Source: a phage | Strand: one strand, 5' to 3' | Sequence record: OZ556245.1 | Length of the DNA: 64,000 nt | Part shown: positions 1-64,000 of the stretch, piece after piece | Numbering within the stretch: the stretch's first letter is position 1 | How the letters are laid out: the number at the start of each line of letters is the position of its first letter | Translations under genes and position numbers: made by a program | Notes under the pieces: generated by a model | What the model was told of the DNA's origin: nothing | Databases searched by the model: none | The model's input: the letters and a program-made list of their open reading frames with translations, nothing else

Positions 1-1039
1 GAATAATACCTTCAAGACCTTGGTCAATATACTTTTTATAAATTACCTTAGCTTCATCTAGGTTATTTACTACCTGGTTTTCAATTAAAATTACTTTATC
101 ATATCCTGATGTCATTTGTTCTAGTTTAGAAAAACGTACATCATATTTTAAACGAAACGCCGGAAGACCGTATATTTCTACCAACGGGACATAATCCCAG
201 ACCTGAAACTTCATGCATTGAGCTTCTTTTTCTGAAATAGTTCCCTTTAAAGATTTATTGGCGATTCCATTAGAAGCAGTACGCGATTCAGCTACTTCGG
301 AAAACTCTTTAGCTTTACTGATTTCAGGAGCATCAAAAAGAAAATCTAGGCCTTCTGGCTCCTTTTCAACCTGCTCATGGTATACCAATTCGCCATCAAT
401 TAACACGCCTTCTGGATGAATCTGGCGAGCTTCAGCAGTCATTTTGATTAACTCTTCCTTAAGAAGATCTAATCCTAGATATTCATTACCAGCTCGTGAT
501 AAAAGACGAACATCATCTAATTCATCGCCTCGGACTTCAGCAAAACACCGAGCTCCATCTGCTTTTAACTGTGCAAAAGCTGGAAATTTGATATTCTTAC
601 TAATGCCTTTTTCATCATAAGAACTTGCCAGCATTTGAGGTTGTTCAGGAATTAAACCTGGCCAAACTTTATTTGCGATAGATACTGAAGCACCGCATTC
701 AAGATCTCGCATCATAACTCGACGCAAAACTTCAACGTCATCCTTTTTACCATCGGTGATATATCCAGTTAATTCCTCAATTGCCGCATTTCCAGTCAAT
801 TTCCGAGTAGCTAACGTGAATTCAATGAAGTCAAGCATATCGGTAATAGTCAGCATTCCAAAACTCTGGGTAGCAATACCAGGTTTAGGCCATTTCTTGA
901 TATAATACTGTAACCCACGAGAATAAGTCAGACGATATACTCGTTTAAGCAATTCATTATCTTTATTCTTTTCAAGAATTGCTTGCTTCTGCTTAGTTGA
1001 TCCAATAGATGCTATTTCATTCAGAATTTTAAGAATCAT
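1..1039 (-). CDS. 30: DNA ligase gp30, N-terminal ~346 codons; 3' end lies beyond the window edge
   Basis: Reverse-strand translation from ATG at ~1039 begins MILKILNEIASIGSTKQKQAILEKNKDNELLKRVYRLTYSRG, matching T4 DNA ligase as I recall it; frame stays open to position 1. Confidence 0.88.
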   Translation of the reverse strand, partial: MILKILNEIASIGSTKQKQAILEKNKDNELLKRVYRLTYSRGLQYYIKKWPKPGIATQSFGMLTITDMLDFIEFTLATRKLTGNAAIEELTGYITDGKKDDVEVLRRVMMRDLECGASVSIANKVWPGLIPEQPQMLASSYDEKGISKNIKFPAFAQLKADGARCFAEVRGDELDDVRLLSRAGNEYLGLDLLKEELIKMTAEARQIHPEGVLIDGELVYHEQVEKEPEGLDFLFDAPEISKAKEFSEVAESRTASNGIANKSLKGTISEKEAQCMKFQVWDYVPLVEIYGLPAFRLKYDVRFSKLEQMTSGYDKVILIENQVVNNLDEAKVIYKKYIDQGLEGII

Positions 1040-1305
1040 TGCTCATCCTTCAAGGTTTGGTTTACAGCTCTATTATAAATCAATTCATCATTAAGCTCAG
1101 GCAAAGACCTATGATATGTAGTTCTAACTTTATTTCCTTGCATCCAGTGCTTAACGTAAATGAAACCTTGCTCTACACATTTTTTAAAAATTCGTTCGTC
1201 TTTTTGAGCTCGGAATTCTGGATTACATCTAAAAAATTGATTTACGTGACCGTAATCACGTGTAGTATTACCTTCATTTTCATAAATAGTGTGAACGACA
1301 AACAT
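1036..1305 (-). CDS. hypothetical protein (30.1 position)
   Basis: 89-aa ORF, start overlaps upstream stop; synteny only. Confidence 0.5.
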   Translation of the reverse strand: MFVVHTIYENEGNTTRDYGHVNQFFRCNPEFRAQKDERIFKKCVEQGFIYVKHWMQGNKVRTTYHRSLPELNDELIYNRAVNQTLKDEQ

Positions 1306-2144
1306 TAGAATGCTCCTTGGAAAATATTATCACCGCTAGTAGGTCTATTATACAAATACTCTATGCCACCAGGTTTAATATAGTTCCATGTCTGAAATGG
1401 ATGTGTCTGATATGGATGATATAGATGATTATAAGGATTAAATCCAGGAGTTCTCCAGGTAGTGTTCCAAGGAAAAGAATCGTTTTTAACCATCTTCTCA
1501 ATTAAATCTTTTATAGCTTTTTCACTATCAAAACTTTCTTTATTTTCCTTCGGCGAAAAAAGCTTATTTTCTACATCATTCCATGTATAAACTCGCTGAG
1601 CAGTTTTTGGAATATTGTCACGCTCTCCTCGAGCCATCCAATAAACAGGAACATTTAATATTTCACTCGCATGATCGCAGTGATGAGCGAGATCGTCAAT
1701 ATAACAAATTACGTTATATTTCTCTTTTGCCTTTTTAAACAACTCTTCTTTTGAAGAATCATGACCACACATCATTACTTCTGAGAAGGCACCAGGAAAA
1801 AGAGCATTCAAATTAAATTGACGATTCAACAGAGCGTCAATAGAATCACCCAATGCTGTGACAGCTACAAAATTATAATCTTCTTTTAATTTGTTAATTA
1901 CACACAGTGCATCTTTATATGGAGACAAGTAACGAATAAAATCTGATCGATTATATTTTTCAATTAGCTTGACACCGAGTTCTTCATCACAATTAAAGAG
2001 TTTACCTGGAGAAATAAATTTCTCATCTTGGATCATTTTTAAAATATGTTCTAACGGAAGATTATATTTCTGAGCAAAATAAGGAAGACCTGATTGCCAG
2101 CTTAAACATACTCCATCAATATCAGTTAAAATAGTAGGCTTCAT
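1305..2144 (-). CDS. HAD-superfamily-like hydrolase (30.2 position)
   Basis: 279-aa ORF; N-terminal DIDGV (HAD motif I-like) and later YIDD motif; synteny. Confidence 0.55.
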   Translation of the reverse strand: MKPTILTDIDGVCLSWQSGLPYFAQKYNLPLEHILKMIQDEKFISPGKLFNCDEELGVKLIEKYNRSDFIRYLSPYKDALCVINKLKEDYNFVAVTALGDSIDALLNRQFNLNALFPGAFSEVMMCGHDSSKEELFKKAKEKYNVICYIDDLAHHCDHASEILNVPVYWMARGERDNIPKTAQRVYTWNDVENKLFSPKENKESFDSEKAIKDLIEKMVKNDSFPWNTTWRTPGFNPYNHLYHPYQTHPFQTWNYIKPGGIEYLYNRPTSGDNIFQGAF

Positions 2145-2599
2145 AGAGAGTCTCTTAATAGGTTTAACACATCAATAAATTCAGCTTCGGTTAGTATTGT
2201 ATCATCTTTTGTTAGATCACTAGCCATGCTGTGCTTCAAAACTTTTCCTTTCGAGGCTTGTAATGCATCGCGAAAGCCCTTGTTTTGGAACGCTGCTTCA
2301 AAATATGCATTTGTGTATAATTCTTTCCACGCTGGAGAGTATCTTGAAAACGGAACTCCAAGCCAGAAGAGGGTCCCACGGTCCTGAGCTCTAGCATAAG
2401 ACCTTCCAGCTTGTTGGGCGGCAAGCCCGGATAACCCAAATATACGTCTTTGCTGTTCAACATTTTTCACCTTACATCCTTGGAGGAATCCTTCGAGACC
2501 TCCAAATTGAATGTCATCCATAACGAAAGGCCATTGGGCGAAATTACTTAATGCACATGATGGCCATTTAAAATTGCTTCTAATCTCTAACTCAGACAT
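2141..2599 (-). CDS. YbiA/NADAR-like domain protein (30.3 position)
   Basis: 152-aa ORF; residue pattern resembles the DUF1768/NADAR fold as recalled for T4 30.3; not verified by search. Confidence 0.5.
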   Translation of the reverse strand: MSELEIRSNFKWPSCALSNFAQWPFVMDDIQFGGLEGFLQGCKVKNVEQQRRIFGLSGLAAQQAGRSYARAQDRGTLFWLGVPFSRYSPAWKELYTNAYFEAAFQNKGFRDALQASKGKVLKHSMASDLTKDDTILTEAEFIDVLNLLRDSL

Positions 2600-2807
2600 C
2601 TTTAATACTTATAATTTCAATATCAGCCCAATGACCGTAACTTGGTAAACGGTCTTCAATAGATAATCCGCCATCATATTTAAGCATTTTAATTGTCATA
2701 ATATATGGCTCTAAATGGTCTTCAGTGAGCGGAGAGACATCAGTCACACGATAAGTAACTTCGACCATTTCCGTGCCCAGTAATTTCTTGATTAATTTCT
2801 TAAACAT
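2592..2807 (-). CDS. hypothetical protein
   Basis: 71-aa ORF in co-directional minus-strand array. Confidence 0.45.
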   Translation of the reverse strand: MFKKLIKKLLGTEMVEVTYRVTDVSPLTEDHLEPYIMTIKMLKYDGGLSIEDRLPSYGHWADIEIISIKDV

Positions 2808-2811
2808 TTTA

Positions 2812-3099
2812 TTAGAACCTCATCTGAAAACCGTGCGATTTAACATTACCGCCGCCAATATCAGAAATGTTAATTTCACGCGCAATTGAAGGGTCAATGT
2901 CAATTTCACGATTGAGTTTAGTGATAGCTAAAGTATCGCGGCCATTTACAGTACGGAACTCTAAAGGGCAGACTACATTAACATAGTTTTTAATCGATTC
3001 ACTGGTAAGTTGCAAATGAGCAGGAAGGTCTTTAGGCGCCTTAGAGAAAACCACTTCACAGAAATTTTTGCGGGTGTCAAAATAAGTAGTCATAAACAT
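2812..3099 (-). CDS. hypothetical protein
   Basis: 95-aa ORF in minus-strand array. Confidence 0.5.
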   Translation of the reverse strand: MFMTTYFDTRKNFCEVVFSKAPKDLPAHLQLTSESIKNYVNVVCPLEFRTVNGRDTLAITKLNREIDIDPSIAREINISDIGGGNVKSHGFQMRF

Positions 3100-3140
3100 A
3101 GTATTTTCCTCAGTAAGGGGCCGAAGCCCCTCATTTTATT

Positions 3141-3506
3141 TTAAATATCAAATTCGTTAAGAACTACATCAAAGATTGCTTCAAGATGCTCAGGGTTAGC
3201 TCTGTTACTCAGAATATGACGAATCCAAGTTTTAACCAGAAGCTTGCGATTAACACCATTCCAGCAAGGATGAGTCCCTAAATCGCGTTGACGAAAATCA
3301 TCATCCAAAGCGATTTTGAAGTTGGAACCTTCCATTGTGATTGAAACCGTGATGCCATTTTCAAATCGCATATAAACGTAGTTAGGAGTCATATACTGTT
3401 CAATTTCGCATACTGATCCATTTTGATGTTTCCAAAGGTAAATAGTATCAATAGAACCTGCAATACCATTAGAAACATATTTACGTTCAAAGTTGATGTA
3501 GTTCAT
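3141..3506 (-). CDS. hypothetical protein
   Basis: 121-aa ORF in minus-strand array. Confidence 0.5.
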   Translation of the reverse strand: MNYINFERKYVSNGIAGSIDTIYLWKHQNGSVCEIEQYMTPNYVYMRFENGITVSITMEGSNFKIALDDDFRQRDLGTHPCWNGVNRKLLVKTWIRHILSNRANPEHLEAIFDVVLNEFDI

Positions 3507-3574
3507 TTTTATTCTCCGAGATGTTTAATTGCAGTACAGGTATATAATATCATATCCTGTACCAAAGTAAACAA

Positions 3575-3907
3575 TTATTTTACTACTTTCCAGTGCTGCA
3601 TGTCAAGTTTACCAACTTTTTTCATCTTCTCAATTAAGCGTTCGGCGCGTTGGCGAGCTGTAACATAATACCATTCACCCAATTCATTTTGTTCAATTTT
3701 TCCAACGATTACTGTATTCAATTCATAAATCCAACCAGTAAAGAAATTATGAACTTGAATTGTAAAGGTGAAATCTGTTCCCATACCTTCTGTTGTTTCT
3801 ACTTCAATAATATCACCTTCAACTGCCATTAAGAACCACATAGTTTCATCATATTTACCATTGAAGCATTTAGTTTTAACTGCAGCGTTCAGATTAATCG
3901 TTTTCAT
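3575..3907 (-). CDS. hypothetical protein
   Basis: 110-aa ORF in minus-strand array. Confidence 0.5.
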   Translation of the reverse strand: MKTINLNAAVKTKCFNGKYDETMWFLMAVEGDIIEVETTEGMGTDFTFTIQVHNFFTGWIYELNTVIVGKIEQNELGEWYYVTARQRAERLIEKMKKVGKLDMQHWKVVK

Positions 3908-3984
3908 TTTATTCTCCTTTGTTTGTGTAAGATAATACTATCACAAAGGAACCATACTGTAAACAACTTTGTGCAGTCTTTGGA

Positions 3985-4012
3985 AAATAAAAAAGGACTC
4001 CCGAAGGAGTCC
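3985..4012 (-). terminator. rho-independent terminator
   Basis: AGGACTCC-CGAA-GGAGTCCT hairpin (UUCG loop on transcript) with U-run. Confidence 0.55.
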
Positions 4013-4017
4013 TCAAC

Positions 4018-4194
4018 TTATGCTTTCTGCTTACCAAAACGAGAAGCATCATCTCGAAGAACCGCACGTGCTCGGCGCATGATCTTCTCAACAGTTTGAT
4101 TGATACGAGAGTTCGACCCACGCTTGTAACCAGCGCGTTTAGAATCACCAACTTTCTTTTCAACTGCTTTCTTTGCTTTAGCTTGTTTTGCCAT
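4018..4194 (-). CDS. small basic protein (start taken at MAKQAK)
   Basis: Lys/Arg-rich ~58-aa reading; followed downstream by a terminator hairpin. Confidence 0.4.
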   Translation of the reverse strand: MAKQAKAKKAVEKKVGDSKRAGYKRGSNSRINQTVEKIMRRARAVLRDDASRFGKQKA

Positions 4195-4314
4195 TATAAA
4201 TTCTCTTTTAAATGAAAATGCAGGACTTATTGGCATTGCCTGCGCAAGCCCTCAAGGGGAACATAGGTTTTTGAATATTTAACGACCAGGATAACCATAA
4301 ACCCGTCATCATAC

Positions 4315-4563
4315 TTACTTCAGTGTTACCACAAAATGACGAACTGCTTTTCGTGCAGCAGAAGCCAGTGGCTTAGCATATTTAAGTTCATCTTTTTCCT
4401 GAAGCTCAGCAGCTAATGCAGTTTGAGCAGGATTCAGATGTTTGAAATAACGCAGGATTTCAAGAGCTTCGGCTTCAACATCAATAGATGCGCCATAGTT
4501 TTCGTGACCATTATTCCATGCGTTTCGTTGCAGTTCAAGAGCGTGTTGTAATTGTTTAATCAT
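4315..4563 (-). CDS. rIII: rIII lysis-inhibition accessory protein
   Basis: 82-aa ORF immediately upstream of gene 31 position; length and synteny as in T4. Confidence 0.8.
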   Translation of the reverse strand: MIKQLQHALELQRNAWNNGHENYGASIDVEAEALEILRYFKHLNPAQTALAAELQEKDELKYAKPLASAARKAVRHFVVTLK

Positions 4564-4711
4564 TTAAAAAATTCTCGTTAGAGATTAAAACTCGGTAGTC
4601 ACGTTCTTCTGAATTTCATCTTCTTTCGACAGATCTCTCAGTTGTAGACTACCACGTAGAATTGTTCGGTTAACTTATTATTCCGACACCCAATTCATAT
4701 TATTATTTATA

Positions 4712-5047
4712 TCACTTATAAAGACACGGAATAGCTTTATAGTGACAGGTAACGAATTTTTGTTTAATTTCTTTTGGCTGCTTAAGACCCAGAGCTACAA
4801 AAGGATGCGGAACGTTTCGAATTTGACCAACTGGAAGAGAAGTCAAATCACCAACTTCACAGAAACCTTCAGGAACATCAGGACCAACAGAGTGAACTAC
4901 ACACAGTTCAGGAACTTCACCTTGAACACGTTTACCGATAATAAGTCCTGATTCTGTAACTTCTTCATCACCGGCTTGTGCAGGTTCAGAAACTAAAATA
5001 ACATATTCACCGACAGCACGAATTGGTAGCTGTTGTACTTCAGACAT
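4712..5047 (-). CDS. 31: gp31 GroES-like co-chaperonin
   Basis: 111-aa ORF, length and synteny match T4 gp31. Confidence 0.85.
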
Positions 5048-5103
5048 CGTTTTTCCTTTTTGTTAACAGATGAATTAATAATAACAAATAATTCTTAAAG
5101 CAT

Positions 5104-5412
5104 TTATTTACCAATAAATTGAAGCAAATGCTCAACTTTCATACCATTAACGGAAATTAATTTATCAATAGAAAAACCTCGCCATGCACCAAGCTCAACA
5201 TCAAATACTGGAACCATATCAGTAGATTCTTTCCGAGTAGATTCAGTCAATTTACCGGTTTGCATGGTTGGCATAAAATCGGCATCACGAGTACCTTTCA
5301 TAGTACGAATAGTACCATCAGACTTTTCAAAAACTATGTTTGAAACCCCCATGGACAATTTAGTTTTCAAAATTTCACGAATTGCTACTTTCTGTTCAGT
5401 TGTCAGTTTCAT
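5104..5412 (-). CDS. hypothetical protein (31.1 position)
   Basis: 102-aa ORF. Confidence 0.5.
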   Translation of the reverse strand: MKLTTEQKVAIREILKTKLSMGVSNIVFEKSDGTIRTMKGTRDADFMPTMQTGKLTESTRKESTDMVPVFDVELGAWRGFSIDKLISVNGMKVEHLLQFIGK

Positions 5413-5649
5413 TTATTTACCTATTACAGTTTTAATATGGGTTGTTCCACGTTCTTTAAGAGTGGAAAGCAATTTTTGGCATTTTTCTAAATCAGATTTC
5501 CAACTATACGGCCTATCAATACTAGTCCAATCAGTTTTATAATACTGTTTCCATTTAGAGAAAAAATATTTCTTATACTCTACAGCAAATGAAATGTTCT
5601 CGTTGGAATAAGAACTAATTGCTGTGAGCTGTACCAAACGAAATTTCAT
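5413..5649 (-). CDS. hypothetical protein (31.2 position)
   Basis: 78-aa ORF. Confidence 0.45.
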   Translation of the reverse strand: MKFRLVQLTAISSYSNENISFAVEYKKYFFSKWKQYYKTDWTSIDRPYSWKSDLEKCQKLLSTLKERGTTHIKTVIGK

Positions 5650-6230
5650 TATTCACCACAGAATTCGTTGATATTTTCCCAGTTTAACTTATTCAAGTTT
5701 TTCTTAGGAACATTAAACACTTCAATACCTGCATTTCGCAGAATATCATCCCAGCCAGGTTTATTTTTATCGTATGTTTCGCAATAAACCAGCTTTTTAA
5801 TACCAGATTGAGCTATCGCTTTTGCGCAATCTGGGCAAGGAGAAAGTGTTACATACATAGTAGCACCTTCAATTGAAGAACCGTTTCGTGCAGCAAACAA
5901 AATCGCATTTAGTTCAGCATGAATTTCATTTTTAGACGACCATTCAGAGTGCGCGCTACGGTGTTCTTTCGCCAAGACAAAACGATCAGTTGAACCAAAT
6001 GATACACATTCAGGCTTATGACCTTGAATGATAGTATGTTTAGGCTTATTCAACAACCAACCTTGCTCAGCAGCATAATCACAACAGTTCACACCACCGG
6101 CAGGTGAACCATTATATCCGGTAGAAATAATACGTCCATTCTTTTCAATTACTGCTCCTACCTTCCAGGAGCAACATTTTGATTCTTGCGATACTAAATA
6201 TGCAATTTGAAGTACTGTACTCGCTTTCAT
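5649..6230 (-). CDS. cd: dCMP deaminase
   Basis: 193-aa ORF with HAELNAI and SPCPDCAKAI zinc-binding cytidine/dCMP deaminase motifs. Confidence 0.9.
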   Translation of the reverse strand: MKASTVLQIAYLVSQESKCCSWKVGAVIEKNGRIISTGYNGSPAGGVNCCDYAAEQGWLLNKPKHTIIQGHKPECVSFGSTDRFVLAKEHRSAHSEWSSKNEIHAELNAILFAARNGSSIEGATMYVTLSPCPDCAKAIAQSGIKKLVYCETYDKNKPGWDDILRNAGIEVFNVPKKNLNKLNWENINEFCGE

Positions 6231-6565
6231 TTCATAATCACCAGATAAGCAGATTTAGCAGTTTCAACACGATAAATTTCGTGACGAAGTTTAGTTATAC
6301 TTTTAATAACAGAACTAATTATATTCTGCCCATCTTTAAAGCGGTTTTTCTTATCAATAAAAATTGCGCCAACCATCTTTTTGTGAAGCTCAACTGGATA
6401 CTTCGTCACAATAATAGCATCATACACAGAAGGATGAATACTATTCACTAGAGTGTCATTCATTAAAGTTATTCTAATGAACTGTGCTGTTTCAGAGTCA
6501 AGCGCTCTATGATCGCCAGTATCATTTTCAAGACAATTATCAATTATATCAGTTAAATTCATCAT
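6227..6565 (-). CDS. hypothetical protein (cd.1 position)
   Basis: 112-aa ORF. Confidence 0.5.
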   Translation of the reverse strand: MMNLTDIIDNCLENDTGDHRALDSETAQFIRITLMNDTLVNSIHPSVYDAIIVTKYPVELHKKMVGAIFIDKKNRFKDGQNIISSVIKSITKLRHEIYRVETAKSAYLVIMK

Positions 6566-6798
6566 AGTACGCCATACACCCTTTGTGCTTCAACTAATCC
6601 ATCAAAATCCAATTTGAGATGTGTTATTTGGTCACCATCACCTGGATTCACAATTACTAATACTGAACGAGGAGTTTCGGTAATAACGCGAACCGATGTT
6701 TCTGGAAATCGTTCAGAAACCTTATTTACCAATTCCTGAGCAAATAGTTTAACTTTTTCTTGGAATTCTTTAACAGTAATTGGTTTTTCACTTAGCAT
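6562..6798 (-). CDS. hypothetical protein
   Basis: 78-aa ORF. Confidence 0.5.
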   Translation of the reverse strand: MLSEKPITVKEFQEKVKLFAQELVNKVSERFPETSVRVITETPRSVLVIVNPGDGDQITHLKLDFDGLVEAQRVYGVL

Positions 6799-7322
6799 GT
6801 TGATCCCAGCTCCTTACTTTCAACGTTTTTAACTAATTTGACAGAAACTAATTCAGCATCTTGAGTAATCATTACCGGGCCTTCTTCATACTCTTCAAGA
6901 TATTCTAGAGCTTTCTTTTTAGCTTCTTCCTTCGTATCAGTTTGAGCATAGATATAAAACATGCAACCACCAGTAATACCTACTACTTTCCACTTAATTT
7001 CTTTATCAGTTTTAATTTCAAATTTACTGACAGAATCATCTTTTTGAACTTCTTCGAAAAAAGAATATTCTAACATATAAGCAATTGAAAATAACGGGCT
7101 AACTTTATAAGATTCGCCCATTACATCAACAGCTTTATACCAGCGGTCATCAATTTCGCGTTTAATGCTAATAACATTTTTCGCAGGATCTATTTTTACT
7201 TTAAATGAATTTTCCCCAATAAACTGGGCAATTCGTTTATTAGCACCACAGGTTTCATTAAAAATATTTTTATATCCAGCTTTAAAGCGATAAACCTTAT
7301 CTTCTTCAAACCATTCGCTCAT
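6792..7322 (-). CDS. hypothetical protein
   Basis: 176-aa ORF. Confidence 0.5.
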   Translation of the reverse strand: MSEWFEEDKVYRFKAGYKNIFNETCGANKRIAQFIGENSFKVKIDPAKNVISIKREIDDRWYKAVDVMGESYKVSPLFSIAYMLEYSFFEEVQKDDSVSKFEIKTDKEIKWKVVGITGGCMFYIYAQTDTKEEAKKKALEYLEEYEEGPVMITQDAELVSVKLVKNVESKELGSTC

Positions 7323-7384
7323 TTCAATTTCCTCATTTGTTTTGGTAGAGCTATAATATCACAACTCTACCGTAAAGTAAACTA

Positions 7385-7660
7385 TTAAAATGCTTTGAAT
7401 TCTGATGTCTGCGATTCAAAGCAAATATCGCCTTTGATGACTAGCTCAGCATCAAGACCAAATACGACAATGATATGCGCAGAACCTGGATACAACGTAA
7501 TGGCAATAGAATCCACCTGGTCTGGAAGCAAAGTGTTCAATACATGAGTCACTTGAGCATGAATTCGAAGCTCGGCAGCGTTATCAAGCTTTTCAAACAT
7601 ATTATTAGCAATAATTTGGCTAAACACTACTTCTACGATTTTAGAATAAGTCGGAAACAT
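7385..7660 (-). CDS. hypothetical protein
   Basis: 91-aa ORF preceded by an early-promoter-like element. Confidence 0.5.
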   Translation of the reverse strand: MFPTYSKIVEVVFSQIIANNMFEKLDNAAELRIHAQVTHVLNTLLPDQVDSIAITLYPGSAHIIVVFGLDAELVIKGDICFESQTSEFKAF

Positions 7661-7662
7661 AT

Positions 7663-7855
7663 TTACCTCACATAATTTTCTTCAAGCCAATCAATAACAT
7701 CCAACGCATTATCAAAAGTTGAACCATCTACTTTGTCTTCTGTTTCATAATCAAGAACATCTAAGCCTACTCTTCCATCAACAATAGGCCATAAACAAAA
7801 TAGATATTTCTTTTCTTTTTCAATTTTATCACAAAGCCGATAAATCTTTTCTATG

Positions 7856-7863
<8 letters not shown>
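7663..7863 (-). CDS. hypothetical protein
   Basis: 66-aa ORF. Confidence 0.45.
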
Positions 7864-9278
<1,415 letters not shown>

Positions 9279-9281
9279 TTA

Positions 9282-9512
9282 TTATTTCTCAACCAATGAT
9301 TGAATATAATCATGCAGGTCTTTGGATGCTTTACCCCACTTATTTTGGTATTCATTTTTAAGATTAGCACGTGATTGAGCTAATAAAACATCATTAGTTG
9401 GAGGTAAAGATTCTAACCGCTGAATCTGGCGTCCGTAAATCATTGCAGCCATCTCGGATTCATAAATCAATCCTTTGAGATGTTCAAATTGATGCCATGA
9501 AATCATTTGCAT
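9282..9512 (-). CDS. hypothetical protein
   Basis: 76-aa ORF. Confidence 0.45.
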   Translation of the reverse strand: MQMISWHQFEHLKGLIYESEMAAMIYGRQIQRLESLPPTNDVLLAQSRANLKNEYQNKWGKASKDLHDYIQSLVEK

Positions 9513-9802
9513 TTATCCTCTTTTAACTCTTGGCGATAATAACATATCATAGTTTTCTGATCATGTACATATCGTTTTACATCATTAAGCCAAATACGAA
9601 ATTCCTGGGAATCTTCGAATGGCATACCGACCCAAGCTTTACCATCAATAACTTTAACTTGCCAAGATAGTTTAGCTTCATCGTATGACTTTATTTGTAC
9701 AGGCCAATTAGGATGAACTGTTTCTTTCTTTACTTCTAGAGGCTTTGTCGAACAACCAACTAGAATACCAATAGATAATATTACTGCTGATAGTTTAATC
9801 AT
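9503..9802 (-). CDS. outer-membrane spanin-like lipoprotein (o-spanin)
   Basis: 99-aa ORF with lipoprotein signal and lipobox (ILVGCS); directly downstream of a putative i-spanin. Confidence 0.55.
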   Translation of the reverse strand: MIKLSAVILSIGILVGCSTKPLEVKKETVHPNWPVQIKSYDEAKLSWQVKVIDGKAWVGMPFEDSQEFRIWLNDVKRYVHDQKTMICYYRQELKEDKCK

Positions 9803-10152
9803 TTAGAAAGGTCCTGGATGTCTTCTGCGAACTTGTTGAAGGAGTTGTTGATTTGTTTTTCAACCAATCCTGGCTTATGAGCCACCACATCCGCCTTCTT
9901 TGCGTCTTTGCGCAGTTTTTCATTTTCACGCTCAATAGCAGCAATTGCCTCACGATTTTTATTATTCATCGCATCAATATAATTATACTGAATTCGCAAA
10001 TTATTTAATGCTAAAGCGTTTTCATTGGCCGTTTTTGTAATTTCTACAACAGACGTTTCTAATCTTTCAATTTTATTTTTTAAAATTAAAGAAGTTCCGC
10101 CCAATGCAATTACAATTAATAACAAGCCTGTTGTCGTATTACTTAATTGCAT
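9799..10152 (-). CDS. inner-membrane spanin-like protein (i-spanin)
   Basis: 117-aa ORF with N-terminal TM helix followed by a charged, coiled-coil-like region. Confidence 0.55.
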   Translation of the reverse strand: MQLSNTTTGLLLIVIALGGTSLILKNKIERLETSVVEITKTANENALALNNLRIQYNYIDAMNNKNREAIAAIERENEKLRKDAKKADVVAHKPGLVEKQINNSFNKFAEDIQDLSK

Positions 10153-10646
10153 AAAGTTTTAATAACCTCTACAATATCGTCTTGAGAAAGACCGTTAATT
10201 AAAATATGATGTTCAGCTGGAGATTTAGAAATTTTAAAGCATGCCTCAACATCTTCTGCCATATCTGATGCGCTACGATTTGGATTACTAATTCCAAGAC
10301 GATGTTTTCCCGTTAAAGGATTAACGATGATATAGCATTTACAGTTGTTAATATGAACATTAGGTTGAGTCTGATTAATGAACACATCACAATCATATTT
10401 CGCAAGCTGATTTTCTAAAAAGACTTTCATCTCCTCAACCGCATCAGGAAGCATATCACGGGCTTGCTCAAGACGACGATTTCGATATTCTTTAATGGTC
10501 GTTTTCCGCTTGACTTGCTTAGCTAAATCTTTCTTAAGATCGGTGATATATCCAACTCGACGATTTCCTTTAAATACAGAAATCCCATCTGTAGTATCAC
10601 CGTATGCTTCAACGACCATCTCAGTAGTAATAAGCTGCAAATCCAT
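10143..10646 (-). CDS. alc: Alc host-transcription unfolding/termination protein
   Basis: 167-aa ORF; length and synteny (between pseT block and rnlA) as in T4. Confidence 0.75.
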   Translation of the reverse strand: MDLQLITTEMVVEAYGDTTDGISVFKGNRRVGYITDLKKDLAKQVKRKTTIKEYRNRRLEQARDMLPDAVEEMKVFLENQLAKYDCDVFINQTQPNVHINNCKCYIIVNPLTGKHRLGISNPNRSASDMAEDVEACFKISKSPAEHHILINGLSQDDIVEVIKTLCN

Positions 10647-10710
10647 TATAAAGTCCTCATGTTATGTCAGTAAGACTACTGTAACACAACACGAGGGACT
10701 TGTAAACAGC

Positions 10711-12298
<1,588 letters not shown>

Positions 12299-12325
12299 AA
12301 TAAAATGGGCCTTGCGGCCCACTCC

Positions 12326-13504
12326 TTAAAAATATTTTTTAAAACTCATCATAACTTTATCATCAACATCATTATCAATCTGTGCTACAAGGTAAGATGA
12401 AAGTTCTACTTCTTGTGGCGCGGATTGAACATTATCAGAATTAAGGTATTCACGAATCCAAGGATACGGATGTTTAACCGGAGCATCAGTAATTGGGCAT
12501 GGAAGACCACACTGTTTCATACGAGATACAGTTAAGTAATCAATAAAGTTCCACATGCTATTTGTATTTAATCCAGGAACATCGCCATCTTTAAATAAAT
12601 GAACTGCCCAGTCTTTTTCTTGACGGTTAACTTCCATGAAAATATCAACTGCTTCTTGTTCACACTCTTGGGCGATTTTAACCCATTCATCACCATCAGT
12701 GCCAAGTTGAAGTTGACGAATAATATATTGGGTGCCTTTAAGGTGAAGCTGCTCATCACGTGCAATGAACTTCATAATCTTGGCATTACCTTCCATGATT
12801 TCCATGTTCTTATGGAAGTTAAAGGTACATGCGAAAGATACATAAAAACGAATAGCTTCCAATGCGTTGATTACATGCAGACAAAGGTAAAGAGAACGCA
12901 TTAGTTCGTATTTGCATTCTTCTACATGCATAAGGCTATTTGAATATGCGTCCAAATCATATTCATTCTCTGAAAAACACCTAAAAATTTCTTTTGCGTT
13001 TTCCCATTCACGAGTTTTCTCAATAACATCATCATAATAACGACCAATAGATTCAGCACGTTTCATGATAGCTTTATCTAATACAATCTCATCAAATACC
13101 TTTGACGGATCAGTATAAAGATTTCGCATGATATGAGTATATGAACGACTGTGAATAGTTTCGCTAAAAGTCCATGTAGCAACCCATGTATCAAGGCTTG
13201 GATCTGAAATTAATGACATAAGTACAGCAGACGGTGCACGACCCTGAATGCTATCCAAAAGTGATTGATACTTCAGGTTATTAGTAAAAATATCTTGCTG
13301 ATACTGGGGAAGCTTGTTAAATTGTGCAGCATCCATCATCAAGTTTACTTCTTCAGGACGCCAGAAAAATGACAACTGCTTTTCGGTTAAATCTTCAAAA
13401 ACTTTATGACGTTGAATATCATAACGCGCAATACCAAGACCTGAACCGAAGAACATAGGTTCTTTTAAAACATCAACTGGATTTGTATTAAAAACTGTGC
13501 TCAT
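12326..13504 (-). CDS. nrdB: ribonucleotide reductase small subunit, uninterrupted
   Basis: 392-aa continuous ORF with class I RNR R2 features; no intron. Confidence 0.93.
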   Translation of the reverse strand: MSTVFNTNPVDVLKEPMFFGSGLGIARYDIQRHKVFEDLTEKQLSFFWRPEEVNLMMDAAQFNKLPQYQQDIFTNNLKYQSLLDSIQGRAPSAVLMSLISDPSLDTWVATWTFSETIHSRSYTHIMRNLYTDPSKVFDEIVLDKAIMKRAESIGRYYDDVIEKTREWENAKEIFRCFSENEYDLDAYSNSLMHVEECKYELMRSLYLCLHVINALEAIRFYVSFACTFNFHKNMEIMEGNAKIMKFIARDEQLHLKGTQYIIRQLQLGTDGDEWVKIAQECEQEAVDIFMEVNRQEKDWAVHLFKDGDVPGLNTNSMWNFIDYLTVSRMKQCGLPCPITDAPVKHPYPWIREYLNSDNVQSAPQEVELSSYLVAQIDNDVDDKVMMSFKKYF

Positions 13505-13555
13505 AAATTTTCCGCTTAGTTAATAGATAGTGACTCGTCCGTGAGTCAAATTATA

Positions 13556-15820
13556 TCATAATTTACAGGATGAACAATCTTCAGCTTTTGGAGTTTCTAT
13601 TTCATAATCATCAGTACCAGAACCGTCACGGGTATTATGATAATAGAAATTTTTTCCGCCAAAATACCAAAAATACAAAAGGTCATCAATCATTATTGAC
13701 ATTGGAACCTTTCCTTTTGGAAAAATCTGCGGGTCATAATATGTATTCGCTGAAGCTGATTGACACACCCATTTCAGCATAATAGCTACTTGCGTAAGAT
13801 AAGGTTTATTGCCTTTCTTAGCTAATTTCCATGTATAATCATAGAGGTCTATGTTGTGCTCAATATTGGGCACGACTTGATTAAAGGAGCCCTCTTTTGA
13901 TTCTTTAACAGAGACTGGTCCACGTGGAGGCTCGATACCGTTTGTACTGTTAGAAACTTGGGAAGATGACTCACATGGCATAAGTGCTGATAATGTGCTA
14001 TTACGGATGCCAAAGAGCTTAAGGTCTTCCCGCAGCGACGACCAGTCACAAACGTATTTTGGAGCTGCGATTTGGTCAATCTTTTTATTGTACCAGTCGA
14101 TAGGTAATTCGCCTCGAGACCAACGAGTGTCTGAATAATATTCGCAAGGTCCTTTTTCTTTGGCGAGCTTAATGGATGCTTTAATGAGTCCATACTGTAG
14201 TCTCTCAAATAGTTCATGTGTTAAATCGTTAGCATCTTCATAAGAAGCAAAATTACTTGCCAGCCAAGCTGCATAGTTAGTAACACCTACGCCAAGGTTT
14301 CGACGTTTTTTAGCTTTTTCTGCTTCAGGAACTGGATATCCTTGGTAATCCAAAAGATTATCAAGAGCACGAACTTGGACTTCTGCCAATTCATTAATTT
14401 TATCTTGGTCTTGCCAATCGAAGTTATCTAACACAAATGCAGATAACGTACACAATCCAATTTCAGCATCAGGACTATTCACATCATTTGTTGGAATAGC
14501 AATTTCACAACACAAGTTGCTCTGACGAATAGGTGCCTTTTCACGAATAAACGGAGTATAGTTATTCGTATTATCAATGAACTGTACATAAATCCTTGCT
14601 GTTCCTGAGCGTTCAGTCATGAGCAATTCAAACAGTTCACGGGCTTTAATACGCTTTTTACGAATATTAGGGTCTTTTTCTGCAGCTTCGTATAATTCAC
14701 GGAAACGGTCTTGGTCTTTAAAATAAGAATAGTAAAGTTCGCCACCCATTTCATGCGGACTGAACAAAGTAATGTAATCATTCTTTCCAAATCGTTCCAT
14801 CATCAAATCATTCAGCTGGACGCCATAATCCATATGACGAATGCGGTTTTCTTCTACACCTTTGTTATTTTTCAAAACGAGAAGATTTTCAACTTCCAAA
14901 TGCCAAATAGGATAATAAGCAGTAGCAGCGCCGCCACGAATTCCACCCTGTGAGCATGATTTAACAGCAGTCTGAAAATGTTTCCAAAAAGGAATAACAC
15001 CAGTATGGCGTACTTCACCTGTGCCAATCTTAGAACCTTCGGCACGAATCATACCAACGTTAATACCAATTCCAGCGCGTTTGGAGATATATTCAACAAT
15101 TGAAGCAGAAGCCTTATTGATAGACTTTAATGAATCACCTGCTTCAATAACAACGCATGAACTAAACTGCCGAGTTGGAGTACGGCAACCAGCCATAATA
15201 GGAGTTGGCAGTGAAATCTGTCGAGTAGATACTGCTTCATAAAAACGAATAACATGTTTTAATCTATCAACAGGTTCATCTTGATGCAATGCCATTCCAA
15301 TAGTCATAAATGCAAACTGTGGAGTTTCATAAATTTGACCAGTGGTTTTATCTTTAACTAGATATTTTTCTTTTAATTGCATCGCCCCGGAATAAGTAAA
15401 TTCCATATCCCGCTCGTGCTTAATTTTTGATTCTAAAAATGTAATTTCTTCTGCAGAATATTTTGATAACAGTTCAGGGTCATATTTACCTTCATTTACA
15501 CAGTAAGAAATATGGTCAATAAATGAACGTGGTTCATACTGCCCGTAGACATGCTTACGAAGAGCGAACATTAAACAGCGTGCAGCTACATATTGATAAT
15601 CAGGCTCTTCAACTGAAATAGAATTCGCAGCAGCCTTAATGACAATAGTCTGAATGTCATCAGTTGTCATTCCATCACGGAGATATGATTTAATATTTTC
15701 ATATAATTCATAAGGATCTACAGATGTTCCTTCAGCTGCCCAAGATAAAACTTTAATAATTTTTTGCGGGTCAAAGCTCTGAGAAACACCACTACTTTTG
15801 ATAACATTAATTAATTGCAT
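13556..15820 (-). CDS. nrdA: ribonucleotide reductase large subunit
   Basis: 754-aa ORF, class I RNR R1 (CEI/NLCCE-type active-site region, C-terminal CxxC tail). Confidence 0.95.
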   Translation of the reverse strand: MQLINVIKSSGVSQSFDPQKIIKVLSWAAEGTSVDPYELYENIKSYLRDGMTTDDIQTIVIKAAANSISVEEPDYQYVAARCLMFALRKHVYGQYEPRSFIDHISYCVNEGKYDPELLSKYSAEEITFLESKIKHERDMEFTYSGAMQLKEKYLVKDKTTGQIYETPQFAFMTIGMALHQDEPVDRLKHVIRFYEAVSTRQISLPTPIMAGCRTPTRQFSSCVVIEAGDSLKSINKASASIVEYISKRAGIGINVGMIRAEGSKIGTGEVRHTGVIPFWKHFQTAVKSCSQGGIRGGAATAYYPIWHLEVENLLVLKNNKGVEENRIRHMDYGVQLNDLMMERFGKNDYITLFSPHEMGGELYYSYFKDQDRFRELYEAAEKDPNIRKKRIKARELFELLMTERSGTARIYVQFIDNTNNYTPFIREKAPIRQSNLCCEIAIPTNDVNSPDAEIGLCTLSAFVLDNFDWQDQDKINELAEVQVRALDNLLDYQGYPVPEAEKAKKRRNLGVGVTNYAAWLASNFASYEDANDLTHELFERLQYGLIKASIKLAKEKGPCEYYSDTRWSRGELPIDWYNKKIDQIAAPKYVCDWSSLREDLKLFGIRNSTLSALMPCESSSQVSNSTNGIEPPRGPVSVKESKEGSFNQVVPNIEHNIDLYDYTWKLAKKGNKPYLTQVAIMLKWVCQSASANTYYDPQIFPKGKVPMSIMIDDLLYFWYFGGKNFYYHNTRDGSGTDDYEIETPKAEDCSSCKL

Positions 15821-16137
15821 AAGTCCTCAACTTGAAAATCGTCTTTAAACAATCGGTTAACTATATGAGCTATTATATCACCATGACACGGCTTTGGTTT
15901 ACATGTGCATCCTAGCCTCATTCCACGTAAAGGCTCTAAATGTGCTTTAGTTATTTCTCCGGATTTAATTCGACGTATAAAATCTTTTTTGAATAATTCA
16001 ATGGCAGCCTCCCGGCTGCCAGCATCTTTACCGACGTAATTTCCCCAAAATGTACCACGGTGAATATTAACATCAAAGTCGGATTTATATTTATTCACTA
16101 CCTGGCATAGACGGCCCGCGCGGTGATAATTCGTCAT
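15811..16137 (-). CDS. hypothetical protein (nrdA.1 position), Cys/His-containing
   Basis: 108-aa ORF with [12 protein letters not shown] motif. Confidence 0.5.
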
Positions 16138-16366
16138 ATTGTTTTTCCGTTAAAACAGTAATATCATAATAACAGTCAGAAGAAGTTTTAACTGTGGAAA
16201 TTTTATTATCAAAATACTCACGAGTCATTTTATGAGTATAATATTTTTTGCCATAAATGATAATAGGCTGATTTGGTCCTGGAACTTCTAACTCGCTTGG
16301 ATTAGGAAGTGTAAAAAGAACTACACCAGAAGTATCCTTAAATCGTAAAATCATATATCCTCTCAA
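16091..16366 (-). CDS. hypothetical protein (nrdA.2 position)
   Basis: 91-aa ORF. Confidence 0.5.
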
Positions 16367-16377
16367 TTAAATTAAAA

Positions 16378-17237
16378 TTACACCGCCATCTTTCCTTTAA
16401 TTGGCGGGTGAGATACATAGTTGTTAAGAACAAAATTATGCGGCTTTGCGAATTGACTCAACCAAAATACCTGCGATTCTGTGTCCCATTCATCAAATTC
16501 ATCTGGAAATTTTAATTGTAATTCGCATAAATCCATAGGTTCACGACGCAAAATTTCTTTACATTGTTCTACGTGATTCATATAGATATGAGTATTACCA
16601 CCAGAAAATATCAAATCTCCTGGAATAAGATTACACATCTTAGCTACAATATGAACTAACGTAGCATATGATGCAATATTAAATGGAAGACCGAGGAAAA
16701 CATCTACCGAACGTTGATACCACTGCAAATCCAAATAGCCATTACGCACATTAAATTGATAGAACATATGACAAGGTGGTAATGCCATTTGCTTGAGTTC
16801 AGCTGGATTCCATGCTGAAACAATTTGACGTCTATCATTTGGCAGTTTTTTAATACGATCAACAACTTCTATAATTTGGTCTACACCACCAAAATCACGC
16901 CACTGTTTTCCATAAATTGGACCAAGTTCACCACTATGGTATCCTAAATCTTTTGCTTGATTTTCGTAATTTTCATCCCAGACTGTTTTGCCTTGAATTA
17001 ATGAATCATGTTGAATTAATCGCAAATCATTGACATTTGTGCTTCCCGATAAAAACCATATTAGCTCAGCAATGCAAGCTTTCCAGGCAAGCTTCTTAGT
17101 CGTTACTGCAGGAAAACCTTTAGTTAAATCCCAGCGTAATTTAGTACCGAACAAAGCAATTGTTCCTGTGCCTGTTCGGTCATCGGTTTCATAACCGTTT
17201 TCCAGGATATCTTTAATTAAAAATTGGTATTGTTTCA

Positions 17238-17238
<1 letters not shown>
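16378..17238 (-). CDS. td: thymidylate synthase, uninterrupted
   Basis: 286 aa from MKQYQ; ThyA motifs (PPCH, sequence around the catalytic Cys); track ORF starts 4 codons upstream at a TTG. Confidence 0.93.
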
Positions 17239-18263
<1,025 letters not shown>

Positions 18264-18279
<16 letters not shown>

Positions 18280-18623
18280 TGAAAAGGGCCAGGAACATAT
18301 CCGCTAGAGTTAACCATTTTAACTAAAGTTACCATTCCTCTGTTAACTGCTTGCGCGATTTCATCAAAAACTTCGTCACTATCATCGTAAAGGTCATTAA
18401 AAAGTTCTAATACGTTCTTCTGAACTTTTAATTTACGGCCGACAATTTCGCCTACAGTAAATTCGTTTCCGCCAAATCCAGCGTAAAATGTAATTACACC
18501 CATTAACTGGCTTTCACGGGAATCTATGTCGTGTGATAAATTAATAAAAGCCGTCCCAGGCGCGGTTTTAAGTTGGCAACGAATTTTTACTTGGGTAATT
18601 CCAGTTATATGAATGTTAGACAT
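18264..18623 (-). CDS. hypothetical protein (frd.2 position)
   Basis: 119-aa ORF. Confidence 0.5.
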
Positions 18624-18633
18624 AATATTTTTC

Positions 18634-18876
18634 TCAAACAGACTTTTTCACAATTTTCCAATCAGCTTTAAACTGATCAACATCAGAATGATAAATCCAG
18701 AATCCTGCGCTTTCTCCATCCTCATAAAGAGAGCATCCATCACATTCATCTTCCCATCCCATATCACGCAAAAGACGTTCAGCTTTTTCAACAAGTTCAG
18801 AATCTTTACCGATGATATTAAAATACCATTTACCTCTAACTTCTGAATCTTTAATGCTCTGACGTTGTAATCTCAT
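18634..18876 (-). CDS. hypothetical protein (frd.3 position)
   Basis: 80-aa ORF. Confidence 0.5.
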   Translation of the reverse strand: MRLQRQSIKDSEVRGKWYFNIIGKDSELVEKAERLLRDMGWEDECDGCSLYEDGESAGFWIYHSDVDQFKADWKIVKKSV

Positions 18877-19014
18877 TTTATTCTCCTTAGCAAGCTTTAA
18901 TCAAAAGGTATAAGCAAACTAACATAACTGCTGCCATAATATAAGGTGCGAACATTTTCTTTTCTCCATTAGTTTTGATAGGGTAATAGTATCACACTAC
19001 TACCCTTCTGTAAA

Positions 19015-19395
19015 CTACTTTTTGAAAGTTTTTCGCAAAAGTTCAATGATTTCGTCTACATTGTTTTCGTCAACAATGCAATGAATTTTTGTTACGCCAG
19101 AAACCTTGTCTTTGACTTCATCTTCTTCAGAAGTCGGTTCTTTATACTCACGAAAACAATGAAATTCATCTTCGCAAATTTCTAAAAGTCTATCTTTGAG
19201 GTAAAAATGCTTTCCATTTGCGCATTCAATGTGTTTTACTGCTTTAAATCCATTAGCAAAGAAAACTTCTTTAACTTCAAACCACCCGCCATTTTCTCGA
19301 ATAATTTTAACTATTGACGTGTTGGATCGTGGGCTATAATTAATAAATGTATCAATAAGTCTTGGAACAAGTTCATACTTTTTGCCAATATACAT
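19015..19395 (-). CDS. hypothetical protein
   Basis: 126-aa ORF between a hairpin and an early-promoter-like element. Confidence 0.5.
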   Translation of the reverse strand: MYIGKKYELVPRLIDTFINYSPRSNTSIVKIIRENGGWFEVKEVFFANGFKAVKHIECANGKHFYLKDRLLEICEDEFHCFREYKEPTSEEDEVKDKVSGVTKIHCIVDENNVDEIIELLRKTFKK

Positions 19396-19439
19396 TACGT
19401 TTTCCTCATTTTAACGGGGCTGTAATAGCCCCTTGATAA

Positions 19440-19670
19440 TTATTGTTCAATCAATCCCATGTAAAATTCTGCGTCTTCAGAATCCATGCCGTCACAATAC
19501 TCATTAGCCATAAAGCGGGTGAGGTCTTCAAGAGGACCTTCAATGACAATAGAAAAATTGCAATAATTGGGATCATCGTGAATACTTGTGATACTAAGTT
19601 CAGGATAACGATTACGAATAATTTCTTCAATATATTCAAAATCAACGATGTCAATATCAACTTTAGCCAT
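19440..19670 (-). CDS. small acidic protein (start taken at MAKVDIDIV)
   Basis: ~76 aa; AGAGGAAAG Shine-Dalgarno upstream of the second ATG; early promoter upstream. Confidence 0.5.
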
Positions 19671-19712
19671 ATTACTTTCCTCTTTAATCATCAGCAGTAT
19701 TGCCGATAGTTG

Positions 19713-19743
19713 TATAGTACCATAAAGCTTTATGCTTGTAAAC
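19713..19743 (-). promoter_or_regulatory. early sigma70-type promoter (-35 GTTTACA, -10 TAnnnT)
   Basis: Minus-strand GTTTACA and extended -10 with ~17-bp spacing plus A/T-rich upstream tract. Confidence 0.55.
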
Positions 19744-19764
19744 CGTTTTGTGAAAAATTTTTGA

Positions 19765-19792
19765 AATAAAAAAGGGGACCTCTAGGGTCCCC
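19765..19792 (-). terminator. rho-independent terminator downstream of gene 32
   Basis: GGGGACC-TCTA-GGGTCCCC hairpin followed on the minus strand by a U-run. Confidence 0.6.
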
Positions 19793-19814
19793 AATTAATT
19801 AGTAATATAATCTA

Positions 19815-20723
19815 TTAAAGGTCATTCAAAAGGTCATCCAGGTCCGTGTCATCAGCACTAGATGAACTGCCAGAGCTTGAGCTCATAAAATCATCTTCAG
19901 TTTTTGTATTGAAGTCATCAACATTGAATGCATCCAAATCATCAGCAACTTTATCAGCTTTCTTAGCGGCAGTCGCTGCGGCACCACCCATAGCAGCAGT
20001 TCCCATAACTTGACTGAACTTAGTGCTCAGTTCTTCAAACGATTTGAATTTATCTTTAGAAGTCATTTCAGAAAGGTCAACCATTTGTTCAAACAGTTCT
20101 TTCTGGAAAGATTCATCATCAATGTTTGGAATCGCAGATTGATTCAGGAATTTAGATTCGTCGTAGTTACTAAAACCAGAAACTTGTTTAACTTTCAGTA
20201 CAAAGTTAGCACCTTCCCACGGACAAGTTACATCAACCGGAGTTTCACCCATTTCAACATCAACTGCAATCATTGCATTGATTTTATCCCAGATTTTCTT
20301 GCCGAAACGGTATTTAAATACTTTACCTTCATTTTCTGGAGCAGCTGGGTCTTTTACTACAAGAATGTTAGCCCAGTAAGAAGTTTTACGTTTAACAAGA
20401 CCGTACTCTTTATTGTCAGTGTTGTACAAATCATTTTTACTGATATACTGACATACTGGGCAAGAATCGTAATCACCGTGGGTAGATGAACAGTTTTCAA
20501 TATACCATTTACCATTTTTCTTGAAACCGTGATTTACAAGAATTGCGAATGGTGCTTGTTCATCATTTTTAGACGGAAGAAAACGAATTACTGCTTGACC
20601 GTTACCCGCATTGTCGAGTTTCAGTTTCCACTCGCCTTTATCTTCAGAAGAAAAACCACCTTTGTTTCCAGCCAGTTTAGCCATTTGTGCAGCGAGTTCA
20701 GCAGTAGATTTACGTTTAAACAT
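19815..20723 (-). CDS. 32: gp32 single-stranded DNA-binding protein
   Basis: 302-aa ORF starting [17 protein letters not shown] with acidic C-terminal tail ([12 protein letters not shown]). Confidence 0.95.
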
Positions 20724-20800
20724 TTTTATTTCCTTTTTAATTTAATTAACAGTTGGTGCTATGACGATGTATGACCTCATAGCTGGTCAGTGAGATAATT
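20724..20800 (-). promoter_or_regulatory. gene 32 mRNA leader: candidate translational operator (structured element plus A/U-rich tract)
   Basis: Leader ...GAGGUCAUACAUCGUCAUAGCACCAACUGUUAAUUAAAUUAAAAAGGAAAUAAAAAUG with overlapping complementary segments. Confidence 0.5.
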
Positions 20801-20806
20801 ATAATC

Positions 20807-20814
20807 TATTTATA
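20807..20814 (-). promoter_or_regulatory. late-promoter-like TATAAATA upstream of gene 32
   Basis: Reverse complement of tatttata ~85 nt upstream of gene 32 ATG. Confidence 0.4.
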
Positions 20815-20822
20815 ATAAGCAA

Positions 20823-21476
20823 TTAATACTTGCAAGATTTCACAGTTTCAATAAAAACACTTTTAGCTTTCTGTGAATCAATATTTAAAATTTTTCTATA
20901 AGCCTTTAACTTTATAGAATAATTATTCCAGACTAAATTATCAGTCTGTTCATCATGTTTATCGATTATATTTAAAAACGAATCAAGCAAGATAAACGTC
21001 TCAAACGAAATTATATTCGATTGAAGTAGTTTAAAAATATAACTTGATTGAACTTTTGGATTATACTCAAAGATTTCTTTAAAAGCAGAAACTTCAACTT
21101 TTTTACTAAAATAATAAATGTTGCGAATATCTTCTTCAAACTTAAATTTAATTTGCTTTAAGCGTCCGATATATTCACGATAAAACACAAGTGCATCAGC
21201 GTCAGAGATGTCACCAATCCAAGCATCTTGGTTAGCAACAAGATTGCTTATAAAGATTAAAGCAAGTTCCTTTAATTTATATTTTTCTGATAACTTCTGG
21301 AAAAAATACTTATCCCTTCGCTTTTGATAAGCGGCATCAGACACCCGCATGCACCAATTATACTTAATTACATCATACTTTCCATTCATATGTTGTTTTA
21401 TCATTAAGTATAATTTATAAACTGATTTACCATCAATGTATCTTTCACCACCAGCAGGCATGCGGAGTTTAATCAT
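20823..21476 (-). CDS. 59: gp59 helicase loader
   Basis: 217-aa ORF starting MIKLRMPAGGERYIDGKSVYKLYLM; synteny. Confidence 0.9.
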   Translation of the reverse strand: MIKLRMPAGGERYIDGKSVYKLYLMIKQHMNGKYDVIKYNWCMRVSDAAYQKRRDKYFFQKLSEKYKLKELALIFISNLVANQDAWIGDISDADALVFYREYIGRLKQIKFKFEEDIRNIYYFSKKVEVSAFKEIFEYNPKVQSSYIFKLLQSNIISFETFILLDSFLNIIDKHDEQTDNLVWNNYSIKLKAYRKILNIDSQKAKSVFIETVKSCKY

Positions 21477-21811
21477 AGTAGAAAATCTAATGTATTAGTT
21501 TTTTCACAACGAACAACAGAAGGACGTAAAAGATTTTCGTCAATAGCTTCTGACTGAATTTTTTCAATTATACCCGAAGGAATAAATTTAGCAAATTGAG
21601 TTTCAGGAATAGAATTTTCTTCTAAGAATGCTGTTGTAGCTTCAAGATAACTCATTCCAAACTCTTCTACCATTTTTTCAATAATAAATCCATTTTCTTG
21701 GCGGTCAAGAAGCTTTGCAATTTCATCCTTTTCTTTCTTAATTGAAAGTTCTTTTTCTGAAAGACCGGTCTCATCGACCGGACGAATATCATTTAGAGAA
21801 AACTGTGTCAT
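21473..21811 (-). CDS. 33: gp33 late transcription co-activator
   Basis: ~112 aa from MTQFSLNDIRP; overlaps dsbA 3' end. Confidence 0.85.
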   Translation of the reverse strand: MTQFSLNDIRPVDETGLSEKELSIKKEKDEIAKLLDRQENGFIIEKMVEEFGMSYLEATTAFLEENSIPETQFAKFIPSGIIEKIQSEAIDENLLRPSVVRCEKTNTLDFLL

Positions 21812-22058
21812 AAAGTTCAACTACCTCTTCAGTTTCAGCTTCAAACACATCACGGTTATCTTTATGATACAAAGCTAACAGACGATTAAACATCTTGCCA
21901 TCAACACCAAGTTCATCTTTGGCACGAATTCGAATATCTTTAATCAATTCATTATAACCAGAAATTTTCAGTTTATGATCAGATGCTTCTTTAATAAATT
22001 TAGCCAAGTCTTCACCATGGATAGCTTCATCAAATTCAACCATTTCTTTTTTAGCCAT
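21789..22058 (-). CDS. dsbA: DsbA dsDNA-binding late transcription enhancer
   Basis: 89-aa ORF; length and synteny. Confidence 0.75.
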   Translation of the reverse strand: MAKKEMVEFDEAIHGEDLAKFIKEASDHKLKISGYNELIKDIRIRAKDELGVDGKMFNRLLALYHKDNRDVFEAETEEVVELYDTVFSK

Positions 22059-22066
22059 TATTCACC

Positions 22067-22984
22067 TCAAAATTCATTAATGCTATTAGTTAATTTAGAA
22101 AGACCCGCTTTTACAAAATATGAATAAATTTTGCCACGCGGTGGTAATTTATATGAATTATAGTAATTCACAATGTTTGAAGCAATATTATCAGGAATAT
22201 AATCAAAATCAATTAGAACTAAATTTTCTTTATAACGATTATATTCAGATTCTGTGAGAAGCACCTTAGCTTGCTCGCGGTCATTAGCAATAGCTTCAAC
22301 AATAGAGGTTTTCATTGAAGGAGTTCGTTCACCTTCAACTCTGGTAAACCAAAAGTCAGATCGTACTTTAACTGAAGCAACGTTATCCTTTTTGTCGCCT
22401 TTAAGGATTTTAGTCATACAGTCAATTTCAGCAGAACCGCTTTTAATTTTAACCCATTTCTTGTGCATCGGTGACCATTGCTTAACATTTGGGTATTTGT
22501 GAAGTTGAGTAAAGTCACCATCCGACGAAATGATTAAAATCTTATGTCCTTCTAAAGAGAACTTTTTAACAAGAACAGCAATATGGTCATCTGCTTCATA
22601 CTTATCAATATCCATAACGATGTATGGCATATAAGCTTTCAATTCATCTATAACTTTATGACTGGATTCAAAATAACCTTCCCAGTCCCAAGTAGATTCT
22701 TCTCGTGCTTTTCCGCGGTTTTTCTTATAATAATAAGCGAAATCACGACGCCAGTATCCAGATTTCGCGTTATCAATACACAATACAATTTTAGTGTATC
22801 CAAGAGTTTTTGCTTTTTTAACATTGAACTTAATTGAGTTCAATATCAAATGACGAACCATTGATAAATTAATTTTTTCTTTATCTGGGAAGTTTACCAG
22901 AGCAGTTGAAAGCGCAATCTGACTAAAGTCAATTAAGCAAATTCCTTCTTTGTAATCTTCATCCAGCATCATTTCTAAATCCAT
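22067..22984 (-). CDS. rnh: RNase H (5'-3' exonuclease, FEN-like)
   Basis: ~305 aa from MDLEMMLDEDYKEGICLIDFSQIALS; track ORF starts 5 codons upstream. Confidence 0.9.
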   Translation of the reverse strand: MDLEMMLDEDYKEGICLIDFSQIALSTALVNFPDKEKINLSMVRHLILNSIKFNVKKAKTLGYTKIVLCIDNAKSGYWRRDFAYYYKKNRGKAREESTWDWEGYFESSHKVIDELKAYMPYIVMDIDKYEADDHIAVLVKKFSLEGHKILIISSDGDFTQLHKYPNVKQWSPMHKKWVKIKSGSAEIDCMTKILKGDKKDNVASVKVRSDFWFTRVEGERTPSMKTSIVEAIANDREQAKVLLTESEYNRYKENLVLIDFDYIPDNIASNIVNYYNSYKLPPRGKIYSYFVKAGLSKLTNSINEF

Positions 22985-23046
22985 ATGAACCTCGTTCAAT
23001 TAGTGAGATTTCTATTATATACTATCTAAATCTTAAAGTAAACAAG

Positions 23047-23054
23047 TATAAATA
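23047..23054 (+). promoter_or_regulatory. late promoter (TATAAATA) for gene 34
   Basis: Exact TATAAATA ~35 nt upstream of gene 34 ATG. Confidence 0.7.
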
Positions 23055-23088
23055 CTTATTATTGAAAACACAATAGGAGCCCGGGAGA

Positions 23089-26000
23089 ATGGCCGAGATT
23101 AAAAGAAAGTTCAGAGCAGAAGATGGTCTGGACGCAGGTGGCGATAAAATAATCAACGTAGCTTTAGCTGATCGTACCGTAGGAACTGACGGTGTTAACG
23201 TTGATTACTTAATTCAAGAAAACACAGTTCAACAATATGATCCAACTCGTGGATATTTAAAAGATTTTGTAATCATTTATAATAATCGTTTTTGGGCAGC
23301 AACGGATAATATTCCAAAACCTGCTGGAAGTTTTAATAGAATTCGTTGGAAAGCATTACGTACTGATGCTGTATATACAACCGTATCATCTGGACCGTAT
23401 CAATTAAAATCCGGAGAAGCAATTTCAGTAGATACATCAGTTGGTAATGACATTGAGTTTACTTTACCACCTTCTCCGCTCGATGGAGAAACAGTAATAA
23501 TTCAAGATATCGGTGGAAAACCTGGTATAAATCAGGTTAAAATAAGTTCTTCAAATCAGAACATTGTTAATTTTAGAGGTGAACAAGTACGTTCAGTTTT
23601 AATGACTCATCCAAAGTCACAGATGATATTCATTTTTAATAATCGTTTGTGGCAAATGTATGTTGCTGATTATAGCAGAGAAGCTGCAATTGTTACTCCA
23701 TCGACTGCATATCAAGCACAATCTAATGATTTTATCGTGCGTAGATTTACTTCCGCAGCGCCGATTAATATTAAACTTCCGAGATTTGCTAATCATGGCG
23801 ATATTATTAATTTCGTTGATTTAGATAAATTAAATCCACTTTATCATACAATTGTCACGACATATGATGAAACAACTTCAGTACAAGAAGTTGGAACTCA
23901 TTCCATTGAAGGCCGTACATCGATTGACGGTTTCTTGATGTTTGATGATAGTGAAAAATTATGGAGATTGTTTGACGGGGATAGTAAAGCACGTTTACGC
24001 ATTATAACGACTAATTCAAACATTCGTCCAAATGAAGAAGTTATGGTATTTGGTGCGAATAACGGAACAACTCAAACAATTGAGCTTCAGCTTCCAACTA
24101 ATATTTCTGTTGGTGATACTGTTAAAATTTCCATGAATTACATGAGAAAAGGACAAACAGTTAAAATCAAAGCTGCCGGTGAAGATAAAATTGCTTCTTC
24201 AGTTCAATTGCTGCAATTCCCAAAACGCTCAGAATATCCACCTGAAGCTGAATGGGTGACTGTTCAAGAATTAGTTTTTAACGGTGAAACTAATTATGTT
24301 CCAGTTTTACAGCTTGCTTATATTGAAGATTCTGACGGAAAATACTGGGTTGTACAGCAAAACGTTCCAACCGTTGAAAGAGTCGATTCTTTAAATAATT
24401 CTACTAGAGCAAGATTAGGCGTAATTGCTTTAGCTACACAAGCCCAAGCTAACGTCGATTTAGAAAATTCTCCACAAAAAGAATTAGCAATTACTCCAGA
24501 AACATTAGCTAACCGTACTGCTACAGAAACTCGTAGAGGTATCGCAAGAATAGCAACTACTGCTCAAGTAAATCAGAACACTACATTCTCTTTTGCTGAT
24601 GACCTTATCATCACTCCTAAAAAGCTGAATGAAAGAACTGCTACAGAAACTCGCAGAGGTGTTGCTGAAATTGCTACGCAGCAGGAAACTAATACAGGTA
24701 CTGATGATACTACAATCATCACTCCTAAAAAGCTTCAAGCTCGTCAAGGTTCTGAAACATTATCGGGTATTGTAACTTTTGTATCTACCGCAGGAGCTAC
24801 TCCAGCCTCTAGTCGTGAATTAAATGGTACAAATGTTTATAATAAAAATACTAATAATTTAGTTGTTTCGCCTAAAGCACTGGATCAGTATAAAGCTACT
24901 CCAACGCAACAAGGTGCAGTAATTTTAGCAGTTGAAAGTGAAGTAATTGCTGGACAAAGCCAAGAAGGATGGGCAAATGCGGTTGTAACACCAGAAACGT
25001 TACATAAAAAGACATCAACTGATGGAAGAATTGGTTTAATTGAAATTGCTACGCAAAGCGAAGTTAATACAGGAACTGATTATACTCGCGCAGTCACTCC
25101 TAAAACTTTAAATGACCGTAGAGCAACTGAAAGTTTAAGTGGTATAGCTGAAATTGCTACGCAAGTTGAATTCGACGCAGGCGTCGACGATACTCGTATC
25201 TCTACACCATTAAAAATTAAAACCAGATTTAATAGTACTGATCGTACTTCTGTTGTTGCTCTATCTGGATTAGTTGAATCAGGAACTCTCTGGGACCATT
25301 ATACCCTTAATATTCTTGAAGCAAATGAGACACAGCGTGGTACACTTCGTGTAGCTACACAAGTTGAAGCTGCTGCAGGAAAATTAGATAATGTTTTAAT
25401 AACTCCTAAAAAGCTTTTAGGTACTAAATCTACCGAATCGCAAGAAGGTGTTATTAAAGTTGCAACTCAGTCTGAAACCGTGACTGGAACGTCAGCAAAT
25501 ACTGCTGTATCTCCAAAAAATTTAAAATGGATTGTGCAGAGTGAACCTACTTGGGCAGCCACTCCAGCCATAAGAGGATTTGTTAAAACTTCATCCGGTT
25601 CAATTACATTCGTTGGTAATGATACAGCTGGTTCTACGCAGGACTTAGAGCTATACGAGAAAAATAGTTATGCAGTATCACCATATGAATTAAACCGTGT
25701 ATTAGCAAATTATTTGCCGTTAAAAGCAAAAGCTGCTGACGCAAATTTATTAGATGGTCTAGATTCATCTCAGTTCATTCGTAGGGATATTGCCCAGACA
25801 GTTAATGGTTCACTAACCTTAACCAAACAAACGAACCTGAGTGCCCCTCTTGTATCATCTAGTACTGCTACGTTTGGTGGATCAGTTTCAGCAAATAGTA
25901 CACTAACTATTTCTAATACTGGAACGGCAACTCAATTAATTTTTGAGAAAGGACCTCAAACTGGAACAAACCCGACTCAAACAATGACTGTAAAAGTGTG

Positions 26001-26958
26001 GGGAAATCAATTTAGTGGGGAGTCAGACACAACACGTTCTACTGTATTTGAAGTTAGTGATGAAACTTCTAGTCATTTTTATTCTCAGCGTAATAAAGCT
26101 GGTAATATAACATTTAATATCAACGGTACAGTAACACCGATAAATGTGAATGCTTCAGGAACATTGAATGCGAATGGCGTTGCTACATTTGGTAATTCAG
26201 TCACTGCAACTGGTGAAATTATTTCTCGAAGCGCAAATGCTTTCCGTGCTATTAATGGAAATTACGGTTTCATTATTCGTAATGACGGGTCAGTAACGAA
26301 TTTTATGCTTACTGCATCAGGCAATCAAACTGGTGGATTTAATGGATTGCGTCCATTGTTCATTAATAATCAATCTGGGCAGGTCACAATTGGTGAAAGC
26401 TTGATCATTGCTAAAGGTGCTACTATAAATTCAGGTGGTTTAACTGTTAACTCGAGAATTCGTTCTCAAGGTGTTAAAACATCTGATTTATATACCCGCG
26501 CGCCGACATCTGATACCGTAGGATTCTGGTCAATCGATATTAATGATTCAGCCACTTATAACCAGTTCCCGGGTTATTTTAAAATGGTTGAAAAAACTAA
26601 TGAAGTTACTGGACTTCCATACTTAGAACGTGGCGAAGAAGTTAAATCTCCTGGTACATTGACTCAGTTTGGTAACACACTTGATTCGCTTTACCAAGAT
26701 TGGATTACTTATCCAACAACTCCAGAAGCACGTACCACTCGCTGGACACGTACATGGCAGAAAACCAAAAACTCTTGGTCAAGTTTTGTTCAGGTATTTG
26801 ACGGAGGTAACCCTCCTCAACCTTCAGATATAGGAGCGATCCCATCTGATAACGGAATAATAGGTAATCTTACTATTCGTGATTTCTTGCGAATTGGTAA
26901 TGTTCGCATTATTCCTGACCCAGTGAATAAAACTGTTAAATTTGAGTGGATTGAATAA
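23089..26958 (+). CDS. 34: gp34 long tail fibre proximal subunit
   Basis: 1289-aa ORF; internal repeated ~40-aa motifs; late promoter upstream. Confidence 0.93.
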   Translation: MAEIKRKFRAEDGLDAGGDKIINVALADRTVGTDGVNVDYLIQENTVQQYDPTRGYLKDFVIIYNNRFWAATDNIPKPAGSFNRIRWKALRTDAVYTTVSSGPYQLKSGEAISVDTSVGNDIEFTLPPSPLDGETVIIQDIGGKPGINQVKISSSNQNIVNFRGEQVRSVLMTHPKSQMIFIFNNRLWQMYVADYSREAAIVTPSTAYQAQSNDFIVRRFTSAAPINIKLPRFANHGDIINFVDLDKLNPLYHTIVTTYDETTSVQEVGTHSIEGRTSIDGFLMFDDSEKLWRLFDGDSKARLRIITTNSNIRPNEEVMVFGANNGTTQTIELQLPTNISVGDTVKISMNYMRKGQTVKIKAAGEDKIASSVQLLQFPKRSEYPPEAEWVTVQELVFNGETNYVPVLQLAYIEDSDGKYWVVQQNVPTVERVDSLNNSTRARLGVIALATQAQANVDLENSPQKELAITPETLANRTATETRRGIARIATTAQVNQNTTFSFADDLIITPKKLNERTATETRRGVAEIATQQETNTGTDDTTIITPKKLQARQGSETLSGIVTFVSTAGATPASSRELNGTNVYNKNTNNLVVSPKALDQYKATPTQQGAVILAVESEVIAGQSQEGWANAVVTPETLHKKTSTDGRIGLIEIATQSEVNTGTDYTRAVTPKTLNDRRATESLSGIAEIATQVEFDAGVDDTRISTPLKIKTRFNSTDRTSVVALSGLVESGTLWDHYTLNILEANETQRGTLRVATQVEAAAGKLDNVLITPKKLLGTKSTESQEGVIKVATQSETVTGTSANTAVSPKNLKWIVQSEPTWAATPAIRGFVKTSSGSITFVGNDTAGSTQDLELYEKNSYAVSPYELNRVLANYLPLKAKAADANLLDGLDSSQFIRRDIAQTVNGSLTLTKQTNLSAPLVSSSTATFGGSVSANSTLTISNTGTATQLIFEKGPQTGTNPTQTMTVKVWGNQFSGESDTTRSTVFEVSDETSSHFYSQRNKAGNITFNINGTVTPINVNASGTLNANGVATFGNSVTATGEIISRSANAFRAINGNYGFIIRNDGSVTNFMLTASGNQTGGFNGLRPLFINNQSGQVTIGESLIIAKGATINSGGLTVNSRIRSQGVKTSDLYTRAPTSDTVGFWSIDINDSATYNQFPGYFKMVEKTNEVTGLPYLERGEEVKSPGTLTQFGNTLDSLYQDWITYPTTPEARTTRWTRTWQKTKNSWSSFVQVFDGGNPPQPSDIGAIPSDNGIIGNLTIRDFLRIGNVRIIPDPVNKTVKFEWIE

Positions 26959-26966
26959 GAGGTATT

Positions 26967-28082
26967 ATGGAAAAATTTATGGCAGAGTTTGGACAAGGAT
27001 ATGTCCAAACGCCATTTTTATCGGAAAGTAATTCAGTAAGATACAAAATAAGCATAGCGGGTTCTTGCCCGCTTTCTACAGCAGGACCATATGTTAAATT
27101 TCAGGATAACCCTGTCGGAAATCAAACATTTAGTGCAGGTCTTCATTTAAGAGTTTTTGACCCTTCAACAGGAGCATTAGTTGATAGTAAGTCATATGCT
27201 TTTTCTACTTCAAATAATACTACATCAGCTGCTTTTGTTAGTTTCATGAATTCTTTGTCAAACAATAGACTTGTTGCTATATTAACTAGCGGAAAGGTTA
27301 ATTTTCCTCCTGAAGTGGTATCTTGGTTAAGGGGAGCAGGAACTTCAGTTTTTCCATCAGATTCAGTATTGTCAAGATTTGACGTATCATATGCTGCTTT
27401 TTATACTTCTTCTAAAAGAGCTATTGCATTAGAGCATGTTAAACTAAGTAATAGAAAAAGCACAGATGATTATCAAACTATTTTAGATGTTGTATTTGAT
27501 AGTTTAGAAGACGTCGGAGCTACGGGATTTCCTAAAAGAACATATGAAAGTGTCGAGCAATTTATGTCAGCGGTTGGTGGAACTAATAACGAAATTGCGC
27601 GATTGCCAACTTCAGCTGCTATAAGTAAACTTTCTGACTATAATTTAATTCCTGGTGATGTTCTTTATCTTAAAGCACAGTTATATGCTGATGCTGATTT
27701 ACTTGATCTTGGAACTACAAACATATCCATTCGTTTTTATGATGCATCAAATGGTTATATTTCCTCTACCCAAGCTGAATTTACTGGGCAAGCTGGGTCT
27801 TGGGAATTAAAGGAAGATTATGTAGTTGTTCCTGAAAATGCAGTCGGATTTACTATATATGCGCAGAGAACTGCTCAAGCTGGTCAAGGCGGAATGAGGA
27901 ATTTAAGCTTTTCTGAAGTATCAAGAAATGGCGGCATTTCAAAACCTGCCGAATTTGGCGTCAACGGTATTCGCGTTAATTATGTCTGTGAATCGGCTTC
28001 ACCTCCAGATATAATGGTACTTCCTACACAAGCCTCTTCTAAAACTGGCAAAGTGTTTGGGCAAGAATTTAGAGAAGTTTAA
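26967..28082 (+). CDS. 35: gp35 long tail fibre hinge protein
   Basis: 371-aa ORF directly after gene 34. Confidence 0.88.
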   Translation: MEKFMAEFGQGYVQTPFLSESNSVRYKISIAGSCPLSTAGPYVKFQDNPVGNQTFSAGLHLRVFDPSTGALVDSKSYAFSTSNNTTSAAFVSFMNSLSNNRLVAILTSGKVNFPPEVVSWLRGAGTSVFPSDSVLSRFDVSYAAFYTSSKRAIALEHVKLSNRKSTDDYQTILDVVFDSLEDVGATGFPKRTYESVEQFMSAVGGTNNEIARLPTSAAISKLSDYNLIPGDVLYLKAQLYADADLLDLGTTNISIRFYDASNGYISSTQAEFTGQAGSWELKEDYVVVPENAVGFTIYAQRTAQAGQGGMRNLSFSEVSRNGGISKPAEFGVNGIRVNYVCESASPPDIMVLPTQASSKTGKVFGQEFREV

Positions 28083-28087
28083 ACTGA

Positions 28088-28113
28088 GGGAGCCTTTGGG
28101 TTCCCTTTTTCTT
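28088..28113 (+). terminator. rho-independent terminator after gene 35
   Basis: GGGAGCC-TTTG-GGTTCCC hairpin followed by TTTTTCTTT. Confidence 0.6.
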
Positions 28114-28121
28114 TATAAATA
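28114..28121 (+). promoter_or_regulatory. late promoter (TATAAATA) for gene 36
   Basis: Exact TATAAATA immediately after the gene 35 terminator hairpin. Confidence 0.7.
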
Positions 28122-28144
28122 ATATTAAAATAAAGGGGCATATA

Positions 28145-28795
28145 ATGGCTGATTTAAAAGTAGGTTCAACTGTGGGTGGATCTGTCATTTGGCATCAAGG
28201 AAATTTTCCATTGAATTCAGCCGGTGACGATGTACTCTACAAATCATTTAAAATATATTCAGAATATAATAAACCGCAGGCAGCTGATAACGATTTCGTT
28301 TCTAAAGCTAATGGTGGTACTTACACCGGTCCAATTACTATTAATTATGGGGTAAATAGTTATCTTCAATTAAGTAATAATGAAACCCCTATCCGAATTC
28401 GTTCTGGTGGCGGCACCGGTAATACTCTTGTAATCGGTGGCTCTTCTGGTGGTATTAGTTTTAGACCTGCAGGTAGTGAAATCACTACTGGACAAATTAC
28501 TATTACGCCAGAAGGTTTGACAACATTCACCAAAGCTGTAAAGGCTCCATCTGTAACTGTTACATCTACTCCTTCCGCAGCATCAGATGCTACTCGTAAA
28601 GATTATGTTGATGGAGCAATAAATACTGTTACAGCAAATGCAAACTCTAGAGTGTTACGATCTGGTGACACCATGACAGGAAATTTAACTGCGCCAAACC
28701 TTTTTTCACAGAATCCTGCATCTCAACCTTCACACGTTCCACGATTTGACCAAATCGTAATTAAGGATTCTGTTCAAGATTTCGGCTATTATTAA
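28145..28795 (+). CDS. 36: gp36 long tail fibre distal connector
   Basis: 216-aa ORF with its own TATAAATA late promoter. Confidence 0.88.
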
Positions 28796-28803
28796 GAGGA
28801 CTT

Positions 28804-31788
28804 ATGGCTACTTTAAAACAAATACAATTTAAAAGAAGCAAAACCGCAGGTCAACTTCCTGCTGCTTCAGTATTAGCCGAAGGTGAATTGGCTATTAATT
28901 TAAAAGATAAAACAATTTTCACAAAAGATGACTCAGGCAATGTTATAGAATTAGGTTTAAAATATGGAGGAACAATTGATGGTTCTTTAACTGTTAATGG
29001 AAATATAATTGGAAATTTAACAGGTAACGCTGCAACTGCAACGAAATTAAAAACAGCACGAAAAATTAATGGTATATCCTTTGATGGGTCAAAAGATATC
29101 ACGCTAACTCCATCCGACATAAATGTCAATAGCACAACGTTTATAAAAAATAACGGCGAATTACCTGTTGATGCTAATTTAGATACGTATGGGCCTGTTG
29201 AAGAATATCTTGGAGTTTGGTCGAAAGCAACTTCAACCAACGCTCAACCAGCAAATAAATTTCCAGAAGACAATGCTGTAGGTGTGCTAGAAGTATTTGT
29301 GGCCGGTCAATTTGCTGGTACTCAGAGATATACAACTAGATACGGAAATGTTTATATTCGTTCCTTGACTGCTACATGGAACGGAGTAAATGGTCCGTGG
29401 AGTGTGTGGCGAAATATTCAATCCGGTACTCGTCCACTGTCAACAACAATTGATCTTAATGATCTAGGAGGCGCTGAACACCTTGGTTTGTGGCGAAATA
29501 GTTCAAATTCCATTGCTACATTTGACAGAAATTTCCCAGAAGAGGGGTCGTCAGCTCAAGGTCTTTTGGAAGTATATGAAGGTGGAAACTATTCTCGTAC
29601 ACAAAGATATACAACCAGATTTGGTGTTGTTTATACTCGTTGTCTTGCTGCCGCGTGGGATTCTACTGCGCCTAAATGGGGACCGTGGCAGCAAGTCGGT
29701 AATGTCACACCAGCGACTTTTTATGATGGAGATCTGAATGATTTTAAAACTCCTGGGTTATATAATATTTTAGGCACTGATGCCGTTATTAATTGTCCTA
29801 CAGGCGAAGGTTTACCAGCCGTTATTGTTGGTTTGCTGGAAGTTAAACAGCGTGCTTCTGGTGGTGCTATTTTCCAAAAATTTACTACTGCCGGAACAGG
29901 TGCAACTACCCGCGATCGTATTTTTGAGCGCGCATATACCGGCGGTGTGTGGGGTGAATGGAACGAAGTATACACATCTTATTCTCTACCAATTACTTTG
30001 GGTATGGGCGGTATTAAATCTAACTTAGCAGAGTTAGACTGGCAAACATTTGATTTTGTTCCTGGTAGTATGTTTAGCGTTCCTTTGAACAAAATAAAGA
30101 ACATGCCAGCTAATATGGATTGGGGTACGATTGACAGAAACTTAATTATGTTTTCTGTTGGTCCTAGCGAGCACACCAGCACAGGACGTACTGTTCAGGT
30201 TTGGCGTGGTACTGTATCCCAGACAAACTACCGTTATTTTGTCGTTCGTGTATTCGGTAATTCAGGAAATAGAACTTGCACAGTTCGTCGCGTTGTTCTT
30301 GAAGATGGTCGCCACAAATGGACAGCGCAACAAGATTTTAATGGCGCAGTTAACTTCGGTGCTCCTACCAATTTTAACTCTACTGTTAACCTTAATAACA
30401 CTACCACTTTTAAAACAGAAGTTAAATTTCGCTCATTGAATGCATTCCGTATGTATGGCGGAAAATTTGGTACAATTTTCCGTAATGATGGAGAGAGTCT
30501 TTATATTCTTTCCACCGACGAAGATGACCAAGATGGAAACTTTAATACAAATAGACCTTTCCGTTATGAATTGAGAACTGGTGATGTTACTTTAGGTGGT
30601 ACTAGTGGTGCTAACGTTTTAAAATTAAAACGTGATTCTCTCACCGCATTTTTTGGCGGTGATATTAACACGAAAGGCTTGCTGACTTTTGACGCCGGAC
30701 GTTTAGGATCACGAGATTATTTTAAATTTAACCATTGGGGTGATAGTAATAATGCGCGTGATAACATTATTCAGTTAGAAGACAGCAAAGGCGCTCATTT
30801 TTCCACTGAACGTACTTTAGCGACTGGTGCAATTAAGACTAAATTTTTTGGTGAAATTGAATCCGATGGTAAATTGGTTATTAAACGTCCGGGTGATTCT
30901 ATTGTATTATCAACAACTGCTAGTAATTCTTTGCATATTCGTGGTGACATAGACGGGACTGGTAACTGGTATATTGGTAAGGGTGGTGCTGATAATGGAT
31001 TAGCGTTATATAGTTATGCTACTAATGCTGGTGTATACATTACAAACGCAGGAGATATCACGCTAAGTCCAAAAGGCGTCGAAATGGCCCATGTCAATAA
31101 CGTTCGATTATATGTTCATGGTGAACGTTGGACTGCTAGTCAACCAGGTGATTGGAGTAGTCAGTGGCAAGTGGAAGCGCCAATATTCGTCGATCATGGT
31201 TATGTTTCACAGGATTGTTATTATCCAATTATTAAAGGAAGAAGTGTAATCACCAATCAAGGGTTTGTAACTGCCGTCGATCTTGGTATTCGTCGTGTCA
31301 ATAACAATTGGGGACAAGCAATTATTCGTGTTGGATCTGCGGAGGCATCGCCAGCGGCTGGACACCCTAACGCGGTATTTGAATTTCATTACGACGGTAC
31401 TTTCTATTCTCCTGGTAATGGTAACTTTAACGATGTGTATATTCGTTCCGATGGTCGTCTTAAGATTAATAAAAAAGAGCTAGAAAACGGAGCGATTGAA
31501 AAAGTTTGCCGACTGAAAGTTTATACTTACGATAAAGTTAAGTCTATTAAAGACCGTAGTGTTATTAAACATGAAGTTGGTATTATTGCGCAGGATCTTG
31601 AAAAGGAATTGCCGGAAGCTGTATCTAAAGTTGAAGTTGATGGATCTGATGTTCTGACAATTTCTAACTCTGCTGTGAATGCTCTTTTAATTAAGGCCAT
31701 TCAGGAAATGAGCGAAGAAATTAAAGAATTGAAAACACCTTTCTTCACTAAAATTGCTCGCAAAATTAGTAATTATTTTAAATTCTAA
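28804..31788 (+). CDS. 37: gp37 long tail fibre distal subunit with C-terminal self-cleaving chaperone-like domain
   Basis: 994-aa ORF starting [13 protein letters not shown]; C-terminal ~110 aa carries SDGRLK motif. Confidence 0.9.
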
Positions 31789-31820
31789 CAACAGGGGGCT
31801 TTGCCCCTTTGGAGAAAATT

Positions 31821-32603
31821 ATGGCAGTAGTTGGTGTTCCCGGTTGGATTGGTAGTTCATCCGTAAATGAAACAGGACAACGATGGATGAGTCAAGCGGC
31901 TGGTCAATTAAGATTGGGCATTCCTTGCTGGATGAGCCAATTTGCAGGTCGCTCAAGAGAAATTATTCACACGCTTGGAGCAGACCATAACTTCAATGGT
32001 CAATGGTTCCGAGATAGATGTTTTGAGGCAGGTAGTGCACCTATAGTGTTTAATATCACTGGAGATTTAGTATCATATTCTAAAGATGTTCCTTTATTCT
32101 TTATGTACGGAGATACACCGAATGAATATGTTCAGTTGAACATACATGGTGTAACGATGTATGGCCGTGGCGGGAATGGCGGTAGCAATAGTCCTGGCTC
32201 AGCTGGGGGTCATTGTATTCAAAATGATATTGGTGGGAGACTAAGAATTAATAATGGCGGAGCTATTGCTGGCGGCGGTGGCGGCGGTGGCGGCGGGTAT
32301 TATTCTCCTTTTTCACAAATGAGATTGACCTTTGGCGGTGGCGGCGGTCGTCCGTTTGGCGCACCGGGCGGATCTATTAATATGCAATCAGGAGCAACTG
32401 CTGGTACTATTTCTGCGCCAGGCGCAGGGTCTGTGAACGGTATCTACAACGGCGGGTCTGGTGGTGAAGTTGGCTCCGCAGGAGGTAGATGTAATATTCG
32501 TGGTCAAGGATATGAATACGATGGCGGAGCTGCTGGTTATGCCGTCATAGGGTCTACACCGACATGGCAAAACGTTGGAGCAATATATGGTCCAAGAGTA
32601 TAA
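31821..32603 (+). CDS. 38: gp38 tail fibre tip adhesin (T2-type, glycine-rich)
   Basis: ~260 aa from ATG at 31821 (GGAG 7 nt upstream); [14 protein letters not shown]-terminus; several poly-Gly motifs separating short variable segments. Confidence 0.85.
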
Positions 32604-32635
32604 TTTTTGAATAAATACCCTTAAAAGGAGGGTCT

Positions 32636-33292
32636 ATGACAGCACCTAGAATATCATTTTCGCCCTCTGATATTCTGTTTGGTGTTCTAGATCGCTTGTT
32701 CAAAGATAATGCTACCGGGGAAGTTCTTGCTTCCAGGGTAGCTGTCGTAATTCTTTTGTTTATAATGGCGATTGTTTGGTATAGGGGAGATAGTTTCTTT
32801 GAGTACTATAAGCAATCAAAGTATGAAACATACAGTGAAATTATTGAAAAGGAAAGAAATGCACGCTTTGAATCTGTCGCCCTGGAACAACTCCAGATAG
32901 TTCATATATCATCTGAGGCAGACTTTAGTGCGGTGTATTCTTTCCGCCCTAAAAACTTAAACTATTTTGTTGATATTATAGCATACGAAGGAAAACTACC
33001 TTCAACAATAAGTGAAAAATCACTTGGAGGATATCCTGTTGATAAAACTATGGATGAATATGCAGTTCATTTAAATGGACGTCATTATTATTCAAACTCA
33101 AAATTTGCTTTTTTACCAACTAAAAAGCCTACTCCCGAAATAAATTACATGTACAGTTGTCCATATTTTAATTTGGATAATATCTATGCTGGAACAATAA
33201 CCATGTACTGGTATAGAAATGATCATATAAGTAATGACCGCCTTGAATCAATATGTGCTCAGGCGGCCAGAATATTAGGAAGGGCTAAATAA
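32636..33292 (+). CDS. t: holin T
   Basis: 218-aa ORF, single TM helix (VAVVILLFIMAIVWY) and large periplasmic domain; strong AAGGAGGG Shine-Dalgarno. Confidence 0.93.
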   Translation: MTAPRISFSPSDILFGVLDRLFKDNATGEVLASRVAVVILLFIMAIVWYRGDSFFEYYKQSKYETYSEIIEKERNARFESVALEQLQIVHISSEADFSAVYSFRPKNLNYFVDIIAYEGKLPSTISEKSLGGYPVDKTMDEYAVHLNGRHYYSNSKFAFLPTKKPTPEINYMYSCPYFNLDNIYAGTITMYWYRNDHISNDRLESICAQAARILGRAK

Positions 33293-33565
33293 TTATTTGT
33301 TTGTATACATTTCTAGATATCGATATACACCCTCAAAACCCTCGTTGAATTCGTCGATGAGGGTTTTCTTATCTTCTTGAGTTAATTCAGAAACAATTTT
33401 ACGGAATGAATTCTGATTTAACTTTCTACCTTCATGCGTTACTCCAATCTCATTCAGAAATGCAATAAAATTAGCACGATTCTCAACAATATCTTCTCTG
33501 GAAAATTTAATCAAAATAGACGCAACAGTAATAATTTCACGAACTGTATCAATATTTTTATTCAT
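33293..33565 (-). CDS. asiA: AsiA anti-sigma70 factor
   Basis: 90-aa ORF starting MNKNIDTVREIITVASILIKFSREDIVENRANFIAFLNEIG. Confidence 0.93.
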   Translation of the reverse strand: MNKNIDTVREIITVASILIKFSREDIVENRANFIAFLNEIGVTHEGRKLNQNSFRKIVSELTQEDKKTLIDEFNEGFEGVYRYLEMYTNK

Positions 33566-33726
33566 TAACTATACCACTCAATTAGTTGACTTTGTTATAA
33601 TATCATCAGACGCTTGATTTGTAAACTGGTCTGTGGTATTTTCTTCAAAAATTTTTTCTACGAATTCCTTGAACGACTTACGTTCCTGAGCTACATTATG
33701 CTCGATTACTTTTTCAAGATTATGAC

Positions 33727-34005
33727 TCATTCGAAATAATCTTCAATTTCATAATCAAGGACATAAATCATTATAGTTTTTAATACATCATCAATACTTT
33801 TTCCTGGAGCTGGAATTACGTAAAAATATCCCGCCTTTGAGTTATCTTTATAAGTTCCAATCAAGAAATCATTATTCCCAAGATGTAGTTCTTCAACTAA
33901 TTCATTAACAATTGAGTGGTATAAATTTGGTAGAAACTTGTATAGCTTTTCTAGAATATCAATTTTGATTGTGTATTGAACCACAGACTGAGAATCAATA
34001 ATCAT
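33727..34005 (-). CDS. arn: Arn anti-restriction protein (McrBC inhibitor) candidate
   Basis: 92-aa acidic ORF adjacent to asiA; length and synteny. Confidence 0.7.
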   Translation of the reverse strand: MIIDSQSVVQYTIKIDILEKLYKFLPNLYHSIVNELVEELHLGNNDFLIGTYKDNSKAGYFYVIPAPGKSIDDVLKTIMIYVLDYEIEDYFE

Positions 34006-34088
34006 AGACCTTCCCCTTATGTTTCTGTTTGCGATTAGATTCTTTAAACGCTTTCTTCTTATCCTTATGGACAGAAGCTTTATTAAAA

Positions 34089-34307
34089 TTATGTTTTGCG
34101 ACTAAATTGTTCATAGTGCTGAATTACCTCTCTTAGACATTTGCATGTGAATGAAAACTTTTTAGCTACACCACATTCAAATATATGTTCTCTTAAATCA
34201 CGCGTGTCAGTATATCCCATCTCAACAATAAAATGTCTTATTAGATTTTTATCTTTATCATTGAGAGAATTAAAATAATCGGATTTTGAATTAATTTCCC
34301 TGGCCAA
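34089..34307 (-). CDS. hypothetical protein
   Basis: 72-aa ORF. Confidence 0.45.
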   Translation of the reverse strand: MAREINSKSDYFNSLNDKDKNLIRHFIVEMGYTDTRDLREHIFECGVAKKFSFTCKCLREVIQHYEQFSRKT

Positions 34308-34587
34308 ATTGAATAACCTTTAGTTGACGTTTTAGTTCTTTTATCATTTCTTCGTTCATCGCAATATAAAGATCGCGTAAAGCAGGTTTTAGCATTCCAT
34401 TTACTGGAGAACTAAATGGACATACATAATCTTTTCCTACGAGCTTTTTGGTGAATTCCATATCACAGAACTGAAATGCCGGTTCATTGGCATAAATTCC
34501 CCAATTAGTTGACATCATTTTATTGGCATATTCCAACGCCTGGATTTGATTCTTAATTCCATCAATTTGAAACTTTTTAATATTCAT
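34291..34587 (-). CDS. hypothetical protein
   Basis: 98-aa ORF. Confidence 0.5.
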   Translation of the reverse strand: MNIKKFQIDGIKNQIQALEYANKMMSTNWGIYANEPAFQFCDMEFTKKLVGKDYVCPFSSPVNGMLKPALRDLYIAMNEEMIKELKRQLKVIQFGQGN

Positions 34588-35048
34588 TAGTAAAGGTCCT
34601 CAGAGTAAAGTTCTTTTTCACTACCACCGCGTTCAATACGTACTTGTCCGGCGTAAGTTGCAATAATCATTGCTTCTTCACGTGTCCAGTAATTGCTATA
34701 CTGATCAATAAACCCTTGGTCATCATCACAAACTTGCTGAGTAACTAATTGGGGTTTAACTACATCTAAAACTTCTGCCATATCTTTAGAATAATGACGA
34801 GCACCTGGAATAACAAGAGTTCGTCCATCTTTTAATTTAAAACGGTTGGCGGCACAAACAATTCGTCGTTGATACTTTTGGTTTTCATCCCAGTATGCGG
34901 TCTGCCAACAGATTTCAGGAACTTCTTTCAGAATATCTTCTTCTGTGCATTTATAACCATGTGCTTTAAATTTTTCAACAAGACTTTCTGGAGTTTCACG
35001 AGATAAAGGAACATTCAGCATTTTTAAACGATTAATAAATGGGTTCAT
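34587..35048 (-). CDS. hypothetical protein
   Basis: 153-aa ORF. Confidence 0.5.
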
Positions 35049-35389
35049 TTAAACCATCCTTTAATACGCTGCCACAGAGTTTTCTGTTGAGCTTTGTTAA
35101 CACCAATTGAGCGAATAACTGGTTGAGATTCCTGGAATTCTTTATAATCAGCAAGGTAAATTTCGTAAGCCGATTGAACAAAGGTACTAATCGCTGCCAT
35201 GAAGTTTTTACGTACACCGCCAGGAGCTACTCCGTTAGGTAATTCAGAATTTTCACGAATAATTAAATATAGCCCAGTTCTAACTTTAACAATAGTTCCA
35301 AGATAAGCTCCATGATACCAGATATCCCACCCCTCTTGAGTGGGTTCTGCACAACGACGAAGTTCATTAACAATTTCTAACTTGTTCAT
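35045..35389 (-). CDS. hypothetical protein
   Basis: 114-aa ORF. Confidence 0.5.
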
Positions 35390-35399
35390 TATTTATTCC

Positions 35400-36035
35400 T
35401 CACAGTTCAGATGCTACGGTGATTACTGCTTCAATGTTTTCTGCCGAGCGTTTAATGTCAAGATACACATTGCCGTTTTTAGCGATTTTACATGACATTC
35501 CGATATCAGTAAATTTCTGAATATGATGTTCCATCATTTTGTATCCAAAAATTCGCATATTTCCATTGTTATTAATTTCAAAATTACGAATTCCGTGAGT
35601 GCGTTTTTCTAAAATAGCAAGATAGTTACTGCGGTAAGTTTCAACCTTTTTAAGAACAAATCCATTTTCATCTAAAAGTTTTAGCATGAGGTCTTTATCT
35701 TCTTCCATATCGGAAGTAATCTCACGAGCTTTACGAGTTGCTCGTTTTTTCAGCAGTTCAGGAGCATTTTCCTGTGCATATAAAGTTGCCGCATTTGAAA
35801 TAATATCCTGAGCTTCACCTGTAATGATCAATCCATCACCAGATTTCTCCACCAGGCCTTTTTTAATCAATACCCCAATATTACTATTAACTACTGCATT
35901 ACCTAAATCTGGATGCACCTCACGAACTTCTGCGGCTGTAATGAAATCTTTCTTAGCAATGGTAATTAAAATCGCAGCAGTTTTTTCATTCAGAACATCG
36001 TTAGAAGCTTTGATGATGTAAGTTACTTTAGACAT
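35400..36035 (-). CDS. motA: MotA middle-transcription activator
   Basis: 211-aa ORF starting MSKVTYIIKASNDVLNEKTAAILITIAKKDFITAAEVREV. Confidence 0.92.
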   Translation of the reverse strand: MSKVTYIIKASNDVLNEKTAAILITIAKKDFITAAEVREVHPDLGNAVVNSNIGVLIKKGLVEKSGDGLIITGEAQDIISNAATLYAQENAPELLKKRATRKAREITSDMEEDKDLMLKLLDENGFVLKKVETYRSNYLAILEKRTHGIRNFEINNNGNMRIFGYKMMEHHIQKFTDIGMSCKIAKNGNVYLDIKRSAENIEAVITVASEL

Positions 36036-36140
36036 TTTAATCTCCGTTTCAGTTCATTTATTTGATAGGTCTATAGTATCATGTTTAAAGCAGAAGTAAA
36101 CACTTTTTTGCACTCTTTTTCAAGAGCTCTAATAAAGTAC

Positions 36141-36368
36141 TTACTTAATGTTCAGATTACGAACTTCGATTTCGTCTTCATGGGCAAAATCAAACTGTTT
36201 GAATTCTGTGTCACCTTTAAATTTAAAAATCATTGTGAAGAAAGTCAGAACACCAGGTTTTTCTTCACGAACTCCACAGATATCATATTCAATACCATCT
36301 ACAACCAGTTTGTTAGCAGTCAGAGCATTTTTAGCTTTAACGATTTCGTTTTCGATTTTAAATTTCAT
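36141..36368 (-). CDS. hypothetical protein
   Basis: 75-aa ORF downstream of an early promoter. Confidence 0.5.
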   Translation of the reverse strand: MKFKIENEIVKAKNALTANKLVVDGIEYDICGVREEKPGVLTFFTMIFKFKGDTEFKQFDFAHEDEIEVRNLNIK

Positions 36369-36416
36369 TTTTTGTATCTCCGGGTTGTTTGTTTCAGTTC
36401 ATTTATTTGATAGTTG

Positions 36417-36447
36417 TATAGTACCATAAAGCTTTATGCTTGTAAAC
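36417..36447 (-). promoter_or_regulatory. early sigma70-type promoter, near-identical copy of the one at 19713-19743
   Basis: Same ~60-bp sequence as 19705-19768. Confidence 0.55.
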
Positions 36448-36471
36448 CGTTTTGTGAAAAAATTTTGAAAT

Positions 36472-36497
36472 AAAAAAGGGAGAGCCTCGGCTCTCCC
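36472..36497 (-). terminator. rho-independent terminator downstream of gene 52 unit
   Basis: GGGAGAGCC...GGCTCTCCC hairpin with minus-strand U-run. Confidence 0.55.
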
Positions 36498-36502
36498 TAA
36501 AA

Positions 36503-36652
36503 TTACTGCATGACTGTGATAACTGTCATGATAACACGTTGAATTCCGAACGCAAGAAGACCTCCTGCTACGGCAGGAACAACACCTAAACCCGCCAGTA
36601 AAATGCCACCAGATACTAATGCAGCGCTTGTAATACCTATGAATGGACTCAT
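36503..36652 (-). CDS. small hydrophobic membrane peptide (49 aa)
   Basis: Hand translation MSPFIGITSAALVSGGILLAGLGVVPAVAGGLLAFGIQRVIMTVITVMQ; ATG overlaps gene 52 stop; terminator downstream. Confidence 0.4.
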   Translation of the reverse strand: MSPFIGITSAALVSGGILLAGLGVVPAVAGGLLAFGIQRVIMTVITVMQ

Positions 36653-37977
36653 TTGATTTCCTCTAAATCTTTGGTGTATTCTGTAACTACATCAGTAGTT
36701 TTCCAATATTCGTTTTCTTCTTTTTTAGCTTTAGCTTCTTCAGCAAGTTTCTTTGCTTCGTCGGAAGTCATATGAAAAATATTCATTCCAACTAGTTTAT
36801 CAACATAAGAAGAATACATATCAATTTTAGAAAGTTCTTCGGTCAGTTCTTTGCGAGTTTTACCTTGTACAACAATTTCACCTGAAATTACTTTCTTAAT
36901 GAAATGTGCCTTGGCAAAGGCTAAACGAAATGCTGATTCAGTTTCTTTGATTTTGTTATCAATTCGTTTTTGGACATAAGTTTTACGAACTTCAACGAAG
37001 TCTTTGATTAAATCAACTACGTTATCGTAAACTTGTAGTTTTCCTTTCTCATTAATAACGGTAATATTCTGGGAACGACGCTCAATCAACCCGAAGTCTT
37101 TCATAATTTTTGCATGGCGTTCTTCTTCGTTATCGCTTAAGGAATATTCTTTACGGAATTTAACTTTGAAGCCAAAACCATGCTCACCGCAAGCATCATC
37201 CCACGTAATGAAACCTTTATCTTCAAGCGGGTCTAAGATTTTACTCACATAAGTTTCACGATCATACTTATACGGAATCTCAGTGATATGCATTTGAGTT
37301 CGCGAAGTAAACTTGTACGTTCCACGAATTTCATATTGACCGTCAATTTCAACGACTTCACCACGAAATTCTGGGAATTCTACCTTAGGTTTAGTTACTT
37401 TCTTTCCTTGAAGAGCTTGCAATACAGCTTTCTTGACAGAAGAAACACTATGAGGAAGAATGTAAGTTGCATAACCAGTTGCAATACCGGAAACACCATT
37501 AAGAAGAACAGTAGGAATAATAGGCAAATAGAAAGCAGGCGGAATGTGTTCTTTATCTTGATGTACCGGAGCATATTCAGTATCTTTATATACGTTATAG
37601 AAATTTTTACTTACACGAGCAAAAATATAACGACTTGCCGCTGCTTTTTGAACGGTACGAGAACCAAAGTTTCCTTGACCATCTAACAGAGGAAAGTTAT
37701 TATTCCAAGTATTAGCCATCAAAGCACCTGCGTCTTGTGCAGAGTTTTCACCATGATGATATCCAAGGTCTGCTACACCACCTGCAATAGAAGCGAGTTT
37801 GTGAAACTTATCTTTATTTCCTCGTGCCAAATCAAGAGCTCGAGCAATAACAAATCGTTGAACTGGCTTAAATCCATCAATCATATTTGGGATAGCACGA
37901 TTTTCAACCGTGTACATAGCATAAGCCAATGCTTCGTTATCAATGATACTTTTTAAATCGCGATTATTCAGTTGCAT
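36649..37977 (-). CDS. 52: gp52 topoisomerase II medium subunit
   Basis: 442-aa ORF, GyrA-like N-terminal region with active-site tyrosine context. Confidence 0.9.
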   Translation of the reverse strand: MQLNNRDLKSIIDNEALAYAMYTVENRAIPNMIDGFKPVQRFVIARALDLARGNKDKFHKLASIAGGVADLGYHHGENSAQDAGALMANTWNNNFPLLDGQGNFGSRTVQKAAASRYIFARVSKNFYNVYKDTEYAPVHQDKEHIPPAFYLPIIPTVLLNGVSGIATGYATYILPHSVSSVKKAVLQALQGKKVTKPKVEFPEFRGEVVEIDGQYEIRGTYKFTSRTQMHITEIPYKYDRETYVSKILDPLEDKGFITWDDACGEHGFGFKVKFRKEYSLSDNEEERHAKIMKDFGLIERRSQNITVINEKGKLQVYDNVVDLIKDFVEVRKTYVQKRIDNKIKETESAFRLAFAKAHFIKKVISGEIVVQGKTRKELTEELSKIDMYSSYVDKLVGMNIFHMTSDEAKKLAEEAKAKKEENEYWKTTDVVTEYTKDLEEIK

Positions 37978-37981
37978 AAAT

Positions 37982-38122
37982 TTACCATACTAGTGAATGT
38001 AGTGCCATAATAACATCAGAAATGAAAAGCACGACTTGAATTAATCCGAACATTACTCCATAATATAGTGCTACCAATAAAGTAGCAAGGGCTAATGAAT
38101 AGCCCAAGATTTTCTTAATCAT
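37982..38122 (-). CDS. small hydrophobic peptide (~46 aa)
   Basis: Hand translation [31 protein letters not shown]...; coordinates approximate. Confidence 0.3.
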   Translation of the reverse strand: MIKKILGYSLALATLLVALYYGVMFGLIQVVLFISDVIMALHSLVW

Positions 38123-38273
38123 TAGTAGATAACAACACAAATGTTAAATATGCACACATACCCTGAGATAAAGCTTGTGAAAACACGCTGTTAGCATCGG
38201 TGCAGATAGTTAAAACACATGCTACTATCCAACAAATCATTGAAATAATTCCAATAATTTTCGTAATATTCAT
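38115..38273 (-). CDS. small hydrophobic membrane peptide (52 aa)
   Basis: Hand translation [52 protein letters not shown]; GAGGAGA Shine-Dalgarno 6 nt upstream. Confidence 0.4.
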
Positions 38274-38370
38274 AATATTCTCCTCGATTGTTTTTAAAAC
38301 CTAAAACACCGAAATTTTTAAGATTGTTACGATAGAACTGCATCACATGTTCGTTATGGAAATTACTCAT
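38191..38370 (-). CDS. stp: Stp-like peptide; N-terminus matches T4 Stp, C-terminus divergent and extended to 59 codons
   Basis: ATG overlapping ndd stop (TAATG); reads [28 protein letters not shown]...; first 18 residues match T4 Stp as recalled. Confidence 0.5.
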
Positions 38371-38822
38371 TAGTATACCTGCAAAACAAATTTAAAGTTA
38401 TCAGCCAACATACGGTTCATTTCTTCAAGTGTTTGATACTCAGAATGATGATTACGAGTAAACGCTAAAGCTAACTGACCTTTTCCAAATCCTGTCGTCA
38501 AAGGTTTCATCTTAGAAGCAGGCAAATAAAATACTGCGTATGGAACATTATTATTTGCAATAGTGCGCGCGAGCTGAGACCGACGTTGACGAATATGACT
38601 TAGAACTGCACTGAATCCTTGTTTAGAACGCTGATTACCTACATAAAATCGTGCAGATACGCATGAACCATATGAACCATCGAATTCGCTTATTAAAAAG
38701 TAAAATCCAGGTTTAGATAAAATATCTTTGTGCGGAGTTCCCAAAAACCATTCACCGCCCTTGATTGTACCAATAACAGTAGCACCTGCATTATTCAGAT
38801 CAGTAACAGTCATGTATTTCAT
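38370..38822 (-). CDS. ndd: Ndd nucleoid disruption protein candidate
   Basis: 150-aa ORF directly upstream of stp; length and synteny. Confidence 0.7.
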
Positions 38823-38881
38823 ATTAATTTCCTCTAATTATTTTCTACTCCAAGGCCGCATGAATACACACGGCCGATAAA

Positions 38882-39097
38882 TTAATCGTCGCAGTCGACG
38901 CTCAATTCCCAGAACTCTTCTACGGTATAAGTTTCAGTATCATTTTCAATACAGAAACGTTCATTACTGTTGTTTGCTAAAGTAGCATTAACTGTCATTT
39001 TCTCGCTAGTGCTCTTAAGAGGTGAAATACGAATTAACTGATCACCACTATCTAAGCAAAAAATTTCGCCAACTTTTACATCTTTAAAAATTTTCAT
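38882..39097 (-). CDS. hypothetical protein
   Basis: 71-aa ORF. Confidence 0.5.
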   Translation of the reverse strand: MKIFKDVKVGEIFCLDSGDQLIRISPLKSTSEKMTVNATLANNSNERFCIENDTETYTVEEFWELSVDCDD

Positions 39098-39212
39098 AAT
39101 TCACCTCAGGGAGTATAAAATCCAAATGCAGTTGTTGACCATCCCATCCAATACGGAAAATTTGCACCGACGTAAAACATGAGAATATAAAACCAACCAC
39201 TCAATAAATTCA

Positions 39213-39431
39213 TCATTTTACACCATTCCAAATTGTTTCAACCACAGATTTTAAGCCATTTTGATGAATGTCCATTCCGACAACTGCCATCAAATAAATT
39301 CCAACTACAACTGAACCTAAGGCAAAAATCAGCATGAAAATGAATAAAGCCGGAAAAATATTATCGAAAAACCATTCAATAAATGTAAAAGCACTGCGTT
39401 TACGCTTCATATTTTCCTCACATAAATCCAA
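39213..39431 (-). CDS. small membrane protein
   Basis: 72-aa ORF with hydrophobic helices. Confidence 0.5.
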   Translation of the reverse strand: MDLCEENMKRKRSAFTFIEWFFDNIFPALFIFMLIFALGSVVVGIYLMAVVGMDIHQNGLKSVVETIWNGVK

Positions 39432-39627
39432 AGTAAGCGTTTAATACATCAATCATTAAAACGATTGGGAATATACTCAAAACTACTAGTATTATAACTA
39501 CATTCCATATAGCTTTAACAATCTTTTTCATTTTCTGTTCCTCCGTAGTTGATAGTTGTATAGTACCACAAAGGAACAGTCTTGTAAACAACTTTTTAAA
39601 AATATTCGTAATAAATGTGAATACCAA
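39418..39627 (-). CDS. small membrane protein
   Basis: 69-aa ORF, hydrophobic (VVIILVVLSIFPIVLMI). Confidence 0.5.
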   Translation of the reverse strand: MVFTFITNIFKKLFTRLFLCGTIQLSTTEEQKMKKIVKAIWNVVIILVVLSIFPIVLMIDVLNAYFGFM

Positions 39628-39805
39628 TCACCACTGCCGAAACTTGTGCAACCCACCATGCACAAGCAATAAGTACAGAATTCAAAATTTTCATAATAAC
39701 CTCATTACAAAAGTAAATGTTAAACAAATTAATGGAATACTAACTAACCAAACAAAACACCACCACAATGAACTCATAGTTCAATCTCAACGATTTTCAT
39801 TTTAC

Positions 39806-40024
39806 TCAATAATCCGCTAAAAGATCGACGATTGTATCACGAAGACATTTATTCGCGATACGTTTAAGAGCAATTTCAGTTTCTGGAGCATTTTGAATAA
39901 TCATTGAATTCAATTCAGCTTCAGCAAACTGAAGTTCTTTAACTAATTCAGCTTTATATTTTCCTTGCCCTTTCTTAGCTTTTGCTCGTTTTAATTCAGC
40001 TGTAGTAAACATTTTATTCTCCAA
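39806..40024 (-). CDS. hypothetical protein
   Basis: 72-aa ORF, Lys/Ala-rich N-terminus. Confidence 0.5.
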   Translation of the reverse strand: MENKMFTTAELKRAKAKKGQGKYKAELVKELQFAEAELNSMIIQNAPETEIALKRIANKCLRDTIVDLLADY

Positions 40025-40093
40025 ATCCGTATCAGTTGATAGTTGTATAATACCACAGTCCTTGTGGTATGTAAACCATTTTGTGAAAATTTT

Positions 40094-40651
40094 TTAAATG
40101 GAAAGATACCATCCGTTGTAGTTGCTTTTTCTTACAACCTTACGAAGGTCTTCTCTATCACCGATGAACTTCGGAGTGTACTGGATGACACCTGGATGAA
40201 TTTCTTTAGTGTTGAATATAATTATACAGTCAGCGACCTGATGATTCAGAATGGGCCCTAGATTTATTCCAGAACCGTATGGATACTCTCCGCTGCATCC
40301 TGTTGTTACAGAAATCCAACGCGAGTCAGTTTGATGTGTCTTAACTTCTACGCGAAGCCCGCAGTATCTTGGATGCGCCAATACATCCCATGCGTATGTA
40401 TACGGGTCATTAACATCCTCTTGGCCTTTGTTAACATACCCGCTTAGCCAATCTGCTACAAAAAACTCTGCGTACACCGCGATACGACATCTTTCAATAA
40501 CTTCTGCTTTATCCTGGTTCGGGTTTTGTTTTAAAGAGTATCTTGCTGTATCAGCAATTTTGACCTTCATTTCACTAGTCAAGTCACTGTTCGATAGGGT
40601 AAATGTCGGAATCTGAAATAGTCTCTGTAAACCCGGATTCGTTTTCTGCAT
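40094..40651 (-). CDS. denB: endonuclease IV
   Basis: 185-aa ORF; length and synteny (upstream of rIIB) as in T4. Confidence 0.8.
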   Translation of the reverse strand: MQKTNPGLQRLFQIPTFTLSNSDLTSEMKVKIADTARYSLKQNPNQDKAEVIERCRIAVYAEFFVADWLSGYVNKGQEDVNDPYTYAWDVLAHPRYCGLRVEVKTHQTDSRWISVTTGCSGEYPYGSGINLGPILNHQVADCIIIFNTKEIHPGVIQYTPKFIGDREDLRKVVRKSNYNGWYLSI

Positions 40652-40913
40652 TTAGACTTTCCTTTTTACCGCTGAGATAAGCGTTATATACTTTAAGAGT
40701 GCCGTAATAAATTCGGTCATTTTCATCTAAAGACTCACGGTCAAGTTCATCGAGTTCCTTTTTATCCATGACTATAACATCATTGCAGTAAAGAAACCCA
40801 AGTTTTTCGTGACCAAACTCAAATTTATTGCAGTACACAATATTAGCGTGATGATTTCCGTGTAGATTAATCTCTTTTATGTCGGAATCACCGATATTCA
40901 TACAATAAATCAT
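40584..40913 (-). CDS. hypothetical protein
   Basis: 109-aa ORF; 3' end overlaps denB start, true start uncertain. Confidence 0.4.
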   Translation of the reverse strand: MIYCMNIGDSDIKEINLHGNHHANIVYCNKFEFGHEKLGFLYCNDVIVMDKKELDELDRESLDENDRIYYGTLKVYNAYLSGKKESLNAENESGFTETISDSDIYPIEQ

Positions 40914-40951
40914 AATTTTTCCTTAAAACAAAAGGGCCGAAGCCCCTTATT

Positions 40952-41146
40952 TTATTTGAATTGTGCAATTCTTTTTTCTAAACAATCTGCGTAAGATTTC
41001 ATTGAGATGAATTGTGAAAGCAGTAATTCTTGCTCAACTTCATTAATCATTAGAAACTTTGTGCTTTCTAAAAATTTGCTCAGTGCATTAATTTTGAGCA
41101 TTAATTGATCGTATTCTTCTTTTACTCGTGCTTGATAACCTAACAT
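40952..41146 (-). CDS. hypothetical protein
   Basis: 64-aa ORF flanked by C(UUCG)G-type hairpins. Confidence 0.5.
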   Translation of the reverse strand: MLGYQARVKEEYDQLMLKINALSKFLESTKFLMINEVEQELLLSQFISMKSYADCLEKRIAQFK

Positions 41147-41174
41147 AATTTTCCTTAGTTAAGGGCCGAAGCCC

Positions 41175-42113
41175 TTATTTAAATTGTTCAGTAACGTCTT
41201 CAACTACTTCGTATTGGCAGGTACGCATTTTAGCATCGTTGTAATCAATCGGAATTGATACTACATCACGCGGATGCACTTTAACTTTTACAACTCGACT
41301 GGTTGAACTGCCAAAGTGACGAATATAAGATTTAGAACACACATGCAGACCACGAGAACAAGTTTGTGTATCATCGTCATTCACACGAGTACGTGGCATT
41401 TTAACTACTTTACCAGGACTGTTATCAAAAGTATTTGAATGACAGTCAAAGTAATTGCTGCGAACTACTTTCCAAGCATAGAAGTAGCCATCTTCTGTAA
41501 TTTCAATATCGTTTGCTACCAAGAAATCAAAGAGTCGAGATACCGCTTTTTGGCTTGGGTTTTCCAACAGATTTTCCAAGAACGGAAAATAAAATTCAAA
41601 GTTTTCGCCTTTTTCCATCGAATCGAGAATACGATCAACTAAACCAGACCGCAATTCAATATTTTGATAGAACAAGCTTCCACCTTCAATTCGAACATCA
41701 CCGGAAATATATTTTTCAACGGCGCGACGAACATTAATTTTTTGTGCCGCTTCTTCCAATTTATCTGCAACAAGCAGATTAAGAATTTCCTGGAAGTTTG
41801 AATGAGTATTAGGAGTTGCGTTATAAGTTACACCATCAACAGTAATTGAAATGAATTTTTTAGATGCATTCCAAATAATGTCAGATTTAGCAACTGGAGC
41901 GATAGTTGTATCGCTATTAACTTTAACCGTAATGTCACCGCTAATGGTAACTTTGGAACGCTCAGCTTCTTCAGCATTTTTCAAAACACGACGGATTGTG
42001 TCAACCGATACACCTTGCCAATCAGCCAATTCCTGTTGGGTGTAATTACCACTTGAATACAGTTTGACAATTTCAGCTTGTTCGTTTTTGGTCAGGCATT
42101 TAATATTGTACAT
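41175..42113 (-). CDS. rIIB: rIIB
   Basis: 312-aa ORF starting MYNIKCLTKNEQAEIVKLYSSGNYTQQELADW. Confidence 0.93.
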   Translation of the reverse strand: MYNIKCLTKNEQAEIVKLYSSGNYTQQELADWQGVSVDTIRRVLKNAEEAERSKVTISGDITVKVNSDTTIAPVAKSDIIWNASKKFISITVDGVTYNATPNTHSNFQEILNLLVADKLEEAAQKINVRRAVEKYISGDVRIEGGSLFYQNIELRSGLVDRILDSMEKGENFEFYFPFLENLLENPSQKAVSRLFDFLVANDIEITEDGYFYAWKVVRSNYFDCHSNTFDNSPGKVVKMPRTRVNDDDTQTCSRGLHVCSKSYIRHFGSSTSRVVKVKVHPRDVVSIPIDYNDAKMRTCQYEVVEDVTEQFK

Positions 42114-42124
42114 AATTTTCCTTA

Positions 42125-44302
42125 TTAGGCCGCAAGGGCCTTCATAGTTTTAGCGATTTGGGAAACTTCATCATCACTTAAAGAGTTGCGATAACCGATG
42201 AAGTCGGAAACAATACGGAATTTCTTGGTAAACTCAGCAACCATTTTATCACTGTTTTTTGAAGCATTATTTGATAATACATCAAAAAGATTAGTTACTG
42301 TCCAGATGTCATGACCGATGGTACCTTTTCCACCGTTGAAATATATACCCTGCAATGAACTAACCATATTACCAAGGCGAGTATATTCTTCAGAAACTTC
42401 ATCTACACTGAAGTACTTCATCATAAAATCTAACTCAGGATACTTGATAATTTTATCAATATATCGTTTAGCTGAACTTGAATAACCTACATACTTATCA
42501 TAATCTACAGCATCAAAAGCATCTACATATAAATCACGTAGAGTTTCAAAAATACATTGGCACTGACCGAGTTCTTTTACCTTTTTCTGCAAAAGCGGAC
42601 GAATAACATAAAATTCATTAATGCCAATAAGATTAGCCATACGAGTCAAAATACTCGTAGATGGATGACAAAGCGATGTAGTACCATCCATAGAGAAAAT
42701 ATCAGAACGATGCATGTATGCTACATAACCAGTAATTTCATCTGCTTCTGATGTGAGTGTAAACAGTTCCTCTTTTTCCCAGCGTCCGTCTTTAATTTCA
42801 AACTTAAATGCAGTAGCAGCTTTAGGACGAGGAGCTTTACTTTTAACTACCTTCGGAATATAACTTTTAACTAAAGCTTCAATTTCTGACAAATAATGAA
42901 TGTTAACTTCATCACTTTCAAACATCGCAATAATATCAGGAAGTAAATCAATCTGCGATTCTACTTCCGGGTTAATAAACAGAAGACGCTCATTATGATG
43001 AATATTTAAAGTGTTATTAAATTCACTATCATCTAACGCATGTGCTAATCCACGGACAATATTAACACGATTTTTAATATCATCAATAACGATATTAATT
43101 TTTGTTGTATTAATACCGAACAGACGATAGCTTGATGCAACGGCTGAAGTTTCATGGCTTTGCTTAATGCGTTTCAGTCGAGGGTCAAGATTTACTTCAT
43201 ACACAACCCCTGCATTACATAACTTACTATCAGGTTCAAACATGCTCTGCATCTTCTTATATGACAAATTTTTAGTCGTGAATTTGACTGAATTACTAAT
43301 CATATAATCTCGAGCAGAATACCCCATCTTCATCAATTCGCGATATGTGTGACGAGGAGATGTAGATTCTTTAAATCGTTTTACATCTTCATTAAATGCT
43401 TGCTCACTAAGTTCTTTAACTCGTTCAATAATATTTTTACGAGTACGATCATCCAGTGAAAGAGCCTCGCGAGATGGAGCAATATCAAGTGAACCCATTG
43501 GAAACTTAATGTAATTCACTTCATTACGAATGCTTAGCCAGTTACGCTCTCTAATAACACCATCAATAGGATAAACAATACCGCCATAGATGGCATACAA
43601 TCCACCACGATCAGGCCAATATCTTTCTGGATTTACGCCATAGTAGTCATCAAAATCCGGAAAATAATCAATTTCACGGTCAAGACCATTGATGATAGCC
43701 AAATCTTTGAATGGCCGCATGATATAAGAAACTTCATAAGCAAAGTTTCTAAAGTCTTTTTCTTCAACTGGAACTACGATTTCAATACCAGTTTTATCAT
43801 CTGGGCCCATTTCTTTTACAAATGTAGGTTTAATTTGTGGACCATCGCCATCCATATAAGCTACATAACCACGAATTTCGCCTTTATGATACGAAGTAAT
43901 ACTAAACGTATCAGTATAACTAAATGGAGATTTAGAACCTAAACCAAATCCGCCAATGAAATCGTTGGATTCGGCTTTAGATGAACTGAAGTATGAATTA
44001 TACAGACCAGGAGAATTATCATCACCTTGAATATCAAAATCGCTCATACCCGGACCAAAATCTCGGCAAACAAATCGCGGATCTAATCGTCCTGGAACTT
44101 GAATGATAAATTTTTCATGATTTCCATTGAGAGCATGGGCGTCAATCATGTTGGTAATCAATTCACGGACTACTGCGCGAATCTTGTTTGTATACAAATC
44201 AGATGACAGAATTTTAAATACTTTAGGAGATGCTGTGATGCTAAATGCTTTTGATTTAGAACCATTACCAAGAATTGTTTCTTTTTCAGTGGTGATAATC
44301 AT
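42125..44302 (-). CDS. rIIA: rIIA
   Basis: 725-aa ORF with GHKL-like ATPase N-terminal region; synteny. Confidence 0.93.
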
Positions 44303-44312
44303 AATTTCCTCA

Positions 44313-44516
44313 TTAATTCATATTGCGTTTAATAACTTCAGCAACTTCTAGTAGTTCATCTTTAGTTGCGGTGTCGGATTGAATTTTATCTCTAATATCC
44401 TTAAAGCGGTTTTTAAACTCTTCGGCTTCTCCCATATCGAAAAAGCGTTGAATGATTCTATATTCTCGATGAACTGCTTTATCAAAAAGTTCTAAATTTA
44501 CTTTATATGATTTCAT
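44313..44516 (-). CDS. hypothetical protein (rIIA.1 position)
   Basis: 67-aa ORF. Confidence 0.5.
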
Positions 44517-44570
44517 TTCAATATCCTCATTTGCCCAATTAATTATACCACATCCTTGTGGTAAAGTAAA

Positions 44571-46388
44571 CTATTGGCTCATCCATTCTTTACGAAGGTC
44601 AGCATTATCTCCCATGAGCATTTCAAAAAGCTCTTTCCAGTTCTCAGGAAGTTTAACAACATCATATACTGGGTTTTGAATCATCTCACGGTATTCAGAT
44701 TTTTCCAAAGAGCCAAGTCCCTTAATATAACGGATGCTATGTTTAGGTAGAGCATCTTTGGCACTCTCATATTCAGCGACTGTATAAAACCATTCTTGTT
44801 TTTTACCGACCTGAGCGATGATTACAGGAGTTTTGACGAAGCGAATTCTTCCTTGTTCAAACAGTTCTGGCCAATTACTAAAAAATCCGAGCAGAGAAGG
44901 ATAAATGCTTCCTAGACCATCATGGTCGGCATCGGTCATAATTGCAATATTATGATAATTCAAGTTTTCAGCCTTTTCACCAAGAACTAATCCAGTGATT
45001 GCGCAAATATCAAACAGTTCTTTGTTTTTAAGCATATCAGCATATGACATACCCCAGCTGTTAAGAACTTTACCGCGTAATGGATAACCACCATGAAGTT
45101 CTTTATCACGAACATCAATAAGATATCCGATAGCCGAATCACCCTCAGTCAAGAAAAGAGTAGTGTCAGCATCTTTACCACAAAGATTCGCTTTAATATG
45201 TTTATGAACCTTAGCTTTAGAAGCCTTTTTAGCTGCTTTAGTTTCTGCTGCCTTTTCTGCAGCCAATTTACGAGCCAAAGCAGCTTCAATAATTGGCATT
45301 AAAATTGCTTCATTGTTTAAAATAGCGCGTGAAATCTTTTTAGCATCAAGCTGAATATGACTACGAATTTCACCAAATGGAGAAGTCAAACGCTCTTTAG
45401 TTTGAGAATCAAATCGCATGTTTTTCATATCACGAACAAACATGACGATAGTCAAACATTCTTTAACACGTGCTTTAGTTACATCAATTTTGAACTTGCG
45501 TTTGATTTGTGGAATAAGGTCTTCACAAATATCATCCATAACACAGTCAATGTGATGACCACCATTCTTAGTATGAATGTTATTAACGTATGTTAATTGA
45601 CGAAAACCATCCGGTGAACGACCAACCGCAATAGAACAATTTTCTTGTTCTTGAACAATAGCATGCTCATCATATTGGCGTGCGTATTTCTTAAAATTAC
45701 CCTGAACCTTTTTACCATTAAAGGTAAATTGAATATCAGGATAAACTACTGCAAGTGTCTGGAGACGATCTAGTGTAATGTCAAGATAAACTTGAGATAG
45801 CTCATTAGTTTCAAATGACATAAAATCAGGAATGAAAGTAACACGTGTTCCTTTCCATTTTCCAGGAATATCTTCCCATGATTTATTTTCCATGCCATTT
45901 GAACAACGAACTACAATATTATTTTGACCGTCGCCAGTTTCACCGATAAACATCACAGAAAAAATGTTAGTTAAACTAGAACCAACACCGTTCATACCGC
46001 CAGTGACGCGTTCTTTGTCATCACCAAAGTTACCACCTGCTTTTGGAATAGTCCAGGCAGCAACAGGACCAGGAATTTCTTCACCAGTAGGTGTTTTAAC
46101 CATCGCTTGTGGAATACCACGACCGTTATCTTCAACTGTTACTTGATTGTTTTTGATAGTAACATTAATTTTATTCGCGAATTTAAACTTAGTACGAATA
46201 CCTTCATCTACCGAGTTATCGATAATTTCATCAATAAGCTTAACAAGACCAGGTACATACTGAACACTTTCCCATTTACCAAACAGAAAGCGCTCATGCA
46301 TTTCATTAGCGGAAGAGCCAATGTACATGCCGCTACGCTTTTTGATATGTTCAATATCGCTCAGAATTTTAATTTCATTCTTAATCAT
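44571..46388 (-). CDS. 39: topoisomerase II large (ATPase) subunit, single uninterrupted ORF
   Basis: ~605 aa from MIKNEIKILSDIEHIKKRSGMYIGS; GyrB-like ATPase and TOPRIM regions in one frame. Confidence 0.9.
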   Translation of the reverse strand: MIKNEIKILSDIEHIKKRSGMYIGSSANEMHERFLFGKWESVQYVPGLVKLIDEIIDNSVDEGIRTKFKFANKINVTIKNNQVTVEDNGRGIPQAMVKTPTGEEIPGPVAAWTIPKAGGNFGDDKERVTGGMNGVGSSLTNIFSVMFIGETGDGQNNIVVRCSNGMENKSWEDIPGKWKGTRVTFIPDFMSFETNELSQVYLDITLDRLQTLAVVYPDIQFTFNGKKVQGNFKKYARQYDEHAIVQEQENCSIAVGRSPDGFRQLTYVNNIHTKNGGHHIDCVMDDICEDLIPQIKRKFKIDVTKARVKECLTIVMFVRDMKNMRFDSQTKERLTSPFGEIRSHIQLDAKKISRAILNNEAILMPIIEAALARKLAAEKAAETKAAKKASKAKVHKHIKANLCGKDADTTLFLTEGDSAIGYLIDVRDKELHGGYPLRGKVLNSWGMSYADMLKNKELFDICAITGLVLGEKAENLNYHNIAIMTDADHDGLGSIYPSLLGFFSNWPELFEQGRIRFVKTPVIIAQVGKKQEWFYTVAEYESAKDALPKHSIRYIKGLGSLEKSEYREMIQNPVYDVVKLPENWKELFEMLMGDNADLRKEWMSQ

Positions 46389-46457
46389 CACTTATCCTCG
46401 TTTGGTTTCGGGAATATTATACTCCGGTAATCATAAAGCTAAAGGCCCGAAGGCCTT

Positions 46458-46727
46458 TTATTTAAAACGGATAGTCGAATCCTTGAAGAATAGACCAGAA
46501 CACACGGTTCCTTCTACTTTCTGCCCAGTAGGTCCAATAGCACGAAATCCAGTATGTTGAAAATCATTTTCAGAGCAACCGAACCAGTTGTATCCAGTGA
46601 TTTCAATATTAGTAAAACCACTTGAAGACAAAACTTTGGTTGCATTATCAGCATCAGTACATCCTGCTAAAGACACTGCTAATACTAATGCTGCGATAGA
46701 ACGATTAATATATTTCATAGTTTTCAC
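46458..46727 (-). CDS. small lipoprotein
   Basis: 89-aa ORF with signal peptide and lipobox (LAGCT). Confidence 0.5.
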   Translation of the reverse strand: MKTMKYINRSIAALVLAVSLAGCTDADNATKVLSSSGFTNIEITGYNWFGCSENDFQHTGFRAIGPTGQKVEGTVCSGLFFKDSTIRFK

Positions 46728-47101
46728 TTAAATTTAATGGCTTGAAGGAGACTAATAATTCTCAAGCGACTTCTTTCATCTTTAACTGTAAATGAAAGAG
46801 GGTCACCAGATTTCATAGTGATAGTGCATTCAAAATCAAAACCTTCGGGGACTTCTTCGAATAGGTCAAATTCTTCATCATATATTAGAACATTACTCTG
46901 AAAACTGTGAAGAATTTTTCCATCATTTCCAGATGCTGTACTAATCATTGTAACATTATGGCCTTTCATATCTTCAACGATAAATTCGCTTGTAGATATT
47001 ACGGCATTAATAGAACCATTCCTATAAATAGAAGAAAGTAGATATTTCTTTTCTTCACCTTCGCGAACACGATATTTCTTACCGATTTTAAACATAATCA
47101 C
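46724..47101 (-). CDS. hypothetical protein
   Basis: 125-aa ORF. Confidence 0.5.
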   Translation of the reverse strand: MIMFKIGKKYRVREGEEKKYLLSSIYRNGSINAVISTSEFIVEDMKGHNVTMISTASGNDGKILHSFQSNVLIYDEEFDLFEEVPEGFDFECTITMKSGDPLSFTVKDERSRLRIISLLQAIKFK

Positions 47102-47130
47102 CCTTTAAGTAAGTCGTAAAAACCACCATT

Positions 47131-47274
47131 CACATGCTTAGGAGCAGAAGGCCGACGAGTAGACAGACGATGACATTTAGGGCAAACATCATTTTCTCGT
47201 TCAGAAATCTTTTTAATTTTTTCATATTCATGCCCACAATCTTCGGATTGGCATTTATAATCATACATTGGCAT
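47131..47274 (-). CDS. small membrane protein (~47 aa)
   Basis: Hand translation MPMYDYKCQSEDCGHEYEKLKRFLNEKMMFALNVIVCLLVGLLLLSM; coordinates approximate. Confidence 0.3.
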
Positions 47275-47276
47275 AA

Positions 47277-47696
47277 TTATTCCTTAAAGTGTGCTTTCAA
47301 CATCTGATACAAGGACCATGCCTGTTCATTATTTTCAATAGTGACTTTCATTACCGGGAATTCTGTGAAATCTTCTATTTGTTCTTGCTCTTCCTGCTCT
47401 TGTTCTTCAGCAGCCTGATATGGATTTTCCACTTCATCAAAGAATTCAGCTTCATTCGATGAAAGCCAAATAAAATCTTCATCCAAAATATCTTTACCAG
47501 AAGATAGTACTAAATTTCCAGCAAATGACATAATTTTAATAGGACGCCCAAGAGCATCCACATCTAAAATTTTAAAAGGATGCATACCTAAACGCCGCGC
47601 ATAGATTCCGTTATCAGTATGGTCTTTAATAAAATTTTCTTGAGCTTGTTTATTTTTAAATTGATACCATTTATTAACTTCAAATTTAATAGCCAT
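47277..47696 (-). CDS. hypothetical protein with acidic Glu/Gln-rich segment (goF position)
   Basis: 139-aa ORF; position between gene 39 block and motB. Confidence 0.45.
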
Positions 47697-47911
47697 TAAT
47701 AAATTTCCTTCCAGTAAGTTGTACCGTCTTCAGTGATTTCACGAAATACACCGTAAATTGGTTGTTTATCCCCAACCTTTTCATACACATAAACCGAAGT
47801 CAAGTGAGTAAACTTAGCAGTGTGTTCCTTTTGAACTACTACCAAATCTGGATCGAATAACACATCTTCAAATTCGTCATTAGTGCAGTTCTGAACAATT
47901 TTACGTTTCAT
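47696..47911 (-). CDS. hypothetical protein (cef position)
   Basis: 71-aa ORF. Confidence 0.4.
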
Positions 47912-48082
47912 TACAATTTCCTCATTAATTGAACATTGGAGCGATGCGTTTCAGAAGAGTAGCAGCACCTTTGGCAAATTTTCCATTTTATTCTCCAAGT
48001 TATTTTCTGTATCAGTAGTTGATATTGATATAGTACCATAATCAACTACTGATGTATATAGTTTTATGAAAAATTTTAAACT

Positions 48083-48574
48083 TTATGCATAGCGAGCTTT
48101 GCTATAGTGTTTAATCCAACTTTCAGGAATGACTTTGTATGTTCCTAAAAATACCACATTGTACAACTTAACGCCATCTTCTACCCATTGATCTGTAATG
48201 TATGCACACATAGCGCGAGTACGATGAGGAAGTGGTTGTCCACCTTCAGTAAATTCAAACTCATAAGGAGCAACGAACTTAATAGCTTGACCGAGTTTCC
48301 ACTTAAAGTCTACACCTACATGCGAAGTATCAATCGTTTCAATTCCTTTAGCAGGAACAGCTTTCAAAAACGCAGATTCAAGAAATTTCGCGCGAACATA
48401 ACCAAACTGAGGTTTAGACTTTCCATCTTTAGGAATGATACGAACTTTTACTTCAGAATCTTCATCTTTAACACCATGCTTAAGCTGAATGCTTACAATT
48501 TCGACCAATTTTCCTGCTGCTTTAGAACGGGATTTATCAGATACACGAGCTAATTCACCAATATTAATAATCAT
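48083..48574 (-). CDS. motB: MotB-like protein
   Basis: 163-aa ORF; length and position consistent with T4 MotB; preceded by early promoter. Confidence 0.55.
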   Translation of the reverse strand: MIINIGELARVSDKSRSKAAGKLVEIVSIQLKHGVKDEDSEVKVRIIPKDGKSKPQFGYVRAKFLESAFLKAVPAKGIETIDTSHVGVDFKWKLGQAIKFVAPYEFEFTEGGQPLPHRTRAMCAYITDQWVEDGVKLYNVVFLGTYKVIPESWIKHYSKARYA

Positions 48575-48650
48575 AGTTATCTCTCACTTGTTAAAAAGAT
48601 TTTATACTCCGCGGGACCATTATACTCTGGTCCCAAGAGTTTGTAAACTA

Positions 48651-49190
48651 TTAATTCAAAATAGCTACCACCGCACTACGAGGTACTACACTAAAATCAC
48701 CTGCATGAACAACGTTCAGAAGTTCAACACCATCTTCAATCCACTGGTCTGTTACCCAACCACAGACCGAAACAAATGGGGTCTTGATAGCTACAGCACA
48801 AGTCAAAAGGTCAGTAGGATCGCATTCTTGAAAGAGGATAAGCTCTGCTTCAAAGACTATAGTTTTAATTACTTCATCATTATCTAAGCGTTGTGCTCGA
48901 ATCACATAAGCTTTATTCTTATCATGCCAATTACTTTTTGAAAAACTTTTAACCACAAACTCGCCTTCACCAAAAACACTAGTCAATGCTTTATAACCCA
49001 AACTTAGTTCAGTAGTTTTAATTTCAGTTTCAACCAGTTTGTAGGTTTTGCCGATTTCAATAGCGGTAGTCATAGTAGGTTCCTTAATTTCTAGTGGTTT
49101 AACAGGGCATACATAAGTGCTTACAACATCAAAATCAATCAGTTTAGCTACCGGATTTGGTGTGTATTCAGGATTATAATTAAATTTCAT
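48651..49190 (-). CDS. paralog of the adjacent MotB-like protein
   Basis: 179-aa ORF sharing a C-terminal motif (VTDQWIEDGVELLNVV vs ITDQWVEDGVKLYNVV). Confidence 0.5.
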   Translation of the reverse strand: MKFNYNPEYTPNPVAKLIDFDVVSTYVCPVKPLEIKEPTMTTAIEIGKTYKLVETEIKTTELSLGYKALTSVFGEGEFVVKSFSKSNWHDKNKAYVIRAQRLDNDEVIKTIVFEAELILFQECDPTDLLTCAVAIKTPFVSVCGWVTDQWIEDGVELLNVVHAGDFSVVPRSAVVAILN

Positions 49191-49192
49191 AA

Positions 49193-49732
49193 TTATCTCA
49201 TTTCAATAAAATCTATAAGTTCAGCATGGGATTTACGGAACATTACTTGATGTCCGCCAATGATAACTTGGTCATCTGGCACTTCGTATACAGCAAGATA
49301 AAATCCTTTAGAAGATAATTCTTCACGCTCTTCTCGTGTGAACCATCTCATCATATCATATTCACTAGCGAAAGCAAAATGATAAAGAGCTATAAACCAT
49401 CCTGGAATATGATATTCTACTCCAACATAATCTTTCTTGAACTTAGTATTAATTACTATATTAGCGTTTTTAACTAATAGTTTATCTTCATGTGGTACAG
49501 GAATTCTTTTATTATCATCGCTATGATGCATAAAATTAGGTCTACTATAACCTACACGTAATAGCCACTCTTCGCTCCATGAATCTATTATACTCCTGTA
49601 CGGCGTTATTTGAACACAAAGATTTCGACGTATTGTTATAGCATCTTCATAATCAAGAATACTAAACGATGATTCAACACGATAAATTTTCATTTTATTA
49701 TCCTCAGTAGCTATGGTGTTATAATACCACAA
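49193..49732 (-). CDS. hypothetical protein
   Basis: 179-aa ORF preceded by early promoter. Confidence 0.5.
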   Translation of the reverse strand: MWYYNTIATEDNKMKIYRVESSFSILDYEDAITIRRNLCVQITPYRSIIDSWSEEWLLRVGYSRPNFMHHSDDNKRIPVPHEDKLLVKNANIVINTKFKKDYVGVEYHIPGWFIALYHFAFASEYDMMRWFTREEREELSSKGFYLAVYEVPDDQVIIGGHQVMFRKSHAELIDFIEMR

Positions 49733-49756
49733 CTAACCGAGGAAGTAAACAACTTT

Positions 49757-50440
49757 TTATCGTTTTGTTGGAAGAGACAGAGGATCGCACTCTTCCTCTG
49801 ACGGAGCATCTTCAAGACCCATAGCATATCGCAAAGCATACTTCATCATCAGGATGTCTTTCGCACAGTCATGAATAGAATCATGCGCAACGAATCCGTC
49901 TAAAGTTCCCTTTGGAAGAGGACATGTAGTCATATCACGAACAAGCAGAAGTGCTTCAATTCTGGTACGAATATCACGCTGATTCCAGAATTTACATGGT
50001 TCTAACTTAAATGTATCAAGCTCATTCTCAGAAACGCCGTTAAAACGTTGAATATCACGAATGAGATCGACTAAAATTGGAAAATCAAACGACATTCCAC
50101 GGCACCAGCCTTGAGATTTCCAAGGATCAATGTTATGTGCATTGATGTAATCATTAAATTTTGCAATACCGTCGATAGTGCTTACATCTTCATCTGATGG
50201 CGCAATATTTTTTCGAGCTTCAGGAGATTGATTTTTCCACCATTCGATAGTGCTTTTAGTAAAAAGACGATGTCCTTTTTGGCTTTTTAAATCAAACTTG
50301 ATTTTAATGCCGCGTGAAACTAATTCATCAAATGTTTCAACTACTTCTGGGTTAGGATCAAAGGCAATAACAGCTAAGTCAATAACAGCTGCTTTTTCAC
50401 CGCTTCCCATTGTTTCAAAATCTATAATAAAATCAAACAT
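49757..50440 (-). CDS. dexA: exonuclease A (DnaQ-like 3'-5' exonuclease)
   Basis: 227-aa ORF with FDFETMG-type Exo I motif; length as T4 DexA. Confidence 0.85.
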   Translation of the reverse strand: MFDFIIDFETMGSGEKAAVIDLAVIAFDPNPEVVETFDELVSRGIKIKFDLKSQKGHRLFTKSTIEWWKNQSPEARKNIAPSDEDVSTIDGIAKFNDYINAHNIDPWKSQGWCRGMSFDFPILVDLIRDIQRFNGVSENELDTFKLEPCKFWNQRDIRTRIEALLLVRDMTTCPLPKGTLDGFVAHDSIHDCAKDILMMKYALRYAMGLEDAPSEEECDPLSLPTKR

Positions 50441-50715
50441 TAAATTTTCCTCGCTAAATCGCGAATTTGACCTACAGTATAATCTTGGATATAAACTTTA
50501 TTAACGGGCTCATCAATAAATTTTGCCATAGATTCAATATCTTTTTGTATCTCTTCAAGACTGTATACTATCTTTAAAGCTTTTTCGCGAATAGTAACAT
50601 TATCAGGTCCTGGATTTTCTTGAATGACAGCTTTAACATTTGCCATAAGAGATTTAAACTGATGCAAACTCAATTCAATCATTAATAACCGCCTTATAAA
50701 GATGGCTAATTTCAC
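50440..50715 (-). CDS. small paralogous protein A
   Basis: 91-aa ORF; alignable to the two neighbours. Confidence 0.45.
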   Translation of the reverse strand: MKLAIFIRRLLMIELSLHQFKSLMANVKAVIQENPGPDNVTIREKALKIVYSLEEIQKDIESMAKFIDEPVNKVYIQDYTVGQIRDLARKI

Positions 50716-50935
50716 CTAAAATATAATCACTGATTGTAACAGTTTTCACTTCACCGCAAAAGAATTCTAACGCAATCAAATCTCGTTCAATTTCTTCCAA
50801 TTGAAGCATTAACTTGCCTGATTCAATTTTTACATTTGTACGATTTTTACTATAAGCTATTTCATAAATTTCGCTCACTTTATCTTGAAGCAGATAAAAC
50901 TGGTCTTTAGTTATTTCCACGAATAGCTTCCTCAA
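50675..50935 (-). CDS. small paralogous protein B
   Basis: 86-aa ORF; shares LEEI..D...V.I.DY..G.I pattern with A. Confidence 0.45.
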   Translation of the reverse strand: MRKLFVEITKDQFYLLQDKVSEIYEIAYSKNRTNVKIESGKLMLQLEEIERDLIALEFFCGEVKTVTISDYILGEISHLYKAVIND

Positions 50936-51167
50936 ATTTAATTAGTAATTTACAGACACTTTCATCTAGCGTAATTACCGTATCTGTATTACTGTGATAT
51001 GATTGTTTTTCAATTCGTTTAATTGCTAGTATAGTATCACTTATAAGATTAAGCTTATAAAGGAGCTCAGCTCCTGTTACCATAACACTGAGGTTATCTT
51101 GCTTATCAGTGTGCTTCTTTATACCATCTATTAGACGATTTAAATATTTTGAATTGATGTTAATCAT
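50907..51167 (-). CDS. small paralogous protein C
   Basis: 86-aa ORF; weaker similarity to A and B. Confidence 0.4.
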   Translation of the reverse strand: MININSKYLNRLIDGIKKHTDKQDNLSVMVTGAELLYKLNLISDTILAIKRIEKQSYHSNTDTVITLDESVCKLLIKFEEAIRGNN

Positions 51168-51173
51168 ATATCC

Positions 51174-52493
51174 TCACACATAAAACACATCATAACGACC
51201 ACGAGTGACACCAACATAAAGAAGCTGCTGAGCCAATTCAGCGTCTGCATAATGAATACAAGGCGTATAGATGAAAGCACGGTCTACAGACATACCCTGC
51301 GCTTTATGGAACGTTGATGCAGGAAGTGCTTTCACTTTACTAAACTGTGATTTAGCATCCCAAAAATCACTCCACGGAGCTTTTCCACCTTTATTCCAAT
51401 TTTTATAAGTTTCTGCTGTTTTACCTAAAAATAGGTTAAACTTATACAGCTCTTCATCAGATGAAATTATTTTAATCTTTTCACGATAATATTCATCATC
51501 GCCGTAAGTTTCTACTGTTAAATCCCAATGACGAATTAGATATTCTCCAGAAACACCACGAGCTTTAACAAATGTTGATGTATACTCTGCTTCTATAATA
51601 CGAACTAATTGTCCGTTATTAAAAATAATTTCTGACACAGGCTTTCCATCAATTTTATATGTTTTAATTAATGGTTCCTGCATTACAATAATTTCACCAA
51701 CGATAAAATCTTTATCAGTTTCAAAAATCTTTTTGCGAATAATGCTATTTAACTTATCAACAGATTTATTCGTAAATGCCATTACGCGATTTTCAAACAA
51801 ATCATCTAGTGATTTTACGATTGAAAAATAATTTACCATAAAATCGCGTAAAGCGGTATCACCAGTAAATCCACGTACTCCATGGCCGTCAACAACTTTA
51901 TCATAAATCCACTTACCGTTGCGAACATCAGTAGCTACATCAATAATAGGAGCATTACTGCGTTTAACTTCAGTGAGTTCACACTGATAAAAATCTTTAT
52001 GTGTAAAGAATGGACTGATATAAGCAGTGTTTTCTCCTGGGTCAACAGGTCTAATTTGCTTATTATCCCCTATTCCAATTATAGTACACCATGGCGGGAT
52101 AGTTGAAAGTAGAATTTTGAATAGCTTTCTATCATACATTGACACTTCGTCGCAGATTAATACTCTGCATTTAGCTAAATCCGGTACTTCTTTTTGTTCA
52201 AAAAGAACGTTTTCTTCATATGTTACTGGGTTAATTTTAAGAATACTGTGAATAGTACTCGCTTCTTTCCCTGACAGTTTTGAAAGAATCTTTTTAGCTG
52301 CATGTGTAGGAGCTGCTAAAATAATGCCAGTTTCGCCTGTAGATATTAAGGCTTCAATGATAAACTTGGTAAGAGTAGTCTTACCAGTACCGGCAGGTCC
52401 ATTAATAGTCACATGATGTTTCTTTTCTTTGATAGCCCTCATAACAATGTTAAAGGCATTTTTCTGACCTTCGGTCAAATCATCAAATGTCAT
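51174..52493 (-). CDS. dda: Dda DNA helicase (SF1B)
   Basis: 439-aa ORF, Walker A GPAGTGKTT; length as T4 Dda. Confidence 0.93.
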   Translation of the reverse strand: MTFDDLTEGQKNAFNIVMRAIKEKKHHVTINGPAGTGKTTLTKFIIEALISTGETGIILAAPTHAAKKILSKLSGKEASTIHSILKINPVTYEENVLFEQKEVPDLAKCRVLICDEVSMYDRKLFKILLSTIPPWCTIIGIGDNKQIRPVDPGENTAYISPFFTHKDFYQCELTEVKRSNAPIIDVATDVRNGKWIYDKVVDGHGVRGFTGDTALRDFMVNYFSIVKSLDDLFENRVMAFTNKSVDKLNSIIRKKIFETDKDFIVGEIIVMQEPLIKTYKIDGKPVSEIIFNNGQLVRIIEAEYTSTFVKARGVSGEYLIRHWDLTVETYGDDEYYREKIKIISSDEELYKFNLFLGKTAETYKNWNKGGKAPWSDFWDAKSQFSKVKALPASTFHKAQGMSVDRAFIYTPCIHYADAELAQQLLYVGVTRGRYDVFYV

Positions 52494-52801
52494 CGTAAAT
52501 TCCCTGCAATTGGTATACTAACAATACGCCCAGTATCTAAAATTCGCCGATATAATCTTTGTGTGTCTACATCAGGCTTAACACGTTTAACTTCTATTTT
52601 ATTAAACCAAAACTTGCGTGGAGTCTCAACTAATCTCGGAATTCCCATACCTAAAGCTAGTCGATACTGCTCTTTAAGAGTAGTAAATACTTTATCAGCA
52701 ATCTCCCTTTCAAAAAATACAGCAGGGCGATGTTCATCAAGCGGAACTGGCGCCGTAAATCCATCTTTATCTCTATAAACTATCGCATATACATAAAACA
52801 T
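52490..52801 (-). CDS. hypothetical protein
   Basis: 103-aa ORF. Confidence 0.5.
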   Translation of the reverse strand: MFYVYAIVYRDKDGFTAPVPLDEHRPAVFFEREIADKVFTTLKEQYRLALGMGIPRLVETPRKFWFNKIEVKRVKPDVDTQRLYRRILDTGRIVSIPIAGNLR

Positions 52802-52802
52802 A

Positions 52803-53549
52803 TTATCCTCGGATAAGTTTAAAAATTGAACAATTTAGCGGGTATCCTCTTTTCAGTTTAAGTTTATCAATAAAAGACAAGTTTTGATACCGCTCTACAC
52901 CTTGAATAATTTTATCACACATATCATATTGCATTTCTGCTTCTGACAACTTTTTCACAGTTTTCCAATCCGAGCCTTTAAGAAGAACGTTCAATTTAAC
53001 AACTTCAGCGCCTTCTGCTATACGAGAACCATCAATACGAGCTTTGAGTGCTACAATCGTTAGCTTAATATCAGAGGTTTGTTTTGATTTAGAAAGCTGA
53101 GAAATGTGTTCAATTCTGTTTTCACGTTTTTTCTGTATAGCTTTAATTTGATTATAAGTCTTTTTGATTTTAGCCCATTTCTTTTCATCTAAATTTAATT
53201 TATGAACTTTTTTCGCAGATGAACGACCAATTCGCAAAGCAAATAAATCACGCTTTTCAATCAACTCTTCTAAAGTATAATCAGAACGAAATGTATTGTA
53301 CTTTTTCTTTACTGCAATAACATTCCCTTTAATGTATCCAACGTTATTATCAAAACGTTCTAATGATAATTTCTCTCCTTCAATATGGTTATCAAAAGGT
53401 TCTCCCGAGTAAGCGCAAACTTTCTGATCTAAAATGTTCTTAATGTAATTGAAGTCTAAGTTAAAATCTTTAGAACGTCTTTTGGCAGATGCCTGAGTGT
53501 GCTCTAGACGACGTGTAATTTTACGAATTTGATTTTTAGACAGTTTCAT
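52803..53549 (-). CDS. srd: Srd-like protein
   Basis: 248-aa basic ORF; length and position as T4 srd. Confidence 0.6.
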   Translation of the reverse strand: MKLSKNQIRKITRRLEHTQASAKRRSKDFNLDFNYIKNILDQKVCAYSGEPFDNHIEGEKLSLERFDNNVGYIKGNVIAVKKKYNTFRSDYTLEELIEKRDLFALRIGRSSAKKVHKLNLDEKKWAKIKKTYNQIKAIQKKRENRIEHISQLSKSKQTSDIKLTIVALKARIDGSRIAEGAEVVKLNVLLKGSDWKTVKKLSEAEMQYDMCDKIIQGVERYQNLSFIDKLKLKRGYPLNCSIFKLIRG

Positions 53550-53665
53550 ATTTTTCTCACGGACGGGTTAACTACTTATACTATAACATTTTTACTTCAG
53601 TTTGTAAACAACTTTATGAAAAATGCTTTAAAACTTTCGTGGTATAATGAATCTAAGTCCTTCCA

Positions 53666-54268
53666 TTATAGATTAAATCCTTCAAAATCAAGAGTATAGA
53701 TAGTGTATGTTGAATACTTTTTATACTCGTATCTATCCGCAATTCTAAATACACTTCCAGCTGGTATCATTACTTCTTGTTCATCTGAAACTAATTCCAT
53801 ATTACGATAGCGATGGCTATCTGGAAACTTAAAACTTGGACTATATTCTTTACAGCGTAGAGCTTTTATAGCATACTCCTGGAAATTAAACACCATAGGA
53901 GCTTTGAATTCAAAAATAACTTGTGTATTGTATTCTAATCCAGAAGCAAAATGTAGAGCTATATTTTTATCATATGAAGCTGATACTACTTTATCAAATG
54001 TAATAATATCAATTCCTTGATTTAACACCTGTTTAGTCTCAACTGGAACACCTCTCCAAAGAGGTTTATCGTTTGGTTCCAAACGAGATTTGATTATTTC
54101 ATTTAACCAAGAATGATCGTCTGGTTTATTAGTAATACAATGAATTAAAAGTTCAATTTCAGATAAATTAAATCCTTCGGAAAGTAATTCTTCACGAATA
54201 GAAGCACGCACCGATGCATCCATTGATTTGATTTTAAAATCTTTTAATTGCATTGCTGAATATTTCAT
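53666..54268 (-). CDS. modA: ADP-ribosyltransferase ModA-like
   Basis: 200-aa ORF, tandem with a paralog; lengths match T4 ModA/ModB. Confidence 0.7.
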   Translation of the reverse strand: MKYSAMQLKDFKIKSMDASVRASIREELLSEGFNLSEIELLIHCITNKPDDHSWLNEIIKSRLEPNDKPLWRGVPVETKQVLNQGIDIITFDKVVSASYDKNIALHFASGLEYNTQVIFEFKAPMVFNFQEYAIKALRCKEYSPSFKFPDSHRYRNMELVSDEQEVMIPAGSVFRIADRYEYKKYSTYTIYTLDFEGFNL

Positions 54269-54900
54269 TCAACTACCTCAATATCATACACTTTAAATGT
54301 TCCAAATGAATCATGTAATTTTTCTTTTGAAATAGAAGTTATTTTATACTTTCCAATTGGAATCATCCATTCTTGTTCACGTACAATCATCATTAAGTTA
54401 TCAGTACGTTCTGAATCTAATCCATCAGTATCTTCATATGTATACTTAAACTCAGTATTAGGAGAAGAAAGTATAATATCGCTGATATGGTCAGAATAAT
54501 TAAAAGCTTTATCAGTTTTTAAGCGAAATATTATTTCAGTGGAATATTCAACATAAGAAAAATCACAAGCTGTGTGCAAACTAGTAGTAAATGAATCTAC
54601 TCTGTTCGTTGAAAACACTTCTCCGATTTGTAAATCTTTAATGAGTTCTTTTGTCGATTTTGATATACCACGATATAGCTGATAAGGCGATTTAGTTAAA
54701 TGCTTTTTAACGATTTTATTCAACTGCTGATGAAGAGCTTCATTCTTTTTGGCTTCCATACATTGCCAAAGAATTGACTGTTCAAAGTCAGTAAATTTTT
54801 CACAGACCTTTTTATACATATCATATTGAAAATCGACACTTTCAGCTTTTATAGATAACTGTTCAACATCTGCGAGATTAATAATCATGATAGCCTCCAT
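54265..54900 (-). CDS. modB: ADP-ribosyltransferase ModB-like
   Basis: 211-aa ORF, paralog of the adjacent gene. Confidence 0.7.
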   Translation of the reverse strand: MEAIMIINLADVEQLSIKAESVDFQYDMYKKVCEKFTDFEQSILWQCMEAKKNEALHQQLNKIVKKHLTKSPYQLYRGISKSTKELIKDLQIGEVFSTNRVDSFTTSLHTACDFSYVEYSTEIIFRLKTDKAFNYSDHISDIILSSPNTEFKYTYEDTDGLDSERTDNLMMIVREQEWMIPIGKYKITSISKEKLHDSFGTFKVYDIEVVE

Positions 54901-54955
54901 ATACTTCAGAAGCTATCATATCATTGTTAGGAAGGAAAGTAAACAACTTTTTGAA

Positions 54956-55138
54956 TTATTTTGCCCAGGGAGCCCAAGGCGGAGGGTCAAGATGGTATGA
55001 AGCTAGTTCTTCTAGAAGAGCATCTGGGGCTTCAATTCCATAATTCTGTAATACTATACGGTACTCTTTCTTATAATCACTAGAATCATTCTGGATATTC
55101 GTAGAATGATTATCTTCTAACATCTCAAATAAATCCAT
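54956..55138 (-). CDS. hypothetical protein
   Basis: 60-aa ORF. Confidence 0.4.
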   Translation of the reverse strand: MDLFEMLEDNHSTNIQNDSSDYKKEYRIVLQNYGIEAPDALLEELASYHLDPPPWAPWAK

Positions 55139-55146
55139 ATTAATTC

Positions 55147-55629
55147 CTAGCGATAAAAACCAAAATAACGATTAGCTTCAATAATCTTTCTTTCTTCTTC
55201 AGATATTCTCCAGCGTAGTCCAACATCAAAATGAGCCCAGACCATCTTAACAAATGCATTTATATCTTTAATATCTTCAATAATGAATGTTTTACTTTTA
55301 GAAGGTTGACCTGCTAAATTAAGTGCTAATTTAACTTTATCGTCTTCAAACAGGGCAAAAAGACCATATTCATGAGCTCTTTTATAGCCTTTAATAGTTA
55401 AAGCTTCAGAAGAAGAAAACGGTGAATCAGTATTCTGTAAAATATCTTCAGTATGCTTTATAATTAGAATAACATTTTCTGGATATTTTCTTTCTTTTAT
55501 ATCTTTAATTAAAAGATCCGGATTTTCTGCTAAAGGAATAATTAATGAGCATTTTTTATCAAGTGCATTTACTGATTTACCTTCTTTAGACATAAATTCT
55601 ATTGAATAATGTTTTGCTACTTCAATCAT
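55147..55629 (-). CDS. hypothetical protein (mrh position)
   Basis: 160-aa ORF. Confidence 0.45.
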
Positions 55630-55782
55630 GTGATTTCCTTTTGCCTACTAATGGACCGTCAGGAATTTTGTTTTCCTGGATATATTTCTCATTTTCTTCC
55701 ATCATTTTACTGCCAATTTTAAGAAGCAAATCCATTGCTTCATTTGCTTTAGCTTTAGCCTCTTCTAATGTCATATCTCTGT

Positions 55783-55986
55783 TCATGATTTATCCCCATA
55801 GATATCTCTCATCAATTTAAGCGCTGAGCGTTCTAATTTCTTTTCTTTCTCAGCACTAATCATTGATTTCATCAATTCTTCTGATTCGTTCTGCATTTCT
55901 TTATTTACCTGTTCAACCCAACCATCGTCAATGTACATTGAGTTTGGTCTATTGAACCATTCAAGCATCTTCTTCAGAACTTTCAC
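55783..55986 (-). CDS. hypothetical protein
   Basis: 67-aa ORF; overlaps next ORF. Confidence 0.4.
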
Positions 55987-56458
55987 TTGTTTTACCTAAA
56001 ACAATAGTAGGAGCATCGTCAAATTCATGAATTTTTAGCAATTTTGGATTTAAATTATTCCATACATAATAAATGAAGTATGATAAAGCATCTTCACTCG
56101 CAATTATAAATTTATTTCCTTTATCTATTTTCCAGTCATATACTGAATCATATGAATATAATGGCAATGGTTTATTGTTATAATATGATTCAGCAACATC
56201 AATATAGTTAGATTTAGTAAATGCTTGAATTGACATAAATGGAGAATTTCGTACAGTTTCAATAATTCCGATCTTTTTAAGTTTTATTTCAACATCTTCT
56301 GGAACTGGCATTGAAATAAAATCTTCTACTAGATACATGTTATTATCATATCTTTTATCAATTATTACTGCTACTGTAATTGGAATATCTTTAGCAAATG
56401 CCATGCTATCACTGCTAATATACATTTCAAACAAAATTGCTTCCATAATTTTCCTCAA
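55961..56458 (-). CDS. hypothetical protein
   Basis: 165-aa ORF. Confidence 0.5.
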
Positions 56459-56793
56459 TCACAAGATGTAGATGAACAACTAGAATCACAAGAACTTCCA
56501 CATGAATCGCCCGTCCACACATGAACAGGAACATTAGTATCATATGAATCAGAACTAGACTGTGTATTCTGCGTATTAGATGATGTAGGTGTTGACCAAC
56601 GCCAAGGATTTTTATAATATTCCTGGGCTTCTTCATAAGTCATAGTAACTGCTTCTACTGTTCCATCTCCCATATAAACATATTCAACTACAGTTAAAGG
56701 AAGGTAGTCATTTGAAATAGGAACTACACCTTCTCCGGGAGTCGTAGAGAAAAAATCCGTAAAGAAACTTTTAAACCAATTAAAGATAAACAT
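56455..56793 (-). CDS. hypothetical protein with Ser/Cys-rich C-terminal tail
   Basis: 112-aa ORF ending [18 protein letters not shown]. Confidence 0.5.
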
Positions 56794-57005
56794 TACAAAA
56801 AGCCTCTTTGAAATTCGACTCTTTGAAATCCACCCCAGTCAGTGTATCGCATTTCAGCATTGAACTCGACTGAACCATCTGCATGCATCATGAATGAATG
56901 CGTGACGATATCACAATCCCAGCTTTTCATACCCCATTTATCAGAGATAGCTTTATCAAGAACCTTCTGGAGGTCTTCATTTGGTTTAATCCAGCGATTT
57001 AACAT
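56793..57005 (-). CDS. hypothetical protein
   Basis: 70-aa ORF. Confidence 0.5.
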   Translation of the reverse strand: MLNRWIKPNEDLQKVLDKAISDKWGMKSWDCDIVTHSFMMHADGSVEFNAEMRYTDWGGFQRVEFQRGFL

Positions 57006-57071
57006 AGTGCTCTCCTCTATAAGATAATTTTATTATACCATACTTGTTTTGGAAAGTAAACCGGTAAAATG

Positions 57072-57096
57072 AAAAAAGGACTCCCGGAGGAGTCCT
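57072..57096 (-). terminator. rho-independent terminator downstream of soc
   Basis: AGGACTCC-CGGA-GGAGTCCT hairpin with minus-strand U-run. Confidence 0.6.
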
Positions 57097-57103
57097 TGAA
57101 TTA

Positions 57104-57349
57104 TTAACCACCAGTTACTTTCCACAAATCTTCGTTTGCAGTAATCCATGCATCACGTTGATTTTCTTCGTATACAGTAGTATATGCTGCTTTTTCTGAA
57201 GGGAATGTCTGGTAATGAGCACCAGAAATTTTGTGAACGTCAGAATAAAGAGGGAAAGCTACAGAAATTTCCTTTCCTTCAATTTTCTTATTTCCATCTA
57301 ATTTTTGCTCAAATGTTTTAATATTAACATAACCGCGAGTACTAGCCAT
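57104..57349 (-). CDS. soc: Soc small outer capsid protein
   Basis: 81-aa ORF; late promoter upstream and terminator downstream. Confidence 0.88.
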   Translation of the reverse strand: MASTRGYVNIKTFEQKLDGNKKIEGKEISVAFPLYSDVHKISGAHYQTFPSEKAAYTTVYEENQRDAWITANEDLWKVTGG

Positions 57350-57365
57350 GTAATTCTCCTTTTAT

Positions 57366-57575
57366 TTAAATTACATGACTATTTATAATAAATTCTTGCG
57401 GAACGTTAAAATACCCAATTTTAGTTAATATAACAACATCACCGTTAATAATTACCGGAGAATAATCGGCTGGAGCATTAAACTTCCAATGAGCTCTAAT
57501 ATTATATCCATCAGAACCAAATGCTCGACTAGCCGGTTTCCCGGCTTTTTGCCATGCATAAAAATCAAATTTCAT
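57366..57575 (-). CDS. hypothetical protein
   Basis: 69-aa ORF. Confidence 0.5.
   Translation of the reverse strand: MKFDFYAWQKAGKPASRAFGSDGYNIRAHWKFNAPADYSPVIINGDVVILTKIGYFNVPQEFIINSHVI
57380..57387 (-). promoter_or_regulatory. late promoter (TATAAATA on minus strand) for soc
   Basis: Reverse complement of tatttata ~30 nt upstream of soc ATG. Confidence 0.65.
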
Positions 57576-57772
57576 TTTGAATGCTCTATAATTAATTTTA
57601 AGGCTTCTTCATGCACCTTACCTAATTGTATATGTCCAGTTTTAATTGTGTAAGCTTTGTGGAGCTGATTAGATAAGAGCTCACATACGAGCTCTTTGTC
57701 ATAATTTTTAAATAGCTGGTCAATACGTTTCTTGTGGGCTTTCTTAAGCTGGCGTTTATTTAAACGAGCCAT
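57572..57772 (-). CDS. hypothetical basic protein
   Basis: 66-aa ORF. Confidence 0.5.
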   Translation of the reverse strand: MARLNKRQLKKAHKKRIDQLFKNYDKELVCELLSNQLHKAYTIKTGHIQLGKVHEEALKLIIEHSK

Positions 57773-58290
57773 TAATAACCTCGGTCTTGACGAGCGAAGT
57801 TTTCAGCATTTTTCAGATAATAAAGTTTAAAGATTTCTTCAGCCGTAAGACCGAGACCTTGGAACATGTTCAGAACGAAATGAAGAATATCAATCATTTC
57901 GAATTTAATTTCCAACTGGTCTTGTGGAGACAAATCAGTAATCAGAGTTTCACGTCGTTCACCATGCTGAGCTTTCCAAGGCTTCCATACAGCAGATGCA
58001 TCTTTTTCACCATTGCTCATACCACCAAGAGAAGTCAATAGTTCGCGGAATTCATCATCAATATAATCTTTCTGATTACGCAGCCAATCAACAACTTCAC
58101 CCGCAGTAGCCAAATCATCAGGATGACGGTTATATTCAGGTTTATCTTTAGCTAAACGAACCTGCAGAGATTTCTGCATATCAAGCATAACCTGCAGCGG
58201 GTCTTTTTCATCACCGAGAATATCCCAGTATTCATTTTGAGCTTTATCAGCGCCTTCAATCAGTTGTGAACATTCATTAAAGTATGCCAT
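57772..58290 (-). CDS. 56: gp56 dCTPase/dUTPase (MazG-like)
   Basis: ~172 aa from MAYFNECSQLIEGADKAQNEYWDILGDEKDPLQVM; track ORF has a spurious 31-codon upstream extension. Confidence 0.9.
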   Translation of the reverse strand: MAYFNECSQLIEGADKAQNEYWDILGDEKDPLQVMLDMQKSLQVRLAKDKPEYNRHPDDLATAGEVVDWLRNQKDYIDDEFRELLTSLGGMSNGEKDASAVWKPWKAQHGERRETLITDLSPQDQLEIKFEMIDILHFVLNMFQGLGLTAEEIFKLYYLKNAENFARQDRGY

Positions 58291-58361
58291 TATTTTTCCT
58301 TTCAATTCATGGGTTAGTAGATTAATTATACAATAAATATATAAAGCAATAAGGAGGATAT

Positions 58362-58457
58362 ATGGTACAAAAATTAATGGCACTTGTCGATGCCATAAAA
58401 GGTAATAAAAAACGTATAGCTTTTACTATTTCTGTTATGATAGGAATTTTACTCTGA
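58362..58457 (+). CDS. small hydrophobic ORF (31 codons to an in-frame TGA; same frame continues 34 more codons to 58562)
   Basis: AAGGAGG at 58351-58357 then ATG 58362; MVQKLMALVDAIKGNKKRIAFTISVMIGILL-TGA-NFVLSPIAIAHGVNIPVITLDTFVDLAFALVGLI. Confidence 0.35.
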   Translation: MVQKLMALVDAIKGNKKRIAFTISVMIGILL

Positions 58458-58558
58458 AATTTTGTTTTATCACCAATTGCTATTGCTCATGGTGTTAATA
58501 TTCCGGTAATTACTCTTGATACATTCGTAGATTTAGCATTTGCTTTGGTTGGGTTAAT

Positions 58559-59587
58559 TTAAATCTTAGCATATTTAGATAGCCGCATTTTAGCCATCAA
58601 CCCTTGGGCAATATTATTTTTCATATATTCCATAATTTGTTTAGGGGTTGCACCTTCCTTTCTAATCATATCATTAACATCTTTTGATTTCCAGGGAGAT
58701 TTGTCCCAAAACATAACCCTTTCTCCTGCATCAACTAATTTAGTCATTCGTTTAATAGTGTCAGGATGACGAGGTTCATTATCTAAAACCCATACACGTC
58801 TATCTTTAAATGGAACAATTTCTAGGTCTAATTGACCACCCGTAATAGCTATACCATTTTCAATAAAAAGTGAATCTATAGGTCCTTCTAGAACATATAC
58901 ATCACCATCTTTGACTCGTTCGACTCCATAGATTTTTGTTGCCTCAGGATAAGCTTTGATGGTGATATATTTTTGAGGAGCATCTTTCTTTAATGCACGT
59001 CCTTGAAAAGACTCGGCTTTTCCGTTAGCATTATAAATTGGAATAACAAGACGAGGCTCAGGTATTTCCTTTTTATATGTTCCTGGCGCTATGCTATTAA
59101 CTAATTTAGGCCATTCGGTTGTAAACCAAAGATATTTCCATTTATTCTTTGGAATACAACGAGCTTTTACATATTTTATAATTGGATGGTCTTCCGCCAG
59201 TTTATCTAATCTAATGCATGACGGAAGAGATTTAATTATTTTCTTCTCAGGTTGTTTAGGAAGTTCTTTAGGTTTTTCTACTGGACGACTTTTACCTTTT
59301 TCTTTTCTTATTTCAAAGATATACTCACGATATAAATCAGGTTCAAACTCCTTTAAATATATTCCGATTGGTGCATGATAGTTGCAGTTATAACAATGAA
59401 TATTTCCTTCATTATTATCACCATAATACCATCCACGGGCTTTATTTTGGTCGGTTTTTGAATCTCCACAAACAGGGCATCTAAACCGTAATTTAAAAGT
59501 TGAACTATTATTTACTTGTGTGAATTTAGGTAAATGAGCTAATGCACGGTATGCAAACTCATTATCAATCCAAGGTATTGATGACAT
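58559..59587 (-). CDS. 61: gp61 DNA primase
   Basis: 342-aa ORF with zinc-ribbon (CPVCGDSK...CYNC) and TOPRIM region. Confidence 0.93.
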   Translation of the reverse strand: MSSIPWIDNEFAYRALAHLPKFTQVNNSSTFKLRFRCPVCGDSKTDQNKARGWYYGDNNEGNIHCYNCNYHAPIGIYLKEFEPDLYREYIFEIRKEKGKSRPVEKPKELPKQPEKKIIKSLPSCIRLDKLAEDHPIIKYVKARCIPKNKWKYLWFTTEWPKLVNSIAPGTYKKEIPEPRLVIPIYNANGKAESFQGRALKKDAPQKYITIKAYPEATKIYGVERVKDGDVYVLEGPIDSLFIENGIAITGGQLDLEIVPFKDRRVWVLDNEPRHPDTIKRMTKLVDAGERVMFWDKSPWKSKDVNDMIRKEGATPKQIMEYMKNNIAQGLMAKMRLSKYAKI

Positions 59588-59755
59588 TTTTACTCTTCTT
59601 TTTCTTTAGATTCCTCTTTTTTCTTTTTAGGAATCTGTTCAGGACCTTTATTTACTACAGCGCCTGATGTTGTTCCAGTGGAGATATTTTCAGGATTACC
59701 ACCTGAATCTCCAGCTACCATATCTTCTTTAATAAATTCTTTATATGTTTTCATA

Positions 59756-60112
59756 TTAACCTCTATTCATAAAAGCATTAAAAATTTGGTCATCAATCGA
59801 TGGAACAGCAACCTTTTCGGCATCATTTAGCAAATCATTAATTTCATCAGATAGCATAACGCATGTACCTTTATTTCCTGTAATTGTTACTGCACAATTA
59901 CGAACGTTTTCTTTATCAAATTTTAGGTTAATATTTTCGTAGTGAAAATCCTTTAATGCCGAATATATTTTTAAAATGAAATTGTCTTTTACTGCAATAA
60001 ACCCAACTTCACTATTAAAACGTGGTTCATGGAAACTGTAATAAACCTTTTCATCTATAAAATCGTATGAAATTTTTTCCATTTTTAAATATGAAAATTC
60101 AGAACTGTACAT
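59756..60112 (-). CDS. hypothetical protein
   Basis: 118-aa ORF. Confidence 0.5.
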   Translation of the reverse strand: MYSSEFSYLKMEKISYDFIDEKVYYSFHEPRFNSEVGFIAVKDNFILKIYSALKDFHYENINLKFDKENVRNCAVTITGNKGTCVMLSDEINDLLNDAEKVAVPSIDDQIFNAFMNRG

Positions 60113-60124
60113 ACTAACCTCTAA

Positions 60125-60418
60125 TTACTCACCTACCACTTCAGCGATGATATTTTTATTATTAAAGTTTTTATCGCAATACAGAACATAATTATACTGC
60201 ATTACACCGCCAGACTTAAGCTGTTTTTGCACTTCAGCTTTCATTTCAGGACGATCACGCTCAACGATATTCATAATATCTGCTTCAATTTGAGTTTCAA
60301 CTTCAGTCTGATCTGCAGTCATAGACCATTCACACAAATCTTTGTCATAACCCGCCATAGCAGGCTGAGCAGCGCAAGAAGATAAAGCAAAAATTGTAGC
60401 AAAGATAAATTTTTTCAT
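60125..60418 (-). CDS. sp: Spackle-like periplasmic protein
   Basis: 97-aa ORF with signal peptide (MKKFIFATIFALSSCAAQPAMAG); length and position match T4 sp (61.3). Confidence 0.65.
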   Translation of the reverse strand: MKKFIFATIFALSSCAAQPAMAGYDKDLCEWSMTADQTEVETQIEADIMNIVERDRPEMKAEVQKQLKSGGVMQYNYVLYCDKNFNNKNIIAEVVGE

Positions 60419-60476
60419 GATAATCTCCTCAGTAGTTTATGTTTATAGTATCTCAATTTCCAATAAAAGTAAACAG

Positions 60477-60776
60477 CTATTTTAAAACTTCTGCATAATC
60501 ACATGTTACAAACTGTTTCTCTAACTTGGCGATTTTACGAAAGTATCTTTTGCATTGACGAATCTGTCGCTTCGTAGGGCGCACAGCAAACTTAATAAAT
60601 TCCACTCGACCAAATGGAGGACTTTCTTCTGCTGGAATATCTAATACCAATTCCCACGTATCTACAATAAGTGCTTTGAATTGAGTATTTTTCCTGACAT
60701 TATACGGAGTAGGTTTAAATAAAACAATATGCATATTATCCTCGGCAATCCACTTCACATACTTTCTTGTCATCAA
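60477..60776 (-). CDS. hypothetical protein
   Basis: 99-aa ORF. Confidence 0.5.
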   Translation of the reverse strand: MMTRKYVKWIAEDNMHIVLFKPTPYNVRKNTQFKALIVDTWELVLDIPAEESPPFGRVEFIKFAVRPTKRQIRQCKRYFRKIAKLEKQFVTCDYAEVLK

Positions 60777-60918
60777 TGAAAGCTTTAACTAATGCTTTAT
60801 TAACTTCAGCGTATTGATTAGTAGCCCATTGAACGTCATCTTTCATCATTGTGATTTCTTTAGTAAACATGCTTTCGTTCTTAAACCACCCCATAAAAAC
60901 TACCTTTACCAATTCCAT
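60736..60918 (-). CDS. dmd: Dmd-like antitoxin candidate
   Basis: 60-aa ORF at the position of T4 61.5/dmd immediately downstream of gene 41; sequence identity not verified. Confidence 0.45.
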   Translation of the reverse strand: MELVKVVFMGWFKNESMFTKEITMMKDDVQWATNQYAEVNKALVKAFIDDKKVCEVDCRG

Positions 60919-60924
60919 AACAAT

Positions 60925-60970
60925 CTCCTCATTTAACCAACAAGACTACTATACCATAGTCTTGTTGGCT
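60925..60970 (-). promoter_or_regulatory. early-promoter-like element upstream of the dmd-position ORF
   Basis: tataccatag...cttgtaaac on plus strand (minus-strand -10/-35 pattern). Confidence 0.4.
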
Positions 60971-60976
60971 TGTAAA

Positions 60977-62404
60977 CTAAAATTTTAATTCATTTGCCAA
61001 AGCATCTAACTGAGCTCGAGCAGATTCGTTTCTTTGATAGCGATTCTGTTCAGCCTGAATCTGCTGTGAACCTGCTACTTCGTTCACTTCAGTTGGAGTA
61101 GAATCTTGTTCAATTTCTACCCATTTCTGATTTCCTTTTTGAACACCCATCAAAAACTTATTCCATTTATTCTTATCACCGTATCGTGATTTGATTTGCT
61201 TAATGAGTTGTTGTTCAGCAGCTGCTAACTCCTCGGTTTCAATGACCGCAAGCATAAAATCGGCTGTTGCTGGAAGACCGGCAGATTCTGCGATATCGCT
61301 CATGTTAACATCAGAAGAATCCCAAGCTTGTTTACCAACCTGTGCTGCAGTCCAAAGAACAGTTTCAGTTTCAACAGCCAGAGCACGCAATTCCTCTGCG
61401 ATAGCTTTAACAGTTGTGTAACTATTTTCTGAGTAAACTCTGATGCGGCAAGATTTACAAATACCCAGATAGTCAACAATAATGATTGTTGGAACAAAAT
61501 TCTTCTTGAGCTTCAATTCATTCAAGAGAGACCTGAATGTATTAGCGTCTGCTCCACCAGTAGGATACTGTTTAACGATTAAACGGCCGAGAGTAGATTT
61601 CTCACGCCATTTTTCCATTTTTCCTTTATACTCAGCGTAAGAAATATGCCCATCATCAATGTCATCAAGAGAAACATCAAGCATATTAGCGTCAATACGC
61701 TTAGCACAGACTTCTTCTGCCATTTCCATGGAAATGTAAAGAACATTATGTCCGAGCTGCAAATAATCTGCTGCCAATGAACACAGACCTAATGACTTAC
61801 CGACGTTAACACCAGCCATTAAAACGTTCAGTGTTCCAGTTTCAGCTCCGCCTTTAGTAATTTTATTTAGAATTTTGAGTTTAAATGGAACCTTACGAGC
61901 TTTATTCATATAAGATAGCCAACGTGCTTCGTAGTCATCTATCCAATCATGACCAACGTAACTATCAAATGAAATTGATAATGCTTGGCGCATGATGTCA
62001 GGAATAGCACCTACATCTGGCATTTTCTTATTTCGTTTTTCTGGAGGAAGCTCAGCATTAGTTTGAATTTCAATTATTTTAGACGTAGCATTAAACATCG
62101 CCCTTTGCTGAACATATTTTTCTGTTTCTTTTACTAACCAGCTGTGGTCTTCCGGAGAATCGGCTAGTTTTGAAATAAGTGTTTTTACACCAGAATATTC
62201 TGTTTCAGTAAATGAACTATTTTCTAATGCAACATTTAACGCATTAATAGATGGAACGCTATGGTATTCATTAACATGAGATTTAATTAATTTGAATGTA
62301 TTTTTAGCTGGACCACTTTCAAAATATTCTGAATCCATATATGGCCAAACTTTTGAAAAATAAGCTTGATCAAATATGAGATGGGAAAGAATAATTTCTA
62401 CCAC
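60977..62404 (-). CDS. 41: gp41 replicative DNA helicase (DnaB-like)
   Basis: 475-aa ORF with Walker A (GVNVGKS). Confidence 0.93.
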   Translation of the reverse strand: MVEIILSHLIFDQAYFSKVWPYMDSEYFESGPAKNTFKLIKSHVNEYHSVPSINALNVALENSSFTETEYSGVKTLISKLADSPEDHSWLVKETEKYVQQRAMFNATSKIIEIQTNAELPPEKRNKKMPDVGAIPDIMRQALSISFDSYVGHDWIDDYEARWLSYMNKARKVPFKLKILNKITKGGAETGTLNVLMAGVNVGKSLGLCSLAADYLQLGHNVLYISMEMAEEVCAKRIDANMLDVSLDDIDDGHISYAEYKGKMEKWREKSTLGRLIVKQYPTGGADANTFRSLLNELKLKKNFVPTIIIVDYLGICKSCRIRVYSENSYTTVKAIAEELRALAVETETVLWTAAQVGKQAWDSSDVNMSDIAESAGLPATADFMLAVIETEELAAAEQQLIKQIKSRYGDKNKWNKFLMGVQKGNQKWVEIEQDSTPTEVNEVAGSQQIQAEQNRYQRNESARAQLDALANELKF

Positions 62405-62413
62405 ACTTACTCC

Positions 62414-62776
62414 TTAAAAGAATTTAAATTTTTTCTTTGACCTTTTATTAAATGCATCTTGTAGTTGCATTGTAATACATTTTTCTACATGAGGAGCTAA
62501 CTCAGCTTTTCTTTCTTGGTCAAGAACAGCAAAGTCCATTACGACTTTTCCATCAACCCAATCTAATTTTGTCACATACACAATGTGTGTAGAACCATCT
62601 TCTAGTTTAATGACAATCTCCTGGATAACATTTTCCATGGCAGATTTAATTATCTTAAGAGATTCATTAAAAAGACGTTCTTTTCTTTCTTCTTCCCCCT
62701 CCGAAGAGGGGGATTCATCGATAATTTCTAGATCTAAATCTAAATCATCTTTATTCATTAAATTCTTCCATATCAC
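62414..62776 (-). CDS. 40: gp40 head assembly protein candidate
   Basis: 120-aa ORF between 41 and uvsX. Confidence 0.6.
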   Translation of the reverse strand: MIWKNLMNKDDLDLDLEIIDESPSSEGEEERKERLFNESLKIIKSAMENVIQEIVIKLEDGSTHIVYVTKLDWVDGKVVMDFAVLDQERKAELAPHVEKCITMQLQDAFNKRSKKKFKFF

Positions 62777-63932
62777 TTAACTGATCTAGGTCAGTTTCTA
62801 AATCAGCTGCTGATTTACTTTTGCTTTCTGGAGATTTAAATTTTTCAACCTTTGAGTTAATCAATTCATCAACTTCAGCTTCAACAATTTCATTACTATC
62901 AATAGCACCTAACTGATAAGCACGTTTAATAGCGTCTCGGAATGGTTGATGCTTAAATAAAGGACCCCAGAATGTAGTGCAGTTGGTATCTTTTGCACGC
63001 CAAGATTTTTCTTCTCGAATCATCTCGCCAGTTTCTTCGTCAAGAAATTCACGAGCATACCAGCCATTTTTAGGTTTTACCACAAATCCTAATTCAAGAG
63101 CCATATCTAACAATCCAGAATAAGGATCGATACCACCGTCAAATTTAACATCAATAAAGAATTTACTTTTTTCTTTAACGGTACGAGATTTTTCTACATT
63201 TAGAACAAATTGATACCCCTGAAGATCAGAACCATCTTTAATCTGGCGCTTACCGATAATGAATACAGTATCAGCCGAATACATTACGCCTGTACCACCT
63301 GTCATCACGGTTTTACTGAACATTTCAATTGTTTCAATTGTATGGTTAACCGCAACGCATGGAATGTTTTTAATACTAAAATAAGGAGTAACAATACGGA
63401 ATAATGACTTCAGTGATTTAGCACGAGTCATATCTGCCACAGATTTTTCATTCAAGGCATCTTCCGTTTCTTTCTTAGAAGCCATATTACCGATTGAGTC
63501 GATGAATACAATAACTTTTTCACCACGCTCAATAGCTTCAAGCTGATTCACCATATCAATTTTCAGCTGTTCAACTGACTGAATTGGTGTATGAATTACT
63601 CGTTCCGGGTCAACTCCCATGGATCGCAAATAAGCTGGAGTAATACCAAATTCGCTATCATAAAATAGACATACCGCGTCAGGATATTTGTTCAAATACG
63701 CCGCAACCATAGTCAAAGACATATTTGATTTAAAGTGTTTAGAAGGACCTGCAAAAATGGTTAAACCAGACTGCATTCCACCATCAATCGCACCTGAAAT
63801 AGCGATATTAAGCATTGGGATTTTTGTACGGATTACATCCTTTTCATTAAAGAATTTAGATGTAGTCAGTTCAGCAGTCATTTTAGAAGTGGAAGCTTTA
63901 ATCAAACGGGATTTTAAATCTGCAATAGACAT
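62751..63932 (-). CDS. uvsX: UvsX recombinase (RecA-like)
   Basis: 393-aa ORF starting MSIADLKSRLIKASTSK; Walker A-like region GPSKHFKS. Confidence 0.93.
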   Translation of the reverse strand: MSIADLKSRLIKASTSKMTAELTTSKFFNEKDVIRTKIPMLNIAISGAIDGGMQSGLTIFAGPSKHFKSNMSLTMVAAYLNKYPDAVCLFYDSEFGITPAYLRSMGVDPERVIHTPIQSVEQLKIDMVNQLEAIERGEKVIVFIDSIGNMASKKETEDALNEKSVADMTRAKSLKSLFRIVTPYFSIKNIPCVAVNHTIETIEMFSKTVMTGGTGVMYSADTVFIIGKRQIKDGSDLQGYQFVLNVEKSRTVKEKSKFFIDVKFDGGIDPYSGLLDMALELGFVVKPKNGWYAREFLDEETGEMIREEKSWRAKDTNCTTFWGPLFKHQPFRDAIKRAYQLGAIDSNEIVEAEVDELINSKVEKFKSPESKSKSAADLETDLDQLSDMEEFNE

Positions 63933-64000
63933 TCATTTTTTCCATAGGCATCATTATATTTTCCTCACTGGTTAAAGATAGAGTAATTATAACACAATAA

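Follow-up and report, generated by a model that had tools for sequence, protein, structure and literature searches.

A T2-type td-nrdA-nrdB cluster without the T4 introns and mobE in a Tequatrovirus phage

Introduction

With its 15 endonucleases, T4 is an outlier among the T-even phages, most of whose genomes have few (PMC2988022). In the td-nrdA-nrdB cluster of T4 (NC_000866, 137955-145112), td is interrupted by a 1017-bp intron carrying I-TevI and nrdB by a 598-bp intron carrying a defective I-TevIII, and nrdB.1 and mobE (700 bp) lie between nrdA and nrdB. The cluster of phage T2 (AP018813, 133784-138696) has neither introns nor mobE; it consists of nrdB (1179 bp), a 51-bp spacer, nrdA (2265 bp), nrdA.1, nrdA.2, and td (861 bp). 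The action of two of the T4 enzymes has been mapped: I-TevI cuts td at -23 and -25 relative to the insertion site (PMC2988022), and MobE nicks T2 nrdB at nt 122-126 (PMC2790892).

Here, we describe the corresponding cluster in a 64,000-nt stretch of phage DNA (OZ556245.1; hereafter, the window), which covers 64 kb of a genome of approximately 167 kb.

Results

Gene anatomy and empty intron sites

The window carried the same genes as T4 in the same order and on the same strand (Table 1), with 93-96% nucleotide identity over most of the cluster. The predicted proteins aligned over their full lengths: Td was identical to its T4 counterpart at 256 of 286 residues, NrdB at 353 of 388 (365 of 392 for T2), and NrdA at 742 of 754 (749 of 754 for T2). 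The protein sequence across the T4 exon junctions was kept in both Td (LGLPFNIASYA) and NrdB (FYVSFACTFNF). The open reading frame (ORF) list placed td at 16378-17250 with a TTG start; the ATG at 17238 gives a 286-aa product whose N-terminus (MKQYQ) is the same as that of the T4 thymidylate synthase.

In a blastn comparison with NC_000866, T4 positions 143547-144563 (1017 bp, the td intron with I-TevI) were missing exactly between window positions 16690 and 16689, where ...ttttcctcggt is directly followed by cttccattt... on the coding strand. Likewise, T4 positions 138458-139057 (the nrdB intron and its I-TevIII remnant; 600 bp by blastn, 598 bp net) were missing at approximately 12828/12829, and T4 positions 139720-140419 (700 bp, nrdB.1 and mobE) were replaced by the nrdA-nrdB spacer. 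Local alignment revealed no meaningful remnant of nrdB.1-mobE in this spacer, so that the 700 bp of T4 replace the spacer rather than being cleanly inserted into it. Promoter-like (27 observed, 28.5 expected) and terminator-like (3 observed, 3.9 expected) sites between 11800 and 18700 did not exceed chance. A hairpin with a 6-bp stem is present in the spacer (13531-13548).

These results agree with a first-pass annotation made from the letters alone, which had read td (286 codons) and nrdB (392 codons) as single ORFs and had put nrdB and nrdA approximately 51 bp apart. The T4 features that it had cited were also correct: the group I introns in td and nrdB were recovered by alignment and by the Rfam model RF00028, and mobE is annotated between nrdA and nrdB. 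The alignment with the T4 loci that it had proposed as a check revealed conserved exon junctions and no cryptic intron or endonuclease ORF in td or nrdB.

Table 1. Features of the cluster and of other T4 homing-element loci in the window
Feature	Position	Strand	Description	Basis or comparison
denA (endonuclease II)	11888-12322	-	GIY-YIG domain	Collinear with T4 denA
nrdB	12326-13504	-	392 codons, uninterrupted, T2-type allele	ORF list, protein comparison
Empty nrdB group I intron site	12828-12829	-	After nrdB nt 676 (T4 nt 664)	blastn break against T4; no RF00028 match
nrdB hypervariable cassette	12905-13024	-	nt ~480-600; 4 aa longer than T4	Unlike T2 and T4
nrdB nt 61-164	13341-13444	-	Identical to T2; holds equivalent of mapped MobE nick site	Alignment
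nrdA-nrdB spacer	13505-13555	-	51 bp	T4 has nrdB.1 and mobE (700 bp)
nrdA	13556-15820	-	754 codons	ORF list, protein comparison
nrdA.1 homologue	15811-16137	-	DUF4326	T4 annotation/alignment, Pfam
nrdA.2 homologue	16091-16366	-	DUF5496	T4 annotation/alignment, Pfam
td (thymidylate synthase)	16378-17238	-	286 codons, uninterrupted	ORF list, protein comparison
td hypervariable cassette	16439-16518	-	nt ~720-800; 43/60 nt differ in core bin	Unlike T2 and T4
Empty td intron insertion site	16689-16690	-	After td nt 549	blastn break against T4; no RF00028 match
CAACG	16712-16716	-	I-TevI-type CNNNG cleavage motif	-27 to -23 from td insertion site
68-aa accessory ORF	17238-17444	-	Between frd and td; overlapping stop/start codons	Absent from T4
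frd (dihydrofolate reductase)	17441-18022	-		T4 annotation, alignment
Gene 32-gene 59 interval	20724-20822	-	99 bp	T4 segG locus; T4 147919-148541 missing
Gene 39 (topoisomerase)	44571-46391	-	Uninterrupted	T4: 39/mobA/60.1/60 with bypass; T4 2794-3910 missing
Two small ORFs between soc and gene 56	57366-57575, 57572-57772	-	69 aa (DUF7422), 66 aa	T4 segF locus

Relationship to T2 and frequency of the layout

Positions 9000-17239 of the window aligned with T2 as a single gap-free block at 94.9% identity, and the two spacers differed at only 2 nt. With a 392-codon nrdB, a 51-bp spacer, a 286-codon td, and full collinearity, the cluster thus corresponds to the T2-type allele. The differences from T2 were concentrated in two cassettes, one in nrdB and one in td. 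The nrdB cassette differed from T2 at 57 of 120 nt, compared with 0-5 differences per 60 nt elsewhere. Both cassettes are near the empty homing sites, with the nrdB cassette 75-195 nt upstream of its intron site and that in td 170-250 nt downstream of its own. The window and T2 also have unrelated ORFs between td and frd, of 68 and 115 aa, respectively; in T4, frd directly overlaps td, without the 68-aa ORF.

Over the 5.6-kb cluster, the window was 99.5% identical to Escherichia phage UGKSEcP2 (OV876900) and 99.4% identical to EPIMAM01 (PQ493298), both with the same intron-free layout and grouped in this respect with several hundred other Tequatrovirus records. Taking the population frequency as the baseline for an absence, we counted the layouts among related phage records. 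The td junction was uninterrupted in 439 of 634 records (69%), the nrdB junction in 586 of 690 (85%), and the short nrdA-nrdB spacer was found in 374 of 516 (72%). Since all three empty states represent the majority among relatives, the layout is real and not exceptional; it was already known and is ordinary. The contrast drawn with T4 in the first-pass annotation was therefore framed backwards, given that T4 is the known outlier and the window shares its layout with T2 and 69-85% of related records. As for the T4 elements, 197-260 records carried the td intron, 118-191 the nrdB intron, and 20 the complete nrdB.1-mobE segment.

The same counts bear on a rival reading, in which the lineage once harboured the T4 introns and mobE and precise deletions then removed them, for example when an intronless relative, a reverse-spliced copy, or a cDNA copy recombined with the cluster. 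The sites would then have been cleaned up after an invasion instead of never having been invaded. Exact deletion would be scarless and is thus compatible with the clean junctions, and the mosaic nature of the cluster, as seen in the two cassettes, shows that recombination among relatives is frequent. However, the td intron copies were nearly uniform (172 of 260 records at least 99% identical) while the surrounding exons differed by 5-10%, a pattern better explained by recent horizontal transfer into vacant sites than by ancient presence followed by repeated loss. In addition, most related records show the empty state, and the spacer is common to the window and T2 apart from 2 nt. We thus consider secondary loss unlikely.

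Target sequences of T4 endonucleases

The equivalent of the MobE nick site (nrdB nt 122-126; window 13379-13383) was identical to the susceptible T2 allele. By contrast, the nrdB allele of T4 itself differed from that of the window and T2 at 26 positions over nt 61-164, 8 of which fell within nt 121-135. At td, the junction is intronless and CAACG, a match to the CNNNG motif required for I-TevI cleavage, occupies -27 to -23 relative to that site. Compared with T4, the td junction showed 7 synonymous differences in the 57 nt compared; compared with T2, the homing site showed four differences upstream of the insertion site and none in the 26 nt downstream. The T2 identity at the MobE site and the presence of the CNNNG motif suggest that both sites would be susceptible to the T4 enzymes, although the substitutions at td may affect the action of I-TevI.

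The synonymous differences around the td insertion site, together with the 5' part of nrdB, which was just 82.8% identical to that of T4 (388 codons), could instead indicate that the sites have diverged so far that T4-type endonucleases fail to cut them, which would make the phage immune and not a recipient. This is very improbable, because the divergent 5' nrdB sequence is exactly that of T2, an experimentally susceptible MobE substrate (PMC2790892), and the divergent, protected allele is the one belonging to T4. The position of the CNNNG motif and the T2 identity downstream of the td insertion site also argue against it.

Homing elements across the window

All six T4 homing-element loci within the window, namely those of I-TevI, I-TevIII, mobE, segG, mobA, and segF, were empty. 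When 13 T4 homing endonucleases were compared by phmmer with all six-frame ORFs of at least 30 aa, nothing was found at E<=1, either of the GIY-YIG homing type (I-TevI, I-TevII, SegA, B, C, F, and G) or of the HNH homing type (MobA-E and I-TevIII). The sole match at this threshold was that of DenA, added as a control query (E 1.3e-95). Profile HMM searches of the window yielded best E-values of 0.59 for Seg, a seg-type GIY-YIG profile used without an independent positive control, and 0.63 for Mob, compared with 5e-33 for the EPIMAM01 control ORF. DenA was the only ORF in the window with a GIY-YIG domain (PF01541, E 5.4e-6). This enzyme (EndoII), encoded beside nrdB, is the product of a conserved T4 core gene rather than of a homing or mobile element; the gene is syntenic in T4 and T2.

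The ORFs lying in segments without a T4 counterpart were considered as disguised endonucleases and rejected: no endonuclease or HNH match was obtained in Pfam (all ORFs) or PHROGs (ten ORFs) for products of 176, 106, 68, 85, 119, 125, 179, 86, 118, 109, 75, 72, 71, 69, and 66 aa. Their matches in these databases were restricted to DUFs, phrogs of unknown function, and goF-like, MotB-like, and AdfA-like proteins. Located between frd and td, the 68-aa ORF belongs to phrog_9550 (unknown function); 147 of 495 related records have it.

With the RF00028 covariance model, no group I core was detected: positions 12000-18100 gave no match at E-values as high as 10, and the entire window gave none at E<=0.1. 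As td and nrdB are also uninterrupted, neither feature of a group I intron was found. A cryptic or degenerate element in the cluster, whether a short intron lacking an ORF or the remains of an endonuclease, for example in the spacer or as the 68-aa ORF, has a next to negligible probability. In its favor, that ORF has no counterpart in T4 and no known function, and it stands at a junction where T2 has a different ORF. However, neither it nor the T2 ORF had a Pfam match at E<=0.1 or showed similarity to any T4 homing endonuclease, and the covariance model was silent in the window though it recovered the T4 introns. Moreover, the products of td, nrdA, and nrdB are of full length and collinear with the T2 and T4 proteins, and 51 bp is below the size of an intron core.

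The first-pass annotation had regarded the phage as apparently free of the homing elements that mark T4, citing an uninterrupted gene 39 and short 32-59 and soc-56 intervals, and had suggested a search for GIY-YIG or HNH endonuclease ORFs. Gene 39 was indeed a single ORF (605/606 aa), and the 32-59 interval was short and lacked segG. The soc-56 interval, however, is not short, extending over approximately 421 bp with two small ORFs in place of the T4 segF. As for the search, no ORF of homing type was found in the 64-kb window, and DenA was the one GIY-YIG protein present. The broader statement therefore holds within the 64 kb and does not extend to the whole phage: homing endonucleases may be encoded elsewhere, and EPIMAM01, which shows 97.8% identity across 63 kb of the window, has one HNH gene of the mob type, located between its genes 3 and 2 and beyond the region covered by the window. 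UGKSEcP2 was examined at that locus and has no such gene. Given the identity of only 97.8% to EPIMAM01 and the difference of UGKSEcP2 at this locus, a relative cannot serve as a proxy for the total endonuclease content of the phage.

Discussion

The most probable reading, to which we assign a probability of roughly 0.93, is that this Tequatrovirus carries a T2-type frd-td-nrdA-nrdB-denA allele in which the sites of the T4 elements are empty and the sequences targeted by T4 endonucleases are kept. On this reading, td and nrdB would be expressed as ordinary contiguous ORFs with no need for splicing. With the target sequences of the T4 enzymes retained at the empty sites, it is most likely that, in a mixed infection with T4, I-TevI would cut td and MobE would nick nrdB in its 5' part. 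Repair from T4 DNA would then transfer the elements and the flanking T4 markers into the phage, as in classical T2/T4 marker exclusion. The prediction in the first-pass annotation that the phage would act as a recipient is therefore plausible on sequence grounds with respect to T4, and by analogy its situation would be that already known for T2 and T4.

The two hypervariable cassettes may be more than tolerant surface loops. They could represent hot spots of allele replacement through endonuclease-initiated co-conversion, or regions where selection has broken homology and thereby limited homing tracts, although we regard either origin as highly doubtful. If true, this intron-free lineage would still show in its cassettes the traces of earlier encounters with homing elements.

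In practical terms, td and nrdB are best annotated as simple CDSs. Upon co-infection with T4, local marker exclusion resembling that of T2 would be expected around td, nrdB, gene 32, gene 56, and gene 39, and its relevance would be limited to planned crosses or cocktails that mix this phage with T4-type phages. Beyond annotation, the significance of the finding is small: the window joins the T2-like majority of Tequatrovirus that lacks the T4 introns and free-standing endonucleases at these loci.

Methods

Layout frequencies were obtained with short junction-spanning queries against a phage collection. A count of 562 records covering at least 80% of the cluster was dropped as an estimate of intron-free records, as it joined pieces up to 3.3 kb apart. 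For RF00028, the two T4 introns served as positive controls and were both found in E-value mode (40.3 and 35.7 bits). A null result for the window at the Rfam gathering threshold was discarded because the same threshold also misses the T4 introns.

Organization of the td-nrd cluster

The 5.6 kb around the td-nrd cluster matched hundreds of Tequatrovirus (T4-like) genomes, with Escherichia phages UGKSEcP2 (OV876900; 99.5%) and EPIMAM01 (PQ493298; 99.4%) as the best matches, the former being the closer over this cluster. EPIMAM01 showed 97.8% identity to the window over 63 kb. On the T4 map (NC_000866), the window extends from gene 30 to uvsX and takes in the nucleotide-metabolism cluster, the tail-fibre genes, rII, and gene 39; insertions and deletions, limited in number, are the only departures from collinearity.

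The early genes in the cluster all lie on the minus strand, in the order frd, 68-aa ORF, td, nrdA.2, nrdA.1, nrdA, nrdB, and denA. Comparison with T4 using blastn revealed exactly three breaks. The td intron with I-TevI (T4 143547-144563, 1017 bp) is absent between window positions 16690 and 16689, the nrdB intron with its I-TevIII remnant (T4 138458-139057; 598 bp net) is absent at approximately 12828/12829, and a short spacer stands in place of nrdB.1 and mobE (T4 139720-140419, 700 bp). Td, NrdB, and NrdA are full length and identical to their T4 counterparts at 256/286, 353/388, and 742/754 residues, respectively (365/392 for NrdB against T2), and the Td and NrdB residues across both former splice junctions are the same as in T4. 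The ORF coordinates, the blastn breaks, and the full-length proteins confirm the first-pass annotation, made from the sequence alone, which described intronless td and nrdB genes and a 51-bp spacer; the position it gave for mobE in T4, between the two reductase genes, agrees with the T4 annotation. The cluster genes would be expressed as plain contiguous ORFs, tightly packed.

Coordinates of the features (window positions unless a record is named)
Feature	Position	Strand	Remarks
nrdB	12326-13504	-	392 aa
nrdB-nrdA spacer	13505-13555		exactly 51 bp
nrdA	13556-15820	-	754 aa
nrdA.1	15811-16137	-	
nrdA.2	16091-16366	-	
td	16378-17238	-	286 aa counted from ATG; N-terminus MKQYQ as in T4
68-aa ORF	17238-17444	-	basic; exactly between frd and td
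frd	17441-18022	-	
gene 56	57772-58290		flanks missing-dam site
gene 61	58559-59587		flanks missing-dam site
Mob-type HNH endonuclease gene of EPIMAM01	PQ493298 73935-74594		219 aa; E = 1.6e-25 against MobB

The 68-aa ORF, which has a stop/start codon overlap at each end, was assigned to phrog_9550 (unknown function), had no match in a Pfam search, and occurs in ~30% of relatives (147 of 495 records). In T4, frd and td overlap directly without this ORF, whereas in T2 the frd-td junction is occupied by an unrelated ORF of 115 aa. Between frd and frd.1 (18022-18623, minus strand), an 85-aa ORF (phrog_3183) and a 119-aa ORF (DUF7247, phrog_3566) were found, both lacking in T4. Two hypervariable cassettes with sharp edges were also observed, one in nrdB and one in td. 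The nrdB cassette (12905-13024, nt ~480-600) has 57 differences from T2 in 120 nt and is 4 aa longer than its T4 counterpart; at the td cassette (16439-16518, nt ~720-800), T2 and T4 share one sequence, from which the window departs at 43 of 60 nt. Outside these cassettes, which correspond to surface loops in R2 and in thymidylate synthase, the two genes are 92-99% conserved.

T2-like layout and its frequency among related phages

The td-nrd layout is that of the classical phage T2 (AP018813), which has an nrdB of 1179 bp, a td of 861 bp, and a 51-bp nrdA-nrdB spacer with two differences from the window, and which aligned with window positions 9000-17239 as a single block (94.9%). With short junction-spanning queries, across which the joining rule of the tool cannot bridge an insert, uninterrupted junctions were found for td in 439 of 634 related records and for nrdB in 586 of 690, and 374 of 516 had the short nrdA-nrdB spacer; the intron-free state is the majority state among related records. 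The T4 td intron was carried by 197-260 records and the nrdB intron by 118-191, and the complete nrdB.1 and mobE segment occurred in only 20. Secondary, precise loss of the introns and endonucleases, with which the clean junctions are compatible, is unlikely because the T4 td intron copies are near-uniform (at least 99% identical in 172 of 260 records) against an exon divergence of 5-10%, a contrast that favours recent invasion of empty sites by the intron.

Probable target sites of MobE and I-TevI

Wilson and Edgell reported MobE-dependent nicks at nt 122-126 of T2 nrdB, and in T4 x T2 crosses mobE is inherited at high frequency, as is the defunct nrdB intron in trans (PMC2790892). Nucleotides 61-164 of the window nrdB were the T2 sequence with no differences, whereas the T4 allele has 26 differing positions across this stretch, including 8 in nt 121-135. 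Because the window matches T2 where the T4 allele diverges, identity to T4 in the 5' part of nrdB falls to only 82.8%. I-TevI cleaves 23 and 25 nt upstream of its insertion site (PMC2988022). The td junction of the window, ...TATCAACGTTCGGTAGATGTTTTCCTCGGT followed by CTTCCATTTAATATTGCATCATATGCTACG, has CAACG at -27 to -23 of this site, and T2 td is the same as the window for 26 nt downstream of it. The T2-identical MobE site, the CAACG spacing, and the T2-identical td downstream sequence together suggest that the phage is likely susceptible to MobE and I-TevI. Resistant alleles, that is, sites no longer cut by T4-type endonucleases, are very improbable given the identity of the window to the susceptible T2 MobE site.

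Search for cryptic introns and homing endonucleases

At the Rfam gathering threshold (50 bits for the group I intron model RF00028), no match was obtained in the window; the T4 control locus, with two genuine group I introns, also gave none, which renders this negative result worthless. In E-value mode, RF00028 matched the 3' halves of the T4 introns in the control (T4 134000-147000) at 40.3 bits (td) and 35.7 bits (nrdB); the endonuclease ORF breaks up the core, which leaves both scores below the threshold. With this working control, no match was found in window 12000-18100 up to E = 10, or in the whole window at E ≤ 0.1. Default Rfam scans miss both T4 introns, and intron-free verdicts on phage genomes from such scans are therefore unreliable. 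The window segments without a T4 counterpart were all intergenic, except for the divergent tail-fibre genes 36-38, and the intergenic ones were at most 523 bp, so that no gene is interrupted; together with the RF00028 result, this answers the possibility of cryptic introns raised in the first-pass annotation.

Endonuclease ORFs were sought by three complementary tests: T4 collinearity, Pfam and PHROGs searches of unmatched ORFs, and phmmer and profile HMMs. All T4-collinear parts of the window correspond to T4 genes other than homing endonucleases, and the T4-only gaps hold all six T4 homing elements of this range (I-TevI, I-TevIII, mobE, segG, mobA, and segF). The ORFs in T4-unmatched segments, all searched against Pfam and ten also against PHROGs, matched no nuclease family. 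Using phmmer, 13 T4 homing endonucleases, with DenA as a control query, were compared with all six-frame window ORFs of at least 30 aa, and nothing but the control DenA was detected at E ≤ 1. Seg and Mob profile HMMs reached only E ~0.6 in the window, whereas the positive control for the Mob profile, an ORF in EPIMAM01, gave 5e-33. The check proposed earlier, a search for GIY-YIG or HNH endonuclease ORFs, yielded no homing endonuclease in the 64-kb window, where the sole GIY-YIG protein is DenA (endonuclease II; 11888-12322), encoded 3 bp downstream of nrdB; DenA was rejected as a mobile insert, being a conserved, syntenic gene in T4 and T2. An element hidden in the cluster is hardly credible, as the cluster is collinear and the intron and endonuclease searches, with passed controls, were empty.

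Other differences from T4

In the distal tail-fibre region, genes 37 (994 aa) and 38 (264 aa; together 28959-32610, plus strand) did not match T4 at the nucleotide level, which fits a T2-type gp38 adhesin, as opposed to a gp38 chaperone of the T4 type. In place of T4 dam (T4 16826-17724), only 20 bp align (58331-58350), and neither the window nor the whole EPIMAM01 genome contained a phmmer match to T4 Dam at E ≤ 1. The gap between genes 56 and 61 holds a 31-aa hydrophobic ORF on the opposite strand (58362-58457). A 118-aa ORF (59756-60112, minus strand) replaces T4 gene 61.2; its Pfam match to AdfA (anti-DarT factor A) is limited to the C-terminal half (positions 113-211 of 211), and it is a shortened or recombined 61.2 (AdfA) homologue. 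A 176-aa ORF between cd.2 and cd.3 (6792-7322) and a 125-aa ORF near 39.1/39.2 (46724-47101), both on the minus strand and lacking in T4, showed weak PHROG similarity to each other's families and to goF-like mRNA-metabolism modulators, and may be paralogous accessory genes.

Endonuclease content of the nearest relatives

The same search of the whole EPIMAM01 genome found one Mob-type HNH gene, located between genes 3 and 2, outside the range covered by the window; UGKSEcP2 has no ORF at that locus. Because these two relatives differ in this gene, endonuclease content varies among the nearest relatives and is not inferable for this phage. The earlier statement that the phage appears free of homing elements holds for the 64-kb window, and the soc-56 interval is not simply short, spanning 421 bp with two small ORFs that replace segF. 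Overall, the original observation was correct and its interpretation mostly right. The intron-free cluster is the usual arrangement in T-even phages and has been described before, and the predicted recipient situation is the well-known localized marker exclusion between T2 and T4.

Follow-up and report, generated by a model that had tools for sequence, protein, structure and literature searches.

The gp37 precursor of a T-even-type long tail fibre ends in a Peptidase_S74-type chaperone domain, predicted to be released so that gp38 can cap the fibre

The long tail fibre protein gp37 is a trimeric fibre, as established and restated in PMC3157838. For T2 and T6, the account given by Trojet et al. 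2011, in the passage citing Drexler et al. 1986, is that the gp37 C-terminus is cleaved and that gp38 then caps the fibre (PMC3157838). In Salmonella phage S16, the last 113 residues of gp37 are autocleaved and removal of this intramolecular chaperone (IMC) exposes the docking face for gp38 (PMC7917993), where three Trp at the tips of the gp38 N-terminal helices fit into pockets in the gp37 trimer base (PMC6851490). In the T5 fibre protein pb1, the bond cut is Thr1263-Ser1264; the S1264A exchange blocks autoproteolysis, and K1269 is placed to activate the Ser (PMC4690869). Salem et al. 2021 (PMC7917993) gave the sites as DLNVS^SDRRIKK in S16 and DVYIR^SDGRLKI in the Yersinia fPS phages, and predicted chaperone release and Gp38 docking in the latter. 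A gp37 with a self-cleaving chaperone, capped by gp38, is already known from T2, T6, S16 and their close relatives.

We analyzed a window of 64,000 nucleotides from a phage (sequence record OZ556245.1, one strand, 5' to 3'); all coordinates given below for gp37, gp38, their parts and the spacer between their genes refer to the plus strand. The ORF list and Pfam matches identify a long-tail-fibre distal cluster of the T-even phage type, in which gp35 (26967-28082) and gp36 (28145-28795) are followed by gene 37 (28804..31788), encoding a long tail fibre distal subunit precursor of 994 residues with a calculated mass of 109.1 kDa. Gene 38 and the t holin gene (32636-33292) come next, resulting in the order g36-g37-g38-t holin. 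At the DNA level, positions 28804-32603 share 96.4% identity with Escherichia phage L14; the corresponding values for T6 and for Yersinia phage fPS-65 are 89.3% and 88.4%. In T6, gp37 is likewise 994 residues long. Judged by these comparisons, the phage is T6-like. In the spacer between the g37 stop codon and the g38 ribosome-binding site lies a GC-rich hairpin, GGGGC-TTT-GCCCC (31795..31807), and the fPS-65 record has a terminator annotated in this region. As a terminator candidate the hairpin was rejected: only three T's follow the stem, and the surrounding 66 nt fold no differently from shuffled sequences (z -0.85).

The first base of codon 882 of gene 37 is 31447 and the TAA stop occupies 31786-31788, so that the interval 31447-31788 contains residues 882-994 (113 amino acids) and the stop. 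An earlier note on this DNA, drawn up without database searches, had proposed that the C-terminal ~110 residues form an S74-like chaperone domain and had named a profile search as the check. We ran this search against 24,736 models: the C-terminal fragment of gp37 matches PF13884 (Peptidase_S74, “chaperone of endosialidase”) with an E-value of 3.7e-12 and 46.8 bits, above the gathering cutoff of 22 bits, and whole gp37 matches it with an E-value of 9.6e-11. The Pfam core spans residues 882-940 (31447..31623) and covers profile positions 1-57 of 58, at the beginning of a domain that extends to the extreme C-terminus of the 994-residue protein (882-994; 31447..31785). PF13884 is found at the same place in gp37 of T6 (882-940) and T2 (1243-1300), and the Pfam search found no S74 domain in T4 gp37. 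With the 113-residue domain as query, tblastn returned matches in 1344 phage records, the matched proteins including T5-like L-shaped tail fibres, Streptococcus PblB proteins and annotated peptidase_S74 genes. Sequence searches of the PDB with the fragment reached the S16 gp37 construct 6f45_A (E 1.2e-5, and 2.1e-8 with a 16-sequence profile), 8jov_1 (a putative tail fibre) and, weakly, MyRF 7dc3_A; neither the fragment nor the 16-sequence profile reached 3gw6 or 4uw8 in these sequence-only searches.

The domain starts with SDGRLK, directly after NDVYIR. The sequence quoted in the earlier note is present as written, and its S-D-x-R-x-K signature occurs once in gp37, against an expectation of ~0.01 from composition. 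Profile position 1 falls on Ser882, with which the domain opens and which is the predicted nucleophile; the predicted scissile bond is Arg881-Ser882 (31444..31449), and Lys887 (31462..31464) is the predicted general base of a Ser/Lys pair. In an L-INS-i alignment, Ser882 and Lys887 share columns with S1264 and K1269 of T5 pb1 and with S911 and K916 of the K1F endosialidase, whose numbering was verified on the T5 and K1F genomes. A search of a large protein collection yielded 19 short, closely related fragments only. The site is covered by 13 homologues; every one of them has both Ser and Lys, and in each S-D-x-R-L-K is preceded by NDVYIR. Upstream of NDVYIR, the sequence is unrelated between homologue subgroups. 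This combination of a conserved site and diverged upstream sequence suggests that DVYIR and the chaperone form a cassette that may move as a unit. Residues 882-994 of gp37 are therefore a Peptidase_S74/IMC domain, an assignment on which four independent lines (family model, catalytic residues, conservation and distribution) agree.

The autocleavage site given for the fPS phages is identical to the gp37 sequence found here. At P1, this gp37 shares Arg with T2 and T6, whereas S16 has Ser and both T5 and K1F have Thr. Taking the cut position from the S16 alignment and from the published fPS prediction (PMC7917993), mature gp37 would comprise residues 1-881 (28804..31446), have a mass of 96.3 kDa and end in the DVYIR strand, on which the docking face for gp38 would be formed. 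Cleavage and release in this phage are thus predicted by analogy with the characterized relatives. VYIRS recurs at residues 183-187, but this copy was discarded as a candidate second cleavage site: the residue at +5 is Trp, not Lys, and no S74 match was found there. Counterparts of the T5 folding-sensor residues, R1250 contributed by a neighbouring chain and D1239, were not located, the gp37 sequence upstream of the site being unalignable to T5 and K1F.

Structure prediction adds to the family assignment in a limited way. An AF2 monomer of the 135-residue C-terminal fragment, computed from a shallow 16-sequence alignment, has low confidence (mean pLDDT 48, pTM 0.38), which is unsurprising because the domain forms an intertwined trimer. 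Solved IMC domains combine a mixed alpha/beta region with a C-terminal helix that builds a trimeric coiled coil. When this low-confidence model was searched with Foldseek against 350,542 PDB chains, the best 12 matches were all IMC domains, with TM-scores of only 0.30-0.36. These 12 places were taken by 7dc3 (the MyRF ICA domain, E 3e-5), 3gud (GA-1 neck fibre gp12, titled “a novel intramolecular chaperon”), 3gw6 (K1F tail spike, titled “Intramolecular Chaperone”) and 4uw8 (T5 pb1 with its chaperone). We read this ranking as suggestive corroboration that lies in the specificity of the order, not as a reliable superposition. The model further places a long alpha-helix at residues ~955-973 (31666..31722; positions 96-114 of the fragment, low pLDDT), which lines up with the helices at the C-termini of T5 and K1F and, by analogy with the T5 structure (PMC4690869), is likely the trimeric coiled-coil core of the chaperone. 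Beyond it, the protein ends in a basic, amphipathic tail of 17 residues (978-994; 31735..31785) that was found only in T6-type IMC domains: it is present here, in T6 and in two homologues (P0001 and P0002), and absent from T2, S16, T5, K1F and the other homologues. This tail is the sole feature we noticed beyond published descriptions.

The partner protein is encoded immediately downstream of g37. Gene 38 (31821..32603) specifies a T2/T6-type tail fibre adhesin of 260 residues, with Pfam matches to GP38 (E 4.8e-71) and Gp38_N (E 4e-20), PDB matches to 9v85_A (gp38 of PP01, 4.1e-80) and 6f45_D (gp38 of S16, 1.8e-49), and 93% identity to gp38 of T6. ATG 31821, which follows GGAG at 31811-31814, is more plausibly its start codon than the TTG at 31809 given in the ORF list. 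The protein combines an N-terminal attachment domain (31821..31946, the Gp38_N match) with glycine-rich motifs. Trp9, Trp22 and Trp37 of the attachment domain are invariant between this phage, T2 and T6, and the terminal strand of mature gp37 reads (D/N)VYIR in the same three; the attachment domain probably inserts into the tip of gp37 once this is exposed, as described for S16 (PMC6851490, PMC7917993). The type of the downstream gene supports the interpretation, already put forward in the earlier note, that the receptor-binding tip is supplied by gp38. That note had also pointed out the lack of a T4-type HxH-rich tip, and the counts bear this out: not a single HxH occurs across the whole of gp37, which contains only 12 His, compared with seven in residues 883-998 of T4 gp37.

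We consider it highly probable (~0.93) that gp37 is synthesized as a precursor of 994 residues carrying a self-cleaving IMC (882-994), which is removed so that gp38 caps the fibre. The roles in folding, autoproteolysis and docking that this reading assigns are modelled on T5, K1F, S16, T2 and T6. Three chaperone domains would associate first, via their C-terminal helical core, and the chaperone trimer would set the folding register for the upstream trimeric beta-helical fibre. After correct trimer folding, Ser882, activated by Lys887, would attack the Arg881-Ser882 bond in each chain, resulting in release of the 12.8-kDa chaperone and in a 96.3-kDa mature gp37 that ends in NDVYIR. To the blunt trimeric tip exposed in this way, a single gp38 molecule would dock with its N-terminal domain and the three Trp in it, with the receptor-binding loops presumably carried on the glycine-rich C-terminal domain of gp38.

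Other readings of the same C-terminus were weighed against this model. The domain could be a genuine IMC homologue in which a different protease, of host or phage origin, makes the cut in place of the domain's own Ser/Lys pair. Such a view would fit the passage on T2 and T6 in PMC3157838, which speaks of proteolytic processing only and leaves the protease unnamed, and it could draw on the Arg at P1, unlike the Ser or Thr of structurally characterised members. However, exactly the catalytic positions are occupied by Ser and Lys without variation, the Ser-to-Ala exchange in T5 abolishes cleavage upon expression in E. coli (PMC4690869), and autocleavage is described for the S16 homologue (PMC7917993), which makes a separate protease very unlikely. 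To a similarly small degree we credit the idea that the chaperone stays with the virion, as part of uncleaved gp37 or still bound after cleavage, with gp38 attaching elsewhere. The extra 17-residue tail of the T6-type domain could be cited for retention, but gp37 of T2 and T6 is reported as cleaved and then capped in that same passage of PMC3157838, the docking face for gp38 in S16 is exposed by removal of the domain (PMC7917993), and the present phage has kept both the attachment domain of gp38 and the three Trp in it.

That motif and profile match arose by chance, and that the C-terminus is merely fibre shaft, has nothing in its favour except the low confidence of the monomer model. A chance resemblance is refuted by an E-value of 3.7e-12 in a search of 24,736 models, with a score that exceeds the curated cutoff, by the 1344 phage records matched with tblastn, annotated peptidase_S74, L-shaped tail fibre and PblB proteins among them, and by the family-specific fold ranking. 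Two further ideas concern the tail and the P1 residue: the 17-residue tail might serve a function of its own, for instance recruitment of gp57A or gp38 or membrane association during fibre assembly, or cleavage chemistry might be altered by Arg at P1. We regard a departure of this kind as improbable.

The processing of gp37 described here is not a discovery, because the same site has been published in near-identical proteins (PMC7917993, PMC3157838); rather, the earlier note correctly re-derived a published feature from the sequence alone, and the current understanding of T-even fibres is unchanged. For practical purposes, the element to be annotated as receptor-binding is gp38 and not the C-terminus of gp37, and gp37 in virions is predicted to run at ~96 kDa, not 109 kDa. 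In host-range engineering, the point of exchange would be either the gp38 adhesin or the cassette of DVYIR plus chaperone.

Among the known systems, T4 has its gp37 gene at the same position of the fibre locus and shares a Gp34_trimer-like shaft module with the present protein. The T4 tip, in contrast, consists of a Collar domain followed by an iron-binding needle rich in HxH, with eight HxH in total and Pfam matches to Collar and Phage_fiber, neither of which was found by Pfam search in gp37 of this phage, and T4 gp38, the chaperone with which the T4 tip folds, is an assembly factor, not an adhesin, and unrelated to the gp38 described here. The IMC domains of the K1F endosialidase (3GW6), the GA-1 neck appendage (3GUD) and T5 pb1 (4UW8), classified as MEROPS S74, belong to the same Pfam family as the domain of this gp37, with which they share Ser-x4-Lys at the domain start and a G-[IL]-x-A-Q motif. 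The upstream client domains of K1F, GA-1 and T5 are unrelated to gp37, and the T5 and K1F domains contain an insertion of 40-45 residues (the beta-hairpin “tentacle”), which gp37-type domains do not have.

Further systems compared are fibres that end in a gp38 adhesin. The S16 gp37-gp38 tip (PDB 6F45) is homologous across the cleavage site and the IMC, which also comprises 113 residues in S16 (PMC7917993), and the gp38 adhesins are homologous as well; S16 differs in having Ser at P1 (DLNVS^SDRRIK) in place of Arg, and upstream of the five final mature residues the two gp37 sequences are unrelated. In T2, gp37 likewise carries a C-terminal PF13884 domain (E 3.3e-15) after NVYIR and then SDIRLK, whereas the protein as a whole is 1341 residues long, its IMC has 99 residues and lacks the 17-residue tail, and its gp38 aligns with the one studied here over the first 145 residues only, at 51% identity. 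With T6, the length of gp37, the gene order g36-g37-g38-t and the DVYIR plus SDxRLK site are all the same, the IMC domains are 94.7% identical, and gp38 differs by few substitutions. The differences between T6 and the present phage are allelic only, with shaft identity at 72-76% around residues ~200-300 and ~800-900.

Comparison of gp37, the distal long-tail-fibre protein (window 28804-31788), with its T6 counterpart (L002) yields 88-100% identity in most 50-aa bins, with drops to 72-76% at residues ~200-300 and ~800-900. In the same binned comparison, the chaperone domain displays 96-100% identity. At the level of sequence, gp37 is mosaic with respect to T6, the N-terminus and the chaperone domain staying conserved.

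Three tandem modules of ~95 aa each were observed in the N-terminal half of gp37 (residues ~121-400, window 29164-30003), which have the pattern G(L/V)LEV...TQRYTTR(Y/F)G.VY.R...W...W in common. Modules 1 and 2 are 41% identical (BLASTP, E 2e-19) and module 3 was identified by eye only. Further along, a Gp34_trimer module (PF21446, E 9.5e-12) is located in the gp37 shaft at residues 521-587 (window 30364-30564). Solved structures of the T4 gp34 C-terminal region (5nxf, 5nxh, and 4uxe; E ~1e-8 to 1e-9) are matched as well, so a module is common to the proximal and distal fibre subunits. The hinge protein gp35 harbors a Pfam match of its own at residues 58-112 (window 27138-27302), namely to PF15711 ILEI, an interleukin-like EMT inducer or FAM3-type domain (E 5.4e-8, 33.7 bits vs a cutoff of 27).

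The pentapeptide VYIRS is encoded twice in gp37 by a 17-nt direct repeat identical at 16 of 17 positions (ATGT[T/G]TATATTCGTTCC; window 29348-29364 and 31433-31449), yielding copies at residues 183-187 and 878-882, the latter at the predicted cleavage site. Both copies are likewise present in T6, whereas T2 contains the C-terminal one only. We considered residues 183-187 as a second cleavage site and rejected this candidate, since the +5 residue is Trp instead of Lys and no S74 match was found at this copy. The repeat itself may be a chance match or a microhomology.

At the g37-g38 junction, a GC-rich hairpin (GGGGC-TTT-GCCCC, within window 31794-31814) is positioned 6 nt 3' of the g37 stop codon and immediately 5' of the g38 GGAG. 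A terminator is annotated in the matching region of the record of Yersinia phage fPS-65. Just three T's lie 3' of the stem, and an unusual local fold was not found at the hairpin when tested against shuffles (z -0.85). The mechanical ORF list places the gp38 start at a TTG at 31809 (264 aa). An alternative start, the ATG at 31821, is located 6 nt 3' of GGAG and yields an N-terminus in agreement with those annotated for T2 and T6 gp38 (260 aa).

In the chaperone domain of gp37, the predicted helical core is followed by a basic, amphipathic C-terminal tail of 17 aa (residues 978-994, window 31735-31785). A tail of this type is confined to the T6-type sequences, comprising the window, T6, and the homologues P0001 and P0002, whereas the chaperone domains of T2, S16, T5, and K1F are devoid of it.

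Follow-up and report, generated by a model that had tools for sequence, protein, structure and literature searches.

Our analysis of a 64,000-nucleotide (nt) stretch of phage DNA (sequence record OZ556245.1; hereafter, the window) indicates that its gene 38 very probably encodes a gp38 adhesin of the T2/T6 type from a T6-like Tequatrovirus, which is predicted to cap each long tail fiber. The variable residues of this protein fall into five loops of T6-type sequence, from which we predict with high confidence that the Tsx nucleoside channel is its primary receptor.

Gene 38 and its product

The gene and its ribosome binding site were located as follows:

31811..31814, plus strand: Shine-Dalgarno sequence GGAG, read directly from the sequence, with a 6-nt spacer before the gp38 ATG
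31821..32603 (stop included), plus strand: gene 38, predicted 260-amino-acid (aa) long-tail-fiber adhesin of the T2/T6 type, based on translation, Pfam, PDB matches, and megablast

Translation of positions 31821-32603 on the plus strand yielded 260 uninterrupted sense codons followed by a stop, in agreement with the product of about 260 aa reported in a first-pass annotation of the same sequence. All ten gp38 peptide strings quoted in that annotation were likewise recovered exactly and at the implied positions (aa 1-13, 115-130, 131-143, 144-159, 160-170, 171-185, 186-209, 210-222, and 223-234, and DGGAAGY at aa 234-240). The program-made list of open reading frames (ORFs) begins this frame at TTG 31809, as opposed to ATG 31821 with GGAG upstream. 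We rejected the TTG as the start codon: it overlaps the GGAG ribosome binding site, and the ATG matching 31821 is the annotated gp38 start in four near relatives (KarlGJung, RB5, L14, and UGKSEcP2). The T6 record AP018814 annotates the gp38 start at the upstream position corresponding to TTG 31809. An ORF of 60 aa lies antisense to gene 38 (32388-32570); it most probably arises from the G-richness of the coding strand and was disregarded.

A Pfam scan of gp38 at E ≤ 0.01 returned nothing beyond two adhesin families, i.e., GP38 (PF05268; 4.6e-71, 239.6 bits, profile positions 1-218 of 218) and Gp38_N (PF21721; 3.9e-20, 72 bits, profile positions 1-40 of 40), the gathering score being 25 bits for both. 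The sequence also matched both gp38 adhesins for which a structure has been solved, namely, PP01 gp38, represented by its receptor-binding domain (PDB 9V85; 4e-80), and S16 gp38, which was crystallized together with the tip of gp37 (PDB 6F45, chain D; 2e-49). An AlphaFold2 (AF2) model built from 63 family members had a mean pLDDT of 87.6; values under 50 were limited to residues 1-14, which would be anticipated if this domain folds against gp37. When this model was compared with the whole PDB by means of Foldseek, 9V85 (TM 0.88, rmsd 2.3 Å) and 6F45_D (TM 0.76) were recovered and no other entries, in line with the published description of the polyglycine sandwich as lacking further structural relatives (PMC6851490).

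At the nucleotide level, megablast with gene 38 matched 398 phage records, with identities of 99.1% (the best; L14 and UGKSEcP1/2), 95.2% (RB3 group), and ~92% (KarlGJung and Paracelsus). At the protein level, gp38 differs by one residue from L14 gp38 (N187D), by 2 from UGKSEcP2, by 5 from RB5, and by 9 from KarlGJung, and it is 4 residues away from P0001, the representative of a 155-sequence cluster. The exact 260-aa sequence was absent from a collection of 15 billion proteins; this is no sign of novelty, as deposited proteins lie 1 to 4 aa away, and gp38 is one more allele. The gp38 family, its fold, its modular variability, the receptors of its allele groups, phylogeny-based receptor prediction, and engineered swaps have all been published already.

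The tail-fiber locus and comparison with T4 and T2

Gene 38 lies in the order g34-g35-g36-g37-g38-t, the canonical T-even fiber block as found in T6 and T2, and the 12 kb around it are 93 to 97% identical to many Tequatrovirus genomes and follow the T6 gene order. The downstream neighbor is the holin gene t (32636-33292; Phage_holin_T, 8e-117), and gp34 of the locus is 1,289 aa long. Upstream of gene 38, we noted the following features:

28114..28121, plus strand: motif TATAAATA of the T4 late promoter type, located 24 nt ahead of the g36 start codon ATG
28804..31788, plus strand: gene 37, distal long-tail-fiber subunit of 994 aa, based on its ORF, Pfam, and T6 context; 91% identical to T6 gp37
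31447..31788, plus strand: C-terminal Peptidase_S74 intramolecular-chaperone domain of gp37, starting with SDGRLK at aa 882

The motif TATAAATA occurs six times within the window, a count not above chance, and of these copies only those right before g34 and g36 are meaningful, as judged by position; the copy before g36 likely starts a g36-g37-g38 transcript, again by virtue of its position. A hairpin in the g37/g38 gap (31794-31808; GGGGGC-TTT-GCCCC) was rejected as a regulator, its folding energy being like that of shuffled sequences (z = -1.19). The Peptidase_S74 domain of gp37 (PF13884; aa 882-940, 9.6e-11) begins in a region that aligns with the C terminus of T2 gp37, and the S16 gp37 chain 6F45_A matches gp37 aa 875-979. 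By analogy with these relatives, the domain is presumably removed, which would expose the docking site for gp38.

T4 gene 38, which likewise follows g37 on the map, encodes a gp37 assembly factor, and some database homologues of the protein studied here are named "distal long tail fiber assembly catalyst." On these grounds, gp38 could be envisaged as solely a T4-style chaperone of gp37 that stays outside the virion and leaves specificity to the gp37 tip. Several lines of evidence render this reading extremely improbable. The Pfam scan returned adhesin families alone, whereas the T4 protein is reported to be unrelated in sequence and to be absent from the virion (PMC6851490, PMC3157838). Moreover, gp38 is a virion component in S16, in which the crystal structure 6F45 has it on the gp37 tip, and, according to Riede et al. 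1987 (as quoted by PMC6851490), in phages of the T2 type, and T6 phages with amber mutations in g38 have normal morphology but do not adsorb (PMC3157838). In addition, the C-terminal end of gp37 in the window is a removable chaperone domain of the S74 family and not a receptor-binding needle of the T4 type. Thus, the first-pass assignment of gp38 to the T2-type adhesins, as distinct from the T4 assembly factor, is borne out by Pfam, two solved structures, synteny with T6 and T2, and the literature on near-identical alleles. The label "T2-type" holds for the adhesin family, but "T6-type" is more exact. T2 gp38 (FadL/OmpF-type) shares the family, the gene position, and the glycine motifs with gp38 of the window, but identity in the specificity domain is no higher than 51%, and 11/47 loop residues agree; the T2 β-helix and gp37 are also of another subtype, T2 gp37 being 1,341 aa long versus 994 aa here.

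Closest to gp38 among known proteins are the Tsx-recognizing adhesins of the T6 type, namely, those of T6, RB3/5/6/7/9/10, RB14, RB27, KarlGJung (Bas37), Paracelsus (Bas36), FL44, JK23, L14, and UGKSEcP1/2. They are equal to gp38 in length or within 1 aa of it, and they share its set of hypervariable segments (HVS) and its g37-g38-t context; their Tsx-tested members carry Ser231, in contrast to Tyr231 in gp38.

Domain and loop architecture of gp38

To describe the protein, we adopted the domain names used for 9V85 and 6F45 (PMC12892980). Per-column entropy was computed for gp38 together with 117 cluster representatives (225 to 285 aa) out of 120 listed, and invariant columns were taken from a separate alignment of 63 sequences. 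The resulting map is as follows:

31821..31958, plus strand: predicted N-terminal attachment domain, aa 1-46, with Gp38_N over aa 1-42, W9, W22, and W37, and a WMSQxAG repeat
31959..32162, plus strand: first part of the β-helix domain, aa 47-114, conserved (low entropy; model strands with pLDDT > 90)
32181..32204, plus strand: variable loop A/HVS1, aa 121-128, GSNSPGSA (entropy; aligns with PP01 loop A)
32211..32270, plus strand: conserved β-helix rungs, aa 131-150 (invariant columns; model strands at 133-135, 141-145, and 148-150)
32271..32297, plus strand: nine-glycine run, central polyglycine-II helix motif, aa 151-159 (G153-G156 invariant)
32298..32330, plus strand: variable loop B/HVS2, aa 160-170 (159-170 by entropy), T6/Tsx-type allele with the highest entropy in the family
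32370..32390, plus strand: variable loop C, aa 184-190, GSINMQS (entropy; aligns with PP01 loop C)
32427..32450, plus strand: variable loop D, aa 203-210, GSVNGIYN (entropy; PP01 loop D)
32487..32522, plus strand: variable loop E/HVS4, aa 223-234 (entropy and allele comparison; Y231 aligns with PP01 Tyr230)
32523..32600, plus strand: final glycine motif (GGAAG) and conserved β-helix strands of the C terminus, aa 235-260 (entropy, invariant columns, and model)
32274..32348, plus strand: span of two exact 15-nt direct repeats GGCGGTGGCGGCGGT (32274-32288 and 32334-32348), glycine-motif DNA flanking the HVS2 codons

Three tryptophans characterize the N-terminal domain. Among 118 aligned rows, the window included, W9 is conserved in 113 and W22 in 112, and position 37 is Trp in 98 rows and Tyr in 15. 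W22 and W37 lie in an internal repeat, WMSQ(A/F)AG, that is detectable at the DNA level too, as a 30-nt repeat in the coding region (31884-31913 and 31929-31958). In S16 gp38, the three Trp residues each fill one of the three equivalent pockets that the gp37 trimer offers (PMC6851490); by analogy with that structure, aa 1-46 may dock the gp38 monomer on the trimeric gp37 tip.

Glycine is strongly enriched in aa 115-240, where it accounts for 46 of 126 residues (37%), including runs of nine and five, versus 6 of 68 (9%) in aa 47-114, a compositional feature far beyond chance. The glycines that are invariant in the 63 sequences are 115-120, 129-130, 153-156, 173-176, 180, 183, 201, and 218, and the nine-glycine run is equivalent to 151-GGGGGGGG-158 of S16 gp38 (PMC6851490). 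Together with the predicted AF2 fold, these invariant glycines point to a polyglycine-II sandwich on a β-helix. The same architecture of attachment domain, β-helix, and five-loop sandwich is found in PP01 (9V85) and S16 (6F45) gp38, but the loops of these two proteins, which bind OmpC and not Tsx, are unrelated to those described here (8/47 and 6/47 identical positions, respectively).

Entropy across the 118 sequences peaked at aa 121-128, 159-170, 184-190, 203-210, and 223-234 and was low elsewhere. After small numbering offsets, these five peaks coincide with loops A to E of the PP01 crystal structure (W119-I124, Q161-V170, N184-W189, N204-Y209, and N225-S231), and the map also fits the four HVS and five glycine-rich motifs (GRM) of Trojet et al. 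(PMC3157838). The alternation of glycine-rich motifs with variable segments described in the first-pass annotation was therefore upheld, in that the variable positions are restricted to five loops separated by invariant glycines, but its segment boundaries required correction. More specifically, aa 131-143 had been listed among the variable segments that contact receptors, and this attribution failed: the stretch is among the most conserved of the family, it forms β-strands in the model, and it is a return to the β-helix between two glycine-rich excursions. The residues invariant in the 63 sequences include I133, N135, I137, G138, R140, L141, I143, N145, G147, and I149. The first "poly-Gly motif" (aa 115-130) contains variable loop A. 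Similarly, aa 186-209, presented as one segment, is split between two separate variable loops (184-190 and 203-210) with a semi-conserved core in the middle. Engineering or swapping of segments should follow the corrected map, in which there are five loops and aa 131-150 belong to the scaffold.

With respect to the GGCGGTGGCGGCGGT repeats, we observed that the Yersinia phage ZN18, whose gp38 is near-identical, carries a natural 51-nt duplication with the same period and has a doubled HVS2.

Prediction of the primary receptor

To relate the loops to receptor use, we compared 47 loop positions with those of phages of known receptor. Identity was highest to the Tsx phages T6, KarlGJung, and FL44 (44/47 each, 94%) and JK38 (37/47, 79%). 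For the OmpA, FadL, and OmpC types compared, it reached at most 25/47 (53%), i.e., 25/47 (EV240), 24/47 (FL18), 18/47 (M1), and 10/47 (FL08 and AV119) for the OmpA phages, 11/47 for T2 (FadL), and the low values given above for the OmpC phages. HVS2 (aa 160-170), the most variable loop, is the same in KarlGJung and FL44 and one residue off in T6 and JK38. The JK38 protein has a T2-like β-helix (27/71 positions identical to gp38) yet T6-like loops, and it uses Tsx; thus, the loops follow the receptor, not the backbone. The receptor assignments of the reference phages derive from knockout plating, for the FL phages (PMC12032242) and for RB5 and the T6-like RB phages (PMC3157838), and from RB-TnSeq, which gave Tsx for T6, KarlGJung, Paracelsus, JK23, JK38, RB14, and CM8, and OmpA for EV240 (bioRxiv 10.64898/2026.04.02.716166, Table S1).

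When the last 146 aa of gp38 were used as a tblastn query, 125 phage records of at least 90% identity were obtained over query aa 17-146, the alignments spanning the 130 C-terminal aa and leaving the first glycine motif unmatched. This group includes T6, RB6, RB10, RB14, RB27, JK23, and FL44. JK38 and EV240 fall into another group, with identities of 60 to 80%. In phage PST, the changes Q167R, M168I, and G208I (T6 numbering) add recognition of Yersinia/OmpA (PMC3157838). Alignment with T6 showed that changes of this type are absent from gp38, which has Q166, M167, and G207 at the equivalent positions, the last of these lying in loop D. In the portion of the receptor-prediction preprint supplement that was examined, no loop peptides of gp38 were found among the receptor-predictive k-mers. 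Given its T6-type loop set, we predict from sequence comparison that gp38 has Tsx as its primary receptor, and we hold this prediction to be highly probable. It follows that tsx loss would be the expected resistance mutation and that cocktail phages complementary to this one could be chosen on the same basis.

Proposed mode of action and limits of host-range control

Work on S16, PP01, and T6 suggests the following sequence of events. The gp37 subunits would trimerize with the aid of the S74 domain, which would then be cut off. One gp38 monomer would dock with its N-terminal three-helix domain (W9, W22, and W37) inserted at the base of the trimer of mature gp37. The β-helix (aa 47-114, 131-150, and 241-260) would carry two glycine-rich excursions that form the polyglycine-II "sandwich," and the distal face of the latter would display the five loops, which are predicted to bind the extracellular loops of an outer-membrane β-barrel, putatively Tsx. 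The later steps would follow T4, in which the baseplate responds to the engagement of multiple fibers, gp12 attaches to the LPS core, and tail contraction ensues: reversible binding by several fibers would free the gp12 short fibers, leading to irreversible binding of LPS and tail contraction. For the phage of the window, we infer the virion location of gp38, cleavage of gp37, binding to Tsx, and the signaling steps from these relatives.

The first-pass annotation also named gp38 the likely host-range determinant. This description appears apt for the primary outer-membrane receptor but not if gp38 is taken as the sole factor, as gp12 short fibers and intracellular defenses contribute as well. 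In near relatives, swapping gp38, or the part from HVS2 onwards alone, switches the receptor (bioRxiv 10.64898/2026.04.02.716166; RB5 × RB32, PMC3157838), and gp38 swaps alone redirect receptor use and allow growth on otherwise resistant hosts. It is nevertheless quite possible, if somewhat short of probable, that gp38 fixes the primary receptor while practical host range is set mainly by gp12 and the LPS core, by shielding through O-antigen or capsule, and by host defenses. Straboviridae also depend on a second determinant, an LPS sugar (Kdo or HepI) specified by gp12, and exchange of gp12 alters the phenotype independently of gp38 (bioRxiv 10.64898/2026.04.02.716166); likewise, phages with identical Gp38 differ in their patterns of infection on the ECOR strains (PMC12032242). 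This reading is compatible with an adhesin role of gp38 and limits only the claim that the protein determines host range.

The Tyr231 allele

The residue that sets gp38 apart from the Tsx-tested relatives we compared is Tyr231 in loop E (codon 32511-32513), which is Ser in T6, RB5, KarlGJung, FL44, and JK38 and is shared with L14, UGKSEcP1/2, and the P0001 cluster. For L14, UGKSEcP1/2, and cluster P0001, we found no receptor data in the sources consulted, nor did the examined portion of the preprint supplement hold any for the Tyr231 phages Killian, UGKSEcP, YUEEL01, SsoM_113, LF73, and ZCEC15. Tyr231 aligns with PP01 Tyr230, which photo-crosslinks to loop 7 of OmpC (PMC12892980).

That the aligned PP01 residue is a receptor contact raises the question of whether the same adhesin, when it carries Tyr231 together with Ser213, Ala202, and Asn187, differs in specificity, which might be shifted or broadened. 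We regard this as improbable, and the same applies to its more specific forms, in which the allele might favor certain Tsx variants or might recognize another β-barrel, e.g., OmpA, besides or instead of Tsx. In its favor, a single loop residue switches the receptor in RB68/RB51, the RB68 substitution Q206L changing OmpF use to OmpW (bioRxiv 10.64898/2026.04.02.716166), and Tyr/Phe231 alleles form a recurrent subgroup, P0001 standing for 155 sequences; the near-identical gp38 with duplicated HVS2 in a Yersinia phage, ZN18, may point the same way, as may the fact that three residues confer Yersinia/OmpA activity on PST. Conversely, HVS2 in its entirety and 44 of the 47 loop residues match those of Tsx-dependent phages, all T6-like adhesins tested by Trojet et al. 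recognize Tsx (PMC3157838), and JK38 is still Tsx-dependent at 79% loop identity. Recognition of Tsx thus remains the preferred reading for this allele too. If specificity were altered after all, this widespread Tyr231 sub-allele would be a naturally occurring case in which one residue switches specificity, comparable to RB68 Q206L. Among the accompanying residues, Asn187 is common to T6 and is not shared with the nearest relatives.

Direct repeats flanking HVS2 and its duplication in ZN18

The coding sequence of HVS2, the variable loop B of gp38, is flanked on both sides by 15-nt exact direct repeats lying in the glycine-motif DNA of g38:

32274-32288 and 32334-32348: the two copies of GGCGGTGGCGGCGGT

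A duplication of the corresponding kind is found in gp38 of Yersinia phage vB_YepM_ZN18, which carries a 17-aa (51-nt) tandem duplication and elsewhere differs from the window protein by 2 aa. The 51-nt length is exactly the spacing of the repeat copies at 32283 and 32334 in the window, and unequal exchange between g38 repeats would be expected to yield such a duplication. As read from its sequence, HVS2 is doubled in ZN18, a phage propagated on Yersinia.

Allelic variation in gp38 and gp37

Loop E of gp38 carries a polymorphism at residue 231, which is Tyr in the window versus Ser in all Tsx-tested relatives compared:

32511-32513, + strand: codon for gp38 Tyr231

This residue aligns with Tyr230 of PP01, described as a crosslinked receptor contact (PMC12892980). 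Judged from database sequences, the Tyr231 allele is common, because the cluster represented by P0001 comprises 155 sequences. P0001 is the closest cluster representative to the window gp38 and is named "receptor-recognizing protein [Bacillus cereus]" at NCBI, a label almost certainly due to contamination or to a mislabelled coliphage gene. Loop D differs between two T6 records, reading GSVIGIY in AP018814 and GSVNGIY in the other record (P0004), as in the window; this mismatch suggests that laboratory T6 stocks hold different adhesin alleles. Another family member, P0034 (303 aa), combines Peptidase_S74 and GP38 domains in one protein and has the appearance of a gene call that joins the gp37 C-terminus to gp38.

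The fibre subunit capped by gp38 was compared with gp37 of T6:

28804-31788, + strand: gp37, with divergent blocks at aa 201-300 and aa 801-900

These two 100-aa blocks showed 73% and 75% identity, respectively, versus 90-97% elsewhere. The block at aa 801-900 is the region immediately preceding the predicted cleavage motif and is a putative gp38 docking part.

Possible transcription signals and the gp35 hinge protein

T4-type late-promoter motifs (TATAAATA) and a spacer hairpin were located around the fibre genes:

23047-23054, + strand: TATAAATA, closely upstream of g34 (ATG 23089)
28114-28121, + strand: TATAAATA, closely upstream of g36 (ATG 28145)
31794-31808, + strand: GC-rich hairpin GGGGGC-TTT-GCCCC, then TTT, in the g37-g38 spacer

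Across the whole window, the motif count was not above chance. No such motif was found before g38, so that g38 is probably transcribed from the g36 promoter. The hairpin lies directly 5' of the gp38 ribosome-binding site, and its folding energy did not differ significantly from that of shuffled sequences (z -1.19).

26967-28082, + strand: gp35 hinge protein, 371 aa

Residues 58-112 of gp35 match Pfam ILEI (PF15711; E 5.4e-08, 33.7 bits versus a cut-off of 27). ILEI denotes the interleukin-like EMT inducer/FAM3 fold, a surprising domain name on a tail-fibre hinge protein.

Follow-up and report, generated by a model that had tools for sequence, protein, structure and literature searches.

We analysed a 64,000-nucleotide stretch of phage record OZ556245.1 (the window), focusing on the region between gene 52 and denB. 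The phage is T4-like (Tequatrovirus, 99% identity to LF73P3), and the region matches hundreds of Tequatrovirus genomes at 95–99% identity. In T4, the interval from rIIB/denB to gene 52 is called the D region and is a known cluster of predicted membrane proteins. An initial annotation, made from the sequence alone, had reported tiny hydrophobic ORFs here, and all of them are present on the minus strand. Each corresponds to one T4 reference gene: motA.1, 52.1, ac, ndd.2, ndd.2a/ndd.3, ndd.4, ndd.5, and ndd.6. The gene order is identical, gene for gene, to that in the T4 annotation NC_000866 (T4p263–T4p275), strand, lengths, coupling, and PHROG/Pfam families are likewise shared, and all eight peptides are 80–98% identical to T4. 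All ORFs lie on the minus (early) strand, as does every feature given coordinates below, and they are tiled without gaps, with Shine-Dalgarno sites or ATGA-type overlaps. Two strings are chained by Shine-Dalgarno sites and overlapping stop and start codons: orf68-ndd.6-ndd.5 and ndd.4-ndd.2a/3-ndd.2-ndd.1-ndd-stp-ac-52.1-52-motA.1. The best 19-residue hydropathy window scores 2.2–3.1 in seven of the eight ORFs, which thus carry a segment of transmembrane grade, and 1.16 in the aromatic-rich, moderately hydrophobic ndd.2.

In the direction of transcription, the first ORF is orf68 (39806-40012), a soluble 68-aa ORF that is not in T4 and is 99% identical to RB32ORF266c in SsoM113. An early-promoter-like sequence lies upstream of it (40047-40075). 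It is one of two soluble cassettes found here beyond the T4 set, the other being orf75, and it resembles a PeSL cassette insertion (cf. PMC4122927). The short frames of ~30–40 codons that the initial annotation had sketched correspond to ndd.6 (28 aa), ndd.5 (32 aa), and ndd.2 (36 aa). The hydrophobic, cysteine-containing Ndd.6 (39691-39777; PHROG 8851, E=5.6e-17) is followed by the hydrophobic Ndd.5 (39596-39694; PHROG 5011, E=4e-26), which is 97% identical to T4 and whose start forms an ATGA overlap with the ndd.6 stop. A T4-type early promoter for ndd.4 and the genes downstream lies at 39560-39588 (TTTACA-17-TACTAT, with an upstream TG) and fits the PST/T4 early-promoter consensus TTTACW-N17-TAYWAT (PMC4122927). 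Both promoter sequences are of the sigma-70 type.

The 72- and 69-aa ORFs previously described between ndd and denB do exist, but their lengths were over-extended, and the conserved starts give 65 and 37 aa. The shorter product, the single-pass Ndd.4 (39418-39531; PHROG 3098, E=3e-21), starts at the ATG at 39531 behind a GGAGGA Shine-Dalgarno site at 39539-39544. In the longer version from a TTG at 39627, the added N-terminal stretch would cross the early promoter, and in T4 it is not in frame. The ndd.4 start here is the MKK ATG, whereas the upstream ATG annotated in T4 reads ACG in this phage. The 65-aa product is ndd.2a/ndd.3 (39213-39410; PHROG 2401), present as one intact gene that starts at the ATG at 39410 with a GAGGAAAAT Shine-Dalgarno site; the 72-aa version began at a TTG at 39431. 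In T4, a 1-nt deletion in codon 3 splits this gene into ndd.2a and ndd.3. It matches Pfam DUF7248 (PF23906) over residues 6–63 with 71.9 bits (cut-off 27), and has a basic N-terminus, one transmembrane helix, and a conserved C-terminal GLKSVVE.IWNG tail. The aromatic-rich ndd.2 (39106-39216; PHROG 4135, E=5e-24) follows through an ATGA overlap with the preceding ORF. The next gene, ndd.1 (38882-39097; PHROG 2183), is included for context and encodes a 71-aa acidic soluble protein (GRAVY -0.38, net charge -8). Between ndd.1 and ndd lies a GC-rich RNA hairpin (38854-38876; -16 kcal/mol, z=-2.0), the stem of which is retained in one related locus (L005) despite sequence changes, while two others (L007 and L009) have an early promoter in its place.

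The stp gene (38191-38370), whose product is not hydrophobic, matches Pfam PF08133 over residues 1–24 (51.3 bits, cut-off 25), and residues 1–18 are identical to T4 Stp. Stp usually has ~26–28 residues and ends ahead of ac; here it reads through 59 aa and overlaps ac because codon 29 is CGA rather than TGA (38284-38286). Judging by T4, T6, and T2 alignments, the stp allele of this phage is of the T6 type and has lost its stop through a TGA-to-CGA change. This is simpler than a deletion fusion to a lost Ac paralogue, a reading abandoned once T6 and T2 had been aligned. The stp/ac junction is 100% identical in six phage records. Stp is known as an inhibitor of type Ic restriction and a trigger of PrrC, with an important N-terminus (PMC3014915).

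The two ORFs of ~46 and 52 aa noted between gene 52 and stp were correctly recognised and are 52.1 and ac. The 52-aa membrane peptide Ac (38115-38273; PHROG 2501, E=1.7e-22) is preceded by the GAGGAGA Shine-Dalgarno site that had been pointed out for it, at 38279-38285, 5 nt ahead of the ATG. It is 80–85% identical to T4-clade Ac and sits between stp and 52.1 as in T4. The 46-aa hydrophobic peptide 52.1 (37982-38122) starts at an ATG that overlaps the stop of the preceding ORF. It matches Pfam DUF7396 (PF24129) over residues 1–46 of 46 with 81.9 bits (cut-off 27) and PHROG 3595 with E=1.2e-25. A 52-aa version from a TTG at 38140 was rejected, as it begins within ac at a position that is not a conserved start. 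Both ORFs had been described as single-helix peptides. For 52.1, AF2 predicts a single helix over residues 2–45 (pLDDT 96). For Ac, the description is uncertain, as two short helices are predicted (bioRxiv 10.1101/2025.06.30.662393).

Downstream of 52.1 lie gene 52, which encodes a topoisomerase subunit (36649-37977), and the 49-aa glycine-rich hydrophobic peptide MotA.1 (36503-36652; PHROG 3487, E=7e-31). The hydrophobic peptide placed directly downstream of gene 52 by the initial annotation is this one: its ATG and the stop of gene 52 share an ATGA, it has a GAGGAA Shine-Dalgarno site, and it is 98–100% identical to T4-clade MotA.1. An intrinsic terminator at 36477-36498 (9-bp stem with 6 GC pairs, then TTTTTATTTC) closes the ndd-stp-ac-52.1-52-motA.1 transcription unit. 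An Rfam search of both strands of 35900-40800 returned only a sub-threshold CrcZ match, on this terminator, and therefore no known RNA element accounts for the region.

Coding evidence and conservation

Hydrophobicity alone is no evidence for a gene here, because 34 of the 53 hydrophobic ATG-ORFs of 28–80 aa in the 64-kb window sit within longer genes. We therefore give the comparative data for the set. Pooled over the mini-ORFs, variable sites at codon positions 1, 2, and 3 number 25/10/62 (p=7e-10), and pN/pS within the close clade is 0.05–0.27. The individual values, with variable sites per codon position where given, are 0.05 for motA.1 (1/0/8), 0.08 for ndd.2a/3 (3/3/18), 0.09 for ndd.5 (2/0/7), 0.10 for ndd.2 (2/1/10), 0.17 for ndd.6, and 0.22 for ac, while 52.1, ndd.4, and ndd.6 have too few close-clade variable sites for codon periodicity to be read individually. 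In comparisons with distant loci, pN stays far under pS, to a degree similar to that in Ndd, DenB, and MotA; for ndd.4, pN is 0.24–0.27 and pS 0.69–0.84.

A dedicated PHROG family exists for every one of the eight peptides, and for two there is also a Pfam family (DUF7396 and DUF7248). For Ndd.2, Ndd.4, Ndd.5, Ndd.6, and MotA.1, the PHROG profile match is full-length and is accompanied by T4 synteny. T4-like phages that infect Klebsiella or Enterobacter carry five of these families as well, and motifs are shared by loci including the phages Marfa (Klebsiella) and CIP9 (Enterobacter). The Ndd.2 motif G.N.PYW.G is kept in a Klebsiella-phage locus (L016) and an Enterobacter-phage locus (L024), homologues of MotA.1 with 38–45% identity occur in Enterobacter-phage-type loci (L024–L037), and homologues of Ndd.6 with the motif WC.IW..IP.IC.CF are found in several sub-groups. 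Among the loci compared, ndd.5 is restricted to the Tequatrovirus clade. With tblastn, ndd.4 (motif MKK.LKAIWN...FP.V.MID) was matched in 27 of 38 related loci and 52.1 in 31 of 38; a family ORF was called in 32 of 38 for ndd.4, and a complete one was present in 32 of 38 for 52.1.

The 52.1 family is 44–46 aa long with the invariant motifs YYG and VLFISD. A description of 52.1 as exceptionally conserved is true only in comparison with two E. coli phage groups; relative to more distant loci, its divergence is like that of Ndd. Against those two groups, its pS is 0.36–0.42, compared with 0.68–0.77 for gene 52, which suggests either recent exchange or constraint at the nucleotide level. A wide search of 1.84 billion proteins with 52.1 returned only nine clusters at 50% identity, none with an identified bacterial origin.

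Expression evidence from T4 was also considered. In T4, the D region is transcribed early (PMC9697503 Table S2), and proteomics of T4 places Ndd.1 among the early proteins (PMC9697503). No hydrophobic peptide of the set was detected in the time-resolved T4 proteome (Class_P = NA; PMC9697503), and we found no T4 Ribo-seq in the literature; the claim of translation thus rests on comparative evidence. The reading that these ORFs arise by chance in an AT-rich genome, where T-rich codons yield hydrophobic residues without any genes, could draw on the high background of small hydrophobic ORFs and on this proteomic silence, but it is hardly credible and effectively refuted by conservation, given eight ORFs that tile one strand gap-free with Shine-Dalgarno or coupled starts, variation biased to the third position with pN far below pS, motifs conserved across phage genera, and a dedicated HMM family for each. 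By these comparative measures, the mini-ORFs are protein-coding genes under purifying selection.

Very probably, then, the hydrophobic mini-ORFs are orthologues of the T4 D-region genes and genuine genes for small membrane-type proteins, which agrees with their initial description as small membrane-type ORFs of a T-even early region. The same description had taken a lack of both translation signal and conservation as grounds for discarding them; Shine-Dalgarno sites or coupled starts are present, as is conservation. Its statement that all fall below annotation thresholds does not hold, as every one is annotated in NC_000866 and in many relatives. As a discovery there is nothing new in them, and the finding is ordinary because these are long-annotated T4 genes.

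Phenotypes linked to the D region

Although T4 can do without the D region in the laboratory, several of the families encoded there are kept in T4-like phages from several host genera. The region has been tied to acridine sensitivity and to stimulation of host phosphatidylglycerol synthesis. The deletion saDelta9, which removes 52.1 through denB, is viable and abolishes the phospholipid synthesis stimulated by T4 (PMC6071114). When knocked down by CRISPRi-ART, motA.1, 52.1, ac, and ndd.2–ndd.6 were all scored 'Not Fit' and gene 52 'Fit' (PMC11879866); silencing the small genes thus carried no laboratory fitness cost. Neither the CRISPRi-ART study nor the HIDEN-SEQ study mentions the hydrophobic D-region genes in its main text.

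Expression of Ac in E. coli leads to acriflavine sensitivity, and T4 without ac is resistant (bioRxiv 10.1101/2025.06.30.662393; PMC13250531). The suggestion of acriflavine-resistance-type peptides in this region was therefore right in that one of them is ac, and inverted in its sense, as the wild-type product gives sensitivity and the deletion resistance. The substitution G38R in Ac also gives resistance, and the preprint highlights a D26-A27 hinge and G38 in T4 Ac (bioRxiv 10.1101/2025.06.30.662393). The Ac of this phage keeps D26-A27 and G38 and differs from T4 Ac by eight conservative substitutions and an extra Thr found in some relatives. Judged by sequence and position, it is an orthologue of the acriflavine-sensitising T4 Ac, for which alone the phenotype is established. 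[quoted passage not shown] The acridine reports conflict: D-region (sa) deletions are described as sensitive (PMC6071114), while a deletion of ac only is resistant (bioRxiv 10.1101/2025.06.30.662393). The reference sequences of T2 and T6 carry a naturally disrupted ac, so at least ac is easily lost.

Possible roles of the mini-proteins

The best reading of the set is one of early, dispensable, inner-membrane mini-proteins, with the mechanism inferred. T4 and PHROG labels call Ndd.5, Ndd.6, and Ndd.2 'outer membrane protein' and MotA.1 'periplasmic'; in PHROG, seven peptides are labelled as of unknown function, and Ndd.2a/3, Ndd.5, and Ndd.6 only as periplasmic or outer membrane protein. Export-type motifs are weak (L-I-A-C at residues 8–11 of Ndd.5, A-V-A|G in MotA.1), and peptides of 28–36 aa appear too small for barrels, with a hydropathy that fits inner-membrane helices. 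The AF2 models of 52.1 and Ndd.2a/3 (helices 5–17 and 19–64, pLDDT 80) are all-helical, although such models do not separate one long helix from a hairpin.

Under the proposed joint mechanism, each peptide would enter the host inner membrane minutes after infection, where it would bind and modulate a larger host membrane complex, as AcrZ does in E. coli. AcrZ is a 49-aa small inner-membrane protein that binds AcrB, and is similar to these peptides in size and hydrophobic helical build. Ac would be the paradigm through its proposed block of AcrAB-TolC, and the stimulation of phosphatidylglycerol synthesis that depends on the D region may be due to one or more of the ndd.x peptides. The likeness to AcrZ-type regulators in mode of action is presumed by analogy. 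AcrZ modulates, whereas the proposed effect of Ac is inhibitory, and a phmmer search with Ac against all PDB chains returned nothing at E<=1, AcrZ included, as did profile or phmmer searches of PDB chains with 52.1, Ndd.2a/3, and Ndd.4. We hold early modulation of the host envelope machinery tentatively, at a little below an even chance.

A role in defence or counter-defence, either in superinfection exclusion or as inhibitors of membrane-bound abortive-infection effectors, is unlikely. Imm and Sp of T4 are likewise early, small, membrane-located, dispensable proteins, and act in superinfection exclusion; their genes lie in other parts of the T4 genome (sp at 19.7 kb). The mini-proteins have host-conflict neighbours (stp, denB, ndd, and rIIB), the ndd-to-52 slot is hypervariable among phage groups, where Ac and three other families (F4, F5, and F20) swap in a pattern typical of arms-race loci, and PeSL-mediated cassette exchange is documented at ndd.4/.5 (PMC4122927). 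A superinfection role had also been raised by the initial annotation and found no backing from homology: no peptide is related to Imm or Sp in PHROG or Pfam, or to any defence-annotated PHROG. No such phenotype has been reported, and the conservation of 52.1 and ndd.4 exceeds what fast arms-race genes would show.

The size of the peptides (28–65 aa) and their one or two transmembrane helices resemble those of Hok, TisB, and Ldr, small toxins of comparable build, which brings up host-lethal, type I toxin- or holin-like peptides that would depolarise or permeabilise the inner membrane in early shut-off. T4 requires an energised membrane throughout the latent period, which argues against this. 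Many cloned immediate-early small genes of T4 are host-lethal according to the Kutter review, and cells expressing Ac gain 3 logs in acriflavine sensitivity and become sensitive to ampicillin as well (bioRxiv 10.1101/2025.06.30.662393), which general leakiness could explain too. In the same preprint, however, Ac-expressing hosts gave normal phage titres without dye, and therefore Ac is not grossly lethal. No homology to toxin or holin families was found in PHROG, Pfam, or NCBIfam; the sole NCBIfam match was a meaningless sub-threshold bacteriocin hit for Ac, with no family for the mini-proteins. We consider lethal membrane damage quite unlikely.

Stop and start codons overlap or nearly abut throughout the string, and gene 52 has no obvious Shine-Dalgarno site in the window (TGGTAAATTTATG). 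Its ATG lies 4 nt from the 52.1 stop here, and 1–11 nt in 33 of the 33 loci examined. Besides its role as a peptide, 52.1 would thus be a translationally coupled upstream cistron of gene 52. The same arrangement would suit an array of translated spacers only, along which ribosomes are passed by termination-reinitiation, tuning Ndd and gp52, with the peptide sequence irrelevant. This is very improbable, as amino-acid motifs persist in spite of diverging synonymous sites (YYG and VLFISD in 52.1, FP.V.MID in ndd.4, GLKSVVE.IWNG in ndd.2a/3), and the single missense change G38R alters the phenotype of Ac. The score of 52.1 as 'Not Fit' though gene 52 is 'Fit' argues against a strict dependence of gp52 on 52.1 translation.

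Returning to the modulation of host membrane complexes, the comparison across loci allows a wider proposal, which is speculative and, taken as a whole, doubtful. In it, ndd-to-52 may be a hypervariable cassette array whose mini-proteins, unrelated to each other and built of one or two helices, would each be tuned to disable one inner-membrane machine of the host, with Ac and the AcrAB-TolC pump as the first example. The near-universal 52.1, last in the array, could serve to anchor the acridine-targeted T4 topoisomerase at the membrane or to regulate it there. A second acridine-related determinant would be present in the cluster if the D-region and ac-only deletion reports both hold. The phosphatidylglycerol-stimulating factor would lie among ndd.2 to ndd.6. 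An origin of the families by tandem duplication was rejected, as an all-versus-all hhalign comparison of 13 family alignments reached a best probability of 19% and thus detected no paralogy.

The comparative map allows clean constructs, with corrected starts and the intact 65-aa ndd.2a/3, and adds the coupling between 52.1 and gene 52, seen throughout the loci examined, and the interchangeable ndd-to-52 families. Of the latter, F4, F5, and F20 lie outside the window, in T4-like phages infecting Klebsiella, Enterobacter, and Erwinia, and have no detectable homology to Ac, 52.1, or one another. An Erwinia locus (L038) is without a recognisable 52.1; in nearly all of these loci 52.1 comes last, and stop and start codons overlap as they do here. 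The three families occupy the same ndd-to-52 slot with 43–72 aa and a two-helix hairpin pattern, and would be the counterparts of the array in these phages.

Gene content of the D region

By megablast, 36000-40800 matched 930 phage records. Of these, 452 span 80% or more of the query, and Tequatrovirus LF73P3 (99.0%) is the top match. The genes of interest all lie on the minus strand, in the order motA, orf75, motA.1, 52, 52.1, ac, stp, ndd, ndd.1, ndd.2, ndd.2a/3, ndd.4, ndd.5, ndd.6, orf68, denB. Except for orf75 and orf68, the annotations of the T4 reference (NC_000866) and of Shigella phage SsoM113 show the same order, and the finding therefore corresponds to the classical T4 'D region'. 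The initial annotation had suggested that tiny hydrophobic peptides here could include acriflavine-resistance-type or host-membrane modulators. This was roughly right in kind, but their implied unannotated status was wrong: the set consists of known genes. A separate PHROG family exists for each peptide, and Pfam lists 52.1 as DUF7396 and ndd.2a/3 as DUF7248.

Every ORF it listed exists in the window. The two between gene 52 and stp (38191-38370, a 59-aa ORF) are 52.1 (37982-38122, 46 aa) and ac (38115-38273, 52 aa), the latter with the reported GAGGAGA Shine-Dalgarno at 38279-38285, while motA.1 (36503-36652) accounts for the 49-aa ORF downstream of gene 52. The loosely translated 30-40-codon frames correspond to ndd.2, ndd.6 and ndd.5 (39596-39694), which encodes a hydrophobic peptide. 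Two membrane ORFs given as 72 and 69 aa had been over-extended because the first TTG was taken mechanically as the start. The conserved ATG at 39410, preceded by GAGGAAAAT, yields 65 aa for ndd.2a/3 (39213-39410), and that at 39531, with GGAGGA ahead of it, yields 37 aa for ndd.4. In the 69-aa frame, the 32 additional codons run across an early-promoter-like site (39560-39588) and differ in frame from ndd.4 in T4. The upstream ATG annotated for ndd.4 in T4 is ACG in the window, which supports the MKK start common to all homologues.

Conservation of the small genes

In a genome this rich in AT, hydrophobicity is weak evidence of coding: of 53 hydrophobic ATG-ORFs of 28-80 aa in the window, 34 are nested in longer genes. 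Further small hydrophobic ORFs outside larger ORFs occur elsewhere, at 19451-19576 (-), 47130-47264 (-) and 46321-46560 (+).

Comparison between phages carries more weight. The set comprised T4, SsoM113, and 36 viral-contig loci surrounding Ndd homologues. In the close Tequatrovirus clade, pN/pS was 0.05 for motA.1, 0.08 for ndd.2a/3, 0.09 for ndd.5, 0.10 for ndd.2, 0.17 for ndd.6, 0.22 for ac, and 0.27 for 52.1. Pooled variable sites in this clade were distributed 25/10/62 over codon positions 1/2/3 (binomial p=7e-10), and the bias was significant singly for motA.1, ac, ndd.2, ndd.2a/3, and ndd.5. Close-clade variation in 52.1, ndd.4, and ndd.6 is too low for it to show singly; against distant homologues, their pN was far below pS (e.g., 0.24 vs 0.70 for ndd.4), at levels comparable to Ndd, DenB, and MotA. 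Alignments revealed the motifs YYG and VLFISD in 52.1, MKK.LKAIWN...FP.V.MID in ndd.4, GLKSVVE.IWNG in ndd.2a/3, and G.N.PYW.G in ndd.2. The conservation analysis proposed as a check in the initial annotation thus found the frames conserved across T4-like loci by pN/pS, codon positions, and motifs. Chance ORFs were rejected as an explanation: the eight ORFs (motA.1, 52.1, ac, ndd.2, ndd.2a/3, ndd.4, ndd.5, and ndd.6) are conserved, early-transcribed small genes under purifying selection. Hydropathy is consistent with transmembrane helices for seven of the eight peptides, each having a hydrophobic helix of transmembrane grade; aromatic-rich ndd.2 is only moderately hydrophobic.

Recognisable 52.1 and ndd.4 are present in the divergent loci of Klebsiella phage Marfa (L016) and Enterobacter phage CIP9 (L024); in that of Erwinia phage Cronus (L038), a divergent ndd.4-family ORF was the only one of the two found. 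In all loci including the ndd-to-gene 52 interval, two to five ORFs of 43-72 aa lie there in tandem, and the last before gene 52 is 52.1 in nearly all. The other families in this slot are Ac-like, F4 (C-terminal ERL..CGV.K, beginning at the ndd stop, where T4 has stp), F5 (with a GxWxPS turn), and F20, which have a common architecture and no detectable mutual homology. The 52.1 family itself is very small: a search of 1.84 billion proteins yielded 9 clusters at 50% identity.

Expression and possible roles

Promoter-like sites that match the published T4/PST early consensus TTTACW-N17-TAYWAT (PMC4122927) were identified upstream of orf68 (40047-40075), ndd.4, and orf75 (36418-36446), and a strong terminator follows motA.1 (36477-36498). 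Between ndd.1 and ndd lies a GC-rich hairpin (38854-38876, minus strand; no T-run, -16 kcal/mol, z=-2.0) that could serve to stabilise or process mRNA. Its stem is retained in one related locus (L005) despite changed sequence, and two others (L007 and L009) have an early promoter at this spot. In T4, all these peptides have transcripts assigned to the early class; at the protein level, Ndd and Ndd.1 were detected and the hydrophobic peptides were not (PMC9697503 Table S2). CRISPRi-ART knock-down was scored 'Not Fit' for motA.1, 52.1, ac, stp, ndd, ndd.2-ndd.6, and denB, and 'Fit' for gene 52 (PMC11879866). The saDelta9 deletion, from 52.1 through denB, produces phage at half the wild-type rate and abolishes T4 stimulation of phospholipid synthesis (PMC6071114).

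We consider it possible, if somewhat doubtful, that a general mechanism of inner-membrane insertion and binding of larger host complexes applies. The peptides would insert soon after infection and then bind host membrane complexes, much as AcrZ and other E. coli small proteins do. AF2 predicts nothing but helices: one in 52.1 (residues 2-45, pLDDT 96) and two in Ndd.2a/3 (5-17 and 19-64, pLDDT 80). These models leave the topology unsettled; by the positive-inside rule, the N-termini of ndd.4 (MKK..K) and ndd.2a/3 (MKRKR) suggest an N-in orientation. Propagated 'outer membrane' and 'periplasmic' labels on 28-49 aa peptides look unsupported, and may stem from a lipobox-like L-I-A-C at residues 8-11 of Ndd.5 and an A-V-A|G motif in MotA.1. 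Toxins that damage the membrane, or factors for defence or counter-defence, would be possible but less likely alternatives.

The only concrete proposal for the insertion-and-binding mechanism concerns Ac and an efflux pump. A 2025 preprint reports that T4 without ac is acriflavine-resistant, that the Ac substitution G38R confers resistance, and that Ac expression sensitises E. coli, and proposes that Ac blocks AcrAB-TolC (bioRxiv 10.1101/2025.06.30.662393), an assumption repeated in a 2026 PNAS paper (PMC13250531). D-region deletions, however, have been described as acridine-sensitive (PMC6071114), in conflict with the resistance of the ac-only deletion; if both hold, the cluster contains a second acridine-related determinant. 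The classical laboratory phages T2 and T6 carry naturally damaged ac. In the T2 reference (L040, LC348380, 503-660), a TAA interrupts the frame at codon 18 and the annotation lists a 13-aa remnant, and in T6 (L039, MH550421, 503-652) an extra G shifts the frame and alters the C-terminus. SsoM113 has a second, divergent 51-aa Ac paralogue (MKFVHGITFFCWFF..., about 2780-3030 of locus L001, minus strand) between stp and ac, missing from the window and from T4.

Shine-Dalgarno sequences precede ac, ndd.2a/3, ndd.4, ndd.5, and motA.1, while mini-ORFs without one have starts that overlap the stop ahead of them (ATGA or ATGATTAA). In all but one of 33 loci, the 52.1 ATG and the preceding mini-ORF overlap. 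Gene 52 in the window has no evident Shine-Dalgarno (TGGTAAATTTATG; junction 37978-37985), and its ATG lies 1-11 nt past the 52.1 stop in 33/33 loci having both genes, a constancy that suggests translational coupling to 52.1. That the mini-ORFs are mere coupling spacers is nonetheless unlikely, as both the conserved motifs and the Ac missense phenotype count against it.

Rearranged and exchanged mini-genes

Both the window and most relatives have an intact 65-aa ndd.2a/3, unlike T4 (L002 4933-5129), where a 1-nt deletion in codon 3 splits it into ndd.3 and ndd.2a. In viral contig L003, a frameshift or stop loss lets the ndd.6 frame continue for 83 aa through the ndd.5 region, and ndd.5 is gone as a separate gene. 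In a Shigella phage Sf25 protein (P0021), the Ndd.4 N-terminus is joined in frame to the Ndd.2a C-terminus, a natural fusion that appears to have arisen by a deletion joining two adjacent mini-genes. Exchange of the ndd.4/.5 cassette between T4 and phage PST by promoter/stem-loop (PeSL) recombination has been described (PMC4122927). The small, soluble orf75 (36141-36368, minus strand, 75 aa) and orf68 (39806-40012, minus strand, 68 aa), each with its own T4-type early promoter, are missing from T4 and found in some relatives, as expected for such cassette exchange.

Stp has two C-terminal alleles, T4 type and T6/T2 type. The window carries the latter with its stop changed from TGA to CGA at codon 29 (38284-38286), so that the peptide, otherwise 26-28 aa, reaches 59 aa and overlaps ac in another frame. 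Six GenBank phages (ZCEC15, PBM-1, UGKSEcP1, UGKSEcP2, LF73P3, and EPIMAM01) have this junction with 100% identity. Stp activity resides in the first 18 residues and the C-terminus tolerates change (PMC3014915); residues 1-18 are intact and identical to T4 in the window, and the extended Stp is therefore probably still active.

Follow-up and report, generated by a model that had tools for sequence, protein, structure and literature searches.

The open frame that follows ndd in the window, by which we mean the whole 64,000-nt stretch of phage DNA analysed here (record OZ556245.1), is likely to be stp, a member of the Stp/anticodon nuclease activator family, in its T6-type form, with the stop codon lost through a TGA to CGA substitution; we infer that the encoded peptide is still active and that its added tail is under no selection. 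The gene, its family and the T6-type allele are already known, but the stop-loss form, as far as the tools used here show, is present in public genomes without having been annotated or described. Stp is the classic example of a phage anti-restriction factor serving as the alarm for a host abortive-infection nuclease. An allele that joins an intact head to a long unrelated tail is a ready-made natural test of how much change the Stp C-terminus tolerates, and it also illustrates that this gene escapes automatic annotation. The features discussed are listed in Table 1.

Table 1 Coordinates of the stp frame, its subdivisions and related genes in the window.
Feature	Position	Strand	Evidence or remark
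stp frame, 59 codons and TAA	38191..38370	(-)	ORF list; PF08133 over residues 1-24
stp codons 1-18, conserved core, functional according to published work	38317..38370	(-)	18/18 identical to T4, RB18 and T6
stp codons 19-28, T6-type C-terminal segment, counterpart of T6 NFGILGFKNS	38287..38316	(-)	Alignments A1 and A2, translations
stp codon 29, CGA (Arg), site of the stop-loss substitution	38284..38286	(-)	TGA in every other T6-type allele read
stp codons 30-59 and TAA, rest of the read-through tail	38191..38283	(-)	-1 frame of the ac leader and ac codons 1-27
ndd, nucleoid disruption protein, 150 aa	38370..38822	(-)	PF06591 Phage_T4_Ndd, 293 bits; annotated ndd in near-identical phages
ac Shine-Dalgarno GAGGAG	38280..38285	(-)	Overlaps the former stop: TGAGGAG in the T6-type, CGAGGAG in the window
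ac, acridine resistance membrane peptide, 52 aa; ATG 38271-38273	38115..38273	(-)	Annotated in ZCEC15, fFiEco06 and T6
52.1, 46-aa membrane peptide	37982..38122	(-)	DUF7396 PF24129, 81.9 bits, full length; annotated in fFiEco06 and T6
gene 52, topoisomerase	36649-37977	(-)	Next after 52.1
pseT, polynucleotide kinase/phosphatase, intact	8056..8961	(-)	tblastn 302/302 residues, 98.7% identity, no gaps, vs the EPIMAM01 product
rnlA, RNA ligase 1, intact	10714..11835	(-)	tblastn 374/374 residues, 99.7% identity vs the EPIMAM01 product

The window is a Tequatrovirus sequence, about 97-99% identical by BLAST to Escherichia phage EPIMAM01 over the 42 kb compared. A Pfam profile search with the product of the frame returned PF08133, 'Anticodon nuclease activator family', at 51.3 bits (cut-off 25, E = 8.4e-14), residues 1-24 falling on positions 1-24 of the 26 in the profile. 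This match is far beyond chance, and judged by its sequence the ORF is stp. All of the N-proximal 18 residues agree with those of T4, RB18 and T6 (18/18), and the genomic position is typical of T-even stp, with ndd directly upstream, ac and gene 52 downstream, and all of these genes on the minus, early-gene strand. The stp ATG shares one base, the A at 38370, with the TAA stop of ndd (TAATG). At its other end the frame crosses the GAGGAG Shine-Dalgarno sequence and the ATG of ac, overlaps that gene by 83 nt and closes at a TAA (38191-38193) formed across the ac codons GCT and AAC. A preliminary description of this DNA, made from the letters alone, had reported an open frame at 38191-38370 with its ATG overlapping the ndd stop and running on through the Shine-Dalgarno sequence and start of an adjacent 52-aa peptide gene, and both statements were borne out: the frame has 59 codons and a TAA, and the neighbour is ac. 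The 26-aa T4 Stp sequence given there is correct, being the same in a T4 record and in RB18 and matching the window over the first 18 residues, and the 59-aa product was transcribed correctly except for residue 43, which is Y and not I (NYWNYFN, not NYWNIFN).

At 59 codons the window Stp lies outside the range of 25-30 aa spanned by annotated or readable family members, which measure 25 aa in RP180, 26 in T4, 27 in T2, 28 in T6 and 30 in P817. Peptide length is a description of the family and not a part of its mechanism, and natural fusions of 74 aa occur.

In alignments A1 and A2 the 3' end of T-even stp takes one of two allelic forms. The T4-type, found in T4 and RB18, codes TKGVFGRQ before the stop and gives a 26-aa peptide, and the T6-type codes NFGILG(F/S)KNS at the end of a 28-aa peptide that the T6 and fFiEco06 records annotate as stp; T2 carries the T6-type with one extra A, which yields 27 aa. 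The long T6-type 3' end is present in 38 of the 383 phage records that match the stp region of the window, the rest matching over the first ~55 nt only, and six of the 383 are identical to the window across stp. Compared with T4 Stp, the window peptide has the same residues 1-18, keeps the G-(V/I)-(F/L)-G motif at positions 21-24 and has the same gene neighbours; the T4-type 3' end, however, is 9 nt shorter and contains a hairpin, whereas the window has a T6-type 3' end and meets a stop only at codon 60. The likeness to T6-type Stp (T6, MH550421; vB_EcoM-fFiEco06, MG781190) is closer, extending to the ndd-stp-ac locus, the TAATG overlap, the ac Shine-Dalgarno sequence and residues 1-21, which are identical. 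Residues 22-28 differ at two positions (I22V and S28N), and codons 19-29 of the window hold six substitutions relative to T6 and fFiEco06. Codons 28-29 read AGT TGA in every other T6-type allele read (T6, JK23, fFiEco06, SHFML-26, BCPSen_003, F1, NIC06P2 and ECML-123-2) but AAT CGA in the window, where the exchange at codon 29 adds 31 residues and creates the 83-nt out-of-frame overlap with ac.

The difference from T4 in the C-terminal part, to which the preliminary description had drawn attention, is real, but it is not an alteration peculiar to this phage: because residues 19-28 are the common T6-type segment, the divergence of the window from T4 is ordinary allelic variation. The alignment that the same description had proposed, with stp of T4, T2, T6 and RB phages, resolves into a shared head, T4-type against T6-type 3' ends, and the loss of the stop in the window.

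The stop loss itself is a single TGA to CGA substitution relative to the T6-type alleles, and since the TGA at codon 29 is lost, reading runs on for 31 codons (29-59) in the -1 frame of ac. The same 59-aa frame was found in six GenBank genomes (PBM-1, LF73P3, EPIMAM01, UGKSEcP1, UGKSEcP2 and ZCEC15) and in one metagenome contig, OARM01001950.1. Compared with the window, ZCEC15 and EPIMAM01 have 34-41 differing positions, which lie entirely or almost entirely in or just upstream of ndd (38493-38987), and none in 37768-38492. Since the ndd region differs, the carriers are not clonal copies, and the module of stp, ac and 52.1 with the stop loss is thus found on at least two ndd backgrounds; the allele is heritable. 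The DNA across stp is identical in all carriers, so that variation within the clade on which a test for selection could draw is absent. The idea that a genuine stop codon went missing through faulty sequencing or assembly, the former raised in the preliminary description, has nothing in its favour but the involvement of a single base. The same CGA occurs in six GenBank genomes that were deposited separately and in a metagenome contig as well as in the window, the change is a substitution and not a homopolymer indel, and we give such an error practically no chance.

The boundary between the two parts of this region is sharply mosaic, with a divergent ndd side (38493-38987) next to 725 bp of identical sequence (37768-38492) that holds stp, ac and 52.1 and reaches into the beginning of gene 52. 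A metagenome contig (locus L022) has the same ndd type as the window. The 59-aa ORF is unannotated in the four carrier records whose annotation was read (ZCEC15, EPIMAM01, UGKSEcP2 and PBM-1), and the LF73P3 record holds no annotation of any kind. A search of 5.8 billion predicted proteins with the 59-aa product returned four longer relatives only and no 59-aa entry; the ORF was therefore never called in that protein collection.

The openness of the tail frame does not depend on the stop loss. In every T-even allele read that keeps its stop, the frame downstream of it is equally open, for 27-31 codons, and the openness thus predates the substitution. If an average window gene is taken as the standard, 31 consecutive open codons in this frame would have a probability of about 0.007; when the Ac protein was held fixed and its codons were resampled synonymously, the frame stayed open this far in 20% of the samples for the window ac and in 13% for the T6-type ac. 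An open frame is in fact expected from Ac, because this transmembrane peptide is almost free of the Lys, Asn, Asp and Glu codons that create stops there, and chance can account for how long the frame stays open. The residues of the tail differ radically between alleles (the window tail as against GEYYEYRKIIRSYFIY…), and the underlying changes in Ac are conservative. The preliminary description had left the choice between an altered Stp and a fortuitously extended frame. Fortuitous extension is the part that finds support, the tail being out-of-frame ac, unconserved and open even without stop loss; a phage-specific alteration of residues 19-28 does not.

The tail more than doubles the length of the Stp peptide. 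Its net charge is -3.2, it is Tyr-rich and 32% aromatic, and it shifts the net charge of the whole peptide from +1.7 to -1.3. A single-sequence AlphaFold2 model of the 59-aa Stp places a helix at residues 4-19 but is unreliable beyond it (mean pLDDT 56), and a sequence search of the PDB with Stp returned no relative and no solved structure of Stp or of a complex containing it. Selection keeping the tail frame open was considered and rejected, given P = 0.13-0.20 once Ac is taken into account and a frame no less open in alleles that keep their stop. We likewise dropped programmed frameshifting on the TTTAAAAAC run, as inspection by eye found no canonical slippery heptamer in frame.

Published work places the activity of Stp in the part that the window retains. 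Stp inhibits the type IC restriction enzymes EcoprrI and EcoR124I and thereby unmasks the PrrC tRNA-Lys anticodon nuclease in prr+ hosts, after which the cut tRNA-Lys is repaired by T4 Pnk and Rnl1 (PMC3014915). Among T4 relatives the sequence hardly varies over the N-proximal 18 residues, where most loss-of-function mutations lie, and is polymorphic after residue 18; loss-of-function and suppressor mutations cluster at residues 4-14, and deletion of the last 8 stp codons lowers both activities only moderately (PMC3014915, citing Penner et al. 1995). Mutants that have lost stp function are viable and are selected on prr+ hosts in pnk- or rli- backgrounds (PMC3014915). According to a 2025 review in EcoSal Plus (PMC12707154), the way in which Stp binds type IC enzymes has yet to be worked out.

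Because the published activity maps to the N-terminal 18 residues, and these are intact in the window, the 59-aa Stp probably still works. Ribosomes coupled from ndd would translate the whole peptide, its N-terminal helix (about residues 4-19) would still bind and inhibit EcoprrI and EcoR124I, and PrrC would thereby still be released in prr+ hosts, with phage Pnk and Rnl1 repairing the damage. The 31-residue acidic, Tyr-rich tail would be an unselected by-product. For the circuit formed by Stp, PrrC and Pnk/Rnl1, the window was found to encode full-length pseT for healing and rnlA for sealing beside stp, and an active Stp is favoured by this retention together with the intact head. That the 59-aa form is active is nevertheless something we infer, since tolerance of a deletion is a different matter from tolerance of a 31-residue addition, and the tail, given the doubled length, the reversed charge and the aromatic residues, could misfold, aggregate, be degraded or block binding. 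The stop loss is most likely a small, near-neutral polymorphism in a tiny ORF whose 3' end has been remodelled time and again by small mutations.

A consequence for ac is conceivable as well. The T6-type stp stop lies inside the ac Shine-Dalgarno sequence, 10 nt before the ac ATG. In the window, translation of ac may be lower or uncoupled, because ribosomes on stp would read across the ac start site and not terminate 10 nt upstream of its ATG.

The serious alternative is loss of function through the tail, which would destabilise Stp or block it sterically and leave the clade effectively stp-null, with PrrC not set off in prr+ hosts. Glucosylated hmC DNA of T-even phages already resists type I restriction, so a phage without functional stp would lose little. 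The length, acidity and aromatic content of the tail and its reversal of the net charge are compatible with such an outcome, as are the low confidence of the AlphaFold2 model beyond the N-terminal helix and the fact that no annotator or gene caller has called the ORF, and stp mutants are known to be viable and to be selected on prr+ hosts in pnk- or rli- backgrounds (PMC3014915). Codons 1-28, however, contain no damaging change, with residues 1-18 those of T4, and removal of the C-terminal 8 residues is tolerated (PMC3014915). A natural Stp fusion of 74 aa persists on 20 contigs, in addition to a diverged version, and both pseT and rnlA are intact, although T-even phages keep these two genes generally. 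On balance we hold loss of function to be unlikely, at roughly one chance in a handful.

Far less probable is an adaptive change, whether because the tail gives Stp a new property (inhibition of type IC enzymes without release of PrrC, or another target) or because the stop loss was selected through the translation of ac, by read-through or by a stronger hairpin over the ac Shine-Dalgarno sequence. The phage records with the allele do come from several countries and several submitters and include two ndd backgrounds, and a predicted hairpin over part of the ac Shine-Dalgarno sequence pairs the C of CGA with a G, where TGA would give a G-U pair. Against this, the tail is fully explained as out-of-frame ac and is not conserved relative to other alleles, the openness of the frame is unremarkable given Ac, and the same stop loss shows no independent recurrence; the hairpin is not significant (z = -1.19, with 28 of 200 shuffles folding as well), and its strengthening by CGA was rejected on these figures. 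A fainter prospect again is that the tail separates the activities of Stp, the block of type IC enzymes being kept and PrrC release lost, with the head of 18-24 residues perhaps acting as a portable module fused to unrelated C-termini; the notion of a portable head fits three natural extensions, namely the stop loss, the 74-aa Kagunavirus-type fusion and a fusion of Stp to Ac. Were it true, separation by the tail would amount to an escape from the host's 'guard' of its restriction enzyme. We retain the reading of an active Stp with an unselected tail.

Extensions of Stp by small mutations are found elsewhere. A 74-aa protein in which Stp is fused to the downstream ORF occurs on 20 Kagunavirus-like contigs (P0002, P0003; loci L036 and L037, 1501-1725), and a diverged second version exists besides. 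In Raoultella phage RP180 (Kagunavirus; locus L015, 1501-1578), the stop codon of a 25-aa Stp overlaps the start of the next gene (ATGA), and in the other contigs of this kind a one-base change has fused this 25-aa Stp to the downstream ORF to give the 74-aa protein. An 81-aa in-frame fusion of Stp to Ac (P0004) is encoded on the T-even Logan contig ERR13298094_169 (locus L038, 1501-1746) and results from the loss of 1 nt in the AAAA run that follows stp codon 18; as it is found on a single contig only, it may be an assembly error. Like the window allele, these fusions combine an intact Stp N-terminus with extra C-terminal sequence that arose from a small mutation at the 3' end. They differ in that a 1-nt indel places them in frame with a real downstream protein, whereas in the window a substitution leads into an out-of-frame tail.

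The first 24 residues of RP180 Stp are those of T4 Stp, and the gene sits after the lysis genes in this siphovirus genus, a distribution that suggests horizontal spread of stp. Escherichia phage P817 (Drexlerviridae; locus L016) encodes a 30-aa Stp-like peptide at about 1483-1575 with a 6-residue N-terminal extension (PF08133, 48 bits). It lies about 740 bp downstream of a gene annotated as polynucleotide kinase (125-742) that matches the PNKP phosphatase domain PF25109, and this neighbourhood therefore links the trigger peptide to a candidate tRNA-repair function in a T1-like phage.

The T6-type 3' end may itself have arisen by a small rearrangement. In some T-even phages, among them Escherichia phage ADUt (locus L019, 469-624) and Shigella phage sb1 (locus L018, 469-624), a 51-aa Ac paralogue, acA, lies between a T4-type stp and ac; it is 40% identical to Ac (E = 1e-9) and ends in AYIGSKNS. 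Over the last 31 nt of acA and the ac leader (GGTTCTAAAAATAGTTGAGGAGAATATTATG), the DNA matches the end of fFiEco06 stp exactly (alignment A2; window counterpart 38262-38300), and the stretch shared by the T6-type stp and acA begins with the Gly24 codon and takes in the TGA and the ac Shine-Dalgarno sequence. Loss of 157 nt, giving the one-position frame shift that the junction needs, would connect stp at about codon 24 with the acA tail. Because its 3' end equals that of acA base for base, the 28-aa T6-type Stp looks like a deletion chimera of stp and the acA tail, the direction of the event being our reading of the alignment.

In T4-type alleles, the last six sense codons (GVFGRQ) make up a perfect tetraloop hairpin, GGCGUC-UUCG-GACGCC, that lies just before the ac Shine-Dalgarno sequence. 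It was seen in RB18 (locus L002, 861-876), in locus L035 and at other T4-type loci, and is kept base for base in a variant with different flanking codons (ITGVFGRL); the T6-type and window alleles are without it. A scan of IMG/VR for the exact pattern of the T6-type 3' end gave no match, and a scan with an N-terminal Stp pattern gave six loci, five of them 26-aa T4-type and one a 25-aa variant of the T4-type (ending GVFGR, locus L010).

Several smaller observations concern the surrounding genes. Between ndd and stp some phages carry an extra small ORF, of 57 aa in Shigella phage JK23 (locus L005, 435-608) and present also in locus L010 upstream of position 284; as this ORF precedes stp there, the overlap of ndd and stp is not universal. 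A scan for promoters and terminators in 37800-39300 gave no more matches than shuffled sequence. The true start of 52.1 is the ATG at 38122, which overlaps the ac stop codon (AATGATTAA), where the mechanical ORF list had a 52-aa ORF with a TTG start at 37982-38140. A homologue of ac bears the precomputed Pfam label PF26944 Phage_T4_Ac. In a laboratory T2 (locus L020, PV648363, about 700-850) ac is disrupted by an in-frame TAA, and in the mutant T4 clone T4_583L (locus L003, about 890-1050) it is disrupted by a 2-nt deletion; both disruptions are consistent with ac being dispensable.
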